Assembly: GCA_041552135.1 (NCBI GenBank)
Contig: JBFELL010000002.1
Span: 1 to 47,456, forward strand
Length of the DNA stretch: 47,456 nucleotides
Reading direction: 5' to 3'
Source: Gammaproteobacteria bacterium
GTDB taxonomy: Bacteria; Pseudomonadota; Gammaproteobacteria; UBA9214
Under the pieces are notes generated by a model that made no database searches, was not told the origin of the DNA, and was given only the letters and a program-made list of their open reading frames with translations. Made by a program: the position numbers and the translations under genes. How positions within the stretch are numbered: position 1 is the first letter of the stretch; the number at the start of each line of letters is the position of its first letter. Shown here one piece after another: positions 1-47,456 of this stretch.

Positions 1-816
1 AACGCGGCGAACAGGGGCGGCTACCCGCGCCTGTGGGACAGTCACGACGCCGAACTGCAGCAACAGCTCGACGGCATCATGGCGACACTGGGCTACCACA
101 AGGTTATCAGGGAAAAGCGGCTTGCCGTGGTGCTGGTGGACATTTCCGATCTGAAGAAACCCCGCGTTGCAGAGATTAACGGCAACCGTATGATCTATGC
201 TGCAAGTATTCCCAAGCTGGCTATTCTGCTGGGTGCCTTTATCGAGATTCGCGAAGGCAACATGGAACTGGACGAGGAGACGAGCCGATCGCTGCACGAG
301 ATGATCCGCTATTCCTCAAACAAGGAGGCCACACACATGCTGAACAGGATCGGCAAGGAGCGTCTCAACGAGATCCTGCAGCTGGACGAGTTCGATCTCT
401 ATGATATCGAATCCGGAGGCGGGCTTTGGGTCGGCAAGGAATACGGCAAGTCGCCGGCCTACCGGCGTGACCCGTTGCACAACCTCTCGCATGGCGCGAC
501 GGCGATGCAGGTGGCGCGTTTCTACTACCTGATGGAGACCGGCCAGATCGTCGAGGGTGAGTTGCAGCGCGAGATGAAGTCCATGCTCGGCGAGCCGGGC
601 ATCAGGCACAAGTTCGTCAAGGGGCTGGCCGGCTACCCGGATGTGAACATCTACCGCAAGTCCGGTTCCTGGAAGCAGTGGCACGGTGACAGTGCCATTT
701 GCGAGGCGGGCCGGACAAGGTACATCATTGTCGGGCTTGTGGAAGATGCCAACGGCGGTGCCTGGCTGAGCCGCATGATCAAGCCGATCCATGAAATGAT
801 GGTCAGTGAACCATGA
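1..816 (+). CDS. serine hydrolase, class A beta-lactamase-like (5' partial, frame open to the window edge)
   Basis: Frame 1 has no stop between nt 1 and the ATG at 79, so the gene probably begins upstream. The product carries SxxK (SIPK), SxN (SSN) and KSG motifs in the order expected for class A penicillin-recognising enzymes. Its stop overlaps the next start (ATGA at 813-816). Confidence 0.7.
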   Translation, partial: NAANRGGYPRLWDSHDAELQQQLDGIMATLGYHKVIREKRLAVVLVDISDLKKPRVAEINGNRMIYAASIPKLAILLGAFIEIREGNMELDEETSRSLHEMIRYSSNKEATHMLNRIGKERLNEILQLDEFDLYDIESGGGLWVGKEYGKSPAYRRDPLHNLSHGATAMQVARFYYLMETGQIVEGELQREMKSMLGEPGIRHKFVKGLAGYPDVNIYRKSGSWKQWHGDSAICEAGRTRYIIVGLVEDANGGAWLSRMIKPIHEMMVSEP

Positions 817-1631
817 CCCGTCTGGCATGCCTGCTTGCACTCTCCACTACGGTGTTGCTGTCAGCATGCAGCAACCGGCCGGTTGTGCCAGGGCCCCACG
901 AATCCCTGAATGCCTCCCTGTGGACGCAGACGTCTGCGGAGTATGCCGCCAGTACCACACAGGCCTACCACAATGCACGGGTGAATATCGACCGCGCACT
1001 GGCCGATCCGCAGTGGACTGCCGCGCTGGAACAACAGGGTGACTATGCGAACCTGCCTCCGGTTATCCTGATGGATATCGATCAAACCGTGCTGGACAAC
1101 AGCGGTTACAACACGCAGATGATACTGGCAGGCGAGCAACATACGCTTGAGCGGTTTTCCGCATGGTGTGAGGCGTTTGCCCCGGCCATACCCGGTGTGA
1201 AGCCCTTCATGGACTACGCCACGGCCCGGGGCGTCACGATTGCCTACTACAGCGCACGCCCGGAGTCTTTGCGCGACTGCACGACACGCAACCTGCAGGC
1301 CTACGGCCTGCCGCTGGCCGACCAGGCGTTGTTGTTGCTGAATGACGGCACGCCGGCGACCAGCAAGGGGCAGCAGCGCAGCAAGCTGGCAGGACGTTAT
1401 CGCATCCTGCTGATCGTCGGCGACAACCTGGATGATTTCCTCAGCGGTTCAAAGGTCAGTCCGGCAGCGCGCCTTTCGCTTGCAGAACAGCACGGGGCTC
1501 GCTGGGGCAGCGAGTGGATTATCCTTCCGAACCCGATGTACGGCCACTGGGAAGCGTCGATCTACGGCTTTGACCGTTCACTGCCCCGCCAGGAACGGGT
1601 CAACAGGAAGTTGCAGCATTTGTCCGACTGA
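813..1631 (+). CDS. class C acid phosphatase / 5'-nucleotidase lipoprotein, e(P4) family (HAD superfamily)
   Basis: The N-terminus has a lipoprotein signal with lipobox LSAC. HAD DDDD-type motifs are present (MDIDQTVLDN, IVGDNLDDF). Length is 272 aa. The start is translationally coupled to the upstream ORF. Confidence 0.8.
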   Translation: MTRLACLLALSTTVLLSACSNRPVVPGPHESLNASLWTQTSAEYAASTTQAYHNARVNIDRALADPQWTAALEQQGDYANLPPVILMDIDQTVLDNSGYNTQMILAGEQHTLERFSAWCEAFAPAIPGVKPFMDYATARGVTIAYYSARPESLRDCTTRNLQAYGLPLADQALLLLNDGTPATSKGQQRSKLAGRYRILLIVGDNLDDFLSGSKVSPAARLSLAEQHGARWGSEWIILPNPMYGHWEASIYGFDRSLPRQERVNRKLQHLSD

Positions 1632-1717
1632 CATGGTGATATCCCGCGAGGATTCCCGATTCCCGCAAGGGCAGCGATCCGGTTGCAGAACACCTGTTCC
1701 ATGGTGCACCAGAACTG

Positions 1718-3103
1718 CTACTTCCCACCCCCGGGAACAGCCTCACCCGCACGGCGGTGCTCCTTCACCAGCAATACGCCGGCGACCAGCCAGCACAGGA
1801 CCAGGAACACGTTGAAGGCAAAGAACTGTGCAGTGGCCAGTGCCAGCAGGTGCACACCAACCAGCACCGTTATCGCGGCCAGGCCGTCACCCAGGCGAAC
1901 GTACAGGGTATCGATGGCCGGCTTGCCGCGAAACTTCATGGCGGAACTGACCGGCAACCACAGCACGTGGCGCGAGGTGTTATTCAGCGAATAGTCCGTG
2001 GCGTTCTCGGCGATCTTCATCACCTTGACCACTGCCAGCACCGGCAGCAGCGCCATCAGTGTATAGGAGGTCAGCGCGATCACCGGCAGTATCAGCAGGA
2101 TGGCCGCAAAGCCGCCGTACTTCAGCAGGCGGGACGCGACGAAGGCCTGCAATATCAGCGCAACACAGTTTACCCAGAAATAGAAGTTGCCGTAAAAACC
2201 GGTGGTGCCGTCGCGGACAAACTCCTGCAGCATGCGTTCATCGGTAATCCCCTCTGCACCGGCCTGCACGGCAAGTGATTCCTGAATGACACGAAACAGC
2301 AGGTTCTCGCCATTGGTATTGACCCAGTTGGTGAACAGCGTGACCAGTGCCGCCAGCAGCAGGAACTTGCTTACCAGTACCAGCCTTGCACCACTCCAGA
2401 TGCTGGCCTTGCTGGCATCCTTGCCCGGCACCGGCTCGTTGGCTGTTTCGCCATGGCGGTTCTCGCGCTGGTCGACCTTGCGCACCAGTACGATGGAGGC
2501 GAGCAGGGGCAGGACGGCGATCAGTAGCAGGGCCTCGGTTGGCACGGTGCCGGAAGAGACCAGCTTGTCGACGACCCATGAGCCGAACGCGGCACCGGAA
2601 GTCGCGCCGACCGCAATAAAGGGCAGCATGCGTTTGCCGCGTTCATCGGTATAGATGTCGGCGCAAAAGGTCCAGAACTGCGCCACCACGAACACGCCGA
2701 ACATGCCGACCCACAGGTAGTAGACAATGCCGGACAGCGGCAGCTGCTCGAAAAAGAAGTGGGGCTGCAGGAACCAGAAGATCACCATGTTGGAGATGCA
2801 GAACAGCGTGGCGCGAGTGAACAGGGTGACGCGATCCCAGCGGTCCGCGAGGCGTGCATACCAGCCGACCACGAACAGCAGCAGGATGCTCTGGGCAAAG
2901 CTGGAATAGGCCTTGACCTCCATCTTGGTCAGGCCCTCGATATCAGAGACCGCGATCCAGCCCTCGCGCAGCGGCTTGATGAAATAGTAGGCCAGCAGGA
3001 TGAGAAACACGTTGGCGAACATCATGACCGCGGTGCCGCCTTCGCCGGGTTTTACCACGGTGAACAGGCGCAGCAGTCGTTCTGTGCGTGATAGCGCTTG
3101 CAT
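1718..3103 (-). CDS. multi-pass membrane transporter, ATP:ADP antiporter (TLC/AAA)-like MFS-type protein
   Basis: 461-aa ORF with about 11-12 hydrophobic segments. The N-terminal pattern (KPGEGGTAVMMFANVFLILLAYYFIKPLREG) resembles the Npt/TLC nucleotide-transporter family as I remember it. Substrate is unknown. Confidence 0.55.
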   Translation of the reverse strand: MQALSRTERLLRLFTVVKPGEGGTAVMMFANVFLILLAYYFIKPLREGWIAVSDIEGLTKMEVKAYSSFAQSILLLFVVGWYARLADRWDRVTLFTRATLFCISNMVIFWFLQPHFFFEQLPLSGIVYYLWVGMFGVFVVAQFWTFCADIYTDERGKRMLPFIAVGATSGAAFGSWVVDKLVSSGTVPTEALLLIAVLPLLASIVLVRKVDQRENRHGETANEPVPGKDASKASIWSGARLVLVSKFLLLAALVTLFTNWVNTNGENLLFRVIQESLAVQAGAEGITDERMLQEFVRDGTTGFYGNFYFWVNCVALILQAFVASRLLKYGGFAAILLILPVIALTSYTLMALLPVLAVVKVMKIAENATDYSLNNTSRHVLWLPVSSAMKFRGKPAIDTLYVRLGDGLAAITVLVGVHLLALATAQFFAFNVFLVLCWLVAGVLLVKEHRRAGEAVPGGGK

Positions 3104-3481
3104 GATCAGCGGTCCGTCGTAGCCTGGTGCCGGGCGCCATTATAGGGGAGTACGGCCGGAACCGGCGGTCCTGCGGTAATTTTCGCTGACAAATCCAGGT
3201 CAATCCGCGATATTCATCGCCACATCAAACAGTAGGGGCAGGCATGTTGAAGGTACTCTTCGGAGATGTTCAGGCCGGACAGCTGTCACGTCTGCCCTAT
3301 CCCGGCTAGCCACGGTTGCTCCCGGTACTGACGGTCGTGGTCGGCGCGGCAATCGCCATAGCCGCTGGTGTTCGCCAGCCGCTCATGGCCGGCGACCGGA
3401 GGCGCGGGTCACCGCACCGCAGCCGGTGGCCGATCAACCCTGCCGGCGCTGGCTGCGACCGGTACCTGGCGGGTAAGGGGT

Positions 3482-3716
3482 TTCACCGCAAGGGACAGGC
3501 AGGTCGGGTCAGGTGCACAGCAGCGTAACCCGACAGCGGTAGAGCCCCCTGTGCCGGATGACGGCCTTCGGCCTGATCCGGCCTGCAGACACCTTTGTAA
3601 CCCGCAGGTATCCCCTGCCCTTCGCGACGAAGAAGTCCTGTCTGCGCCCTCTCGGTAACGGCTCCATGCGCTACCCTGCCTCCTGCATCACTGCAGTCGT
3701 GCGTCTCCGCGGTGAA
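3482..3716. repeat. palindromic MITE/REP-like element, TTCACCGC family (copy A)
   Basis: The left end is TTCACCGCAAGGGACAGG. The right end GTGCGTCTCCGCGGTGAA is the reverse complement of TTCACCGCGGAGACGCAC. Internal hairpins include CCGGATgacGGCCttcGGCCtgATCCGG at about 3553-3580. It lies in a 630-bp gene-free gap. Confidence 0.5.
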
Positions 3717-3735
3717 GACAGGCGCCACATGCCAG

Positions 3736-4212
3736 TTACAGTAAATACACCATCATCTGCAACAGGGCCCCGGCAAACACACCCGCGATCACGTCATCCA
3801 GCATGATCCCTGTCCCGCCGTGTACGCGGCGGTCAAACCACCCAATCGGCCAGGGCTTGAGAATGTCGAACAGGCGAAACAGGACAAAGCCTGCCGCGAC
3901 CCACAACCAGCCGGCCGGTGCCGCGGTCATCGTGATCAGGTAGCCGACAATCTCGTCCCAGACAATCGCGGGATGGTCATGCACACCGAGTCGCGCGGCG
4001 GTGTAGCCGCAGACCAGTATGCCGCCGAACACAGACACCAGCACCAGCGCGAGGTAGGCGCCCAGCGACAGGTCCTGCAGCAGCAGGTAGAGCGGTATGG
4101 CGGCCAGGGTACCGGCCGTGCCCGGCGCCACCGGCAGCAGGCCGCTGCCAAAGCCCAGGGCAAGGAAGCAGGAGGGATTCAGCAACTGGCGGGCAGTGAC
4201 CGGTTCAGCCAT
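3736..4212 (-). CDS. pgpA: phosphatidylglycerophosphatase A
   Basis: PgpA-typical blocks are present (GFGSGLLPVAPGTAGTLAAIP, WDEIVGY, FRLFDILKPWPIGW, GIMLDDVIAG). I chose the ATG at 4212, which forms an ATGGCTGA overlap with the thiL stop. The longer track ORF (to 4326) would overlap thiL by 120 nt. Confidence 0.85.
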   Translation of the reverse strand: MAEPVTARQLLNPSCFLALGFGSGLLPVAPGTAGTLAAIPLYLLLQDLSLGAYLALVLVSVFGGILVCGYTAARLGVHDHPAIVWDEIVGYLITMTAAPAGWLWVAAGFVLFRLFDILKPWPIGWFDRRVHGGTGIMLDDVIAGVFAGALLQMMVYLL

Positions 4213-5179
4213 TGCCGTTCCTGAAATGCTGGTAGCCGTCCCCGGCCGGCACCCAGGGCGAACCATCCTGCCGCTGGCAGCGAATGCCAGGGGCCACCTC
4301 GATGACACCCACGGCGGTGCAGCCACCCGGCAGAGCCGCCAGCCGCGATTCGGCTACCGCGCATCGATCGGGCGGAACAGTGAAGCATAATTCATAATCA
4401 TCTCCGCTACTTAGCATAATATTATGATATGAATTCACGGAGTTGGCGACGCCCCGCGCTGTCAGGCCGGCCGAATGAGGCAGTGAATCGATCTGCAGCA
4501 TGGCGCCGAGATTACCGGTCTCCAGCAGATGGCCCAGGTCGGCCAGCAGGCCGTCGGAGATATCGATCACGGCACTGGCAAGCCCCCGCAGCGCCAGGCC
4601 CGCCTCGATTCGCGGCGAGGGGAAATCCAGGCGCTGGCGTAGCGCCGGCGCCGCCTGCGCCCCCTGTCGCAAGGCCATGCCGGCATCGCCGAGTGTACCC
4701 GTGACGTAGATGCAATCGCCCGCCGACGCCCCCCTGCGCTGCAGGACCTCACCCCTGGGCACCAGGCCGTGTGCCTGCACGGTCACACTCAGGGGGCCGC
4801 GCGTGACATCACCGCCGACCAGCTGCACCCGGTAGTGGTCTGCCAGGCGGAACAGGCCCCGTGCAAAGGCTGCCAGCCAGTCCGCGTCGGCCTGCGGCAG
4901 TGTCACCGACAGGGTGAACCAGGCGGGCTCGGCGCCCATGGCCGCCAGGTCGCTCAGGTTGACGGCCAGCGCCTTGTGACCGATCGCCTCGGGCGAGGTG
5001 GCCGCGGGAAAATGCACGCCGGCAACCAGGGTATCCATGCACAGCACCAGGTCGCGCTCGTCAGGCACCCTCACCACGGCAGCGTCATCGCCGATACCCA
5101 GCACAACGTCATCACGCCCGGCCGCGGCCTGCGGACGGTCAAAGTAGCGCCGGATAAGTTCGAATTCTGACAGGGCCAT
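4205..5179 (-). CDS. thiL: thiamine-monophosphate kinase
   Basis: 324 aa with ThiL/AIR-synthase-like motifs (GIGDDAAVV, DTLVAGVHF). It sits in the conserved nusB-thiL-pgpA arrangement. Confidence 0.9.
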   Translation of the reverse strand: MALSEFELIRRYFDRPQAAAGRDDVVLGIGDDAAVVRVPDERDLVLCMDTLVAGVHFPAATSPEAIGHKALAVNLSDLAAMGAEPAWFTLSVTLPQADADWLAAFARGLFRLADHYRVQLVGGDVTRGPLSVTVQAHGLVPRGEVLQRRGASAGDCIYVTGTLGDAGMALRQGAQAAPALRQRLDFPSPRIEAGLALRGLASAVIDISDGLLADLGHLLETGNLGAMLQIDSLPHSAGLTARGVANSVNSYHNIMLSSGDDYELCFTVPPDRCAVAESRLAALPGGCTAVGVIEVAPGIRCQRQDGSPWVPAGDGYQHFRNGNG

Positions 5180-5208
5180 GGAGGATGACCGGGATGACAG
5201 GCGCTCGA

Positions 5209-5664
5209 TCAGAGACCGTTGACCTGTTGTGGCTTGCGGCTGTACTCGTCAGGACGAAGCCTGTGTGCCAGCCTGTCGAGCACACCGTTGACAAAGGCAT
5301 GCCCCTGCTCGGCACCGAACTTTCGGGTCAGGGTGATTGCCTCGTTGAGGATGACACGATAAGGCACATCGATCCGGTACAGCAGTTCGTAGGTGGCAAT
5401 GCGCAGTATGGCGCGCTCGACGGGGTCGACCTGGTCCATGGGCCGGTCCAGGTATTCGGCAATGTCACGGTCGATGGCTTCAAGCCTGGCCGGAACCGAC
5501 TGCAGCAACTCGACGAAGTAGTCCCTGTCGGCCCGCCTGAAATCCTCCGCCTCGGTAAACTGGCGCTGGATCTCGGCCAGGTCCGTGCCCGACAGATCCC
5601 ACTGGTACAGGGCCTGCATGGCGAAGCGTCGCGAGCGTGCCCGTGCATGTACGGAGAATTCCAT
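5209..5664 (-). CDS. nusB: transcription antitermination factor NusB
   Basis: 151 aa. The N-terminus ARSRRFAMQALYQWDLSG is typical of NusB, and the gene lies directly downstream of ribH as in most proteobacteria. Confidence 0.9.
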   Translation of the reverse strand: MEFSVHARARSRRFAMQALYQWDLSGTDLAEIQRQFTEAEDFRRADRDYFVELLQSVPARLEAIDRDIAEYLDRPMDQVDPVERAILRIATYELLYRIDVPYRVILNEAITLTRKFGAEQGHAFVNGVLDRLAHRLRPDEYSRKPQQVNGL

Positions 5665-5678
5665 CGCCGTTCGCGGCC

Positions 5679-6155
5679 TCAGCCGTCCAGGCTCCTGAGC
5701 AGGTTGATCATTTCAATTGTCGACATGGCGGCCTCGCCGCCCTTGTTGCCGGCCTTGGTGCCGGCCCGCTCGATCGCCTGCTCGATGCTGTCGACCGTCA
5801 GCACGCCGAAGGCGATCGGGATATCGAACTTCAGCGACACCGAGGACAGTCCCTTGGTGCACTCGCCGGCCACGTACTCGAAATGCGGGGTGCCGCCGCG
5901 GATCACCGCGCCCAGCGCGATGATGGCCTCGAAACGCTTGCTGGCCGCCAGCCGCTGGGCCGCGATCGGCATTTCGTAGGCACCCGGCACCCGGACAATC
6001 TCCAGGTCACGCTCGTCGGCGCCATGACGCTTCAGCGTGTCGATGGCCCCCTGGAGCAGGCTCTCCACGACGAAGCTGTTGAAGCGGGATACCAGCAATG
6101 CAATGCGCGCATCGCGGACAACCAGATCGCCTTCCCTAACGGTAATGTCTGTCAT
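5679..6155 (-). CDS. ribH: 6,7-dimethyl-8-ribityllumazine synthase
   Basis: 158 aa. The lumazine synthase signature region ([26 protein letters not shown]) is present and the gene lies in a rib operon. Confidence 0.93.
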
Positions 6156-6206
6156 GATTAGATCTTCCTGTACTTACGGCTCTGTGCAACATCGCCATGT
6201 ATTCAT

Positions 6207-6334
6207 TCACCGCAGAGACGCAGAGGTCGCTGAGTAAAACATTCAAAAAAAGAAAAATACGCTCCGCTTCAACATGGTACCGCAAAAAAACAGCTGATAA
6301 ATCCTGACGGAAAGACTCTGCGTCTCTGCGGTGA
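6207..6334. repeat. palindromic MITE/REP-like element, TTCACCGC family (copy B) with perfect 19-bp terminal inverted repeats
   Basis: TCACCGCAGAGACGCAGAG (6207-6225) is the exact reverse complement of CTCTGCGTCTCTGCGGTGA (6316-6334). The core is AT-rich and about 90 bp long. The element sits in the ribBA-ribH spacer. Confidence 0.75.
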
Positions 6335-6362
6335 GAAATTCCGGGACAGCAGCCGCCAGGGG

Positions 6363-7472
6363 TTATTCACACGGCACGTACTCGACGACCTCCAGCCCGA
6401 AGCCGGCGATGCCATGCACGATCTTGGGGGCGCTCAGTACCCGCATCCTGCGTATACCGAGGTCCGCGATGATCTGCGCGCCGACGCCGTAGGTACGCAA
6501 CTCGTCAGGCTTGGCGTGGGCCCTCTTGCCCCCGGCATCGGGAACATGATACTCCCGGATGCGGTTCACCAGGGCGTCCGGGTCATCATCCCAGCGCAGG
6601 ATGATGACGGCGCCCCGCCCCTCATTCGCGATGCGTTTCAGTGCATCATGCAGCGGCCAGCCATAGTCCTCGGTCCGCGCGCCAAGCATGTCGCCCAGCG
6701 TATTCTGCATGTGCACGCGCACCAGCGTTGGCTCGTCACCGTCAATTTCCCCCATCGTTACCGCGAGGTGCACGGCGTTATCGATCACGTCGTGGTAGGC
6801 ATGGACACGAAACACGCCGTATTCGGTGGCTATGTCGTTCTCGGCAACCCGCTCCACGGTCTTTTCATTTTCAATGCGGTAACGGATCAGGTCCTCGATG
6901 GTGCCCATCTTCAGGCCGTGTTGCCTGGCATAGATTTCCAGGTCAGGCCGGCGCGCCATGCTGCCGTCCTCGTTGAGGATCTCGACAATCACGGCCGCCG
7001 CTTCGAGTCCCGCCAGCCGCGCCAGGTCACAGCCGGCCTCGGTATGCCCGGCACGGGTCAGCACGCCACCGGGCTGTGCCATCAGCGGAAAGATGTGGCC
7101 CGGCTGCACGACATCCCCGGGCACGGCATCCGGGTTGACGGCCGCCTGCACCGTACGGGCGCGGTCATGCGCCGAGATGCCGGTGGTCACCCCCTCGGCC
7201 GCCTCGATGGACAGGGTGAAGTTGGTCGAGTGCAGCGACACGTTGCGACGCACCATCAGCGGCAGCGCCAGTTGCTGACAGCGCTCGTGCGTCAGTGTCA
7301 GACAGATCAGGCCACGGCCGTGGCTTGCCATGAAATTGATGTCTTCCGGCCGCACGTGTTCGGCGGCCATCACCAGGTCGCCCTCGTTCTCGCGGTCCTC
7401 GTCATCCATCAGGATGACCATGCGGCCGTTACGAATATCTTCAACGAGTTCGTCTGTGGTATTGAGTGACAT
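6363..7472 (-). CDS. ribBA: bifunctional 3,4-dihydroxy-2-butanone-4-phosphate synthase / GTP cyclohydrolase II
   Basis: The N-terminal half is DHBP synthase ([18 protein letters not shown]) and the C-terminal half is GTP cyclohydrolase II-like. I preferred the ATG at 7472. The track start at 7484 is a TTG. Confidence 0.92.
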
Positions 7473-7593
7473 AGTGTTTTTCAACGCCCGGGGCCGGGGC
7501 GTGTCCGGCTGGGCCTGCTGCGTGTCGCCTGATGAGCAGACATATTAACCGTAAATCAGGGCCTTGACACCCTTGCTTTATAGGTAGGATGAG

Positions 7594-8262
7594 TTAGCCA
7601 CCATCATCGAAAAAGCCGCTGGCCATCAGCTTTTCCAGTGTGACCCCGCCACTATCGGGCTGTGCCGCGCGCTCCCCCAGCAGCAGCCGCTCCAGGTAGC
7701 GCGCCACCAGGTCCACCTCGAGATTGACCTTGCGAGCGACCCGGTAACCGGCCAGGGTCGTCTCGGCCAGCGTATGGGGCACGATGTTGAGCTCGAACTC
7801 CGCCCCGTTAACGGCGTTCACGGTCAGGCTGACGCCGTCGACCGTGATGGAGCCCTTGGCGGCGATGTAGCGCGCCAGCGCGTCCGGCGCCCGCAGGGTG
7901 AAACGCACCGAGCGGCTGTCCTCGCTGCGCGACACGACACTGCCGACGCCATCGACATGCCCGCTGACCAGGTGGCCGCCCAGGCGCGTCGACAGCGTCA
8001 GGGCCTTCTCCAGGTTGACCTGGTCATCCAGTGCCAGCTCGCCAAGGATGGTGCACCGCAATGTCTCGCCGGATACATCGGCCCGGAAACCCGCGGCGGA
8101 CATGTCGACCACGGTGAGGCACACACCGCTGACGGCGATGCTGTCACCGGGCTCCACATCGGCCATGGGCAGTTTGCCCGTATCGACGCCGATGCGCATG
8201 TCCCCGCCGCGCTTCTCCAGCGACGTGATCTTTCCGACTGCCTGTATGATGCCTGTGAACAT
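7594..8262 (-). CDS. ribE: riboflavin synthase (alpha chain)
   Basis: 222 aa. It has the canonical MFTGIIQAVGKI N-terminus and the internal duplication typical of riboflavin synthase. Confidence 0.92.
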   Translation of the reverse strand: MFTGIIQAVGKITSLEKRGGDMRIGVDTGKLPMADVEPGDSIAVSGVCLTVVDMSAAGFRADVSGETLRCTILGELALDDQVNLEKALTLSTRLGGHLVSGHVDGVGSVVSRSEDSRSVRFTLRAPDALARYIAAKGSITVDGVSLTVNAVNGAEFELNIVPHTLAETTLAGYRVARKVNLEVDLVARYLERLLLGERAAQPDSGGVTLEKLMASGFFDDGG

Positions 8263-8286
8263 GGTTTTATTCCTGAAAATATCGTC

Positions 8287-8713
8287 TCACCGCAAAGACG
8301 CAGAGAAAGGCGAAATCGAATTCACCGCAAAGAAATAATATGTATCACTGCTGTCCCGTTAACTCCCTCTCCCTTCGGGAGAGGGTTGGGGAGAGGGGAT
8401 AAATAAACGTCAACTGTCTGATTTTACATCCCCTCATCCTACCCTTCTCCCGCAGGGAGAAGGAACGCCCTGTTCATCATGCAGTGACCCCTATTCATGT
8501 CCACGGTGTTCATGCAGCATGTTGCAAACAATCCAGACAAGGTTAACGGGACAGCAGTGAATATGTATGTAAAAAAACCACGTCGTACTCGCGGTGCAGG
8601 AATCCACTCAGAATTGAAATGTGGTTTTATAAAATCATTCTTTACTTCGCGTTCTATGCGACTTTGCGGTTAAATTTACGGTTTTCTCTGCGCCCTCTGC
8701 GTCTCTGCGGTGA
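8287..8713. repeat. composite nested palindromic element, TTCACCGC family (copy C) enclosing a second IR element and REP-like hairpins
   Basis: The outer arms are TCACCGCAAAGACGCAGAG (8287-8305) and CTCTGCGTCTCTGCGGTGA (8695-8713). They match 18/19 as inverted repeats, and the right arm is identical to copy B. The element fills the unusually long 465-bp ribD-ribE spacer. Confidence 0.7.
8346..8559. repeat. inner inverted-repeat element (GTTAACGG-type ends) nested inside copy C
   Basis: A perfect 18-bp inverted repeat is present: CACTGCTGTCCCGTTAAC (8346-8363) and GTTAACGGGACAGCAGTG (8542-8559). The interior holds hairpins CCCTCTCCCttcGGGAGAGGG and CCTTCTCCCgcaGGGAGAAGG. Confidence 0.7.
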
Positions 8714-8727
8714 AAAGTCTGTAAAAG

Positions 8728-9846
8728 TCACTCTGCCTCATACTGACTCGCCACCCCGGCCGTGATGCGCCAGTCCTCGCCGACCGCCCGGATATCGCGC
8801 AGCTGCAGCCGGATGCGCTGCGCCATTTTTTCCAGTCCCGGCAGGTGGAACAGACCGCGCGCGGTATCGCCCATCAGGTGCGGTGCCATGTAGATCACGA
8901 GTTCATCGACCAGCCCCGCGTCCAGCATGGCACCCGACAGGCGGGCACCGGCTTCCAGATGCAACTCGTTCACCTCCAGGCGGGCAAGATACTGCATGAC
9001 GGCCGCCAGATCGGGGCGAGCGCCACGCGTCGGCAGGGTGACCACAGAGACACCGGGCCGCACCAGGGCGGCTTCCCCGGTCGCGTCCTCCAGAGCCGTC
9101 ACGACCAGGGTCTCACCCGGCTGCTGCAGCAGCTTCGCTGCGGGCGGCAAGCGCAGGCCACTGTCGATTACCACCCGCAGTGGCTGCAGCAGTGTCGCGC
9201 CGTCATGCCCCGCCAGCCGTGCTGTCAGGGAGGGATCGTCGGCCAGCACGGTGCCAATGCCGGTCATGATCGCCGAACTGCGCGCCCGCAGCCGGTGAAC
9301 GTCCTCGCGCGCGGCCGGGCCCGTGATCCACTGGCTTTCACCGCTGGCCATGGCCGTGCGCCCGTCCAGACTCATCGCCAGCTTGCAGCGGACCCACGGA
9401 CGCCCCCGGCGCATGCGCATGACAAACCCCGGATTCAGCAACTCCGCTTCCTGCTCCAGCAGGCCGTCCGCCACCTCGATGCCCGCATCACGCAGGGCCT
9501 GCAGACCCTGACCGGCGACCTGCGGGTTGGGATCCTGCATCGCGACAACGGCCCGGCTGACACCCGAGGCGATCAGGGCATCGGCACAGGGCGGTGTACG
9601 GCCGTGATGACTGCAGGGTTCCAGCGTGATATAGGCCGTGGCGCCGGCGGCGGCACTGCCGGCCTGCTGCAGCGCGTGGACCTCGGCGTGCGGACTGCCG
9701 GCCCGCTCGTGCCAGCCTTCGCCGACAACGCGGCCGTCGCTGACCACGACACAGCCGACGCGCGGATTCGGGTCGGTGGTGAACAGGCCCCGCTCTGCGA
9801 GTCGCAGGGCGCGTGCCATGAAGCGATGATCGTCAGTGGAAAACAC
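8728..9846 (-). CDS. ribD: bifunctional diaminohydroxyphosphoribosylaminopyrimidine deaminase / 5-amino-6-(5-phosphoribosylamino)uracil reductase
   Basis: 372 aa. It has the CMP/dCMP deaminase zinc motifs (HAEVHAL, PCSHHGRTPPC) followed by a reductase domain. GTG start at 9846; an alternative ATG lies at 9819. Confidence 0.92.
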   Translation of the reverse strand: MFSTDDHRFMARALRLAERGLFTTDPNPRVGCVVVSDGRVVGEGWHERAGSPHAEVHALQQAGSAAAGATAYITLEPCSHHGRTPPCADALIASGVSRAVVAMQDPNPQVAGQGLQALRDAGIEVADGLLEQEAELLNPGFVMRMRRGRPWVRCKLAMSLDGRTAMASGESQWITGPAAREDVHRLRARSSAIMTGIGTVLADDPSLTARLAGHDGATLLQPLRVVIDSGLRLPPAAKLLQQPGETLVVTALEDATGEAALVRPGVSVVTLPTRGARPDLAAVMQYLARLEVNELHLEAGARLSGAMLDAGLVDELVIYMAPHLMGDTARGLFHLPGLEKMAQRIRLQLRDIRAVGEDWRITAGVASQYEAE

Positions 9847-9929
9847 GCTCAGGCAGGAACTCCGGAAATACGGACAGGATAATGGAAGAGCTCACCAGGC
9901 AGGACACGTTGCCTGCCGCCAGCGCCGGG

Positions 9930-10430
9930 CTACTCCTCCGGCAGCAGCGATATCTGGTCCTTCTTGTCCTCGGCGGTGGGTTCACGCTCCAGTTTCTCGA
10001 TAGCCTCGCGAAACTCGTTGACGTCCTCGAAACTGCGATACACGGAGGCAAAGCGCACGAATGCCACCTGGTCGAGCTCCTTGAGCTCATGCATGACCCA
10101 CTCACCCAGCAGGCGCGACTGGATCTCGCGCTCCCCCGTGGCACGCAGGCGGTGCTGGATCCGGCTGATGGCGGCATCGACGCTTTCGGCATCCACCGGG
10201 CGTTTTTCCAGCGAACGCAGGATGCCGCCCGAGAGTTTTTTATCATCATAGGGTTCGCGCGCACCGTTGCTCTTGATGATCCGCGGCATGACCAGTTCCG
10301 CCGATTCGAAAGTGGTAAATCGCTCGCCGCAGGCCAGGCACTCGCGGCGACGACGCACCTGGGTACCTTCGCTGGCAAGCCGCGAGTCAATTACCTTGGT
10401 GTCTTCAGCCCTGCAGAATGGACAATACAT
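9930..10430 (-). CDS. nrdR: transcriptional repressor NrdR
   Basis: It has the [17 protein letters not shown] zinc-ribbon N-terminus plus an ATP-cone. The position upstream of ribD is conserved. Confidence 0.95.
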
Positions 10431-10444
10431 GCCTTTACCGACCG

Positions 10445-11698
10445 CTAAGCATACACCGGGAAGCGCCGGCAGATCGCCAGAACCTTGTCCCTGACCTCGG
10501 CGATGGTCTCCTGGTTCTCGAGATCATCGAGTATGTCGCACATCCAGCCCGCCAGTTCGCGAACCTCGGCCTCGCCAAAGCCGCGCGTGGTCACTGCCGG
10601 GGTACCGACACGAATACCGCTGGTCACAAACGGCGACTGCGGATCATTCGGTACCGCGTTCATATTCACCGTGATGTTGGCGGCACCCAGCGCGGCATCG
10701 GCCGCCTTGCCGGTCAGGCCGCGTTCGATAAAACTGACCAGGAACAGGTGGTCGTCAGTGCCGCCGGACACCACGTCGTAGCCGCGCTCGATAAACACCG
10801 CCGCCATGGCCCGGGCATTGTCCAGCACCTGCTGCTGGTAATCCCGGAAGGCCGGCTCCAGCGCCTCCCTGAACGCCACTGCCTTGGCGGCAATGACATG
10901 CATGAGCGGACCGCCCTGCGTACCGGGGAACACCAGGGAATTGAATTTCTTCTCCAGCTCCGGGTTGGCGCGCGCCAGGATGATGCCGCCGCGCGGTCCG
11001 CGCAGCGTCTTGTGTGTCGTCGAGGTAGTGACGTCGGCGATATTCACCGGGCTGGGGTAGAGGCCGGCGGCGACCAGCCCGGCCACGTGCGCCATATCGA
11101 CGAACAGGAATGCCCCGATGCTGTCGGCGATATCGCGAAAGCGCTGCCAGTCGACCTGGAGCGAGTAGGCGGAGAAACCGGCCACCACCATCTTCGGCCG
11201 GTGTTCCTGCGCCAGCGCCTCGACCTGGTCGTAGTCGATCTCGCCGGTCTCGTTGTTGAGTCCGTACTGCACGGCATTGAACAGCTTGCCGGAGAAGTTG
11301 ACCTTCGAGCCGTGAGTCAGGTGCCCGCCATCGGCCAGGCTCATGCCGAGCAGGGTATCGCCCGGCTTCAGCAGGGCCAGGTAGACCGCGGCATTCGCCT
11401 GTGAACCGGAATGCGGCTGGACGTTGGCGTAGTCGGCGTTGAACAACTGCTTGACCCGGTCGATTGCCAGCTGCTCGGCGACATCGACGTATTCACAGCC
11501 GCCGTAGTAGCGCTTGCCGGGGTAGCCCTCGGCGTACTTGTTGGTCAGCACCGAACCCTGTGCCTCCAGCACGCGCGGGCTGGCATAGTTCTCGGATGCA
11601 ATCAGTTCGATATGTTCTTCCTGGCGCCGGCGCTCGCCCTGGATGGCATCCGATAGCTCATCGTCGTAGCCGGCAATGCGCATGTCCTTGTCAAACAT
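10445..11698 (-). CDS. glyA: serine hydroxymethyltransferase
   Basis: 417 aa with full-length SHMT similarity, including the PLP-lysine region [15 protein letters not shown]. Confidence 0.96.
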
Positions 11699-11886
11699 CG
11701 GGATATCCTGGCGCCGAAGCGGGTTGTTCGATTGGCCCGGAATGATAGCCGATCTGGCGGGGGCTTGCGAACAGACCGCCTGCGGCTAAAACGGATTCTC
11801 CTGCCATGTCGGGCGCTCGACAGGGCCACGGCCGCGCTCTGGCGACCAGGCCAGCGCCCGGTGGACGCCGGGCAGCCAGGGCGGCC

Positions 11887-12378
11887 TCAGGCAAGCAGTT
11901 TTTTCGCCAGTTTCACCACCTTCTCGCAGGCCTCGGCACAGGCCCGGCACTCGATATGGTGGTCATGCCGGCGGCATTCCATTTCGCAGTCCTCGCAGGC
12001 GGTAATGCAGATCCTGGCATAGTCCCTGGTGTATTCCGAGTTGGCCGCCAGCAGGTAGGAATAGGCATCGCAGATGGCCTGCATTTCGTGCACCTTGGCG
12101 GCACACTCCGCCAGGCTCGTGTCCCCCTCCTGGAATACCACCAGGCAATGGGCGATGCATTGCTGGCCCTTGACCAGGCAGTCATTGACCGCGGCCAGCA
12201 ACCCGGCATATTGCGGCTTGTGCTTTGAATGGTCGTGCTTTTGTTCGATGCCGGCAGAGGCCATACCGCTGGCCAGTGCCGAGGCCGCCAGTGTGCCGGC
12301 ACCGATCAATACCTCCCGCCGGGTAACGCCCCCGGATGCTTGCTGATTATCAACCCGCCGCTGTGTCGTGTTTTTCAT
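11887..12378 (-). CDS. Tat-exported four-helix-bundle cysteine-rich copper-binding protein (DUF326 / Csp1-like)
   Basis: 163 aa. The start is the ATG at 12378, preceded by GAGGAG. A twin-arginine signal (TRREVLIGAG...ASA) is followed by a His/Lys-rich stretch. The mature part has 12 Cys arranged mostly as CxxxC on predicted helices (CIAHC, CITAC, CEMEC, CRAC, CAEAC). The 424-aa track ORF is an artefactual 5' extension into the neighbouring gene. Confidence 0.75.
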   Translation of the reverse strand: MKNTTQRRVDNQQASGGVTRREVLIGAGTLAASALASGMASAGIEQKHDHSKHKPQYAGLLAAVNDCLVKGQQCIAHCLVVFQEGDTSLAECAAKVHEMQAICDAYSYLLAANSEYTRDYARICITACEDCEMECRRHDHHIECRACAEACEKVVKLAKKLLA

Positions 12379-12532
12379 GGTATCTCCTCGCAGTGAATGA
12401 ACCTGCCCGTATTGCAGGATCCGTGGTAGCCGACAGGGACCGATGATTCCGCCGTTCCCGATTAGATAACAAACCCGGCAGCCTGTCACGGATGGCCACC
12501 ATCCCGGCGAGCATGGCCTTTGGCGGCAGGGA

Positions 12533-13483
12533 CTATTGCCCGGCGTCAGCCAGCTCGGACACGACGGCCGTCCAGGCCCGGGCGAGATTGTCCCGGTTGT
12601 ACCCGCCGCCGCCCATGGCCAGCAGCCGTCCCCGGCAGTGCCGGTCCGCCAGCACACACAGGCGCCGCGCGGCATGTGCATGGGCCGCGACCGTGTACTG
12701 CAGGTGGGTAATGGGATCGCCGGCGATGCTGTCGGCACCGCACTGCAGCAGGATGAACTCGGGCGCGTGCGCATCGACGAAGGCCTCCGCCTTGTTCCAC
12801 GCCGCATAAAAGGCCTCGTCACCGGCCTGCATGGGCATGGGCAGGTTGAGCTTGAGGCCCTGCCCCGCCCCGGTGCCTGTCTCTTCCGCTGCACCGGTTC
12901 CCGGGTACAGGTACCGGCCATCCTCGTGCAGATCGGCAAACACCAGCTCCGGATCGTCCTCGAAGGCGTAATACACGCCATCGCCATGGTGGGCATCGAT
13001 GTCGACGTAGGCCACGCGACGCAGGCCATGCACTGAACGCAGCGTCTCGATCGCCACGCCGCAGTCATTGAAGACGCAAAAACCCGCGGCGCTGTCGCGG
13101 CGGGCATGGTGCAGGCCGGCAATGGGCACGAAGGCACGGCGGCACTCGCCCGCCACCACATGGTCGATGGCGTCGAGAACGCTGCCGACCACGTAGGCGG
13201 CGGCCTCGTAGATACCCGGGAATGCCGGAGTATCCCCCAGGTCGAGATAACCCGTGCCCGTGGCAGACTGGCCGATCACCCGATCAACATAGGCGGCGGT
13301 GTGAAATCGCTCGATACTGTCACGGTCAGCCATGACCGGCGGGCGTAGCGTGAGGCGTGACTCCAGGCCGGCGGACTGCGCCGCCAGCCAGAAGACCCCC
13401 ATACGGTCCGGGCCGAACGGGTGCCCCTGGCCAAAACCGTAACGGGCCAGCTCTTCCCCGAGGTAAACACAGGCAGCGCTCAT
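12533..13483 (-). CDS. histone deacetylase family protein (AcuC/acetoin utilisation-like deacetylase)
   Basis: 316 aa. The class I/II HDAC catalytic motifs are present (GLHHARRDSAAGFCVFND, DIDAHHGDGV, GGGGYN). Confidence 0.85.
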   Translation of the reverse strand: MSAACVYLGEELARYGFGQGHPFGPDRMGVFWLAAQSAGLESRLTLRPPVMADRDSIERFHTAAYVDRVIGQSATGTGYLDLGDTPAFPGIYEAAAYVVGSVLDAIDHVVAGECRRAFVPIAGLHHARRDSAAGFCVFNDCGVAIETLRSVHGLRRVAYVDIDAHHGDGVYYAFEDDPELVFADLHEDGRYLYPGTGAAEETGTGAGQGLKLNLPMPMQAGDEAFYAAWNKAEAFVDAHAPEFILLQCGADSIAGDPITHLQYTVAAHAHAARRLCVLADRHCRGRLLAMGGGGYNRDNLARAWTAVVSELADAGQ

Positions 13484-13690
13484 GTCATCAGTCTAGCGCG
13501 ACCCGGCTGCCAGGGCGGCATTCCCGTACCTGACCGGCAAGCGCAGCGAAGCCAGGACTGACAGCGAATTGCAGCAGTACATGCAGTCTGTATCCTACCT
13601 TTATGTTTTTACGACCTAAATCACAGCGCTGTCTTTTGCCTCCGATCTCCCTATAATGTCCAGCCCCGTTTTACCCGGATAACACACCCC

Positions 13691-15358
<1,668 letters not shown>

Positions 15359-15397
15359 AATTTTCGCTTATTCTCAAGATGCTGGATAAATCAAGCC

Positions 15398-16870
15398 ATG
15401 TCCCGAAGTAACGCCGATAAAACCCGCGAGTTTCAGAAGAAAATGCGCACACAGGGAGCCGCCGGTTTCGCCGCCGGCCCCTGGAAGGATGTCGAGGAGT
15501 CCCTCGGCATGGACCAGTCCGTTGTCGTCGACCAGGATGGCAATCCGGTCTGGTCAGTACAGCACACTCGCAAGCCCCGACATGCGGTCTCGCGCAGCGG
15601 CTTCGACCGGCTGCTGGGCGGGGTGGCCGTACTGGCGCTTGCCACGCTGCTCACCAGCGCGCTGGCCATCTATTTCGAGCAGACACGCGAACCCGGCGAC
15701 GGCGGCCGGATTGCCGGCAGCGAGACGGCAAGCGATACGGATGCCGGGAACACGATTACCCTGCTGCGACCGCCCGCGGCGGGTTACATTGACCGGCCGG
15801 CCGTTGAAGTGGTGGAAAATTCCGCGAGCGACAGGGACATCATGCAGGGCACCCTGGATACCGCCACAGCGCCAGCCACCGGGGACAGGCTGCCGGGCAT
15901 GACTGAAACCGGCACCGATCAGGGCCTCGCCAGCGCAGCGCCCGGCGCGACAGCCGGAACACCCCCGGTCAGCGACGCCATGGCGGCAACCGGCACGCCG
16001 GACACGACCACCGGGATTGCGGCCAGGGATGAGGCAAGCGCCTCTCTGCCCGAATCGCCCGCACTGGACCACACCGCCGCGGCGCCGGTGGATGCCCTGT
16101 CAGCCCTCGACCCGGACACGGCGCAGGACATCGAGGCCATCACGCGGCAGGAACCGCCCGCGGCCAGTGCCGGACCGACGGCATCGGCCGGCATGACCCG
16201 CGAGGTGGCAAGCGGGACACCACCGGTTGCCGCACCAGCCACGGCCGATGAAACCCTGACCGCCATTGAGCCGCCAGCCGGCCCTGACCTGACCGCTGGC
16301 GCATCGGCACCTGTCCTCGCAGAGACCCCGCAAGACATGCCGGCCATGGCAGATGCAGATACCGCGGTGATGACCGCTGCCATGGAAAGCCCCGACCCCG
16401 GCGAACCGGCCAGTCCCGATCTGGCGGCAGCGGACAGGCTGACTGGGGCGGCGCAGGCGAACCCCATGCCGCAAACCAGCGCAGTGTCGCCGGCAGACAC
16501 CCAGACCACCGGCACGAACCGGCTGGCCCAGCTGGAGCCGGCAACCCCCCCCGTGTCGCCTGCCGGCGCTGTCGCGACTGAACTCGGGGAAACCGCGCCG
16601 GAGACCGTGGATGGGGTGCCCCTGCCGGGGGTTACCGGCCGCTGGATCATTAACCTGGCGTCTTACGCCGGCCCGAAGACCGCCAGTCGCATGCAGCAGA
16701 AATTCGAGGCCCTCGGTGTCAGTACCGAGAAGCAGGTCGCCGAGGTGAACGGCGCGACCATGTACCGCCTGCGCATCGCCTCCTTCGAGTCCCGCGGGGA
16801 TGCCGAGGCCTACTTCGATTCCATCAAGGACACGCTGGGCCTGGAGTCGGCCTGGATCACGAAGAAATAA
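15398..16870 (+). CDS. SPOR domain-containing membrane protein with a long Ala/Pro/Thr-rich linker
   Basis: It has one transmembrane segment (VAVLALATLLTSALAIYF), about 330 aa of low-complexity A/P/T/D sequence, and a C-terminal SPOR-like domain (WIINLASY...YRLRIASFESRGDAEAY). Confidence 0.8.
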   Translation: MSRSNADKTREFQKKMRTQGAAGFAAGPWKDVEESLGMDQSVVVDQDGNPVWSVQHTRKPRHAVSRSGFDRLLGGVAVLALATLLTSALAIYFEQTREPGDGGRIAGSETASDTDAGNTITLLRPPAAGYIDRPAVEVVENSASDRDIMQGTLDTATAPATGDRLPGMTETGTDQGLASAAPGATAGTPPVSDAMAATGTPDTTTGIAARDEASASLPESPALDHTAAAPVDALSALDPDTAQDIEAITRQEPPAASAGPTASAGMTREVASGTPPVAAPATADETLTAIEPPAGPDLTAGASAPVLAETPQDMPAMADADTAVMTAAMESPDPGEPASPDLAAADRLTGAAQANPMPQTSAVSPADTQTTGTNRLAQLEPATPPVSPAGAVATELGETAPETVDGVPLPGVTGRWIINLASYAGPKTASRMQQKFEALGVSTEKQVAEVNGATMYRLRIASFESRGDAEAYFDSIKDTLGLESAWITKK

Positions 16871-16896
16871 AGCGCCTGCCGGCTGAGCGGCGCTAA

Positions 16897-16921
16897 CCCG
16901 CAGCCAGTTGCTGCCTGCGGG
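16897..16921. terminator. GC-rich hairpin between convergent genes (possible terminator, no U-tract)
   Basis: CCCGCAGccagttgctgcCTGCGGG lies between the stop of the SPOR gene (16870) and the stop of the dienelactone hydrolase gene (16931). It lacks a clear T-run, so function is uncertain. Confidence 0.3.
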
Positions 16922-16930
16922 ATGCCGTCA

Positions 16931-17728
16931 CTACGGGAAGATCGCCTTCAGAAACGCCTGCAGCCGCTGCCAGGAATCCGCATCGGCCTTCGCATCGTAG
17001 GCCAGCGGCATGTCGAATTGCTTGCCGAAGCTGTCGGCATCGGGGTTGGTAAAGCTGTGCCTGACGCCGGGATAGTTCACCAGCGTGAAGTCGACACCGG
17101 CGGCTTCCATCTCCTGCTCGAATGCCTGTACCTGTTCCGGCGGCACGAAGGGATCGGCGGCACCGTTCAGCACCAGCACGCGGGCCTTCACTCTGCCGGG
17201 TTGCGCCGGCGACTGAGTCCCGAGGCTGCCATGGAAACTCGCCACGCCGTCCAGGTCCATGCCGGCACGCGCCATGTGCAGCACCATGCCACCACCGAAA
17301 CAGTAACCAATGGCCGCGATACGCTCTGCATCCACCGTATCCTGCTGGCGGAGAACCTCGAGCGCCCTGCCGAATCTGGCCTGTGCCGCCTGCATGTCCG
17401 ACGTCACGGCCGTCATGAACCGCTTTGCATCATCCGGATGGTCCGCGAGTTTTCCGCTGCCATACATGTCCAGGGCAAACGCCGTGTAGCCAAGCCCGGC
17501 CAGCATCTCGGCGCGCTTGCGCACATAGGGATTGTGGCCCCACCACTCGTGCACCACCAGCACACCGGGGCGCCTTGCCGTACTGGCATCGTCCCATGCC
17601 AGGTAACCACTGAAGCTGTCATCACCCATGCGGTATTCAATGACCTCGGTGCGCAGGGCGGCAACGCCCGCGCCACTGCCCGCCGTGGCAAGGACCAGCA
17701 GCAAGATCAGACCTGGCGCTCGATTCAT
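16931..17728 (-). CDS. dienelactone hydrolase family protein (secreted)
   Basis: A signal peptide is followed by DLH-type alpha/beta-hydrolase motifs (VVHEWWGHN, GYCFGG nucleophile elbow). I chose the ATG at 17728 because it has a GGAGG 5 nt upstream. The track start at 17740 lies inside that SD. Confidence 0.85.
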   Translation of the reverse strand: MNRAPGLILLLVLATAGSGAGVAALRTEVIEYRMGDDSFSGYLAWDDASTARRPGVLVVHEWWGHNPYVRKRAEMLAGLGYTAFALDMYGSGKLADHPDDAKRFMTAVTSDMQAAQARFGRALEVLRQQDTVDAERIAAIGYCFGGGMVLHMARAGMDLDGVASFHGSLGTQSPAQPGRVKARVLVLNGAADPFVPPEQVQAFEQEMEAAGVDFTLVNYPGVRHSFTNPDADSFGKQFDMPLAYDAKADADSWQRLQAFLKAIFP

Positions 17729-17751
17729 AAAGACCTCCATGGCGATACAGG

Positions 17752-17921
17752 GTTAACGGCAATGGCACTTACTAAAGCACCAATCCAGATAAATAGCCAC
17801 GGAATCACACGGAAGATATCGACATTGTTAATGAATATTCCGTGTTTTTCAGTGTGCTTCCGTGGCGAATTGGAGGTCAATGGGGGACGACATCTCTCAA
17901 GTAAGTGCCATTCGGGTTAAC
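17752..17921. repeat. palindromic element with GTTAACGG-type ends (copy D) and a nested CACGGAA inverted repeat
   Basis: The outer inverted repeat is GTTAACGGCAATGGCACTTACT (17752-17773) and AGTAAGTGCCATTCGGGTTAAC (17900-17921), matching 19/22. The inner inverted repeat is GCCACGGAATCACACGG (17796-17812) and CAGTGTGCTTCCGTGGC (17850-17866). Confidence 0.6.
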
Positions 17922-18249
17922 GGTGAGAGCGGGAGCGCAACTGCCCGCCGAGCAACAGCATGCCCGCCAGCCCGACCAGAATGCCGGCCAGGATGATCCA
18001 CAGGCGAATGGTTTCGAAGAAATCACCGCGAATCAGCGGGTGATCGGCCGGCAGCAAGCCGAGCAGCACGATGGTAACGCCGGTCAGCACGATGCCGTCC
18101 GGGGTGGATCTGCCGGCCACCACGATATAGGCCAGCGTCTGCAGCAGCAGCGCACCGATAATCGCCAGGTTCGGGTCGGGCAGGGTGAAAAAGCAGACCA
18201 CCGCCAGTGCCGATATCAGGTAGGCGGCCCGCCGGATACCGGGCCTCAT
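17917..18249 (-). CDS. small hypothetical membrane protein (3 predicted TM segments)
   Basis: 110 aa counted from the internal ATG at 18249 (MRPGIRRAAYLISALAVV...), which has GGGAG upstream. The product is strongly hydrophobic with no recognisable family. Its TAA stop lies inside the right arm of repeat copy D. Confidence 0.45.
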   Translation of the reverse strand: MRPGIRRAAYLISALAVVCFFTLPDPNLAIIGALLLQTLAYIVVAGRSTPDGIVLTGVTIVLLGLLPADHPLIRGDFFETIRLWIILAGILVGLAGMLLLGGQLRSRSHR

Positions 18250-18380
18250 CGCTGGCCACTCCCGGTGCAGGGACAACCGGCACGGTTCGATAATAAATTG
18301 TTCGTCATAATGGTACGCTATGGCCGCCGGACAGGCAGGAGTAGCCGGGGTCCGGGAAAAACACAAACAGGAAAAACGCA

Positions 18381-19112
18381 TTGGAGCAAATACGACTTTT
18401 CCTCGGATCCGTGCTTTCCAGTGTACGTGATTTACTGCCGATTGTCCTTGTTGTGGCCTTCTTCCAGATCGTGGTACTGCAGGAACCGGTACCCAACCTG
18501 GACCGGATCCTTGCCGGTAGCCTGCTGGTCATCCTGGGCCTGGCCTTCTTCATCCGGGGGCTGGAACAGGGGCTGTTTCCGATCGGCGAATCGATCGCCT
18601 ATGCCTTTGCCCGCAAGGGCAACCTGTTCTGGTTGCTGCTGTTTGCCTTCGCCCTGGGCTTCGGCACCACCATTGCGGAACCGGCCCTGATCGCGGTCGC
18701 CGAGGAAGCTTCCGAGGTCGCCGCGATGGCGGGTTTCATCGAACATCACGAGGATGCGATGGAGGACTATGCCTTCGGGCTGCGACTGACGGTGGCACTG
18801 TCGGTCGGCTTTGCCATCCTCGTTGGCGTGTACCGCATCATCAAGGGCTGGCCGATCCAGTACTTCATTATCGGCGGTTATATTGGCGTCGTTGTCATGA
18901 CCGCCCTGGCGCCGCGCGAGATCATCGGCATCGCCTACGATTCGGGTGGCGTAACAACCTCGACCGTTACCGTGCCGCTGGTCACGGCACTGGGTGTGGG
19001 TCTGGCGGAAAGTATCAAGGGTCGCAATCCCATGGTCGATGGCTTCGGACTGATCGCCTTTGCCTCGCTGACACCGATGATCTTCGTCATGGGCTACGGC
19101 ATGGTGATCTGA
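18381..19112 (+). CDS. DUF1538-family integral membrane protein, paralogue 1
   Basis: 243 aa and multi-pass. The TTG start is supported by an N-terminal alignment with paralogue 2 and by AGGA 8 nt upstream. Shared motif blocks are [15 protein letters not shown] and [25 protein letters not shown]...[11 protein letters not shown]. The stop overlaps the next start (TGATG). Confidence 0.8.
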
Positions 19113-19912
19113 TGGAACTGCTTGCCCACCTGGCGCGAACCGGCATCGAGACCATTGACGATGTGCTGCCGGTTGCCGGCATCATCGTCGGTTTCCAGGT
19201 GCTGATCCTGCGCCAGCGCATCCCCAACCTGAAAAGCGTCGCGGTCGGAGTCCTCTACGTCCTGATCGGTCTCACGCTGTTTCTGGTCGGGCTGGAGGAG
19301 GCCCTGTTCCCGCTCGGCAAGCTGATGGCGACCCAGCTCACCGACCCGGAATTTATTTTCGGAACCACGGGCGCCATCGCCGAGGCGATGCGCTGGGATG
19401 ACTACCTGTGGGTCTATGTGTTCGCCGCCGCCATCGGTTTTGCCACGACGATTGCCGAACCGGCACTGATCGCCGTCGCCATCAAGGCGCAGCAGGTCTC
19501 GGCCGGGGCGATAACCGTCTGGGGCCTGCGCGTTGCCGTCGCCATCGGCGTCGCGGTCGGTATTGCGCTTGGCACCTTCCGGATCGTAACCGGCACACCA
19601 TTGCACTACTACATCATTGCCGGCTACATCGTCGTGGTCATCCAGACCGTGTTTGCCCCGCGCATGATCATTGCACTGGCCTACGATTCCGGCGGCGTCA
19701 CGACATCGACGGTGACGGTGCCACTGGTGGCGGCCCTCGGCCTCGGCCTGGCCAGCACGGTACCGGGGCGCACCCCGATGATTGACGGTTTCGGCCTCAT
19801 TGCCTTCGCCAGCCTGTTTCCGATCATGGCCGTGATGGGCTATGCACAGATCGGCGAATGGTGGGTGCGGCGCGTTATGGCGAAAAAGCAGGAATCCCGG
19901 CTGCGGGACTGA
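19112..19912 (+). CDS. DUF1538-family integral membrane protein, paralogue 2
   Basis: 266 aa. It has the same motif blocks as paralogue 1 ([40 protein letters not shown]...[11 protein letters not shown]). Confidence 0.8.
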   Translation: MELLAHLARTGIETIDDVLPVAGIIVGFQVLILRQRIPNLKSVAVGVLYVLIGLTLFLVGLEEALFPLGKLMATQLTDPEFIFGTTGAIAEAMRWDDYLWVYVFAAAIGFATTIAEPALIAVAIKAQQVSAGAITVWGLRVAVAIGVAVGIALGTFRIVTGTPLHYYIIAGYIVVVIQTVFAPRMIIALAYDSGGVTTSTVTVPLVAALGLGLASTVPGRTPMIDGFGLIAFASLFPIMAVMGYAQIGEWWVRRVMAKKQESRLRD

Positions 19913-19942
19913 CATGTTTAGCGTGCAAAGGAGTATACAGTC

Positions 19943-20293
19943 ATGCATTTCAAACTGATTATTGCCCTGGTTGATGACACCAGAACCAACATCATCATGG
20001 ACGCCGCCCGCAAGGCGGGCGCCACGGGTGCCACGGTACTGAGCCAGGTGCGTGGCGAGGGTATCGAGGAGGCCAAGACCTTCTTCGGCCTGAATCTGGA
20101 GTCCCAGCGCGACATGCTGCTGTTTCTGGTCGAGGAACACCTCGCGCGGGATATCCTGGAGTGCATTGCCGATATGGGCGGGTTTGAAGAGAAACCGGGC
20201 GCCGGCATCGCCTTCCAGCTGGATGTGGAAGACGCCCTTGGCGTGTCGGGCCAGATACGCAAACTCACAGATGTCGTGGAGGAAAAGCTATGA
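19943..20293 (+). CDS. PII-like (GlnB-fold) signal transduction protein
   Basis: 116 aa, with AAGGAG 9 nt upstream. The length and hydrophobic pattern follow the PII ferredoxin-like fold (FKLIIALV..., GATGATV, MLLFLV..., GAGIAFQLDV). The loop sequence is not that of canonical GlnB/GlnK. Confidence 0.75.
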   Translation: MHFKLIIALVDDTRTNIIMDAARKAGATGATVLSQVRGEGIEEAKTFFGLNLESQRDMLLFLVEEHLARDILECIADMGGFEEKPGAGIAFQLDVEDALGVSGQIRKLTDVVEEKL

Positions 20294-20685
20294 GCGCACA
20301 ACAACCTGTCCGTGTCAGCGATGTCATGACGCCCCGTTACCAGACGGTAGATGGCATGATGACGGTTGCCGAGGCCATCGAAAAGCTCAAGGCGAACAAT
20401 GCCATCGCCCTGATAGTCGACAAGCGCCACGACAACGACGAATACGGCATTGTCCTCATCAGGGATATCGCACGCGAGGTGCTGGCCAGGGACCGCGCAC
20501 CGGAGCGCGTGAACGTGTATGAGATCATGTCCAAGCCGGTCGTCAGCGTGGGCCCGGAAATGGATATACGCTATTGCGCCAGGCTGTTCAGCAAACTGGG
20601 CTTCTCTCATGCGCCGGTCATCCATGCCGGCAAGCTGCGGGGTATGGTCAGCTATTCTGACCTGGTCCTGAAGGGCCTGTGCTGA
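20290..20685 (+). CDS. CBS-pair domain protein
   Basis: 131 aa with two CBS motifs (VSDVMTPRYQTV...GIVLIRDI and VYEIMSKPVVSV...GMVSYSDL). The start overlaps the PII-like stop (ATGA). Confidence 0.85.
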   Translation: MSAQQPVRVSDVMTPRYQTVDGMMTVAEAIEKLKANNAIALIVDKRHDNDEYGIVLIRDIAREVLARDRAPERVNVYEIMSKPVVSVGPEMDIRYCARLFSKLGFSHAPVIHAGKLRGMVSYSDLVLKGLC

Positions 20686-21102
20686 GTGCATGTCAGCCCT
20701 GTCCAGCAGATCGCAGTGCTGCCGGACCGGGACCGACAGCACCACGCGACCCGTGCCGGATATTCAAACCCGAATCATGGCCTTGCCCCAGCAGCCGCCA
20801 GTGCCCGCCTCGCAGTCTGGTCGCTTACCCTGTAACCGCCCGGACGCATATGTCCCAGGTCCAGGCGGGCGCGCCGGCAATCACTGTTGCACCACTCCGG
20901 GCAACGCCCTTCCCGCACTGACCCCGTTGAATCTGCCGGCAGCGCGGGCAGGCATCGGCCGGCACCACAAATGTTTTTTATACTTATTTTCAGTTAATTG
21001 GATGAATATCACGACTCAGAAAATCACCGGCAGGCTACCTTGGCGCAGGGCCGCGAGATAAATTAGTATTTACTAATACTGCAGCGCATTGTAGGATGCG
21101 CT

Positions 21103-21137
21103 ATTATCTGAGAATTATTCTTAATTGAGAATCATTG
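21103..21137 (+). promoter_or_regulatory. putative Fur-box region upstream of feoA
   Basis: An array of GATAAT-like hexamers is present (ATTATC-t-GAGAAT-TATTCT-TAATT-GAGAAT-CATTGC). It includes a direct repeat TGAGAAT(T/C)ATT at 21109 and 21126. TGAGAATCATT matches the core of the Fur consensus TGATAATCATT at 10/11. It abuts the feoA ATG at 21140. Confidence 0.45.
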
Positions 21138-21139
21138 CC

Positions 21140-21382
21140 ATGTCGCGAGCTGCCCCCATTCTTCCCCTGAGCGAAGCCGCGATTGGCAAGCGGTTTCGCC
21201 TGGTGAAGATCAATGGCGGCCACCGTCTGACGCGACGGCTACTGGCGCTGGGCCTCAGTCTCGGCACCGAGTTCGAAGTGGTGCAGCGCCGCGGGCGCGG
21301 TGTGGTGGTGGCGCGCGACGGCAACCGGGTCGCGCTCGGTGAAGGCGTGGCGCAAAAGCTGCTGGGCGAGGCACTCGGCTGA
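21140..21382 (+). CDS. feoA: ferrous iron transport protein A
   Basis: 80 aa counted from the ATG at 21140; the track start at 21125 is a TTG inside the operator region. It has the SH3-like FeoA pattern (GKRFRLVKINGG...LLALGLSLGTEFEVV). TGATG overlap with feoB. Confidence 0.85.
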   Translation: MSRAAPILPLSEAAIGKRFRLVKINGGHRLTRRLLALGLSLGTEFEVVQRRGRGVVVARDGNRVALGEGVAQKLLGEALG

Positions 21383-23724
21383 TGCCCTGTCACGACACCA
21401 CCGGGAGCCCCGGTCATGACACTGGCCGCACGGCAATCACCATTGCCATCGCCGGCAATCCCAACTGTGGCAAGTCGGCACTGTTCAATGCGCTGACCGG
21501 GATACGCCAGAAGACCGGTAACTGGCCTGGCGTTACCGTTGACCGCAAGGAAGGCCGCTGCAGGATCGACGGCCGCGACGTCAGTGTCATCGACCTGCCG
21601 GGTATCTATTCGTTTGACGCAAGCTCACTCGACGAGCAGGTGACGCGCGACTACCTGCTCTCGCATGATGCCGACCTGGTCGTGAATGTGGTCGACGCCA
21701 CCAACCTCGAACGCAATCTCTATTTCACCGTTCAGTTGCTGGAGATGGGCGTGCCCCTGGTGCTGGCGCTGAACATGACAGACGTGGCACGCAAGCGCGG
21801 TATTCACATCGACGGCGCGGCGCTGGCCGAAAAACTCGGCTGCCCGGTGGTACCCATCGTGGCGACCAGTGGCGAGGGCCTGAGTGAGCTGCAGGCACGC
21901 ATGCTGGCAGTCGCCGACCGGACCGACACCGGTGGCTTCCCGCTCGCGCTGGACGACTCCATCGAACAGGCGCTGCTTCAGATTGAAGCGCTGATGCAGT
22001 TCGATGATCCGGTCAACCGGCGCTGGCTTGCACTGAAACTGCTCGAGGAGGATACCGATGTCGAACAGCCAGGGGAACTGGCCACCCTGCTGGCCGACCT
22101 GCGTCATCGCATTGCCGACCGGCATGGGCAGGAGACCGACCTCGTCATTGCCGACAGCCGTTACAGTCACGCGCACGCCCTTGCGCAGGCCGTGGTTGAG
22201 CACACCGCGGGCACCACCCGCACCCTGAGCGACAGCCTCGACCGGATCGTCCTCGGTCGCATGACCGGCATCCCGCTGTTCCTCGCCGTGATGTACCTGA
22301 TGTTCCTGTTCACCATCAATGTCGGCGGTGCCTTTATCGACTTTTTCGACGGCGTGGCCGGGGCCTTCTTTGTCGACGGTCTTGGCGAACTGATGTCGGC
22401 CGCCGGCAGCCCGGACTGGCTGCGCGTACTGGTCGCCGACGGTGCCGGCGCCGGCCTGCAGGTGGTGGCGACCTTTATTCCGATCATCGCCGCGCTGTAC
22501 CTGTTCCTTTCCGTACTGGAAGACTCCGGCTACATGGCACGCGCGGCCTTCGTCATGGACCGTTTCATGCGCGCCATCGGCCTGCCAGGCAAGGCCTTCG
22601 TACCGCTTATCGTCGGCTTTGGCTGCAACGTGCCGGCCATCATGGCAACACGCACACTCGAGAACGAGCGCGAACGCAAGCTGACCATACTGATGAATCC
22701 CTTCATGTCGTGCGGCGCACGTCTGCCCGTGTATGCGCTGTTCGCCGCGGCCTTCTTTCCGCAGTCGGGCCAGAACGTGGTGTTCGCGCTGTACCTTATC
22801 GGTATCGGCGTCGCCATCCTTACCGGCCTGCTGATGAAGCAATCCCTGCTGCCCGGCAGCAGCAGCGGCTTCATGATGGAACTGCCACCGTATCACCTGC
22901 CGACACTCAAGGGGGTGCTGCTGCGTGCATGGGACCGGGTACGTCTGTTCGTCAAGGAGGCCGGTCAGGTGATCGTGGTCATGGTGCTGGCGCTGAACGT
23001 ACTCAACTCGATTGGCACCGACGGCACGTTTGGTAACGAGAACACCGAGCATTCACTGCTCAGCGAGACCGCACGCATACTCACCCCGGCATTTACACCA
23101 CTGGGCGTCCAGGAGGACAACTGGCCGGCGGTGGTCGGCATATTCTCGGGCATCCTTGCAAAGGAAGTCGTTGTCGGCACGCTGGACAGCCTCTACACCC
23201 GCGTCGCCGCTCTGGAGTCCGGTCTGCTGGAGCAACCACCGTTCGATCTCTGGCAAAGCCTGAGCGAGGCAGCCGCCACCGTCCCGCGGAACCTGGCCGA
23301 ATTGTCGGACACCCTGCTCGACCCCCTTGGTATCAGCCTTGTCAGCGAGCAGGACGCGGCGGCCCATGATGTGAACCAGGCTGTATTCGGTGCGATGCAG
23401 GCGCGTTTTGACGGCCAGGTGGGCGCCTTCGCCTACCTGCTGTTCGTGCTGCTGTACTTCCCCTGCGTGGCAACCATCGGTGCCATCCGGCGCGAGACCG
23501 GCACCGGCTGGGCGGTATTTGTCGCCGCCTGGACTACCGGCATCGCCTACCTGACGGCAACCGTCTACTACCAGGCCGCAACCTGGAGCCTGCACCCGAC
23601 GAGCTCGCTTGGCTGGATTGGCACACTGCTGCTGGTCTTTGCCGGCATCGTGATTGGCCTGCGCCTCTGGGCGCGCCGCGGGCGCCGCCGGCGTATCGGC
23701 TCAATCGACTGGGCGGAGCAATGA
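21382..23724 (+). CDS. feoB: ferrous iron transporter FeoB
   Basis: 780 aa. An N-terminal G-domain (GNPNCGKSALFNALTG, DLPG, NMTD) is followed by a polytopic membrane domain. Confidence 0.95.
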   Translation: MPCHDTTGSPGHDTGRTAITIAIAGNPNCGKSALFNALTGIRQKTGNWPGVTVDRKEGRCRIDGRDVSVIDLPGIYSFDASSLDEQVTRDYLLSHDADLVVNVVDATNLERNLYFTVQLLEMGVPLVLALNMTDVARKRGIHIDGAALAEKLGCPVVPIVATSGEGLSELQARMLAVADRTDTGGFPLALDDSIEQALLQIEALMQFDDPVNRRWLALKLLEEDTDVEQPGELATLLADLRHRIADRHGQETDLVIADSRYSHAHALAQAVVEHTAGTTRTLSDSLDRIVLGRMTGIPLFLAVMYLMFLFTINVGGAFIDFFDGVAGAFFVDGLGELMSAAGSPDWLRVLVADGAGAGLQVVATFIPIIAALYLFLSVLEDSGYMARAAFVMDRFMRAIGLPGKAFVPLIVGFGCNVPAIMATRTLENERERKLTILMNPFMSCGARLPVYALFAAAFFPQSGQNVVFALYLIGIGVAILTGLLMKQSLLPGSSSGFMMELPPYHLPTLKGVLLRAWDRVRLFVKEAGQVIVVMVLALNVLNSIGTDGTFGNENTEHSLLSETARILTPAFTPLGVQEDNWPAVVGIFSGILAKEVVVGTLDSLYTRVAALESGLLEQPPFDLWQSLSEAAATVPRNLAELSDTLLDPLGISLVSEQDAAAHDVNQAVFGAMQARFDGQVGAFAYLLFVLLYFPCVATIGAIRRETGTGWAVFVAAWTTGIAYLTATVYYQAATWSLHPTSSLGWIGTLLLVFAGIVIGLRLWARRGRRRRIGSIDWAEQ

Positions 23725-23993
23725 TCCTCGCCGACATCCTCGAGTTCCTGCAGCAGCGTGACGCGGCCAGTCTCGGCGATATTGCGCGGCATGTCGGCGC
23801 GGAACCTGCCGCCGTGCGCGACATGCTTCACACCCTGCAGCGCAAGGGCAAGGTGCATCGTCCGGCGCTGGGCGGCGGCTGCGGCAGCACCTGCCAGCAG
23901 TGCGCGGCAGGCAGCGTCGAGCTCTATGCCTGGGGCCCGCAGAAGGCATTGACGCCGCTAGCGCCACAGTGCGCTGCGCCCGCAGATCCCTGA
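23721..23993 (+). CDS. feoC: FeoC-like winged-helix protein with a Cys cluster
   Basis: 90 aa with an ATGA overlap on the feoB stop. The N-terminus ILADILEFLQQRDAASLGDIARHVG is FeoC-like. A Cys-rich loop (GGGCGSTCQQCAAGS) follows. Confidence 0.7.
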   Translation: MILADILEFLQQRDAASLGDIARHVGAEPAAVRDMLHTLQRKGKVHRPALGGGCGSTCQQCAAGSVELYAWGPQKALTPLAPQCAAPADP

Positions 23994-24121
23994 CCCCTCC
24001 GTCCGGTCCCCGTTCACGGCCGCCATAACCCGTGATTGACGGGCCGTGCGATGCACACCATGCTGCAGCTGGCAACTCCGGATACCTGAACCCGGGTGAC
24101 GCCACCGACTGGAGACACATC

Positions 24122-24799
24122 ATGCAGATTCTGCATCGCGATAATTTACCCCTGGGTGGTTTCGCAGGTCTGCGCGAGCACCGCCTGGTGATGGGCTCGA
24201 AGGTCTTCGCCAGGCACCGGGACCCTGGGGCCTGGGATGGTATCGGTAATTTCGTCTATCTCGCGGACGCCAGGTTCCTGCCTGGAGGTGAAACACAGCT
24301 GCACAGCCACCGGGAGATCGATGTGATCTCCGTGATGGTGGAAGGCCGGATCGCACACGAGGGATCGCTCGAACACGGCAAGGAGATGCGCGGCACGGAC
24401 GTCCAGGTGCAACGCGCCGGTGGTGAAGGGTTTTCCCACAACGAGATCAATCCGGATGACACGGAAAACCGGATGATTCAGCTGTGGGTACTGCCTGAAC
24501 GACCGGGCGAACCCGCCGGCTATCTGTTCTATCAGCCAGGGCCCGGTGGCCTGACCCGCGTCTACGGTGGGGCGATCGGCCAGAAGGAGACCTTCCACAG
24601 CCACACCCTGGTTGATATCGGGCTACTCGAGACCGGGCAGACTGCCTCGGTCCGCGGATCGTATCTTGCCTACCTTACCCGTGGCGCCGGCCTGGTTAAC
24701 GGCACGCCCGTCAAGGACGGCGACCTGGTCCGGGGCAAAGACCTGGCTTTCTCTGCAACGGAAAATAGCCGACTCATCATTGTGCACCTGGCGCCGTAG
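24122..24799 (+). CDS. pirin family (bicupin) protein, YhhW-like
   Basis: 225 aa counted from the ATG at 24122. Cupin metal-site pattern HSHREIDVISVMVEGRIAHEGS...VQRAGGEGFSHNEIN...IQLWVLP, as in the pirin/quercetinase-like family. Confidence 0.7.
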   Translation: MQILHRDNLPLGGFAGLREHRLVMGSKVFARHRDPGAWDGIGNFVYLADARFLPGGETQLHSHREIDVISVMVEGRIAHEGSLEHGKEMRGTDVQVQRAGGEGFSHNEINPDDTENRMIQLWVLPERPGEPAGYLFYQPGPGGLTRVYGGAIGQKETFHSHTLVDIGLLETGQTASVRGSYLAYLTRGAGLVNGTPVKDGDLVRGKDLAFSATENSRLIIVHLAP

Positions 24800-24918
24800 A
24801 TCCGGGCAGATTTACTGTCAGGACCGACGAGCGGTCATAAAAGCCGGGAAACCGCGATCACCAGCCAGCGACTACCAGAATGGATGCCGGATCCGCTGCC
24901 GGGAAAAGGCCGTTCAGG

Positions 24919-25377
24919 CTACCTTTCCCCGCCCGCCTGTTTCCTCGCCCGCTCCACCTCGGCTTCTGCCTCACGTACCCGCTCATGGTATTCAGGTTTG
25001 AGGCGACTGCCTCCACCGGCAGTACCAATGCGGTCACCTTCGCGAACCTGACTGGCATCTTCAAGGCCCTTCTCGGCATCCTGTAGTGTCTGCCTGGCGG
25101 TCTCTTTCCGAGCTGCCCTGGCGGGCGCCCGGGACGCCCCGGCCTGACTGGCCTCTTTCTGCAATTCCGCCGCCCTTCGCCGGGCATCCTGCTGGCGTTC
25201 TGCCGACGGGCCTGGCGCATCGATAGTGACCTGCTCTTGCTGTGCCGCGCCGCTAACCGGGTGATCGGAAAATGTCACATTGCCCTGTTCATCAACAGAG
25301 CGGTAAGCGGTCTCTGCAGACACCTGAATGGCGGCTACTGCGATAATGATGATGAACAGCGACTTTACCTGATTCAT
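24919..25377 (-). CDS. DUF4124 domain-containing secreted protein
   Basis: A signal peptide is followed by the DUF4124-like motif YRSVDEQGNVTFSDHP and a charged Ala/Arg/Glu-rich tail. Confidence 0.7.
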   Translation of the reverse strand: MNQVKSLFIIIIAVAAIQVSAETAYRSVDEQGNVTFSDHPVSGAAQQEQVTIDAPGPSAERQQDARRRAAELQKEASQAGASRAPARAARKETARQTLQDAEKGLEDASQVREGDRIGTAGGGSRLKPEYHERVREAEAEVERARKQAGGER

Positions 25378-26140
25378 TGACTACCCCCTTCAGCATCGGC
25401 CCTGATCAACGCCAGCCGCATCAGAGTGCCGGCATTGTCAGCATTGTGCTGGAAAAACTGCCCTGAAATCCTGAACTGGCATACCCCTCTGTAATGAACG
25501 ACCTGTAAACCCGATAGTTGCATAAATCCTGCCCTGAAAGCGGGTTTCGCCCCATGATTTAGCAGGTAGAAATGAATATTTCATTATGCCTTCGGAGTTC
25601 ACCGTCAGCGAGGTCCTGGCACAGCACGGCAGGAGCGCCGCCCCCGGCGCGAATCGCGGCGAGGCGCCGCTCCTGCGGTAAGCTCTTTTTGCAATGATTG
25701 GGTAAATAATGACGCCAGTGAGTGCAGGCCAAATCCGGCAGGCAAATGAAAATCAGTCGCGCATTGCACGTTCACGAGCAGTTCATTCCGGTTGTCAAGG
25801 CTGTTTAACAGTATCGTCGAAAAGCGGGCATCCCACAATTGCACAATGAAGTCCGCTGATGCGCAAGATCTGAATGACGTCTGGCGACCAGATCCGCCAG
25901 TGGCAAGGCATCACATGGGCCCGTGGTCGGATAAGCTATCCGGCCTGGCGCACTCCGGTGGCTTGGCGGGCCTGACAAAATGCCCGGCATCCAGCTGTTT
26001 TTAGAACGGTTTCAATGTCATATACAGCCCTGCATCCAGCACCACATTACGTGTTGGGATCTGCCGCGGTGTCACGTATTATCGCCACAGCCTGCACGCA
26101 GGCGATTCCATACTGTGCACCCGACGGACCGGATCAATAC

Positions 26141-26638
26141 ATGAAGACACCGGAACTGGAACTCCCAGGGCATATTTATGACGAGACCGCAGCCGCGGAT
26201 GGCACCGCGACCCGGGTTACCTACTCGGCCGACAGACTGGTCGCCTGGTCAGAGCAGGAAAGGGGGGATGCGATAGAGAAATGGTGCAAACAGATTTGCG
26301 ACAGGAGGCTGGAGCGCATCGATGCATGGGAAGATAACCGGATCCTGCAACTGGAAGATGACTGGCTGTCTGTCGAGCAGGACACAGAAGAAGAGGAAGG
26401 TGACGAAAATGAGGGTCGCTACCATCTGGCATGTGAGGCCGTTGTCAGGGAAGCGGCCGGTAAACGTGACAGCGCCAGGAAACAGATGGTTGAAAACTCG
26501 GCCGCTATCGAGAAACTGGTAAAGGAAGCCAGGGATCACATCGAAGCGCACAGGCCACCCCCGCAAGAGGCGCATTTCGTCGGCTATTTCCTTGCCATCG
26601 CTGCCGTCGCCGCGGTGGCCTACGTGGTAGTGACCTGA
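26141..26638 (+). CDS. hypothetical acidic protein with a C-terminal membrane anchor
   Basis: 165 aa counted from the ATG at 26141. It has an acidic run (EQDTEEEEGDENEG) and a single C-terminal hydrophobic segment (FVGYFLAIAAVAAVAYVVVT). No family recognised. AGG/AGA Arg codons are frequent, unlike the flanking core genes. Confidence 0.4.
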   Translation: MKTPELELPGHIYDETAAADGTATRVTYSADRLVAWSEQERGDAIEKWCKQICDRRLERIDAWEDNRILQLEDDWLSVEQDTEEEEGDENEGRYHLACEAVVREAAGKRDSARKQMVENSAAIEKLVKEARDHIEAHRPPPQEAHFVGYFLAIAAVAAVAYVVVT

Positions 26639-26825
26639 TATAAAGCCGAAGGCCCGATACCCCGCATACTCCCTGACAGGGTGCTCTTTCCCGTGCAGAA
26701 ACAATACGGGGATTTACCCCGGTAACATCTCACCAATACGGGAAACCCGCTGTTCGATGCCTTCTCGTACCCGACTGTTCACGAGGACGAAAAACAGCGG
26801 CAACACGCGGGTAGGCTTGTTGCGT

Positions 26826-27254
26826 TTATTGACATTTCCTGTTGTTTGGATGTGAATCGCAGAAGCTGCCACCCCCACCGGGACGGCCCCCGTCGTCTCC
26901 GCCGCAGGAGAGTCTACCCTCAATCGTACCAATCAGCGCAGTGCTATTAGCGACCAGAAAAGCCGTTACACTCGTGCGGCTACCAACCGGCATGCAATTA
27001 CCCTGGACGAGGGCCACATGAACCATGTCACAAACACCAGGCCATCCTTGGGTGTCAAATTTGTCGCTACGGGCAGCAGTTACCCACTGCTGCCACTGCC
27101 GCGGTGTGGCGCCATGTTCGCTGCCTGTCTTTTGCGGTGAGCCGAATCGCCCGCTCGGGGCCTTGTGCAATGCCGCAACATCCATCGGGCCAGTGTAGTG
27201 CCCGGTGAAGACGATCTCGCCGACCCGGCCGGACATGGTCGCGGACTCGAGCAT
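26826..27254 (-). CDS. orphan ORF, possibly a gene remnant
   Basis: The frame is open from 27386 but has no ATG/GTG/TTG before 27254. The first half uses GC3-rich host-like codons and the second half uses lower-GC3 codons. No family recognised. Confidence 0.25.
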   Translation of the reverse strand: MLESATMSGRVGEIVFTGHYTGPMDVAALHKAPSGRFGSPQKTGSEHGATPRQWQQWVTAARSDKFDTQGWPGVCDMVHVALVQGNCMPVGSRTSVTAFLVANSTALIGTIEGRLSCGGDDGGRPGGGGSFCDSHPNNRKCQ

Positions 27255-27519
27255 GCCGCCATCGCGGCGTTGCTTTTCTGTGTATTGCGCAAGCTGTTTG
27301 CCGGTCGTCGTGAACTGCGTGAGCAGATCGCCGGGATAACAGGGTTTGCGCCCGGTGTCCCGGGGCCCTGCCTTGTCAAAGCGGAGTTATTAGCCAGGCC
27401 TGCTTTTTTGCGTTGCGATTGATCTACAAAGAAATTTCACAATGCGCTATCCTAAACATGTTCTCCTATCGAGCGTGTTTATTGCAGTGAACCTTCGCAA
27501 CATCAAGAGGGCAAAACTA

Positions 27520-27846
27520 ATGAGACTAGCAACGAAAATACTGACTTTGGCTGTCATTACAGGTACCACGGCCCTGATCTCGACCAGTGCCAGCGCCTGG
27601 TGGAGCAGTGACAACGATGATTATTGGGGCGGGGGCCCCTGGGGCTATCCGGGCTACGGCGGCTGGGGCGGCTATCCGGGCTACGGCGGCTGGGGCGGCT
27701 ATCCGGGCTACGGCGGCTGGGGCGGCTATCCGGGCTACGGCGGCTGGGGCGGCTATCCGGGCTACGGCGGCTGGCAGCAGTCCCCCCGGGTTATCTACAC
27801 TCAGCCCCCGGAATCCGGATCATCCCAGCAATACCGTATCGAGTAA
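27520..27846 (+). CDS. secreted Gly/Tyr/Trp-rich repeat protein, (GYPGYGGWG)x~5; sulfur globule protein (Sgp)-like
   Basis: The ATG at 27520 has AAGAGG 9 nt upstream. The Sec signal peptide ends in ASA|WW. The mature part is about 82 aa, Cys-free and dominated by G, Y, W and P, with about five tandem nonapeptide repeats. Confidence 0.7.
   Translation: MRLATKILTLAVITGTTALISTSASAWWSSDNDDYWGGGPWGYPGYGGWGGYPGYGGWGGYPGYGGWGGYPGYGGWGGYPGYGGWQQSPRVIYTQPPESGSSQQYRIE
27643..27774 (+). repeat. perfect 27-bp tandem repeat, about 4.9 copies (in-frame, coding)
   Basis: GGCTATCCGGGCTACGGCGGCTGGGGC repeats head-to-tail at 27643, 27670, 27697 and 27724. A 24-nt partial copy starts at 27751. I saw no mismatches. 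Confidence 0.95.
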
Positions 27847-27953
27847 CAGCCGAACGCCCGGAAGTCCGGCAATCCAAAGAAGGAATTTGCCAAAGGCTCG
27901 CTTTTTGGCCAGTTCTTTCTTGCCCGGCTCAAGCCTGACGGCTCACCCGGAAA

Positions 27954-28361
27954 TTACAGTCCCTGCGGCGAGGGGGCCGGCGTAGGTGCATTCTGGTGGA
28001 CAATCAGGCGCCAGCCGTCACCGGCTCTTCTGTAGATATTCGTGCCGTAAAACGGCGCCGGGGCCGGTTGCCCGGGCGGCGGATTCTGGATGGTCTCCTC
28101 CACCTGGTGGATGGCGATATCATCCGTTTGAATCCAGCCCAGGTGCCTGACCGACAGTGCCACTCCCTGCCCCCGGGAAAACAGGTGGCTGAACAGCTCT
28201 TCAACCTGCTGACGCCCCTGGACCATCGGATACATCGGCAGAAGACAACAGATGTCGTCGGTGTCTGCCCAGAGGGCAAACAGCTGGTTGAGATCCCCGT
28301 CTTCCAGTGCATCGTAGAAGGCGTCTTCGGCATCCTGCGGCGTGTTGTAGGCCTGTGTCAT
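27954..28361 (-). CDS. NTF2-like / SnoaL-like (DUF4440-type) protein
   Basis: 135 aa. The pattern AEDAFYDALEDGDLNQLFALWADTDD...GDGWRLIVHQ is typical of small NTF2-fold proteins. Confidence 0.65.
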   Translation of the reverse strand: MTQAYNTPQDAEDAFYDALEDGDLNQLFALWADTDDICCLLPMYPMVQGRQQVEELFSHLFSRGQGVALSVRHLGWIQTDDIAIHQVEETIQNPPPGQPAPAPFYGTNIYRRAGDGWRLIVHQNAPTPAPSPQGL

Positions 28362-28601
28362 AGTGTTTGTCCGGTAGGGTTATTCGTCGATCACTGCAAT
28401 CAGGCAGTGCGTCCCGGCAGTATATCGACATTCTGTATCCAGTTGAAAACAGGGTGATGCGCACCGGGATTCGCCTGAATGCGGCTACAGTCACCAGCTC
28501 GCGGTCAACAGACATAGCGGACGTCAATCCAGTCTGATCCTTATGTGACCGATTTTCTTGCAGATGATCGACATGGGCCTCCTGTGCGACAGGGCGGGAA
28601 T

Positions 28602-28964
28602 TCATGTCCCGGTGCCGTACATGAAGTGCGAGGCAAGAAACACACACGGATCGCTGCTGGCTTCCAGCAGGCTTCTTACCTCAGACAGGATCGATTTTTC
28701 CTGCCCGACGGGAAGCACAAAACTGACATCGCCAGCACGTGCGCTGTTTCCACTGATCGCAAGCAGCAGACTCTGCTCCCTGCGCAGCACACCACGATAC
28801 AGCGCTTTCCTCAGCCTTGCCGGCAGAACGAACCCGACCTGGCTTTTCTCATACAGCCAGCTTATGCCAGACGCGTGGTCAGTGAAGGTCGCATGCTCCC
28901 CGAAGGCCCGGCACCGGCCCTTGAAATAGGCGGCATAACGCCTGACCCTGTAATCATGCGTCAT
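28602..28964 (-). CDS. hypothetical protein
   Basis: A 120-aa ORF immediately downstream of purL on the same strand. No recognisable motifs, so coding status is uncertain. Confidence 0.35.
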   Translation of the reverse strand: MTHDYRVRRYAAYFKGRCRAFGEHATFTDHASGISWLYEKSQVGFVLPARLRKALYRGVLRREQSLLLAISGNSARAGDVSFVLPVGQEKSILSEVRSLLEASSDPCVFLASHFMYGTGT

Positions 28965-29008
28965 GCGTTCAGGCAGGCCTGCAGGAATGTCCCGCTAGCC
29001 GGTCTGCA

Positions 29009-32000
29009 TCAGCCGACCCAAAGCCGGGCATTGCGGAACATGCGCATCCACGGCGCATCCTCATCCCAGCCATCCGGATGCCAGGAATGCTGCACGGTAC
29101 GAAACACGCGTTCCGGGTGCGGCATCATGATGGTCACGCGCCCCCCGGCTGCCGTCAGGCCGGTGATGCCTTCCGGCGAGCCGTTCGGGTTGGCAGGATA
29201 GCGTGTCGCCACCCGACCGTGCCCGTCGACATAGCGGGTAGCAACGATGCCGCTGTCCAGCGCCCGCTCGGCGCCGTCCGCAGAACGGAACTCGGCACGA
29301 CCTTCACCGTGCGCGACGGCAATCGGTATTACCGAACCCGTCATGCCTGCAAAAAACATCGAGGGTGAATCCAGGATTTCAAGCTGTGATACACGCGCCT
29401 CGAACTGCTCGGAACGGTTGCGCACGAACCGGGGCCAGCCCGCCGCACCGGGTATCAGCTCGTGCAGGGTCGAGAGCATCTGGCAGCCGTTGCAGACCCC
29501 CAGCGCGAAACTGTCGTCCCGCGCGAAGAACTCGCTGAACATGTCACGCAGGCTGGCGTGGTAGAGCACGGACTTGGCCCAGCCCTGCCCCGCGCCGAGC
29601 ACGTCACCGTAGGAAAAACCGCCACAGGCCACCATGCCCTTGAAATCGGCCAGCGTCACGCGCCCGGCCAGCAGGTCGCTCATGTGGACATCGACCGCGC
29701 TAAAGCCGGCACGATGGAAGGCCGCGGCCATCTCGACATGTCCGTTGACGCCCTGTTCGCGCAGGATGGCGACCCGCGGCCGCACGCCGGTGGCGACCAG
29801 GGGGGCGGCGACATCCTCGTCGATATCGAATGTCGTGCGGCACTGGATACCCAGGTCGGTCTTGTCCAGCAGCGCATCGTATTCCTCCTGCGCACACGCC
29901 GGGTTGTCGCGCAGGGACTGCATGCGGCAGGTGGTCTCCGACCAGGCGCGCTGCAGGTCGATACGCGACTCGGCCAGCTGGATACGGGTGTCCCAGGTCA
30001 CGGTGATCTGGTCGGCGTCGTTCAGCGTGCCGATAACGTGGCTGTAGTGACCCAGCCCGGCCAGGTGCAGCACCTCGAGCACGGTATCCGTGTCACTGTG
30101 GCGCACCTGGATGAGCGCCCCGAGTTCCTCGCTGAACAGTGCCGCAACCGGGTCATCGCCGAGTTCATCCAGCTGGACCGTCACACCGCTGCGCCCGGCA
30201 AAGGCCATTTCGCAGGCGCAGGCAAACAGGCCGCCGTCGGAGCGGTCATGGTAGGCCAGCAGCAGGCCATCCGCATTCAGCTCCTGGATGGCGGCAAAGA
30301 AGGCGCGCAGGGCGCCGGGATCATCCAGGTCCGGCGGGTGATGGCCGACCTGCTTGTAGACCTGTGCCAGCGCCGAGCCGGCCAGGCGGTTGTGACCCTT
30401 GCCGAGATCGATCAGCACCAGGTCGGTGTCGCCCATGTCGGTGCGCAACTGCGGCGTCAGCGTCTTGCGCACATCGCTCACCGGCGCGAAGGCCGAGACA
30501 ATCAGTGACAGCGGCGCCGTTACCGAGCGCTCCTCCTCCCCTTCCCGCCACACCGATTTCATGGACATGGAATCCTTGCCCACCGGTATCGCGATACCCA
30601 GCGCCGGGCAGAGCTCCGCCCCGACCGCCCTGACGGTGTCGAACAGGCTGGCATCCTCCCCCGGGTGCCCGGCCGGCGCCATCCAGTTGGCCGACAGCGC
30701 AACCTTGCCCAGGGCATCAATGCGACTGGCAGCGATGTTGGTGATGGCCTCGCCCACAGCCATACGGCCGGATGCCGGTCCGTGCACCAGCGCGATCGGC
30801 GCGCGCTCGCCCATCGCCATGGCCTCGCCGGTGTGCCCGTCATAGTCCGAGGCCGTCACGGCCACATCAGCCACCGGTACCTGCCAGGGGCCGACCATCT
30901 GGTCGCGTGTGACCATGCCGGTCACGGAACGATCGCCGATGGTGATCAGGAAGGTCTTGTCGGCCACCGTCGGCAGACGCAATACCCGGTAGGCGGCTTC
31001 CCGCATGTCGAGGCCATGGGTGGAAAACCCCGGTTTCTCGAACGGGTGGTGCCTCACGTCACGCAGCATCTTCGGCGGCTTGCCCAGCAGCAGCTCCATG
31101 GGCAGGTCGATCGGCGTGTTGTCGAAGTGCGCGTCACCCAGCACCAGCTTCTGCTCGTCCGTCGCCTCGCCCAGCACGGCATACGGACAGCGCTCGCGTT
31201 CGCACAGCGCCTGGAAATCCGCCAGGCGCGCACTGTCGATCGCCAGCACATAGCGTTCCTGCGATTCGTTGCACCAGACCTGCATGGGCGACATGCCGGG
31301 ATCGTCATTCGGCACCGCCCGCAGCTCGAAGCTGCCGCCGCGGCCGCTGTCATTGACGAGTTCCGGAACGGCATTGGAGAGACCGCCGGCACCGACATCG
31401 TGGATTGACAGCACGGGATTGTCGTCACCCAGCGACCAGCAGGCATCGATAACCTCCTGTGCACGGCGCTCCATTTCCGGGTTGCCGCGCTGCACGGAGG
31501 CGAAATCGAGGTCCTCGGCGCTTGCGCCGCTGGACATGGAAGACGCCGCACCGCCGCCAAGACCGATCAGCATGGCCGGACCGCCGAGCACGACGATCGG
31601 TGTCCCGGCAGGTATATTGCCCTTGTCCACGTGCGCCTCGCGGATCGTGCCGCAGCCGCCGGCCAGCATGATGGGCTTGTGATAGCCACGCACCTCGGGG
31701 CCCTGTGGCCCCGGCACCCGCTCCTCGAAGGTACGGAAGTAGCCGCACAGGTTTGGCCGGCCGAACTCGTTGTTGAATGCGGCGGCGCCAAGCGGGCCCT
31801 CGATCATGATGTCCAGCGCCGAGACGATGCGGCCCGGGCGACCGTGATCGGTTTCCCAGGGCTGCACCAGCCCCGGCAGTCGCAGGTTGGAGACCGAGAA
31901 GCCGCACAGGCCGGCCTTGGGTTTTGCACCACGCCCCGTGGCACCCTCGTCGCGGATCTCGCCACCGGAACCGGTGGCCGCGCCCGGGAATGGCGAAATG

Positions 32001-32908
32001 GCCGTCGGGTGGTTATGCGTCTCCACCTTCATGACCAGGTGTGCCGGCTCGTGCTGCGGCCGGTACTCACGCGTGCCGGCGTCCGCGAAAAAGCGATTGA
32101 CGCGGTAACCCTCGCTCACTGCCGCATTGTCACTGTAGGCCGACAGGATGCCGTCCGGATTCGCCCGGTAGGACTCCCGGATCATGCCGAACAGGCTGCG
32201 GTCCTGTGGCCTGCCGTCGATGATCCAGTCGGCATTGAAGATCTTGTGCCGGCAGTGTTCGGAATTCGCCTGGGCAAACATCATCAGCTCGATGTCGACC
32301 GGATTGCGCCCCAGTGCCGTGAAATTCTCCGTCAGGTAGTCGATTTCATCGTCCGAGAGTGCCAGGCCGAGGGCGTTGTTGGCAGCCTCCAGCGCGGCCT
32401 TGCCGCCACCGATAACATCCACACTCTCGAAGGGAGTGGGCCCGGCATGCAGGAACAGGTCATCGGTATCGTTGATGTCGAACAGCACGCTCTCGGTCAT
32501 GCGGTCATGCAGCAGTGGCAGGATGGCATCGTATTGCGCATCTGTCAGCGCCGCCTCTGCGGTCATGCCCAGCGTATACACGATGCCGCGCTCCACCCGG
32601 ACAACCTTGTCCAGCCCGCAGTTGTGCACGATATCGGTTGCCTTGCTCGACCACGGCGAGATCGTGCCGGGACGCGGCACCACGGCCAGGGTAATGCCCT
32701 CCGCCGCCTGTTCCGGGCGCGCCGGCCCGTAGCTCAGCAACTTCTCCAGGATCGCCTGCTCGGCATCGGTGAGCGGCTCCTCGAGTTCGGCGATATGCAG
32801 GTAGTCCGCCGACACGCTGCGGATACCAACGGCGACGTCCTGCAGCTGCGACAACAGTTTTTCGAGACGAAATTCAGACAGCGCAGGGCTGCCGCGCAAA
32901 TGAAGCAT
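29009..32908 (-). CDS. purL: phosphoribosylformylglycinamidine synthase (single-chain, large PurL)
   Basis: 1299 aa with full-length similarity to gammaproteobacterial PurL. This includes the C-terminal glutaminase domain (GVCNGCQ nucleophile, MPHPER). Confidence 0.97.
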
Positions 32909-32968
32909 GGCGATACCGTAATCGGGGTTTCCGGGAGCGGGAAATGATACTGGATGGGTCAGGCAAAG

Positions 32969-33739
32969 TCAGGCAGGCCAGTCAATCACACGCCAGTCAA
33001 AGCCGGTCTCCTGCCCGGCAACACCGACCCGCTCAACCGCGCAATCCAGCGCGCCGGCGAGGGCCTCGCGGGCCAGGTCCGGCTGGTTGTTCTGCTCGCT
33101 GAGGTGGGCCGCCACGATATGCTGCAGACGCGAGGTGTCGATCTCCGCGAGCAGGCCGGCTGCCTGGCTGTTGCTGAGGTGCCCCAGCGGACCGCCGACG
33201 CGCGCCTTGAGGCGGCTGGAGTAAGGACCATGCGCCAGCATGCCGGTGTCGTGGTTGCACTCCAGCAACAGGGCATCGCAGGCATGGAGTGATTCGCGGA
33301 TATGGGCGGTAATCCTGCCGGTGTCGGTCAGCATGCCGAAACGGCGCACGCCATCGCTGAAGGCGAACTGGCAGGGCTCACGCGCATCATGCGGTACGGT
33401 GTAGGGGTGCACCTCGAGTTCGCCAAGCCCGCGGCTGTGATGGCCGTCGATATAGTGCAGCTCAAGGGAGTTATCGTCCTGCATGGCCAGGTGGGTACCG
33501 CGTGTCAGCCACACCGGCAGGCGGTACTTTCTTGCCAGCACCGCCACCCCGCGTATATGGTCACCATGCTCATGCGTCACCAGCACGGCGGACAGCTGTT
33601 CCGGGGAGCGATCGAGGCGGGCCATGCGTCGTTCGGTCTCGCGACAGGAAAAACCGCAGTCCACCATCACCAGGGTGGAACCGGCCTCGATCAGGGTGGC
33701 GTTGCCGCGGCTGCCGCTGCCAAGCGAGGCAAACTGCAT
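32969..33739 (-). CDS. MBL-fold metallo-hydrolase
   Basis: 256 aa counted from the ATG at 33739 (MQFASLGSGSRGNA...). The HxHxDH motif is present (THEHGDH). Confidence 0.85.
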   Translation of the reverse strand: MQFASLGSGSRGNATLIEAGSTLVMVDCGFSCRETERRMARLDRSPEQLSAVLVTHEHGDHIRGVAVLARKYRLPVWLTRGTHLAMQDDNSLELHYIDGHHSRGLGELEVHPYTVPHDAREPCQFAFSDGVRRFGMLTDTGRITAHIRESLHACDALLLECNHDTGMLAHGPYSSRLKARVGGPLGHLSNSQAAGLLAEIDTSRLQHIVAAHLSEQNNQPDLAREALAGALDCAVERVGVAGQETGFDWRVIDWPA

Positions 33740-33888
33740 GTTAGCGGGACAGCCCGCGGCCGGCGGCCGGCACCGCTGAAATGGCCGCAAGCGGGTTCGT
33801 CTCGCCCCCGGCCCGCGGATACAGGCCCCTGCCCTGAACGGGCGGGCTTAGCGGATTTCGCACCATGGCCGTTCCCGCGCCCGCAGTC

Positions 33889-35022
33889 CTAGCGCAGCTG
33901 CTCCTCGAGCAGGGTCAGGATCCGCTTGCCGGTGCTGGAAGTCTCGCGGTTGCCGTTGGCATCGTTGACGATGACGTGGGTCTGCGGACCCTCGGCAAGC
34001 AACTCGATCTGGTACTGCCTGGCCACCGCCTCGTCCTTCGACCAGAATGCCAGCCCGGACAACAGGCCATCATCGTTCTGTGTGGCCAGCGGGTCGCTGT
34101 AGCGCACGTAGTAGATGCCTTCCGCGCGGTTGCGGTCCTCGACCGCAAAGCCGACACGGTCCAGCGCGATGCCGGTGCGCCGCCAGGCACGCGAGAAGCC
34201 CTCGTTCACAATCAGCATCGCACCGGTATCATCCGCCACCAGCTGCGCACGCTCCTGGCGCGGTGCCCGTGTGGCCAGCATGGTCTGCGCCTTCTGCTGC
34301 TCGATGCCCAGGTACACCATCAGGCGCTTGAGCATCTCGGCCTCGAGCTCCGGGTCGGTTGGCCTTGGCTTCCAGACCGTGCTGGCGTCGGTCGCCGGGC
34401 CCGTCACCACTTCCTCCACCCCCCGGTGGGTCAGAAAGAGTTCCGTGGTGCCGGTCTCTGCACCGGCCTCCAGCCGGACACGGTACTGGTCACGCGTCGC
34501 GGCCGAGTAGGCCACGTCGATCACCTTGCCCAGCGTATCGCGGATCAGGCCCTGCGGAATATCGGCACGGTTTTCCGCCCAGCCGGTCTCGATAATGCCC
34601 ACCCGCGGATCCTCCAGCTTCAGCAGAAAGCCTTCCTGCATCCAGAATTCCCTGACCCGGGGCCAGACCTCGCCCGGTGTGGCCTGGATGACCAGCCACT
34701 GCTGGTCGCCATCCCGCTCGACCCGCAGACTGCCGGTATCGGCATCGGGCAGCACCGCGTCCTTGCCGATGGTGGAATCCGCATCCTGGTAGCGGGTTGA
34801 ACTGATCGATTCGACCATGGCCGGCGCCTCGTTGATCGTGGTGGACGACAGGTCCGGCGGCACCTCGAGCGCCTCGGTCGTGTCGCTCTTCCTGTAATCG
34901 ATCTTCCTGCCGGGGGCGACCTTGTCAGCCGCACCGCAGCCGTTCAGCAACAGCACGGCGGCCAGCGCCAGCAGGGGGGTTCGGGTAGAGACATTCAGTT
35001 GCATCATAGGTTTCCAGTTCAT
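33889..35022 (-). CDS. bamC: outer membrane protein assembly factor BamC (NlpB)
   Basis: It has a lipoprotein signal (LLLNGCGA) and an ATGA overlap with the dapA stop. The dapA-bamC pairing is conserved in gammaproteobacteria. Confidence 0.8.
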   Translation of the reverse strand: MNWKPMMQLNVSTRTPLLALAAVLLLNGCGAADKVAPGRKIDYRKSDTTEALEVPPDLSSTTINEAPAMVESISSTRYQDADSTIGKDAVLPDADTGSLRVERDGDQQWLVIQATPGEVWPRVREFWMQEGFLLKLEDPRVGIIETGWAENRADIPQGLIRDTLGKVIDVAYSAATRDQYRVRLEAGAETGTTELFLTHRGVEEVVTGPATDASTVWKPRPTDPELEAEMLKRLMVYLGIEQQKAQTMLATRAPRQERAQLVADDTGAMLIVNEGFSRAWRRTGIALDRVGFAVEDRNRAEGIYYVRYSDPLATQNDDGLLSGLAFWSKDEAVARQYQIELLAEGPQTHVIVNDANGNRETSSTGKRILTLLEEQLR

Positions 35023-35897
35023 TCCAGGATGCCGGCCTGCCGGAGCGCCTGGCGCAGTGGTTCACGAAATTCTTCCGCCAGCGGTGTCATCGGCAGCCGG
35101 ATACCCTCAGGAATCATGCCCATTTCATACAGCGCCCACTTGACGGGTATCGGGTTCGACTCGAGGAACAGTGCACGGTGAAGCCCCTCTAGCGGCTGGT
35201 TGAGCCGGGCAGCGAGATCGCGATTGCCCGCCAGTGCGGCGGCGCACATGTCGTGCATGGCCCGGGGTGCGACATTGGCCGTCACCGAGATGTTGCCCTT
35301 GCCGCCCAGCAGGATGAGCTCCATGGCCGTTTCGTCATCACCGCTGTAGACATCGAGGCTGTCGCCGCAACACTCGATGATCGCGCCCGCCCGCTCCAGG
35401 TCGCCGGTGGCCTCCTTGATACCGATAATATTGGAGATGCCGGCAAGACGCTCAACGGTCGCCGGCAGCATGTCGCATGCCGTGCGCCCGGGGACATTGT
35501 AGAGAATCTGCGGCATCGGCACGGCTTCGGCCACCGCACGGAAATGCTGGTAGAGGCCTTCCTGGGTCGGCTTGTTATAATAAGGTGTCACCAGCAGGCA
35601 GGCATCGGCACCGGCATCCAGTGCACAACGGGTCAGCACAATGGCCTCGCGGGTGGAGTTGGCGCCGGTCCCGGCGATAACAGGGATCCGGCCGGCTGCC
35701 ATCTGCACCGTCCGGCGTATGACGTGGCAGTGCTCGGCTTCATCCAGCGTGGCCGACTCACCGCTGGTACCCACGCTGACAATCGCATCCGTGTGGTTTG
35801 CGACGTGGAAATCGACCAGCTGCTGCAGGCTGTCCTCGTCGACTGCGCCGTCCCTGTGCATGGGCGTAACCAGCGCAACCATACTGCCGTGAAACAT
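35019..35897 (-). CDS. dapA: 4-hydroxy-tetrahydrodipicolinate synthase
   Basis: 292 aa. It starts MFHGSMVALVTPM and has the GTSGES and IIGIKEATG (active-site Lys) motifs. Confidence 0.95.
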   Translation of the reverse strand: MFHGSMVALVTPMHRDGAVDEDSLQQLVDFHVANHTDAIVSVGTSGESATLDEAEHCHVIRRTVQMAAGRIPVIAGTGANSTREAIVLTRCALDAGADACLLVTPYYNKPTQEGLYQHFRAVAEAVPMPQILYNVPGRTACDMLPATVERLAGISNIIGIKEATGDLERAGAIIECCGDSLDVYSGDDETAMELILLGGKGNISVTANVAPRAMHDMCAAALAGNRDLAARLNQPLEGLHRALFLESNPIPVKWALYEMGMIPEGIRLPMTPLAEEFREPLRQALRQAGILE

Positions 35898-36079
35898 GAA
35901 TCAGAACTCCGGACCCGGTGTGAGACCGACATGGTACTGGCGCCACCCCCGACTGACAAGACAATCACGGCCGCCGGAAGACCCGACAGCGGCCATCTGC
36001 CCGCTACCCGGGCCCGCCAAAAATGGTAAACTCCACGCCGAGTTAATCTGGACGGCGTCAAGGCCCGCATCTGCCCACA

Positions 36080-36631
36080 GTGAACAGTCAACCCACAGCA
36101 AAACCAAACCAGCTGGTGATATCTGCCATCGGCGAGGACAAGCCCGGCATCGTCGACGAACTGTCACGCTGCATCATGAGCAGCGGCTGCGGCATTGTCG
36201 ACAGCCGAATGACCATACTGGGCGGCGACTTCGCCATCCTGATGCTGGTCGACGGCAACTGGAACAGCCTCGCCAAGCTGGAGACCCAGCTTCAGCCACT
36301 GGAGGAACGCCTCGGGCTGACCATCACGGCACGGCGCACGTCGCCGAAGGAACCGCGCCGCGACCTGCTGCCCTACGGCATCGATGTGGCCGCCATGGAT
36401 CAGCCAGGCATTGTCCACAACCTGGCCCGGTTCTTCTCGCAGCGCCAGATCAATATCCAGGAGATGGTCACATCGAGCTATGCCGCGGCCCACACCGGAA
36501 CACCGATGTTTACCGTTCACATGACCGTCGATATCCCGGCCAGCCTGCAGATCTCCGCACTGCGCGAGGAGTTCATGGACGTCTGCGACCAGCTTAACCT
36601 GGACGCCGTCATGGAACCGATCAAGGCATAG
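36080..36631 (+). CDS. gcvR: glycine cleavage system transcriptional repressor GcvR (tandem ACT domains)
   Basis: 183 aa with a GTG start. It is close to E. coli GcvR as I remember it (LVISAIGEDKPGIVDELSRCIMSSGCGIVDSRMTILGGDFAILML). The gene is divergent from dapA and followed by bcp, as in E. coli. Confidence 0.8.
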   Translation: MNSQPTAKPNQLVISAIGEDKPGIVDELSRCIMSSGCGIVDSRMTILGGDFAILMLVDGNWNSLAKLETQLQPLEERLGLTITARRTSPKEPRRDLLPYGIDVAAMDQPGIVHNLARFFSQRQINIQEMVTSSYAAAHTGTPMFTVHMTVDIPASLQISALREEFMDVCDQLNLDAVMEPIKA

Positions 36632-36703
36632 ACACCGCAGGCGGCAGCCGTACGCACCCGAACTGCATCACAGGCAACCCGACCCGAAGGAAGAACGCGA
36701 GAC

Positions 36704-37171
36704 ATGGCCAAGGTATCCGTTGGAAAGAAAGTAACCGGCTTCACACTGCCGGCAACCGGCGAACAGGAAATCGCCCTGGCCGACCTGAAGGGCAAGAATA
36801 TCGTGCTGTATTTCTACCCCAAGGACAGCACGCCGGGTTGCACTACCGAAGGCCAGGACTTCCGCGACAAGATACACACCTTCCGCCGCCGGAACACCGT
36901 CATACTCGGCGTATCGCGGGACAGCATCAAGTCACACGAGAACTTCAAGGCCAGGCAGCAGTTTCCGTTTGAACTGCTGTCCGATGCCGACGAGGCGCTC
37001 TGCAGGCAGTTCGACGTCATCCGCGAAAAGAACATGTACGGCCGCAAGGTCATGGGCATCGAGCGCAGCACCTTCCTGATCGACGACAAGGGCGTACTGC
37101 GCCGGGAATGGCGCAAGGTGAAGGTCCCCGGGCATGTCGAGGAGGTGCTGGAGGCGATCAGGGAGCTTTGA
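36704..37171 (+). CDS. bcp: thioredoxin-dependent thiol peroxidase (peroxiredoxin Bcp)
   Basis: 155 aa. The peroxidatic Cys motif YFYPKDSTPGCTTE is present. Confidence 0.92.
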   Translation: MAKVSVGKKVTGFTLPATGEQEIALADLKGKNIVLYFYPKDSTPGCTTEGQDFRDKIHTFRRRNTVILGVSRDSIKSHENFKARQQFPFELLSDADEALCRQFDVIREKNMYGRKVMGIERSTFLIDDKGVLRREWRKVKVPGHVEEVLEAIREL

Positions 37172-37179
37172 AACAACCG

Positions 37180-37425
37180 TTCACCGCGAAGACACGCAGG
37201 ACGCAAGGAAATACGGGGGCTGGAATCAAACCCCGTTGTCATCCCCGTGAAGGCGGGGATCCATGAACATGGCATTTCAATTCTGAATGGATTCCCGCCC
37301 GGTCGCTCCGGGTTGCCGCTAACGGCATCCTGCCTTCCGCGACACGTGTAGATCCTGTACATCGCACGGAAATGGGCGTTCTTGCGATTTTTTAAACTTT
37401 GCGCCCTTTGCGACCTTGCGGTGAA
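37180..37425. repeat. palindromic MITE/REP-like element, TTCACCGC family (copy E, divergent) with internal REP-type hairpin
   Basis: The left arm is TTCACCGCGAAGACACGCAGGACGCAAGG (37180-37208) and the right arm is CTTTGCGCCCTTTGCGACCTTGCGGTGAA (37397-37425). They form an imperfect inverted repeat with identical TTCACCGC termini. An internal ATCCCCGtgaagGCGGGGAT hairpin lies at about 37240-37262. Confidence 0.6.
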
Positions 37426-37452
37426 AAAGCCTTGGCTGGCACAAGCCGGTTT

Positions 37453-38535
37453 TCAGGCTGACAGCGGCTTTTCCGGTACCTCATCCTCGGCCCCTTTCCT
37501 GGGCCAGGCATTCAGCACGGCCTGTACCAGCGTTGCCAGTGGTATCGCGAAGAACACGCCCCAGAGGCCCCATACTCCGCCGAAAACCAGCACGGCGATG
37601 ATGATCGCCACCGGGTGGAGATTGACGACCTCGGAAAACAGCAGCGGCACCAGCAAGTTGCCGTCCAGCGCCTGGATGACGCCGTAGGCAAGTATGATCC
37701 AGGCAAAATCCGCGCTCCAGCCCCACTGGAACCAGGCAATGATGGCAACGGGCACGGTCGCCACGGCCGCGCCGATATAGGGAACGATCACCGACAAACC
37801 GACCATGGTGGCCAGCAGGAGGGCATATTGCAGCCCCATCAGCGAGAAGGTCGCAAACGTCACCGCGCCGACGATAACAATCTCCCAGACCTTGCCGCGC
37901 ACATAGTTGGCGACCTGCAGATTGACGTCATGCCAGACCTGGTCGGTCAGCCGGCGCTCTGCCGGCATGCGCATGCTGAACCAGCCCAGGATGTGTTCCT
38001 TGTCCTTGAGAAAGAAAAACGCCAGCACCGGCACGAGGATGATGTAGACCATCAGCGCGATCAGACCGACCACCGAGGCAAACGACATCGACAGGACATG
38101 CTGCGTCATCTCGGCAATCTGGCGCCGGATGGCGTCGATCAGTTCATTCACCTGGGTCTCGGTAAACAGGTACGGATATTTGTCCGGCAGCCGCAGCAGC
38201 GCCTCCTGGCCCTGCCCCAGCATGACCGGCAGCTGCTGGACCAGTTGCGTCACCTGGGATGACAGCCGCGGCATCAACCAGAGCAGTGCAAACACCAGGA
38301 AGGTCATGAAGAAAATAAACACCAGCACCACGGCCGGGGTCCGCGGCGCGCCCAGCCGGGTGCACTTGCCCACCAGGCCATCCAGCAGGTAGGCGATGAT
38401 GATGCCGGCCAGCACCGGCGCCAGCATATCGCCGAAGTAGATGGCCACCATGAAACCGGCCAGCAGCAGTAGCCCGAGGATAACCACCTGCGGATCAGTG
38501 AAATAACGGTCGTACCAGACGCGCAGGATGTTCAT
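37453..38535 (-). CDS. perM: AI-2E family transporter (PerM/YdiK-like permease)
   Basis: 360 aa and polytopic, with full-length AI-2E/PerM-like sequence (e.g. LLVPLLFSEVVNLHPV). Confidence 0.85.
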   Translation of the reverse strand: MNILRVWYDRYFTDPQVVILGLLLLAGFMVAIYFGDMLAPVLAGIIIAYLLDGLVGKCTRLGAPRTPAVVLVFIFFMTFLVFALLWLMPRLSSQVTQLVQQLPVMLGQGQEALLRLPDKYPYLFTETQVNELIDAIRRQIAEMTQHVLSMSFASVVGLIALMVYIILVPVLAFFFLKDKEHILGWFSMRMPAERRLTDQVWHDVNLQVANYVRGKVWEIVIVGAVTFATFSLMGLQYALLLATMVGLSVIVPYIGAAVATVPVAIIAWFQWGWSADFAWIILAYGVIQALDGNLLVPLLFSEVVNLHPVAIIIAVLVFGGVWGLWGVFFAIPLATLVQAVLNAWPRKGAEDEVPEKPLSA

Positions 38536-38921
38536 GAGGTGTCGTCGCAGCCCTGGCTGTGTTGACGGTAATGCTCGCGGAAGATCTCCTCGAGCGCATC
38601 AATCGCATCGGCGGCCTCGGTCCCCTGCAGTATGTGCTTCGCCACAAGGTCTGAGGTCGCACTGAGCATCAGGCTCTTGTCGAGCATGGGATAGGTCCTC
38701 GACAGGCGTTTCAGCGCACCGACCACGGTCTCGCTGGCAGGCCGTTCGATGGGCTCCGGATCAGGTATTGCGCCGGGCTCCGCCGCGGCTGGTGCCGGCG
38801 GCGGCGCGACAACCGCGCCCCCGCGCTGCGCGAGGAACTCGCCAAAAGCGTACAGGGTCGCCCTGTCGGCCGCGTCAAGCCGCCGGAAAATCCGGATCAG
38901 TTGCTGTTCAGCCGCATCCAT
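38532..38921 (-). CDS. hypothetical protein, translationally coupled to perM
   Basis: 129 aa. Its stop overlaps the perM start (ATGA). Helical N- and C-terminal parts are joined by a Pro/Ala linker. No family recognised. Confidence 0.5.
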   Translation of the reverse strand: MDAAEQQLIRIFRRLDAADRATLYAFGEFLAQRGGAVVAPPPAPAAAEPGAIPDPEPIERPASETVVGALKRLSRTYPMLDKSLMLSATSDLVAKHILQGTEAADAIDALEEIFREHYRQHSQGCDDTS

Positions 38922-38952
38922 CTAGGCAAGATAGCCCGGGTGCTGCCCGCTG

Positions 38953-39858
38953 TCAGCCATGCTGGTGGGATTCGCAGTAGGCGCGGGCAAAACTGAGCAG
39001 TTCGTCCATGGCCCGCTGGCGGAATTTCTGCTTTTGATGAACAAAGGAGAACGGCCGCTGGATCGGCGGGTCCAGTTCCAGCGCCACCAGCGAGCCAAGC
39101 TGCAGTTCCTTGTGAATAGTCACCTCGGAGACGATCGAGACACCCATGCCCGCCTCGACGGCACCCTTGATGGCCTCGGGGCTGCCCAGTTCCATGGAGA
39201 CATGCACATCACTGACCTGCATGCCGACATCCGCCAGGTACTCCTGGATGACCTCACGCGTGCCGGAACCCTCTTCACGCGCGATATAGGCATTTTCCAG
39301 CAGGTCTTTCACCGCCACGGTCTCCAGCGAGGCAAGTGCGTGCTGCGGCGGGACAATGGCCACCAGCCGGTCCTTGCGACACTCCTCCACCACCAGGTTC
39401 TTGTTCATCACCGGCGCCTCGACCACGCCGAGATCGATGTCGTTGTTCTCGACCATGGACACGATGCCGTCCGAGTTGGAGACCTTCAGGTGGACGTTGA
39501 TATCGGGATACTGCTTTTTGAAATCACCCAGCAGCGAGGGCAGCATGTACTCGGCGATGGTGGTGCTGGCACCGATGACCAGCATGCCGCTGATCTCGCC
39601 GGTCATATCGCGCACGGCGTTTTCCATCTCGGCGTAGAGTTCGAAAATCCGGTCGGCGAACTCGTAGACCCGCTGCCCGGCGTCGGTCAGGCTGATGCGG
39701 TTGTGGGTACGATCGAACAGTCGGGTATTGAACTGCTCTTCGAGCTGGCGCACCTGGAAGGTCACGGCCGGCTGCGTCATGTGCAGACTTTCCGCCGCCT
39801 TGGTGAAACTCAGCAGCCGGGCAACGGTGTGAAATACCTGTAATCTGCGATCGGACAT
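38953..39858 (-). CDS. LysR family transcriptional regulator
   Basis: 301 aa counted from the ATG at 39858. It has an N-terminal wHTH (LQVFHTVARLLSFTKAAESLHMTQPAVTFQVRQLE) and a LysR substrate-binding domain. Confidence 0.88.
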   Translation of the reverse strand: MSDRRLQVFHTVARLLSFTKAAESLHMTQPAVTFQVRQLEEQFNTRLFDRTHNRISLTDAGQRVYEFADRIFELYAEMENAVRDMTGEISGMLVIGASTTIAEYMLPSLLGDFKKQYPDINVHLKVSNSDGIVSMVENNDIDLGVVEAPVMNKNLVVEECRKDRLVAIVPPQHALASLETVAVKDLLENAYIAREEGSGTREVIQEYLADVGMQVSDVHVSMELGSPEAIKGAVEAGMGVSIVSEVTIHKELQLGSLVALELDPPIQRPFSFVHQKQKFRQRAMDELLSFARAYCESHQHG

Positions 39859-40173
39859 AAGCTTCCCGAAATAGGATCCCGCCGCAGTGCAGCGAGGCAA
39901 GCAACGCTAAACCGTTGAGACTATAAAATAATTTTGGGCAATACTCCATTGGTTTATGGGCCGGTTTATGGCTATACGCGACGGCCCCCTGCGCCCGTTT
40001 CATGCCAGCTGAGCGCAACAGCCGCCGCAGATCCCGACGAGGCGAAAGTCCGCCGGCTTGAACGGCCGCACCAGGCCGTTGTCAGCAGCAGCAACAAACC
40101 TGGATCAACCCACCATCCGGGCGTTACCCCCGCGGTTGCCGCCGCACCCCATTGATAGCATCATGACCCGGCC

Positions 40174-41457
40174 ATGACCACACAGGACGCCACCCGCAAA
40201 GACACCTCACGGCGCAACGCCGCCCGGCTGATCCTGCTGCGCAATGTCGAAATTGCTGCCATCGCCGCCGGCATCGCCATTGCAAGCGGCTATTTCGATC
40301 TGGCCCTGCCGTTGCCGCCGCTGTTCATCATCCTCGCGCTGATCGTTACCCTGAATATGGTCGCCTGGCTGCGTTACCGGCGCGGCACGCCGATCAGCGA
40401 CGGCGAGATCTTCAGCCACATGCTGCTGGATGTCGCGGGGCTCACCGGCATCTTCTTCTTTACCGGCGGCGCCTCCAATCCGTTTGTCTGGTTCTACCTG
40501 CTGCCGCTCATGATCGCGGCAACCATCCTGCCCCGCACCCATACCTGGATCATGGCCGCCGTGACCGTCATCGCCTACACCAGCCTGTTCCTGATCGACG
40601 CACCGGCTGTTACAGAGCATGCCCGTCATGACCATGCCAGCGGTTTCGAGATGCACGTGTTCGGCATGTGGCTGGGATTCGTCATGAGCGCCGGTTTCGT
40701 CGCCGTCATCATTGTCGGCATGGCGCATACCCTGCGACAGCGCGACCGGCGGCTGGCCGAGGCCCGCGAACAGGCGCTGCAGAACGAGCGCCTGGTGGCA
40801 CTGGGCACGCTCGCCGCCGGCGCGGCCCATGAACTCGGCACCCCGCTTGGCACCATGGCGATACTGGCCGCGGAACTCGAGCACGAGTACAGTGATGCGG
40901 CCCATGGCGAACTGCACGCCAAGCTCGGCATCCTGCGCAGCCAGGTGGACCGCTGCAAGGACGCGCTGTCGGTGATCTCGGCCGAGGCCGGTGCCGACCG
41001 GGCCGAGTCCGGACACCGCTTGCCGGTCAGGGAATTTCTGGCAAAGGTCATCGGCGAGTGGCAGTCGCAGCGTCCGGAGGCTTCGCTTGACTACGGCATG
41101 ACCGAACCGGCACCGGACGCCTGGATACTCGCAGAGCGCACACTCACCCAGGCGCTGGTCAATATCCTGAACAACGCCGCGGACGCCTCGCCGGACGATG
41201 TCAGGTTCCAGTCGGGCTGGTCCGACACGGAACTGTTACTGGAAATCGGCGACCGTGGCACGGGTATCGACATGGCCATCGAGGGGCAGCTCGGCAAGAC
41301 CCCGGTGAGCACGAAAAACGGCGGTCTGGGAGTCGGACTGTACCTTGCCCATGCTACCCTGCAGCGTCTGGGTGGCACCGTCACGGTTCGCAACCGGCAA
41401 GGCGGCGGCACCCTTACGCGTATAACCCTGCCCCTGCTGGCTGACAAGGCAGGCTGA
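40174..41457 (+). CDS. regB: redox-responsive sensor histidine kinase, RegB/PrrB family
   Basis: It has six N-terminal TM segments and the RegB-typical quinone-site heptapeptide GGASNPF. The H-box is AAHELGTPL, followed by a Cys-containing redox-box region (QVDRCKDAL) and an HATPase domain. Confidence 0.85.
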   Translation: MTTQDATRKDTSRRNAARLILLRNVEIAAIAAGIAIASGYFDLALPLPPLFIILALIVTLNMVAWLRYRRGTPISDGEIFSHMLLDVAGLTGIFFFTGGASNPFVWFYLLPLMIAATILPRTHTWIMAAVTVIAYTSLFLIDAPAVTEHARHDHASGFEMHVFGMWLGFVMSAGFVAVIIVGMAHTLRQRDRRLAEAREQALQNERLVALGTLAAGAAHELGTPLGTMAILAAELEHEYSDAAHGELHAKLGILRSQVDRCKDALSVISAEAGADRAESGHRLPVREFLAKVIGEWQSQRPEASLDYGMTEPAPDAWILAERTLTQALVNILNNAADASPDDVRFQSGWSDTELLLEIGDRGTGIDMAIEGQLGKTPVSTKNGGLGVGLYLAHATLQRLGGTVTVRNRQGGGTLTRITLPLLADKAG

Positions 41458-41461
41458 CACC

Positions 41462-42016
41462 ATGAATGACAAAACGACCGACAACGACCAGCCGGTACTG
41501 CTGCTCGTCGATGATGACGCGATTTATTGCCAGGTGCTTGGCGATGCGCTGAAAAAGCGCGGTTACCGCGTTTTCACTGCCCGAGACCTCGCGGCGGCCC
41601 TGCAGCTGGCGCGCAGCCATGAGCCCGAGTATGCCGTTGTGGATCTGCGCATCGGCATGGAATCGGGTCTGGAGCTGGTCAGGCAACTGGCCGAACTCGA
41701 TGAGAACACCCGCATCGTCATGCTGACCGGCTACGCCAGTGTGGCCACCGCCGTCGAGGCCATCAAGCTCGGCGCCGTGCACTACCTGGCCAAGCCGGCC
41801 AATGCCGATGAGGTGGTCGCCGCCCTGCAGCGCACCGAGGGTGATGCCACGGTAACGCCTGCCGGGAGTCCGCTGTCCGTCAAACGCCTCGAGTGGGAGC
41901 ACCTGCAAAAGGTCCTGATGGAACATGACGGCAACATCTCCGCGGCCGCCCGCGCCCTGAAGATGCACCGCCGCACCCTGCAGCGTAAACTCGCCAAGCA
42001 CCCGGTCAGGGAATAG
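41462..42016 (+). CDS. regA: response regulator, RegA/PrrA/ActR family
   Basis: A receiver domain is followed by the nearly invariant RegA-type HTH (NISAAARALKMHRRTLQRKLAKHP). It lies 4 nt downstream of regB. Confidence 0.88.
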   Translation: MNDKTTDNDQPVLLLVDDDAIYCQVLGDALKKRGYRVFTARDLAAALQLARSHEPEYAVVDLRIGMESGLELVRQLAELDENTRIVMLTGYASVATAVEAIKLGAVHYLAKPANADEVVAALQRTEGDATVTPAGSPLSVKRLEWEHLQKVLMEHDGNISAAARALKMHRRTLQRKLAKHPVRE

Positions 42017-42214
42017 CCCGCCCCAATGTTGCTCGCACACAACATATCACGCCTGGAAATACCATTTGACTCTCAATAATATCGCCGATAAGGCATTTCA
42101 GCTGTTGTTATTTTGCGTCATGTGTTGTAGTTTCCCCAACAGCGGAGGGGGTTTCTGTTTTACTGTCAGATACACACTGGCAGAAAATAAATCTGAGCGA
42201 GCGAGGAGAACACC

Positions 42215-43588
42215 ATGGTCAAACGCCATTTGCCAACAAACGCAGTGGTCAAATCCGCCATCCCGGCATTGCTGTTGCTGACCGGCACCGCTGTTCAGGC
42301 CAGTGGCTTTGGCCTGATCGAGCAGAGCGTCAGCAGCATGGGTACGGCCTACGCCAATGGCGCCTCCGGTATCGATGATGCCAGCACCATCTGGTTCAAC
42401 CCCGCAACCATGACCCGATTGCAGGGACAACAGGCCTCGGGTGGCGCTCACATCGTCTGGTCCCGGGTTGATATCGACGCCGATGCTAACGTTGCCCCGG
42501 AGGTCCCTATATACGGCGGCACTGTAGTTAAAGGCAAGAACAACACCGATACCGATGTCCTGGCAGGAGTCCCGCATGCCGGATATTCACACCAGGTCAA
42601 TGATGATCTCTGGCTGGGCTTTTCCGTCAACGTCCCGTTCGGTCTCGAAACCGATTATGACGATGAATGGGTTGGCCGTTATCATGCCCTGAAATCGGAA
42701 CTCCTCACCATCAATTTCAACCCGTCGCTGGCATTCAAGTTCCATGAGAAAGCCTCAGTGGGTATCGGCGTCAGCGCCATGTACGCGGACGGCGAACTGA
42801 CCAATGCCCTGGATGGCGGTCTGTTAGGCAGCCTGCAGTCTATTGGCGGTGGTGGCCCACCGATCCCCGGCTGGGTTCCCGGCTCATCCAGTTTCGACAG
42901 CGAAGCAAAACTGACCGGTGACGACTGGGGCTATGGCTGGAACGCCGGTCTGCTGCTGGAACCGACCAAACACACCCGCATTGGCCTGCAGTACCGCTCC
43001 AAGGTCGATCTCGATCTTACCGGTGAAATCGAAGCCAGCGGCCCGATCATCAACATCGAGGATGATGCCGAGTTGTCGATCACCCTGCCGGATTCCTGGT
43101 CCATCAGCGCCTACCACGACATCAACGACAGGTTCGCGATCATGGCCGATGTGACCTGGACCGAGTGGAGCGAGCTTGATGAAATACGGATCAAGCGGGA
43201 TTCCGGCAACCAGATCCTGGCGATCTGGGACTGGGAAGACACCGTGCGCTATGCGCTTGGCGGCAGCTACAAACACAACAGTAACTGGCTGTTCCGGACC
43301 GGCGTCGCGTTTGACGAGGGCGCCACGCCGAATGACAGGTTGCGCACCCCGCGCGTGCCGGATGACGACCGCATCTGGTTCACGCTTGGCGCCAACTACC
43401 AGTACTCGGAGCAGATGAGCGTCGACTTCGGTTATGCCCACCTGTTCGTCGATGACCCGGAGCTGGATAATGTCGAGAGCACCTTTGACCCGACTATCGG
43501 CCAGACAGCCGGGACCCATGATATCAGCGGCAAATACGACGCGGCAGTTGACATGTTCAGTGTGCAGTTCAACTGGAAATTCAACTAG
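42215..43588 (+). CDS. outer membrane transport protein, OmpP1/FadL/TodX family
   Basis: A signal peptide is followed by ASGFGLIEQSVSSMGTAYANGA, the typical FadL N-terminal hatch. The beta-barrel signature ends in FNWKFN. Confidence 0.88.
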   Translation: MVKRHLPTNAVVKSAIPALLLLTGTAVQASGFGLIEQSVSSMGTAYANGASGIDDASTIWFNPATMTRLQGQQASGGAHIVWSRVDIDADANVAPEVPIYGGTVVKGKNNTDTDVLAGVPHAGYSHQVNDDLWLGFSVNVPFGLETDYDDEWVGRYHALKSELLTINFNPSLAFKFHEKASVGIGVSAMYADGELTNALDGGLLGSLQSIGGGGPPIPGWVPGSSSFDSEAKLTGDDWGYGWNAGLLLEPTKHTRIGLQYRSKVDLDLTGEIEASGPIINIEDDAELSITLPDSWSISAYHDINDRFAIMADVTWTEWSELDEIRIKRDSGNQILAIWDWEDTVRYALGGSYKHNSNWLFRTGVAFDEGATPNDRLRTPRVPDDDRIWFTLGANYQYSEQMSVDFGYAHLFVDDPELDNVESTFDPTIGQTAGTHDISGKYDAAVDMFSVQFNWKFN

Positions 43589-43608
43589 ACCGGCCGAACC
43601 CACAGGCA

Positions 43609-43642
43609 TAAAAAAACCCCGGCCAGTTGTCCGGGGTTTTTT
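43609..43642. terminator. bidirectional rho-independent terminator
   Basis: AAAAAAA-CCCCGG-ccagttgt-CCGGGG-TTTTTTT lies between the convergent fadL-like gene and tusA. Confidence 0.75.
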
Positions 43643-43674
43643 TGTCAGATCCCTGAAGCGGATCGGGATGGTGT

Positions 43675-43905
43675 TCAGCCCTTGCGCATCAGGAACATGA
43701 ACTTGCCACCCTCCTCGGTCGACTGCATCAATTCGTTGCCGGTCTGCTTGGCAAACGCCTCGAAGTCCTTGACTGAACCCGGGTCTGTTGCAATGATGCG
43801 CAGCACCTTGCCGCTTTCCATTCCATTCAGCGCCTTTTTCGCACGCAAGATCGGCAGTGGGCAATTCAGGCCCGTGGCATCAAGTTCTTCATCAAAATCG
43901 GCCAT
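43675..43905 (-). CDS. tusA: sulfurtransferase TusA family protein
   Basis: 76 aa. The conserved active-site motif GLNCPLPILRAKKAL is present (Cys-Pro-x-Pro). Confidence 0.88.
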   Translation of the reverse strand: MADFDEELDATGLNCPLPILRAKKALNGMESGKVLRIIATDPGSVKDFEAFAKQTGNELMQSTEEGGKFMFLMRKG

Positions 43906-44098
43906 TTTTTTCTCTCCTGATTATGGTGTTGACAACATTGCACTAATCCGACTCTGCAGATCGCAGCTATATTAGAATAGGTGGGTGAACTTATGCTAAT
44001 ACGTCAAGGAACGCAAGACCCTGTCTGCCGATCATCGAGGAAATCGGCCTGAATACGCCTGAACCTTGACGCTTGCTTACTGTCTGACCAAAGAATCC

Positions 44099-45589
44099 AT
44101 GATGAACAAACTCAAACCCCACCGCATCGCCTGGACGCTGATTGTTGCGCTCACCGTGCTGTACCCGGGACTTGCCCCCCGTGCCGAAAATCTCTATTCC
44201 GACCTGCCCAGTATTGGCGATTCCGCCGGCTCGGTCATCTCGCCGGTGGAGGAAAGGAAACTGGGCGCCGCCTTTATGCGGCGCATACGCCAGTCGGGTA
44301 TGGTGCTGGATGACCTGGAGATCACCAGCTACCTCAGGTCCCTGGGACGCCGGCTCGCCACCAACAGCGAAGCACCGGCCCAGCAATTCATCTTTTTCGT
44401 CGTCAACGAACCGTCGATCAATGCCTTTGCCGGCCCGGGGGGGTATATCGGTGTACATACCGGCCTGTTCCTCGCCTCGGAATCCGAAAGCGAGCTGGCC
44501 GGTGTACTGGCCCATGAAATCGCGCACGTCACGCAGCGCCACCTGGCCCGCGCCTTCGAGGCGGCCGACAACCTGAGTATCCCGTCCATGGCCGCCCTCA
44601 TCGCCGCGGTACTGATCGGCACCCAGAACACCGATGCCGGGGTCGCCACCGCGGCGATTGCCCAGGCCGGCAGCCTGCAATACCAGATCAATTTCACCCG
44701 CGCCAACGAGTACGAGGCGGACCGCGTCGGCATCCAGACCCTGGCAAACGCCGGCCTGGACCCCTACGGCATGCCGGTGTTCTTCGAGCGCCTGCAGAAA
44801 AGCTCCCGGCTCTATGGCAGTCGCCCGCCCGAATTCCTGAGCACCCACCCGGTCACCACCAATCGAATCGCCGAGGCGACCTCGCGCGCGGAGAACTACC
44901 CGCCCGGCAACAAGGACAGCCTGGACTTCCAGCTGATCCGCGCCAGGCTGCGGGTCATGACCTACGATAACCCGCACCAGGTCATTGACGACTACCGCCA
45001 GTACCGCAAACGCGGCGAGCGGGCCGAACCCTATGAGCAGTACGAATACGCCCTGCTGCTTGCCGCCACCGACGCGCACCGGGAGGCCGTGAAGATCCTG
45101 CAGTCCCTGCACCGCAAGGACCCCGATCGGATCGCCTACCGGCTGGCGCTTGCCGCCATGTACCGCAAGACCGGCGAGTCGGCGCAGGCGCTTGCCCTCT
45201 ACGAGGACAGCCTGGAACTGTATCCGGGCAGCCTGGAACTGATGGTGCCCTACGCCAGCGCGCTGCTGGCAAACGGCAGGGCAAAGGATGCCTATCAGCT
45301 GCTCAGGGATTCCTACACCATCAGCGACATTAGTAATGATAAATATAATGATCCGCATATATACAAGCTGCTGGCACAGGCCGCCGAGGCCATGGGCCGC
45401 GAGGCACAGATGCACGGCGCCATGTCACAGTATTACTTTCTGAACGGCTTTACCCGTCAGGCGATCCAGCAACTGCAGCTGGCCAGGCGCGAGTCCGGCC
45501 TGACGGACTATGAAACCGCGCGTATACAGGCACGGCTTGAAGAATTGAAGCAATTGCTCGCTGAAGAGGAAAAACAGAAACAATCCTAA
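44099..45589 (+). CDS. bepA: M48 family metalloprotease with TPR domain (BepA/YfgC-like beta-barrel assembly-enhancing protease)
   Basis: It has a signal peptide, the HEIAHV zinc motif and C-terminal TPR-like repeats. I preferred the ATG at 44099 over the TTG at 44066. Confidence 0.85.
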   Translation: MMNKLKPHRIAWTLIVALTVLYPGLAPRAENLYSDLPSIGDSAGSVISPVEERKLGAAFMRRIRQSGMVLDDLEITSYLRSLGRRLATNSEAPAQQFIFFVVNEPSINAFAGPGGYIGVHTGLFLASESESELAGVLAHEIAHVTQRHLARAFEAADNLSIPSMAALIAAVLIGTQNTDAGVATAAIAQAGSLQYQINFTRANEYEADRVGIQTLANAGLDPYGMPVFFERLQKSSRLYGSRPPEFLSTHPVTTNRIAEATSRAENYPPGNKDSLDFQLIRARLRVMTYDNPHQVIDDYRQYRKRGERAEPYEQYEYALLLAATDAHREAVKILQSLHRKDPDRIAYRLALAAMYRKTGESAQALALYEDSLELYPGSLELMVPYASALLANGRAKDAYQLLRDSYTISDISNDKYNDPHIYKLLAQAAEAMGREAQMHGAMSQYYFLNGFTRQAIQQLQLARRESGLTDYETARIQARLEELKQLLAEEEKQKQS

Positions 45590-45727
45590 TAGCCTTAGGG
45601 ATTTTGCTGTTGACACCCTGCAAAAGCGGGTGCTAACTTCACCCAGCTGAAAGAAAAAGCCCTGACGTATCATAAGAAGCGGGTCAATCCGTACCAAACC
45701 ATTAAACGACCATCTGGAGTGGAATCA

Positions 45728-46069
45728 ATGAAGAAACGCCTGTCAGCCAAGCTATTGGCAATCGCATTGCTTACCATCGGCCTCAACGCAGGTTGTGCCG
45801 AATCCCAAAAGAAGGAATCTTCTGCACCTGCCTCCATGGCCAGCCCTGAAGCTACATCGGCTATCGCAAATGCCGGTGATGCCATCAAGATGGCAAAAGC
45901 AAACAGCTGGATCTGGCGGGATACCGAGAAATTCCTGAAGGAAGCCCAGGCTGCTGCCGAGAAGGGTGAGAACGCGACCGCCATAAAGCTGGCGAACAAG
46001 GCCAAGTACCAGGCTGAAGCCGCGGTCATCCAGTACAACCACGAGAAGAACAATCCACGCGGACTGTAA
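45728..46069 (+). CDS. small helical lipoprotein of unknown function, first gene of the sox cluster
   Basis: The ATG at 45728 has GGAG upstream. Lipobox LNAGC. The mature part is about 90 aa, Ala/Lys/Glu-rich and predicted helical (ANSWIWRDTEKFLKEAQAAAEKGE...). Confidence 0.6.
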   Translation: MKKRLSAKLLAIALLTIGLNAGCAESQKKESSAPASMASPEATSAIANAGDAIKMAKANSWIWRDTEKFLKEAQAAAEKGENATAIKLANKAKYQAEAAVIQYNHEKNNPRGL

Positions 46070-46120
46070 GCTCGTATACACACTCATAGATCCACGACAG
46101 CAAAATTTGAGGAGATCACC

Positions 46121-46498
46121 ATGCGGAATACCGCGAGTATCCTGAAAACCGTCTTCACGCTCGTCGCCCTGCTGGGTACCCTGCTGCTGGGCTCGATTGC
46201 CCCGGCAAACGCGGAAGAAGCGAAGACAATCGCAGAGAAAGGCAAGGCCGTTGCAATCGACCGCAAGAAAGGCAATTGCCTTGCCTGCCATGCCATGGAC
46301 GACGGCAGCCTGCCGGGCAACATCGGACCGCCGCTTGTCAGCATGAAACTTCGCTTCCCCGACAAGGCCGTGCTGCGGGAGCAGATCTGGGATTCAACCG
46401 TCAAGAACCCGAACACCATCATGCCTCCCTTCGGCCGGCACAAGATGCTTTCCGAGGAAGAGATCGACTGGATTACCGAATACGTCTACAGCCTGTAA
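46121..46498 (+). CDS. soxX: sulfur oxidation c-type cytochrome SoxX
   Basis: 125 aa with GAGGAG upstream. It has a signal peptide and a single heme motif in the SoxX context (KKGNCLACHAM...LPGNIGPPL). It lies directly upstream of soxYZ. Confidence 0.8.
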   Translation: MRNTASILKTVFTLVALLGTLLLGSIAPANAEEAKTIAEKGKAVAIDRKKGNCLACHAMDDGSLPGNIGPPLVSMKLRFPDKAVLREQIWDSTVKNPNTIMPPFGRHKMLSEEEIDWITEYVYSL

Positions 46499-46541
46499 GT
46501 ACGGCTGCAGAGAACCGCACATATACCCAGGAGAAGCACAC

Positions 46542-47012
46542 GTGACTAGTATGAAACGCAGAACATTTCTAAAGGGCTCGATTGCAACCGGCGCCGTTGG
46601 CATTGCCGCAGGCGCAGGCCTGCTGACACCGCAAATGGTACTCGCCGCCTGGCCGAAGTCCGCCTTCGACGCCACCACTGTCGATGACGCCCTCAGCGGC
46701 CTGTTCGGCAGCAAGACACTGACCGGCAGCGACCAGATCAAGATCAAGGCCCCGGATATCGCCGAAAACGGCGCGGTTGTACCGGTCTCCGTCACCACGG
46801 AACTCGCCGCTGAATCCATCAGCATCATTGCCGAGAAGAACGCCAGCCCGCTGGCCGCTTCCTTCATCCTTGGCTCCGACACGGAAGGCTATGTCTCCAC
46901 CCGCATCAAGATGGGCAAGACAGCCAGCGTGATCGCCGTCGTGAAGTCCGGCGACAAGCTGTACAGCACGGGCAAGGAAGTCAAGGTCACCATCGGCGGT
47001 TGCGGCGGTTAA
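46542..47012 (+). CDS. soxY: thiosulfate oxidation carrier protein SoxY
   Basis: It has a twin-arginine signal (KRRTFLKG) and the diagnostic C-terminal GGCGG swinging-arm motif. The GTG at 46542 is 8 nt from AGGAG; an alternative ATG lies at 46551. Confidence 0.9.
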   Translation: MTSMKRRTFLKGSIATGAVGIAAGAGLLTPQMVLAAWPKSAFDATTVDDALSGLFGSKTLTGSDQIKIKAPDIAENGAVVPVSVTTELAAESISIIAEKNASPLAASFILGSDTEGYVSTRIKMGKTASVIAVVKSGDKLYSTGKEVKVTIGGCGG

Positions 47013-47067
47013 CCGGCCCTCAGCCTCACCTGACAGACACAAAGATTCAGCATAGAGAGGAATTAAC

Positions 47068-47379
47068 ATGTCCAGTATTAAAATGCGTGCAAAGGCCAGT
47101 GGCGGCGTAACCACCATCAAGGCCCTGATCAGTCACCCGATGGAAACCGGGACTCGCAAAGACAAGAAGACCGGCAAGAAAATACCGGCCCACTTCATCC
47201 AGGAAGTCGTCTGCAAACATGGCGACAAAACGGTCATGACCGCACAGTGGGGTGCAGCCATTTCCAAGAACCCTTACCTGTCTTTCAAGTTCAAGGGGGG
47301 CAATGCCGGCGATGCGATTACGCTGAGCTGGACCGACAACAAGGGCAACAGTGACAGCTCCGAAGGCGCCATCTCCTGA
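47068..47379 (+). CDS. soxZ: thiosulfate oxidation carrier complex protein SoxZ
   Basis: 103 aa. It matches SoxZ-like sequence (IKALISHPMETG...FIQEVVCKHGDKTVMTAQWGAAISKNPYLSFKF) and is adjacent to soxY. Confidence 0.9.
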   Translation: MSSIKMRAKASGGVTTIKALISHPMETGTRKDKKTGKKIPAHFIQEVVCKHGDKTVMTAQWGAAISKNPYLSFKFKGGNAGDAITLSWTDNKGNSDSSEGAIS

Positions 47380-47433
47380 ACCGCCCTTTAAACCAAGAAC
47401 CAACCCCCTACTGACCTGGAGGAGAAACACCCA

Positions 47434-47456
47434 ATGAGAAAACTCCTTACCGCAAC
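47434..47456 (+). CDS. start of next ORF (3' truncated by window end), possibly soxA by synteny
   Basis: The ATG at 47434 is preceded by GGAGGAGA. Only 7 codons (MRKLLTA) are visible. Identity is inferred only from the common soxXYZA gene order. Confidence 0.35.

Follow-up and report, generated by a model that had tools for sequence, protein, structure and literature searches.

A conserved operon joining a UmpAB-type DUF1538 pair to PII-like and CBS-pair proteins: a candidate regulated cation antiporter

Introduction

The best described relative of the membrane proteins studied here is UmpAB of Halomonas zhaodongensis, a heterodimer of DUF1538 proteins for which Na+(Li+, K+)/H+ antiport has been measured in everted vesicles prepared from E. 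coli KNabc (PMC5484666). Its hallmarks, established in one heterologous study by fluorescence-dequenching assays, are the pH-dependent exchange of Na+, Li+ or K+ for H+ and the salt and alkali rescue of E. coli KNabc (PMC5484666). Since UmpAB is active in this host without any PII or CBS gene, proteins of these two kinds, where they accompany it, would be accessory (PMC5484666). The published 4.2-kb clone stops at umpB and the paper does not mention PII or CBS partners, while the UmpA cluster described there spans 54-93% identity and takes in Vibrio and Methyloglobulus (PMC5484666). DUF1538 is also among the Pfam features that predict optimum growth pH, along with Mrp, Kdp and TrkH. The family is very large, with at least 8000 candidates at E <=1e-10 in a word-index search and 2957 clusters at 50% identity (E <=0.001); a single functional study covers it, and no structure has been solved. 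An initial annotation of the present locus held that DUF1538 lacks an assigned substrate, a notion that UmpAB corrects. The same annotation proposed an uncharacterised transporter, a view it would have given up for a family with a demonstrated substrate and mechanism; of the two, UmpAB provides the substrate.

As for the soluble partners, a small PII-fold gene directly after transporter genes is familiar from GlnK-AmtB, SbtB-SbtA and the CPII/DAB-type DIC pumps, and Bateman modules are associated with ion transporters in MgtE, OpuA/OpuC, ClC and CNNM/CorC. We know of no description of a PII/CBS sensor pair acting on a transporter, and a link of either protein to DUF1538 was not found in the indexed literature. 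Among CBS modules, that of CBS-CP12 from Microcystis aeruginosa binds AMP, and not ADP, ATP or cAMP (PMC6142219).

Here we describe an operon in which all of these elements come together. It lies in a 47,456-nucleotide stretch of a gammaproteobacterial genome (contig JBFELL010000002.1), called the window in what follows. On the basis of homology and gene order, of the co-conservation of the genes and their natural fusions, and of the fold and conserved residues of the products, we propose that it encodes a PII- and CBS-regulated cation antiporter of the UmpAB type, gated by the energy state of the cell, a proposal to which we would give an even chance.

Results

The module consists of four genes on the + strand. 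The gene for subunit A, a UmpA-like DUF1538 membrane protein of 243 aa (18381..19112), starts with a TTG codon that is consistent with the N-termini of homologues in the alignment and that, by sequence reading, follows an AGGAAA Shine-Dalgarno motif at a distance of about 7 nt. Subunit B, its UmpB-like DUF1538 paralogue of 266 aa (19112..19912), begins in a TGATG at 19110-19114, where its ATG shares 1 nt with the TGA that ends A. A 30-nt spacer (19913..19942), in which an AAGGAG ribosome-binding site can be read, leads to the gene for the PII-like protein (19943..20293; 116 aa), whose stop codon is overlapped by the start of the gene for the stand-alone CBS-pair protein (20290..20685; 131 aa) in an ATGA at 20290-20293. 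All the same-strand reading frames and junctions of the initial annotation were recovered, and the profile search that it recommended, run with Pfam, returned DUF1538 twice, P-II once and CBS twice. A scan of positions 17700-21300 revealed neither a sigma-70-like site on the + strand ahead of A nor, past the CBS gene, a terminator that convinces, and an Rfam scan of the entire window gave neither a riboswitch nor any other RNA family. The neighbours of the module in the window, namely feoABC, a pirin and a dienelactone hydrolase, are not conserved.

Both membrane proteins match DUF1538 (PF07556) over profile positions 1-211, A with 234.9 bits (E 8e-70) and B with 222.1 bits (E 6e-66), at a cut-off of 22.6. 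Their paralogy, suspected earlier from shared blocks, is confirmed by 47% identity (E 1e-72), and the blocks quoted at that time are invariant. As in UmpAB, the two genes are adjacent, overlapping and paralogous, with products about 45% identical to each other. The subunit-specific features recur as well. [quoted passage not shown] The pair therefore has the two-subunit organisation of the UmpAB type; compared with the published umpAB clone, it makes up the first two genes of a conserved operon of four. The best NCBIfam model is UmpA for A (NF041627, 369.8 bits) and UmpB for B (NF041628, 324.8 bits), and each subunit prefers its own model to the other along the full length, with a margin of >120 bits. 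On the UmpA model, A moreover scores above all 10 single-domain 50%-cluster representatives tested. That said, neither subunit reaches its equivalog cut-off (490 and 500, respectively), and one therefore cannot take for granted that they function as UmpAB does. Judged by sequence, A and B are close homologues of UmpA and UmpB to which NCBI would withhold those names.

These sub-threshold scores, along with the fact that the functional data are heterologous (UmpAB in E. coli), bear on a reading that we consider possible but doubtful, in which PII and CBS still gate the A-B pair while its physiological substrate is a different one: K+ alone, by way of a channel or uniporter, or else bicarbonate/DIC, ammonium, Mg2+ or an organic ion. 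The Na+/H+ activity of UmpAB in E. coli would in that case be a side activity, which we hold to be somewhat unlikely. The conserved residues point the other way. In particular, just two charged residues reach a conservation of >=99% in 121 diverse DUF1538 domains, namely E100 ('TTIAEPAL' block) and D187 ('AYDSGG' block), and a pair of invariant membrane carboxylates favours the binding of cations and protons over that of anions. The AF2 models are of moderate confidence (pLDDT 66 and 77). As modelled, the helices are interrupted twice; E100 falls within one of these breaks, while D187 precedes the second by a few residues.

The Gly/Thr-rich blocks within each membrane protein had been taken as the sign of an internal repeat with discontinuous helices. 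The discontinuous helices find support in an AF2 model, in which helices are broken at both blocks; the repeat does not, as comparisons of the N- and C-terminal halves, carried out once with close orthologues and once with a family-wide alignment (Neff 5.4), gave hhalign probabilities below 3% (E 0.02-0.36, <=12 columns), and comparisons of sub-segments did not bring out a repeat either. A sequence search of the PDB returned no relatives of A at E <=1, and when a model of A, B and the PII-like protein was compared with the PDB by Foldseek, the best 50 matches spanned the PII domain only, with no transporter fold among them. As modelled, the DUF1538 membrane fold is without a solved relative in the PDB, which means that a mechanism cannot be inferred from structure and, to this extent, is again compatible with a substrate other than that of UmpAB.

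The PII-like protein is recognised by Pfam P-II (PF00543) with 41.8 bits (cut-off 25) and has no NCBIfam match of any kind. AF2 predicts a beta-alpha-beta-beta-alpha-beta fold (E3-11, H12-25, E29-36, E56-64, H65-79, E88-95) with a disordered loop at 38-51 and an extra C-terminal helix at 98-115; the Pfam score and this fold, T-loop included, place the protein in the PII superfamily. The T-loop is short, and R37, E39, G40, T46, F47, G49 and L52 are invariant in it among orthologues, a degree of conservation as expected if the loop contacts a partner. Foldseek matched the model with probability 1.0 to CPII, SbtB, TTHA0516 and GlnK. The structurally nearest of these, CPII and SbtB, are partners of inorganic-carbon transporters, which one could cite in favour of a substrate of that kind, but their margin over GlnK is trivial (E 1.6e-6 versus 1.6e-5, TM 0.54-0.61). 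In a lead-quality comparison with E. coli GlnB, the protein is 22% identical, has a T-loop about 5 residues shorter and lacks equivalents both of R38, Q39, K58, K90, R101 and R103, the canonical GlnB/GlnK ligand residues for ATP and 2-OG, and of Y51, at which the T-loop is modified; this counts against the reading proposed here. Nor does it resemble SbtB or CPII in its surroundings, since the neighbours are DUF1538 genes in 80/80 loci rather than SbtA or a DAB/NDH-type DIC transporter. It differs from GlnK, SbtB and CPII in having a DUF1538 pair as partner instead of Amt, SbtA or DAB, in its extra C-terminal helix, in the CBS protein encoded with it and in its covalent fusion to the transporter in one phylum.

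The fourth protein contains two tandem CBS domains (Pfam, 78.3 bits, E 5.5e-22) and can be aligned from end to end with CBS pairs of solved structure, as a Bateman module can. Its closest solved relative is the CBS-CP12 pair (5nmu), with E 1e-24 and 41% identity over 121 gapless residues to that AMP-specific module. Unlike CBS-CP12 (208 aa), it ends 3 residues past the CBS pair, without the C-terminal CP12 domain and without a thioredoxin neighbour, and it stands alone inside a transporter operon; AMP binding is putative here. Among NCBIfam models, those of MgtE and ClcB give weak matches in their CBS regions. In MgtE, OpuA/OpuC, ClC and CNNM/CorC, however, the CBS domains lie within the transporter or ATPase chain, whereas here they make up a separate protein.

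Could the two soluble proteins sense c-di-AMP instead of the adenylate energy charge? In Firmicutes, the PII-like DarA/PstA and the CBS protein DarB/CbpB are receptors that form part of a K+/osmolyte homeostasis network, which such sensing would parallel, and c-di-AMP controls K+ and cation/H+ transporters. The PII-like protein has a weak PDB sequence match to the PstA receptor Lmo2692 (E 0.16), one of its orthologues is named YaaQ by JGI, the CBS protein has a weak match to the NCBIfam CbpB model (E 0.006, 16.5 bits; cut-off 125), and SbtB, too, binds c-di-AMP (7obj, among the Foldseek matches). Yet the PstA, YaaQ and CbpB matches are all far under significance and do not place the proteins in the receptor families, the match of the CBS pair to the AMP-specific module is far stronger, and, to our knowledge, most Gammaproteobacteria are without diadenylate cyclases. 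We regard sensing of c-di-AMP as improbable.

Gene order was compared across the best 80 related loci, a sample to which the Halomonas umpAB locus does not belong. The order A-B-PII-CBS is found in 70 of the 75 loci that could be assessed, which bears out the co-conservation that the initial annotation had proposed to survey. The CBS gene is likewise present in 70/75 and the PII-like gene in 73/80, and the loci of Vibrio and Methyloglobulus (L016, L047 and L057), two genera represented in the published UmpA cluster, have all four genes. The ATGA overlap between the PII-like and CBS genes is kept in 42/47 loci, and the 1-nt overlap of A and B recurs in 27/42. The flanks of the module, in contrast, are mostly unrelated; the commonest among the 80 loci, nadC and ampD/ampE, are housekeeping synteny and not a functional linkage. 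Carboxysome, RuBisCO, carbonic anhydrase, DIC or nitrogen genes flank the module in none of the 80 loci, the module occurs in many heterotrophs (Vibrio, Thalassotalea and Marinobacterium among them), and a PII-only form is found in gut and soil Clostridia, the former anaerobic, all of which argues against a substrate outside the UmpAB range. Consequently, inorganic-carbon transport, suggested earlier, is unsupported: heterotrophs commonly have the module, housekeeping genes surround it and, in Arcobacteraceae, it adjoins K+-channel genes. These last neighbours would suit a K+-specific role, too.

The association with PII extends well beyond close relatives. DUF1538 genes only 28-34% identical to A are directly followed by a PII gene in 3 Clostridia and 2 Alphaproteobacteria, and in Campylobacterota one finds a single chain of about 655 aa composed of DUF1538, DUF1538 and PII. 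This chain accounts for at least 115 of 120 Campylobacterota protein clusters at 90% identity among the matches listed, is seen on contigs of 1.3-2.8 Mb and contains a linker, about 40 aa long, that is conserved; in 3 of the 4 Campylobacterota genomes sampled, its gene lies directly downstream of those for an RCK-domain K+ channel and for an RCK protein encoded separately. An apparent B-PII fusion (P0269) resembles frameshift junk and was discarded. In short, nearly every DUF1538 member has a PII-like protein, either encoded alongside or joined to it in one chain, and the existence of natural fusions argues for direct physical coupling of the two. For CBS the picture is different. Outside the clade of the window, no CBS neighbour of DUF1538 genes was seen in the Clostridia, Alphaproteobacteria and Campylobacterota sampled, and no CBS-DUF1538 fusion among 150 family representatives; within the clade, the gene is missing from the A-B-PII operons of Thiomicrorhabdus and Thiosulfatimonas (L019 and L044). 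Because distant members keep PII and not CBS, DUF1538 and PII make up the ancient core and the CBS pair is a clade-specific addition. Support for a doubly gated transporter is thus uneven, with a link to PII that extends over the family and a link to CBS that is limited to one clade.

One can also ask whether the two soluble proteins regulate the transporter at all. They could share its operon while acting, as a CBS-PII pair, on something unrelated in the cytosol, or CBS might merely have hitch-hiked; the activity of UmpAB in E. coli without either partner would agree with this, as would the absence of CBS from L019, L044 and all distant clades. For PII, however, covalent fusion throughout a phylum and adjacency at about 30% identity make independence very unlikely, and for CBS the persistence of the ATGA coupling and of the gene itself, in the proportions given above and while the flanks vary, speaks against a chance companion. 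On balance, we think it quite unlikely that regulation is lacking.

Discussion

The view of a heteromeric transporter and its PII and CBS partners as one module is upheld by the order of genes in 70/75 loci and by the fusions, shorn of the internal repeat and of the link to carbon. In the energy-gated antiporter that we propose, subunits A and B would together form a monovalent cation (Na+/K+/Li+)/H+ antiporter, the substrate being taken over by analogy from UmpAB, the one characterised homologue, and the binding of ions and protons would most likely be centred on the family-invariant carboxylates E100 and D187. The PII-like protein would dock on the cytoplasmic side, where the hydrophilic tail at the C-terminus of subunit B is the probable neighbourhood, and would tune transport according to the adenine nucleotide that it has bound, much as GlnK does for AmtB or SbtB for SbtA. 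Should it form trimers, as other PII proteins do, three A-B units would come together in the complex, an arrangement that the natural A-B-PII fusions imply as well. The co-translated CBS-pair protein would give a second adenylate input, probably AMP, and could target either the PII-like protein or the transporter. The ligands, stoichiometry and direction of regulation in this scheme are what we infer.

A more far-reaching version can be formulated too, and we put it forward tentatively: DUF1538 may represent a structurally new class of ion transporters whose native form is a PII-capped trimer of A-B units, serving an energy-charge-gated homeostasis of K+/H+ or of another ion. Under this version, and with the same reserve, the function would not be simple Na+ extrusion, and in one large clade an AMP-sensing CBS protein would exert its effect either by way of the PII-like protein or in parallel with it.

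What is new here is a conserved candidate PII/CBS regulatory layer on a UmpAB-type transporter, which probably switches transport on and off. For PII research, this adds a new kind of transporter target that is widespread and lies beyond the uptake of nitrogen and carbon. For the DUF1538 family itself, it points to a coupling of cation/proton antiport with the energy state of the cell.

Structure of the operon

Direct reading of the sequence bore out the four same-strand genes of the initial annotation, with their overlaps and spacer: the DUF1538 membrane subunits A (18381-19112, + strand, 243 aa) and B (19112-19912, +, 266 aa), a PII-like gene (19943-20293, +, 116 aa) and a CBS-pair gene (20290-20685, +, 131 aa). 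Namely, the stop of A and the start of B have one base in common (TGATG), the PII-like gene is preceded by a 30-nt spacer containing AAGGAG, and its stop overlaps the CBS start in ATGA. Translation of A begins at TTG, with AGGAAA approximately 7 nt upstream, and in the alignment its N-terminal residue matches the start of its homologues. Around the operon, neither Rfam families nor a + strand sigma-70-like promoter was found. Pfam assigned all three of the expected families, i.e. DUF1538 in both A and B, P-II in the third (41.8 bits, gathering score 25) and a pair of CBS domains in the fourth. Moreover, A and B are indeed paralogues, as had been proposed (47% identity, E 1e-72), and the blocks they share are invariant across A, B and their orthologues in the alignment.

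Relation to UmpAB and fold of the membrane pair

A and B are new members of the known DUF1538/UmpAB family. The top NCBIfam model for A is "Na,Li,K/H(+) antiporter subunit UmpA" (369.8 bits, full length) and that for B is "UmpB" (324.8 bits, full length), each scoring more than 120 bits better on its own subunit model than on the other. Both miss the equivalog cut-offs (490 for UmpA, 500 for UmpB), and the 10 single-domain representatives of 50%-identity clusters (233-275 aa) that were compared all score below A on the UmpA model. In the published work on the DUF1538 pair UmpAB from Halomonas zhaodongensis, both genes were needed to rescue the Na+/H+-antiporter-deficient E. coli KNabc, the subunits co-immunoprecipitated, and everted vesicles carried out Na+, Li+ and K+/H+ antiport in a pH-dependent manner (PMC5484666). 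Consequently, the earlier statement that DUF1538 has no assigned substrate was wrong, the published antiport coming from a single heterologous study. What is more, the longer loop III-IV described for UmpA, and the longer loop II-III and hydrophilic C-tail described for UmpB (PMC5484666), fit A and B exactly, and the UmpA cluster of that paper (Vibrio, Methyloglobulus, Methylosarcina, Thiohalospira and Mariprofundus, 54-93% identity) is the same assemblage as we recovered around A. The cloned 4.2-kb fragment stops at umpB, and PII and CBS are nowhere mentioned in the paper; since UmpAB is active in E. coli without these partners (PMC5484666), the PII-like and CBS proteins are regulators rather than core subunits.

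A has no relative among PDB sequences. In place of a multimer prediction, we modelled a natural DUF1538-DUF1538-PII fusion, P0404, whose two DUF1538 domains share 60% identity with A (first) and 51% with B (second) (pLDDT 76.6, transmembrane parts mostly 80-90). Each DUF1538 domain is modelled with nine helical segments, and the helices break in both conserved blocks, at TTIA/E/PAL and just after AYDxGGVT. The discontinuous helices previously suggested are therefore supported by the model, while the accompanying internal repeat was undetectable by profile comparison. Across 121 full-length diverse domains, no charged residues other than E100 and D187 (numbering of A) reach 99% conservation, and R152 is conserved in 86%; E100 is modelled inside the first break, and D187 in a helix a few residues before the second, a pattern expected of a cation/proton binding site. 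Because the 50 Foldseek matches listed for P0404 against the PDB cover only its PII domain (E 4.8e-3 to approximately 0.02), no solved transporter fold is assignable to DUF1538.

The soluble partners

The AF2 model of the PII-like protein (pLDDT 66) has a beta-alpha-beta-beta-alpha-beta fold, in which loop 38-51 is disordered, and a further helix at the C-terminus. Foldseek gives probability 1.0 for CPII, SbtB, TTHA0516 and GlnK alike, with E-values (1.6e-6 to 1.6e-5) too close to rank them. Compared with an approximate E. coli GlnB sequence, the protein is 22% identical and retains the G-x-G-I-x-F B-loop, but its T-loop is five residues shorter, and equivalents of R38, Q39, K58, K90, R101, R103 and Y51 are missing. 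Judged by this short T-loop and the missing residues, it is PII-like and not GlnB/GlnK. Among orthologues, the T-loop varies unusually little, as would be expected of a loop contacting a partner.

Five annotated records contain DUF1538 proteins that share only 28-34% identity with A. In all of them a gene annotated as "P-II family nitrogen regulator" lies directly 3', usually overlapping, following a fused double-DUF1538 gene of approximately 500 aa in Paraclostridium, Vescimonas and Peptoclostridium, and a pair of DUF1538 genes in Methylocystis and Chelativorans; a CBS gene is missing from all five loci. The clostridial partners, annotated P-II, are approximately 222 aa long (L081:4728-5396, L083:5521-6195, L084:4617-5285). 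That of Peptoclostridium contains two PII stretches (HMMER), which suggests PII units in tandem and possibly a different way of forming a pseudo-trimer.

Several of 150 DUF1538 representatives (50%-identity clusters) carry a C-terminal PII domain; in the fusions compared, the junction lacks a Met, and the linker, approximately 40 residues long, is conserved. A search with one of these fusions listed 120 clusters (90% identity), of which at least 115, from Campylobacterota, have the triple DUF1538-DUF1538-PII arrangement (approximately 655 aa); some are on contigs of 1.3-2.8 Mb. Such a natural fusion argues strongly that the PII-like protein works in physical contact with the transporter, joined at the end of the B-type domain. 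A CBS-DUF1538 fusion was found in none of the 150 representatives. Taken together, the PII link is ancient, while the CBS link is clade-specific.

In three of four Campylobacterota genomes, an RCK-domain K+ channel and a second, separate RCK protein are encoded immediately upstream of the fusion gene, on the same strand. In these three, the channel (Ion_trans_2 plus TrkA_N/C) and RCK genes come after leuA and before the fusion gene (Arcobacteraceae/Campylobacterota contigs among L086-L090, approximately 1600-4000 in each locus); L091 lacks both genes, and its leuA directly adjoins the fusion gene. Another representative, P0243 (724 aa), has a double DUF1538 with a cytidylate-kinase-like/AAA P-loop domain at the C-terminus, in the PII position, which we predict to be another nucleotide-binding module on the same transporter.

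As for the CBS protein, it is 41% identical over 121 gapless residues (E 1e-24) to the CBS pair of Microcystis CBS-CP12, which binds AMP and not ADP, ATP or cAMP. Matches to the c-di-AMP receptors PstA and CbpB were insignificant.

Conservation and genomic context

A scan of species-representative genomes yielded a best set of 80 loci, with A 69-90% identical to ours. They are mostly from Gammaproteobacteria, including sulfur oxidisers, methylotrophs and marine heterotrophs (e.g. Vibrio, Thalassotalea, Marinobacterium and Pseudomaricurvus), along with Thiobacillus, Zoogloeaceae, Gallionellaceae, Nitrospirales and others. With loci cut by a contig end left out, tblastn found the order A-B-PII-CBS in 70 of 75, A-B-PII without CBS in two (Thiomicrorhabdus, Thiosulfatimonas) and A alone in three, one containing a run of Ns. 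Median identity drops along the operon (A 73%, B 68%, PII 64%, CBS 55%); 42 of the 47 loci measurable at the PII/CBS junction retain ATGA, and A and B overlap by 1 nt in 27 of 42. When all flanking ORFs were clustered, the recurrent neighbours were nadC (26 loci), ampD (23) and ampE (10), with no other conserved flanking genes. The proposal of a single four-gene module stands. These flanks represent a housekeeping synteny that the module interrupts. The module lies between nadC and ampD-ampE in L004, L005, L012, L013, L015 and approximately 20 other gammaproteobacterial loci. In E. coli nadC and ampD-ampE are adjacent, and the site suggests a recurrent or ancestral insertion point. Full quartets also occur on contigs labelled "uncultured Halobacteria archaeon" (L002, CAVYIJ010000005.1), Acidimicrobiia and Eiseniibacteriota (L050, L080); their A proteins are 69-81% identical to ours, and they point to mis-binning or recent horizontal transfer.

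The neighbours in the window, namely a dienelactone hydrolase gene, feoABC and pirin, are not shared next to the module in other genomes. The feoA-feoB-feoC ferrous-iron uptake operon, with the pirin-family gene after it (21125-24799), starts approximately 440 nt downstream of the CBS gene. Divergent from A and abutting its start is a hydrophobic 154-aa ORF (17917-18381, - strand) with no Pfam match. Its conservation is limited to the four closest loci (L001, L002, L003, L009), and it could be either a small membrane protein particular to this lineage or a shadow ORF. Farther away, a 461-aa ORF (1718-3103, - strand) has a weak C-terminal TLC ATP/ADP transporter match (26.7 bits, cut-off 21, extending over only approximately 100 residues). 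In a 490-aa ORF (15398-16870), an extended low-complexity middle rich in Ala, Pro and Thr precedes a short structured C-terminus; the high GC content here gives rise to many overlapping shadow ORFs on both strands.

Discussion

The best-supported reading is that A-B would be an UmpAB-type monovalent cation/proton antiporter, whose activity a docked PII-like protein would modulate, with an AMP-type CBS sensor co-translated with the latter in this clade. The direction of regulation, the ligands and the contact made by the CBS protein are points that we infer, and the precedent of PII trimers, along with the fusion, would suggest a trimer of heterodimers. Inorganic carbon, raised initially as a possible substrate, is unsupported: the module is common in heterotrophs, its PII-only form occurs in Clostridia, carbon-fixation neighbours are absent from the 80 loci, and the likeness to CPII/SbtB is not specific. 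DUF1538 is also one of the Pfam features published as predictors of optimum growth pH, which fits an ion/pH role only loosely. A literature search found no paper describing a PII/CBS regulatory layer with DUF1538, the family-wide distribution of PII versus the clade-specific one of CBS, or the triple fusion. The module is a variant among PII-like-regulated transporters, and with it the large, structurally uncharted DUF1538 transporter family gains a testable regulatory model.

Follow-up and report, generated by a model that had tools for sequence, protein, structure and literature searches.

The open reading frame at 27520-27846 (+ strand) of the window, by which we mean the whole 47,456-nt stretch of DNA that was analyzed, is a genuine gene rather than an ORF that arose by chance, and with moderate confidence we regard its product as a small periplasmic structural protein resembling the sulfur globule proteins (Sgp) and a plausible coat protein of sulfur globules. 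It would belong to an unannotated branch of these coat proteins, a globule role that we infer from the protein and its relatives. The source organism is an uncultured gammaproteobacterium carrying soxXYZ, and the protein falls into a subgroup, B1, that has no Pfam or NCBIfam match, a tail of its own and a private 110-nt upstream element.

Translation from the ATG at 27520, preceded at a distance of 8 nt by the Shine-Dalgarno sequence AAGAGGG (27505-27511), gives a product of 108 amino acids composed of four blocks: a Sec signal, an N-terminal box (N-box), a series of GYPGYGGW(G/Q) units and a C-terminal tail (Table 1). The signal peptide, assigned by eye and by conservation among homologues, has a positive n-region, a hydrophobic core and ASA at positions -3 to -1 followed by WW, with A26, W27 and W28 being invariant in the homologue alignments A1 and A2. 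In alignment A2 the N-box residues W27, W28, D34, W36 and W41 are invariant and Y35, G39 and P40 reach a conservation of 90% or more; in the tail, I92 does not vary and P96 again reaches at least 90%. A similar N-box, AWWGNDYYDGPW, is present in proteins with a STAK-type tail. The mature protein has 82 residues (8.9 kDa, pI 4.3, no Cys) and consists of 34% Gly, 16% Tyr, 11% Trp and 11% Pro. An earlier sequence-only reading had already noted a good Shine-Dalgarno and ATG ahead of a Sec signal ending in ASA, which can be read directly from the DNA, and a Cys-free mature peptide of about 82 residues, rich in Gly, Tyr, Trp and Pro and built of about five nonapeptides, with which both the repeat finder and the composition agree. 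AlphaFold2, run with a 26-sequence alignment, returned a pLDDT of 51.7 and a pTM of 0.20, the signal being the only helix and no other structure appearing; the mature protein is thus predicted to be disordered.

Table 1. Features of the gene and its flanks, in window coordinates.
Feature	Position	Strand	Basis or remark
Conserved non-coding upstream element (promoter and/or leader)	27410..27519	+	alignments A5, A6
Sec-type signal peptide, 26 aa, MRLATKILTLAVITGTTALISTSASA	27520..27597	+	sequence; invariant A26, W27, W28
N-terminal box of the mature protein, WWSSDNDDYWGGGPW	27598..27642	+	acidic stretch, then GPW motif
Five nonapeptide units GYPGYGGW(G/Q)	27643..27777	+	perfect 27-nt tandem repeat
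C-terminal tail, QSPRVIYTQPPESGSSQQYRIE	27778..27843	+	beta-branched hydrophobic stretch, then polar end; defines subgroup B1
Stop codon TAA	27844..27846	+	sequence
Weak terminator-like hairpin and T-rich tail	27889..27909	+	8 pairs, 3 of them G-C; consensus match only

A protein search recovered 290 homologues with the same architecture, and it is the start at 27520 that they conserve; an alternative upstream ATG at 27442, chosen in a JGI gene call, opens a frame that a stop codon interrupts in the related locus L152. The gene adjoins purL, a position that is syntenic in the close relative L181, where homology with the window begins at 27392; its product is 75% identical to the L181 counterpart, PurL being 93.7% identical.

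The repeat block was recovered both by Tandem Repeats Finder (period 27, 4.9 copies, 100% matches, 27643-27774) and by self-BLAST, and the first four copies use identical codons. In the relatives L152 and L153 the copies within each array differ almost only at synonymous third positions. The number of units varies from 1 to 6 among relatives, with three in a near-identical strain (L001) and five here; these counts were read from assemblies, and copy-number differences are possibly short-read assembly artefacts. They are always in frame, and two family members (P0022 and P0025) keep the N-box and tail with a single unit. The 9-mer does not lend itself to a Gly-x-x reading of the collagen or PPII kind, which we rejected because the triplet periodicity is not conserved, most relatives having an 8-residue unit.

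Hundreds of homologues of about 100 residues were found, nearly all of them in sulfur-oxidising Gammaproteobacteria. Scanning 185,579 species genomes for the pattern WGGYPGYG(G)WGGYPGYG yielded 70 loci, 64 of which are labelled Gammaproteobacteria or gammaproteobacterial groups; they include the cultured purple sulfur bacteria Thiohalocapsa halophila, Thiorhodococcus minor and Thiocystis violacea, as well as Thiogranum, Thiohalobacter and Magnetococcales, the last being known sulfur-globule formers. A DNA pattern for the N-box gave 27 loci, five cultured Chromatiaceae strains but not Allochromatium vinosum among them, a genome search with the protein P0155 as query gave at least five loci, and a metagenome scan added two confirmed ones. 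Type A genes, which encode SgpC-like proteins, are present also in the nearest metagenome-assembled genomes (MAGs; 89-90% identity in GlyA), and four MAGs carry a type B protein, as found here, together with a type A or SGP-type protein. The closest MAGs are labelled Ectothiorhodospiraceae in NCBI, a family from which Sgp proteins have been stated to be absent (PMC10892978), which counts against an Sgp role; Sgp-like repeat proteins were found in seven MAGs so labelled.

The closest known system is SgpC, or "sulfur globule protein CV3", of Chromatiaceae, experimentally characterised in A. vinosum (Alvin_1325). We represented this group by P0155, whose CV3 name is an NCBI record annotation and not an experimental assignment, and by orthologue-like proteins of Thiocystis violacea, Thiohalocapsa, Thiorhodococcus and Halochromatium; the A. 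vinosum entry was not among the matches of a protein search with P0155. Since BLASTP with composition correction is unreliable on these sequences, giving no alignment even with the visibly similar protein P0056, we relied on shuffle-calibrated Smith-Waterman scores and on hhalign. The latter aligned the target subgroup (A2) to the SgpC-like group (A3) over 96 columns with 99.8% probability (E 1e-29), and the former gave z values of 7.5-11.5 against Sgp-like proteins, of which 7.5-8.4 against the CV3-named protein and its Chromatiaceae relatives. BLASTP against P0155 reached E 9e-6 with 41% identity over 91 residues, both sequences being of low complexity. The similarity scores come largely from the low-complexity repeat and are open to convergence; the highest shuffle-calibrated Smith-Waterman score of all (z 12.2) was obtained with a GYPGYGNWG-repeat protein from a MAG labelled Euryarchaeota.

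Both sides of this comparison share a Sec signal ending in AxA followed by (F/W)W, a W/G/P-rich N-terminal box with GPW (in P0155 and its Chromatiaceae relatives), GYPGYG(G)WG-type units (looser in P0155 itself, as GYPGY/GYPYHG), the absence of Cys, a mature size near 8.9 kDa and a stand-alone gene in a sulfur-oxidising gammaproteobacterial host. The published mass of the small Sgp proteins is 8.5-8.7 kDa (PMC10892978). The differences lie in the acidic DNDDY stretch, which is a feature of our protein, in a unit of strictly 9 residues where the SgpC-like proteins mostly have 8, and in the tail, which here ends in PRVIYTQPPESGSSQQYRIE whereas theirs is a Pro/Ala-rich APxAPxxSTxAK, a criterion that is our own descriptor from the Chromatiaceae group examined and has no published definition. 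When the tails of 206 family members were classified, the B1 tail was absent from the SgpC-like type A proteins, and the tail of our protein differed from that of every named Sgp.

The Pfam family SGP (PF17228; gathering score 26.7 bits) covers the SgpA/SgpB, or CV1/CV2, type, and the protein did not match it even at E <= 10; at that same threshold the whole of Pfam and NCBIfam offered nothing useful, only MFS18 at 9.7 bits. Three related proteins served as positive controls by passing PF17228 (L005 at 42.7, L037 at 45.1 and L018 at 49.2 bits), and two of them, L005 and L018 from Thiogranum, carry GYPGYGWG repeats toward the C-terminal side, including a GYPGYGWGGYPGYG repeat identical to that of our protein. 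SgpA/SgpB-type proteins have a signal followed by WWG and are Gly/Tyr/Pro-rich, Cys-free and periplasmic, as our protein appears to be from its sequence, but they carry a central GDFNMSMxGxGRGYGR module, seen also in Beggiatoa ALG67575.1, that it does not have. Against this Beggiatoa leptomitoformis protein, an experimentally supported Sgp (PMC7356093), the z value was 2.8, barely above composition, and BLASTP was not significant. The sequence-only reading of an Sgp-type protein thus gains from the shared signal, N-box and repeat and from the hhalign result, while the failed PF17228 match and the different tail speak against it; the BLAST and HMM comparison that it had proposed came out positive for P0155 and without significant match for PF17228 and ALG67575.1. 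Its remark that GYPGYGGWG could not be matched to a described Sgp needs revising, as the repeat occurs in cultured purple sulfur bacteria, in relatives of P0155 and in proteins passing PF17228.

Immediately upstream of the gene lies the 110-nt element, which includes the palindrome GAAATTTC and the Shine-Dalgarno sequence and has a mean column identity of 69% over nine diverged loci (alignments A5 and A6). An nhmmer profile of it, searched against 1.07 Mb of loci, matched only 5' of B1-type genes, so that a regulatory motif common to other Sgp-like genes was rejected. An RNA element was likewise rejected (0 pairs by RNAalifold, no Rfam match at gathering score), a simple sigma-70 consensus scan gave no match, and for a sigma-54 promoter the spacing, judged by eye, was wrong. 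From the gene order the gene is a stand-alone, monocistronic transcription unit, with the weak hairpin of Table 1 between it and a convergent SnoaL-like gene downstream (27954-28361, minus strand); the sgp genes of A. vinosum are also stand-alone units (PMC10386293). Neighbours differed in every locus compared (the window, L152, L153, L154, L181, L183, L184 and L187), and no sulfur gene was a conserved neighbour in the window and the related loci compared.

The sulfur genes of the window lie at a distance. The soxX, soxY and soxZ genes (46121-47379; SoxX matches TIGR04485 with 91.6 bits) and a TusA-like gene at ~43.7-43.9 kb, the presence of which the sequence-only reading had reported and we corroborate, are located 16-19 kb from the gene, the sox genes at 19 kb. 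From the lack of a visible soxCD that reading had further deduced that globules are stored; this step is unsupported, because the window stops 77 nt past soxZ, with soxCD and dsr beyond view, and the sox genes are 19 kb off.

In the explanation that we favour, the 8.9-kDa protein would, after export and signal cleavage, adsorb to zero-valent sulfur in the periplasm, binding it by the flexible Gly/Pro repeat block rich in Tyr and Trp, with the acidic N-box and the polar C-terminus turned to the water. A short strand, VIYTQP, may allow lateral association of the molecules, which together with paralogues would form a protein coat keeping the globule dispersed, and the length of the repeat block could be altered by slippage or recombination among identical 27-nt units. 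That the tail is distinct and the upstream element private suggests that the function of the protein is specialised with respect to the SgpC-like paralogues. More tentatively, and with doubt prevailing, type B may constitute a distinct, so far undescribed class of sulfur globule protein, built of an acidic N-box, GYPGYG(G)WG units in variable number and a short beta-strand tail of the VIYTQP/TIIVYP kind with a polar end; its C-terminal strand would then serve assembly or docking in a manner unlike SgpA-D, its repeat number would tune the coat, and its presence would indicate that abundant, uncultured sulfur oxidisers of sediments, relatives of Thiohalobacter and Thiogranum labelled Ectothiorhodospiraceae, store sulfur.

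The strongest competing explanation, which we find somewhat unlikely, is a general cell-envelope, matrix or adhesive protein of sediment Gammaproteobacteria, possibly tyrosine cross-linked and acting in attachment, flocculation or envelope mechanics; the protein would have no specific link to globules, and its likeness to Sgp would reflect a shared "sticky low-complexity" solution. Such a role would suit the lack of conserved sulfur-gene neighbours and of a curated family match, the tail unlike that of SgpC-like proteins, and the VPLPA-CTERM proteins (PEP-CTERM-type, linked to flocculation and exopolysaccharide) that adjoin the homologues in L152 and L153. It also recalls secreted, self-assembling or adhesive eukaryotic proteins with low-complexity repeats of Gly and aromatic residues, such as plant glycine-rich cell-wall proteins (GRP, PF07172), keratin-like Gly/Tyr proteins, mussel foot proteins and Tyr-rich Toxoplasma oocyst wall proteins, GYPGYG motifs being present in a Toxoplasma oocyst wall protein and in quagga mussel foot proteins. 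These belong to other kingdoms and compartments and share no homology with our protein, the likeness being an analogy only; PF07172 scored 9.6-16.4 bits with the relatives P0056, P0031 and P0175, below its cut-off of 30, and had no match in our protein. Against an envelope role stand a strong phyletic association with sulfur oxidisers, the signal peptide and N-box held in common with CV3-like proteins, the paralogues matching the SGP Pfam family in the same MAGs, and the type B gene that adjoins an SgpC-like type A gene in L067; in L152, L185 and L186 type B genes adjoin other Gly/Tyr paralogues.

Rather improbable, in our view, is a periplasmic factor that deals with sulfur without being part of the coat, tethering globules, limiting their size or handling extracellular sulfur or polysulfide, with the type B tail docking a partner. 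B1 does stand apart from type A in its conserved tail and its private upstream element, and the members with a single repeat unit suggest that a specific function lies in the ends rather than in the repeat; several carriers, moreover, are related to Thiohalobacter and Thiogranum, which are not classic globule formers. Nevertheless, no partner gene is conserved nearby, the tail has no predicted structure, and composition and size match those of coat proteins.

A secreted glycine-rich antimicrobial peptide or bacteriocin, which a small, exported, Gly-rich and fast-evolving product (75% identity where PurL has 93.7%) could bring to mind, is very improbable, given a Sec signal instead of a double-glycine leader, the lack, in every locus examined, of neighbouring genes for immunity, transport or maturation, an acidic and aromatic-rich composition and the family-level link to Sgp-like proteins. 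Least probable of all is a non-functional tandem repeat in an intergenic island with a frame open by chance: the copies are perfectly identical, the gene borders a variable stretch of hypothetical genes with lower GC, and non-synonymous changes exceed synonymous ones in the non-repeat parts (counts too few and not skewed, hence uninformative on selection), but frame, signal peptide, N-box and tail are kept across hundreds of homologues, differences between copies in relatives are synonymous, the Shine-Dalgarno and upstream element are conserved and in L181 the gene has the same place beside purL.

Conservation is poor among sulfur globule proteins and a curated model exists for the SgpA/B type only, which makes sulfur storage hard to read from metagenomes. 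The combination of AxA|WW...GPW, GYPGYG(G)WG units and one of two tail types could serve as a marker by which Sgp-like coats are recognised in sulfur oxidisers that have not been cultured, and it would set out a second tail class open to testing. Should the Tyr/Trp-Gly block bind sulfur, the protein would offer a compact model of how a hydrophobic, mineral-like phase is wetted and stabilised by disordered proteins; otherwise one would still have to explain why the family is so strongly restricted to sulfur oxidisers.

The gene under study runs on the plus strand from an ATG at 27520 to a TAA at 27844-27846, behind a Shine-Dalgarno sequence (AAGAGGG) ending 8 nt 5' of the ATG. It encodes 108 aa: MRLATKILTLAVITGTTALISTSASA, then WWSSDNDDYWGGGPW, (GYPGYGGWG)x4, GYPGYGGWQ and QSPRVIYTQPPESGSSQQYRIE. 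Residues 1-26 form an export signal of the usual Sec layout with ASA at -3 to -1, a call made by eye and from conservation. The mature protein (82 aa, 8.9 kDa, pI 4.3) is Cys-free and rich in Gly (34%), Tyr (16%), Trp (11%) and Pro (11%). These features agree with the sequence-only reading, as do the about five nonapeptide units, encoded by a 27-nt DNA repeat of 4.9 copies at 100% identity (27643-27774). No other ORF of the window is Gly/aromatic-rich. The start at 27520 is kept across relatives; the longer ORF of the JGI call (ATG 27442) is not conserved, since the related locus L152 has an in-frame stop at that stretch.

One genome for each of 185,579 species was scanned with a degenerate DNA pattern encoding WGGYPGYG(G)WGGYPGYG; of the 70 loci matched, 64 are labelled Gammaproteobacteria or gammaproteobacterial groups. 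The loci include the cultured purple sulfur bacteria Thiohalocapsa halophila, Thiorhodococcus minor and Thiocystis violacea, as well as Thiogranum, Thiohalobacter and one Magnetococcales MAG. The repeat, at first unmatched, thus occurs in purple sulfur bacteria, and the scan shows a phyletic spread almost confined to sulfur oxidisers. The Chromatiaceae N-box, scanned for as WGxWG(x)GPWYGGPW, turned up at 27 loci, including cultured Thiohalocapsa marina, Thiohalocapsa sp. ML1 and Halochromatium glycolicum.

By architecture, the proteins form three groups. The SgpA/B-like group has a GDFNMSFSGHGSGRGYGR module; three of its members pass the Pfam SGP model PF17228 (42.7-49.2 bits vs a cut-off of 26.7), two of which (L005, L018) also carry GYPGYGWG repeats. 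Type A (signal, (F/W)WG...GPW, repeats, Pro/Ala-rich tail ending in STxAK) includes the Chromatiaceae proteins and P0155, called 'sulfur globule protein CV3' in its NCBI record. Type B, which includes the target, shares signal, N-box and repeats with type A and differs in its tail, where a short beta-branched hydrophobic stretch (VIYTQP, TIIVYP, VIRIITAP, TIVVNP) is followed by 10-15 polar residues; this tail class, for which no curated model exists, seems new. The exact GYPGYG(G)WG unit, absent from open full-text papers on bacteria, ties together types A, B and some SGP-Pfam proteins and likewise seems new. A signal-peptide protein with GYPGYGNWG repeats was also seen in a MAG labelled Euryarchaeota (L025, OY969924.1, 7037-7306); it lacks the AWW/GPW box and either tail type, and could reflect convergence, transfer or mislabelling.

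PF17228 matched neither the target nor P0155; as the model covers only the A/B type, its silence is not evidence against Sgp kinship. The alignments of the target's subgroup B1 (A2) and of type A (A3) matched in hhalign with 99.8% probability (E 1e-29) from the signal through the end of the repeats, the tails giving no convincing alignment, and BLASTP with the target reached P0155 at E 9e-6. In Smith-Waterman comparisons against composition-preserving shuffles, the target had z of 7.5-11.5 with type A and 6.5 with a Pfam-SGP protein, but only 2.8 with the experimentally supported Sgp of Beggiatoa leptomitoformis (ALG67575.1; sequence from PMC7356093); the highest z (12.2) was with the Euryarchaeota-labelled protein. 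This pattern indicates that the repeat unit accounts for most of the similarity signal; the scores taken alone could also be compatible with convergence. The target's N-box alone had no significant similarity to the references, P0155 being marginal (p about 0.01). The BLAST/HMM check proposed earlier was answered positively for type A and P0155 and negatively for PF17228 and ALG67575.1. Sulfur-storing bacteria are well known to carry paralogous sgp genes of low conservation (PMC10386293, PMC6509183, PMC4136832), so a gene of the target's kind is already known.

Sgp-like genes also occur together. Both MAGs nearest the window's organism (L007, L022) have type A genes, and in four MAGs type B occurs alongside type A or SGP-type genes. 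A gene of the type B set B2 lies immediately upstream of a type A gene in one Thiogranum MAG (L067), and in L037 a type A gene adjoins a Pfam-SGP gene. Target orthologues in L152, L185 and L186 stand ~0.2-1.2 kb from a second Gly/Tyr paralogue, B5, and in L160 and L161 an SgpC-like gene is followed by a protein with a B5-like N-terminus. B5 begins AFDMGNMMNPxxWF...DDDRYY and its tail reads TIVVNPQ...RVPR.

The proposal of an Sgp-type envelope protein is supported by the similarity to type A and P0155 and by the sulfur-oxidiser distribution, and is weakened by the distinct tail. On balance we regard the target as probably, by a modest degree of confidence, a sulfur-globule coat protein adsorbing to sulfur alongside paralogous coat proteins. 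After Sec export, its Tyr/Trp-Gly block would adsorb to zero-valent sulfur of the periplasm, with the acidic N-box and polar end facing solvent, the tail's hydrophobic strand making lateral contacts, and the paralogues acting as partners. A general envelope or matrix protein, which the distinct tail would suit and the sulfur-oxidiser distribution would not, is possible but unlikely. A sulfur-related factor outside the coat, using the tail for docking, is less probable still.

AlphaFold2 (26 sequences) gave pLDDT 51.7 and pTM 0.20 with the signal helix as sole secondary structure; on this model, intrinsic disorder is the best description of the mature protein. The 9-mer places Gly at every third position, and a collagen- or PPII-like register as a conserved property was ruled out by the 8-residue units of most relatives.

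A protein search with the target returned 290 matches, all of ~70-140 aa, none with a name and nearly all from metagenomes or gammaproteobacterial MAGs. The closest contain all four target blocks: signal, AWW(N/S)xDxD(D)YWxxGPW, GYPGYGGWG units and P(R/Q)VIYTQPQxSGSSxxYRIE. For this small exported protein a bacteriocin-like role is very improbable, and a non-functional ORF even more so: the gene is real and its family large. Repeat copies differ only by synonymous third-position changes in L153, and by such changes plus one W-to-Y in L152; the amino-acid repeat is therefore under selection, and the perfectly identical copies of the window indicate recent expansion. Close relatives have 1 to 6 units, a variation that slippage would produce, and a strain with 97-99% identical DNA (L001/P0001) has 3 vs 5 in the window, although some such differences may be assembly artefacts, perfect arrays being about short-read length. 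Outside the repeats, substitutions are too scarce to inform on selection. Between the window and its close relative L181, amino-acid identity is 75% for the target, 88% for SnoaL and 93.7% for PurL; the target is a fast-evolving protein.

Window GlyA is 89-90% identical to that of the MAGs Gammaproteobacteria 13_July_SF_Bin31 and 'Ectothiorhodospiraceae' ES_Gamma_053 and 81% to that of Thiohalobacter thiocyanaticus, hence the host is an uncultured gammaproteobacterium. The soxXYZ genes reported earlier do lie together at the window's very end, 77 nt separating soxZ from it; the reported tusA stands as a TusA-like gene, its score (60 bits) being below the equivalog cut-off.

Features of the window and of related loci
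Feature	Location	Strand	Remarks
feoB (780 aa), then feoC-like gene	21382-23993		~3.5 kb upstream of target
Pirin-like gene			neighbour of target
Lower-GC hypothetical-gene stretch	about 24900-27390		GC 0.56-0.58
DUF4124 protein	24919-25377	minus	in lower-GC stretch
207-aa protein, C-terminal hydrophobic segment	26015-26638		sub-threshold Remorin_C match; in lower-GC stretch
SnoaL-like gene	27954-28361		convergent to target
purL	29009-32908
FadL-type outer-membrane protein gene	42215-43588		beside/between TusA-like and sox genes
TusA-family sulfurtransferase gene	about 43650-43890	minus	~2.5 kb before sox genes
M48 peptidase/TPR gene	44066-45589		beside/between TusA-like and sox genes
soxX (with soxY, soxZ)	46121-47379 (all three)		soxX: TIGR04485, 91.6 bits vs cut-off 61
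B5, secreted Gly/Tyr-rich	L152 4690-5196; L185 1399-1905; L186 1098-1595	minus	convergent to target orthologues

Target neighbours differ from the window's in L152, L153, L154, L183, L184 and L187. In L181 synteny runs from window 27392 rightwards (target, SnoaL, 120-aa hypothetical, purL), with RND efflux genes leftward, in place of the lower-GC stretch. The changing neighbours show that the gene stands alone, matching the published description of the sgp genes of A. vinosum (PMC10386293), and its position is no independent functional clue; no sign of a functional link to the feoB/FeoC-like pair was found. Divergent VPLPA-CTERM (PEP-CTERM-type) proteins lie upstream of the orthologues in L152 (2076-2705, minus) and L153 (4555-5217, minus), scoring 26.0 and 30.3 bits with TIGR03370 (cut-off 25.35).

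Across nine diverged B1 loci, the 110 non-coding nt 5' of the ATG (27410-27519) equal the coding region in conservation, and an nhmmer profile of them matched at B1 loci only (188 sequences, 1.07 Mb). The element gave no conserved RNA fold, Rfam match or hit in a simple sigma-70 scan; we infer a promoter and unstructured leader with a strong Shine-Dalgarno, in which the palindrome GAAATTTC may be a regulator site. This conserved leader, particular to B1, seems new.

Elsewhere in the window, ribBA, ribE, ribD and glyA follow one another on the minus strand (6363-11698), and no FMN riboswitch reached the Rfam gathering score anywhere in it. In the near-identical strain L001 (contig stretches 1-112 and 1700-3114 compared), the reverse complement of window 8345-8435 is joined directly to 25507, either a ~17-kb inversion or a chimeric assembly, and 1.4 kb replaces window 27095-27320.
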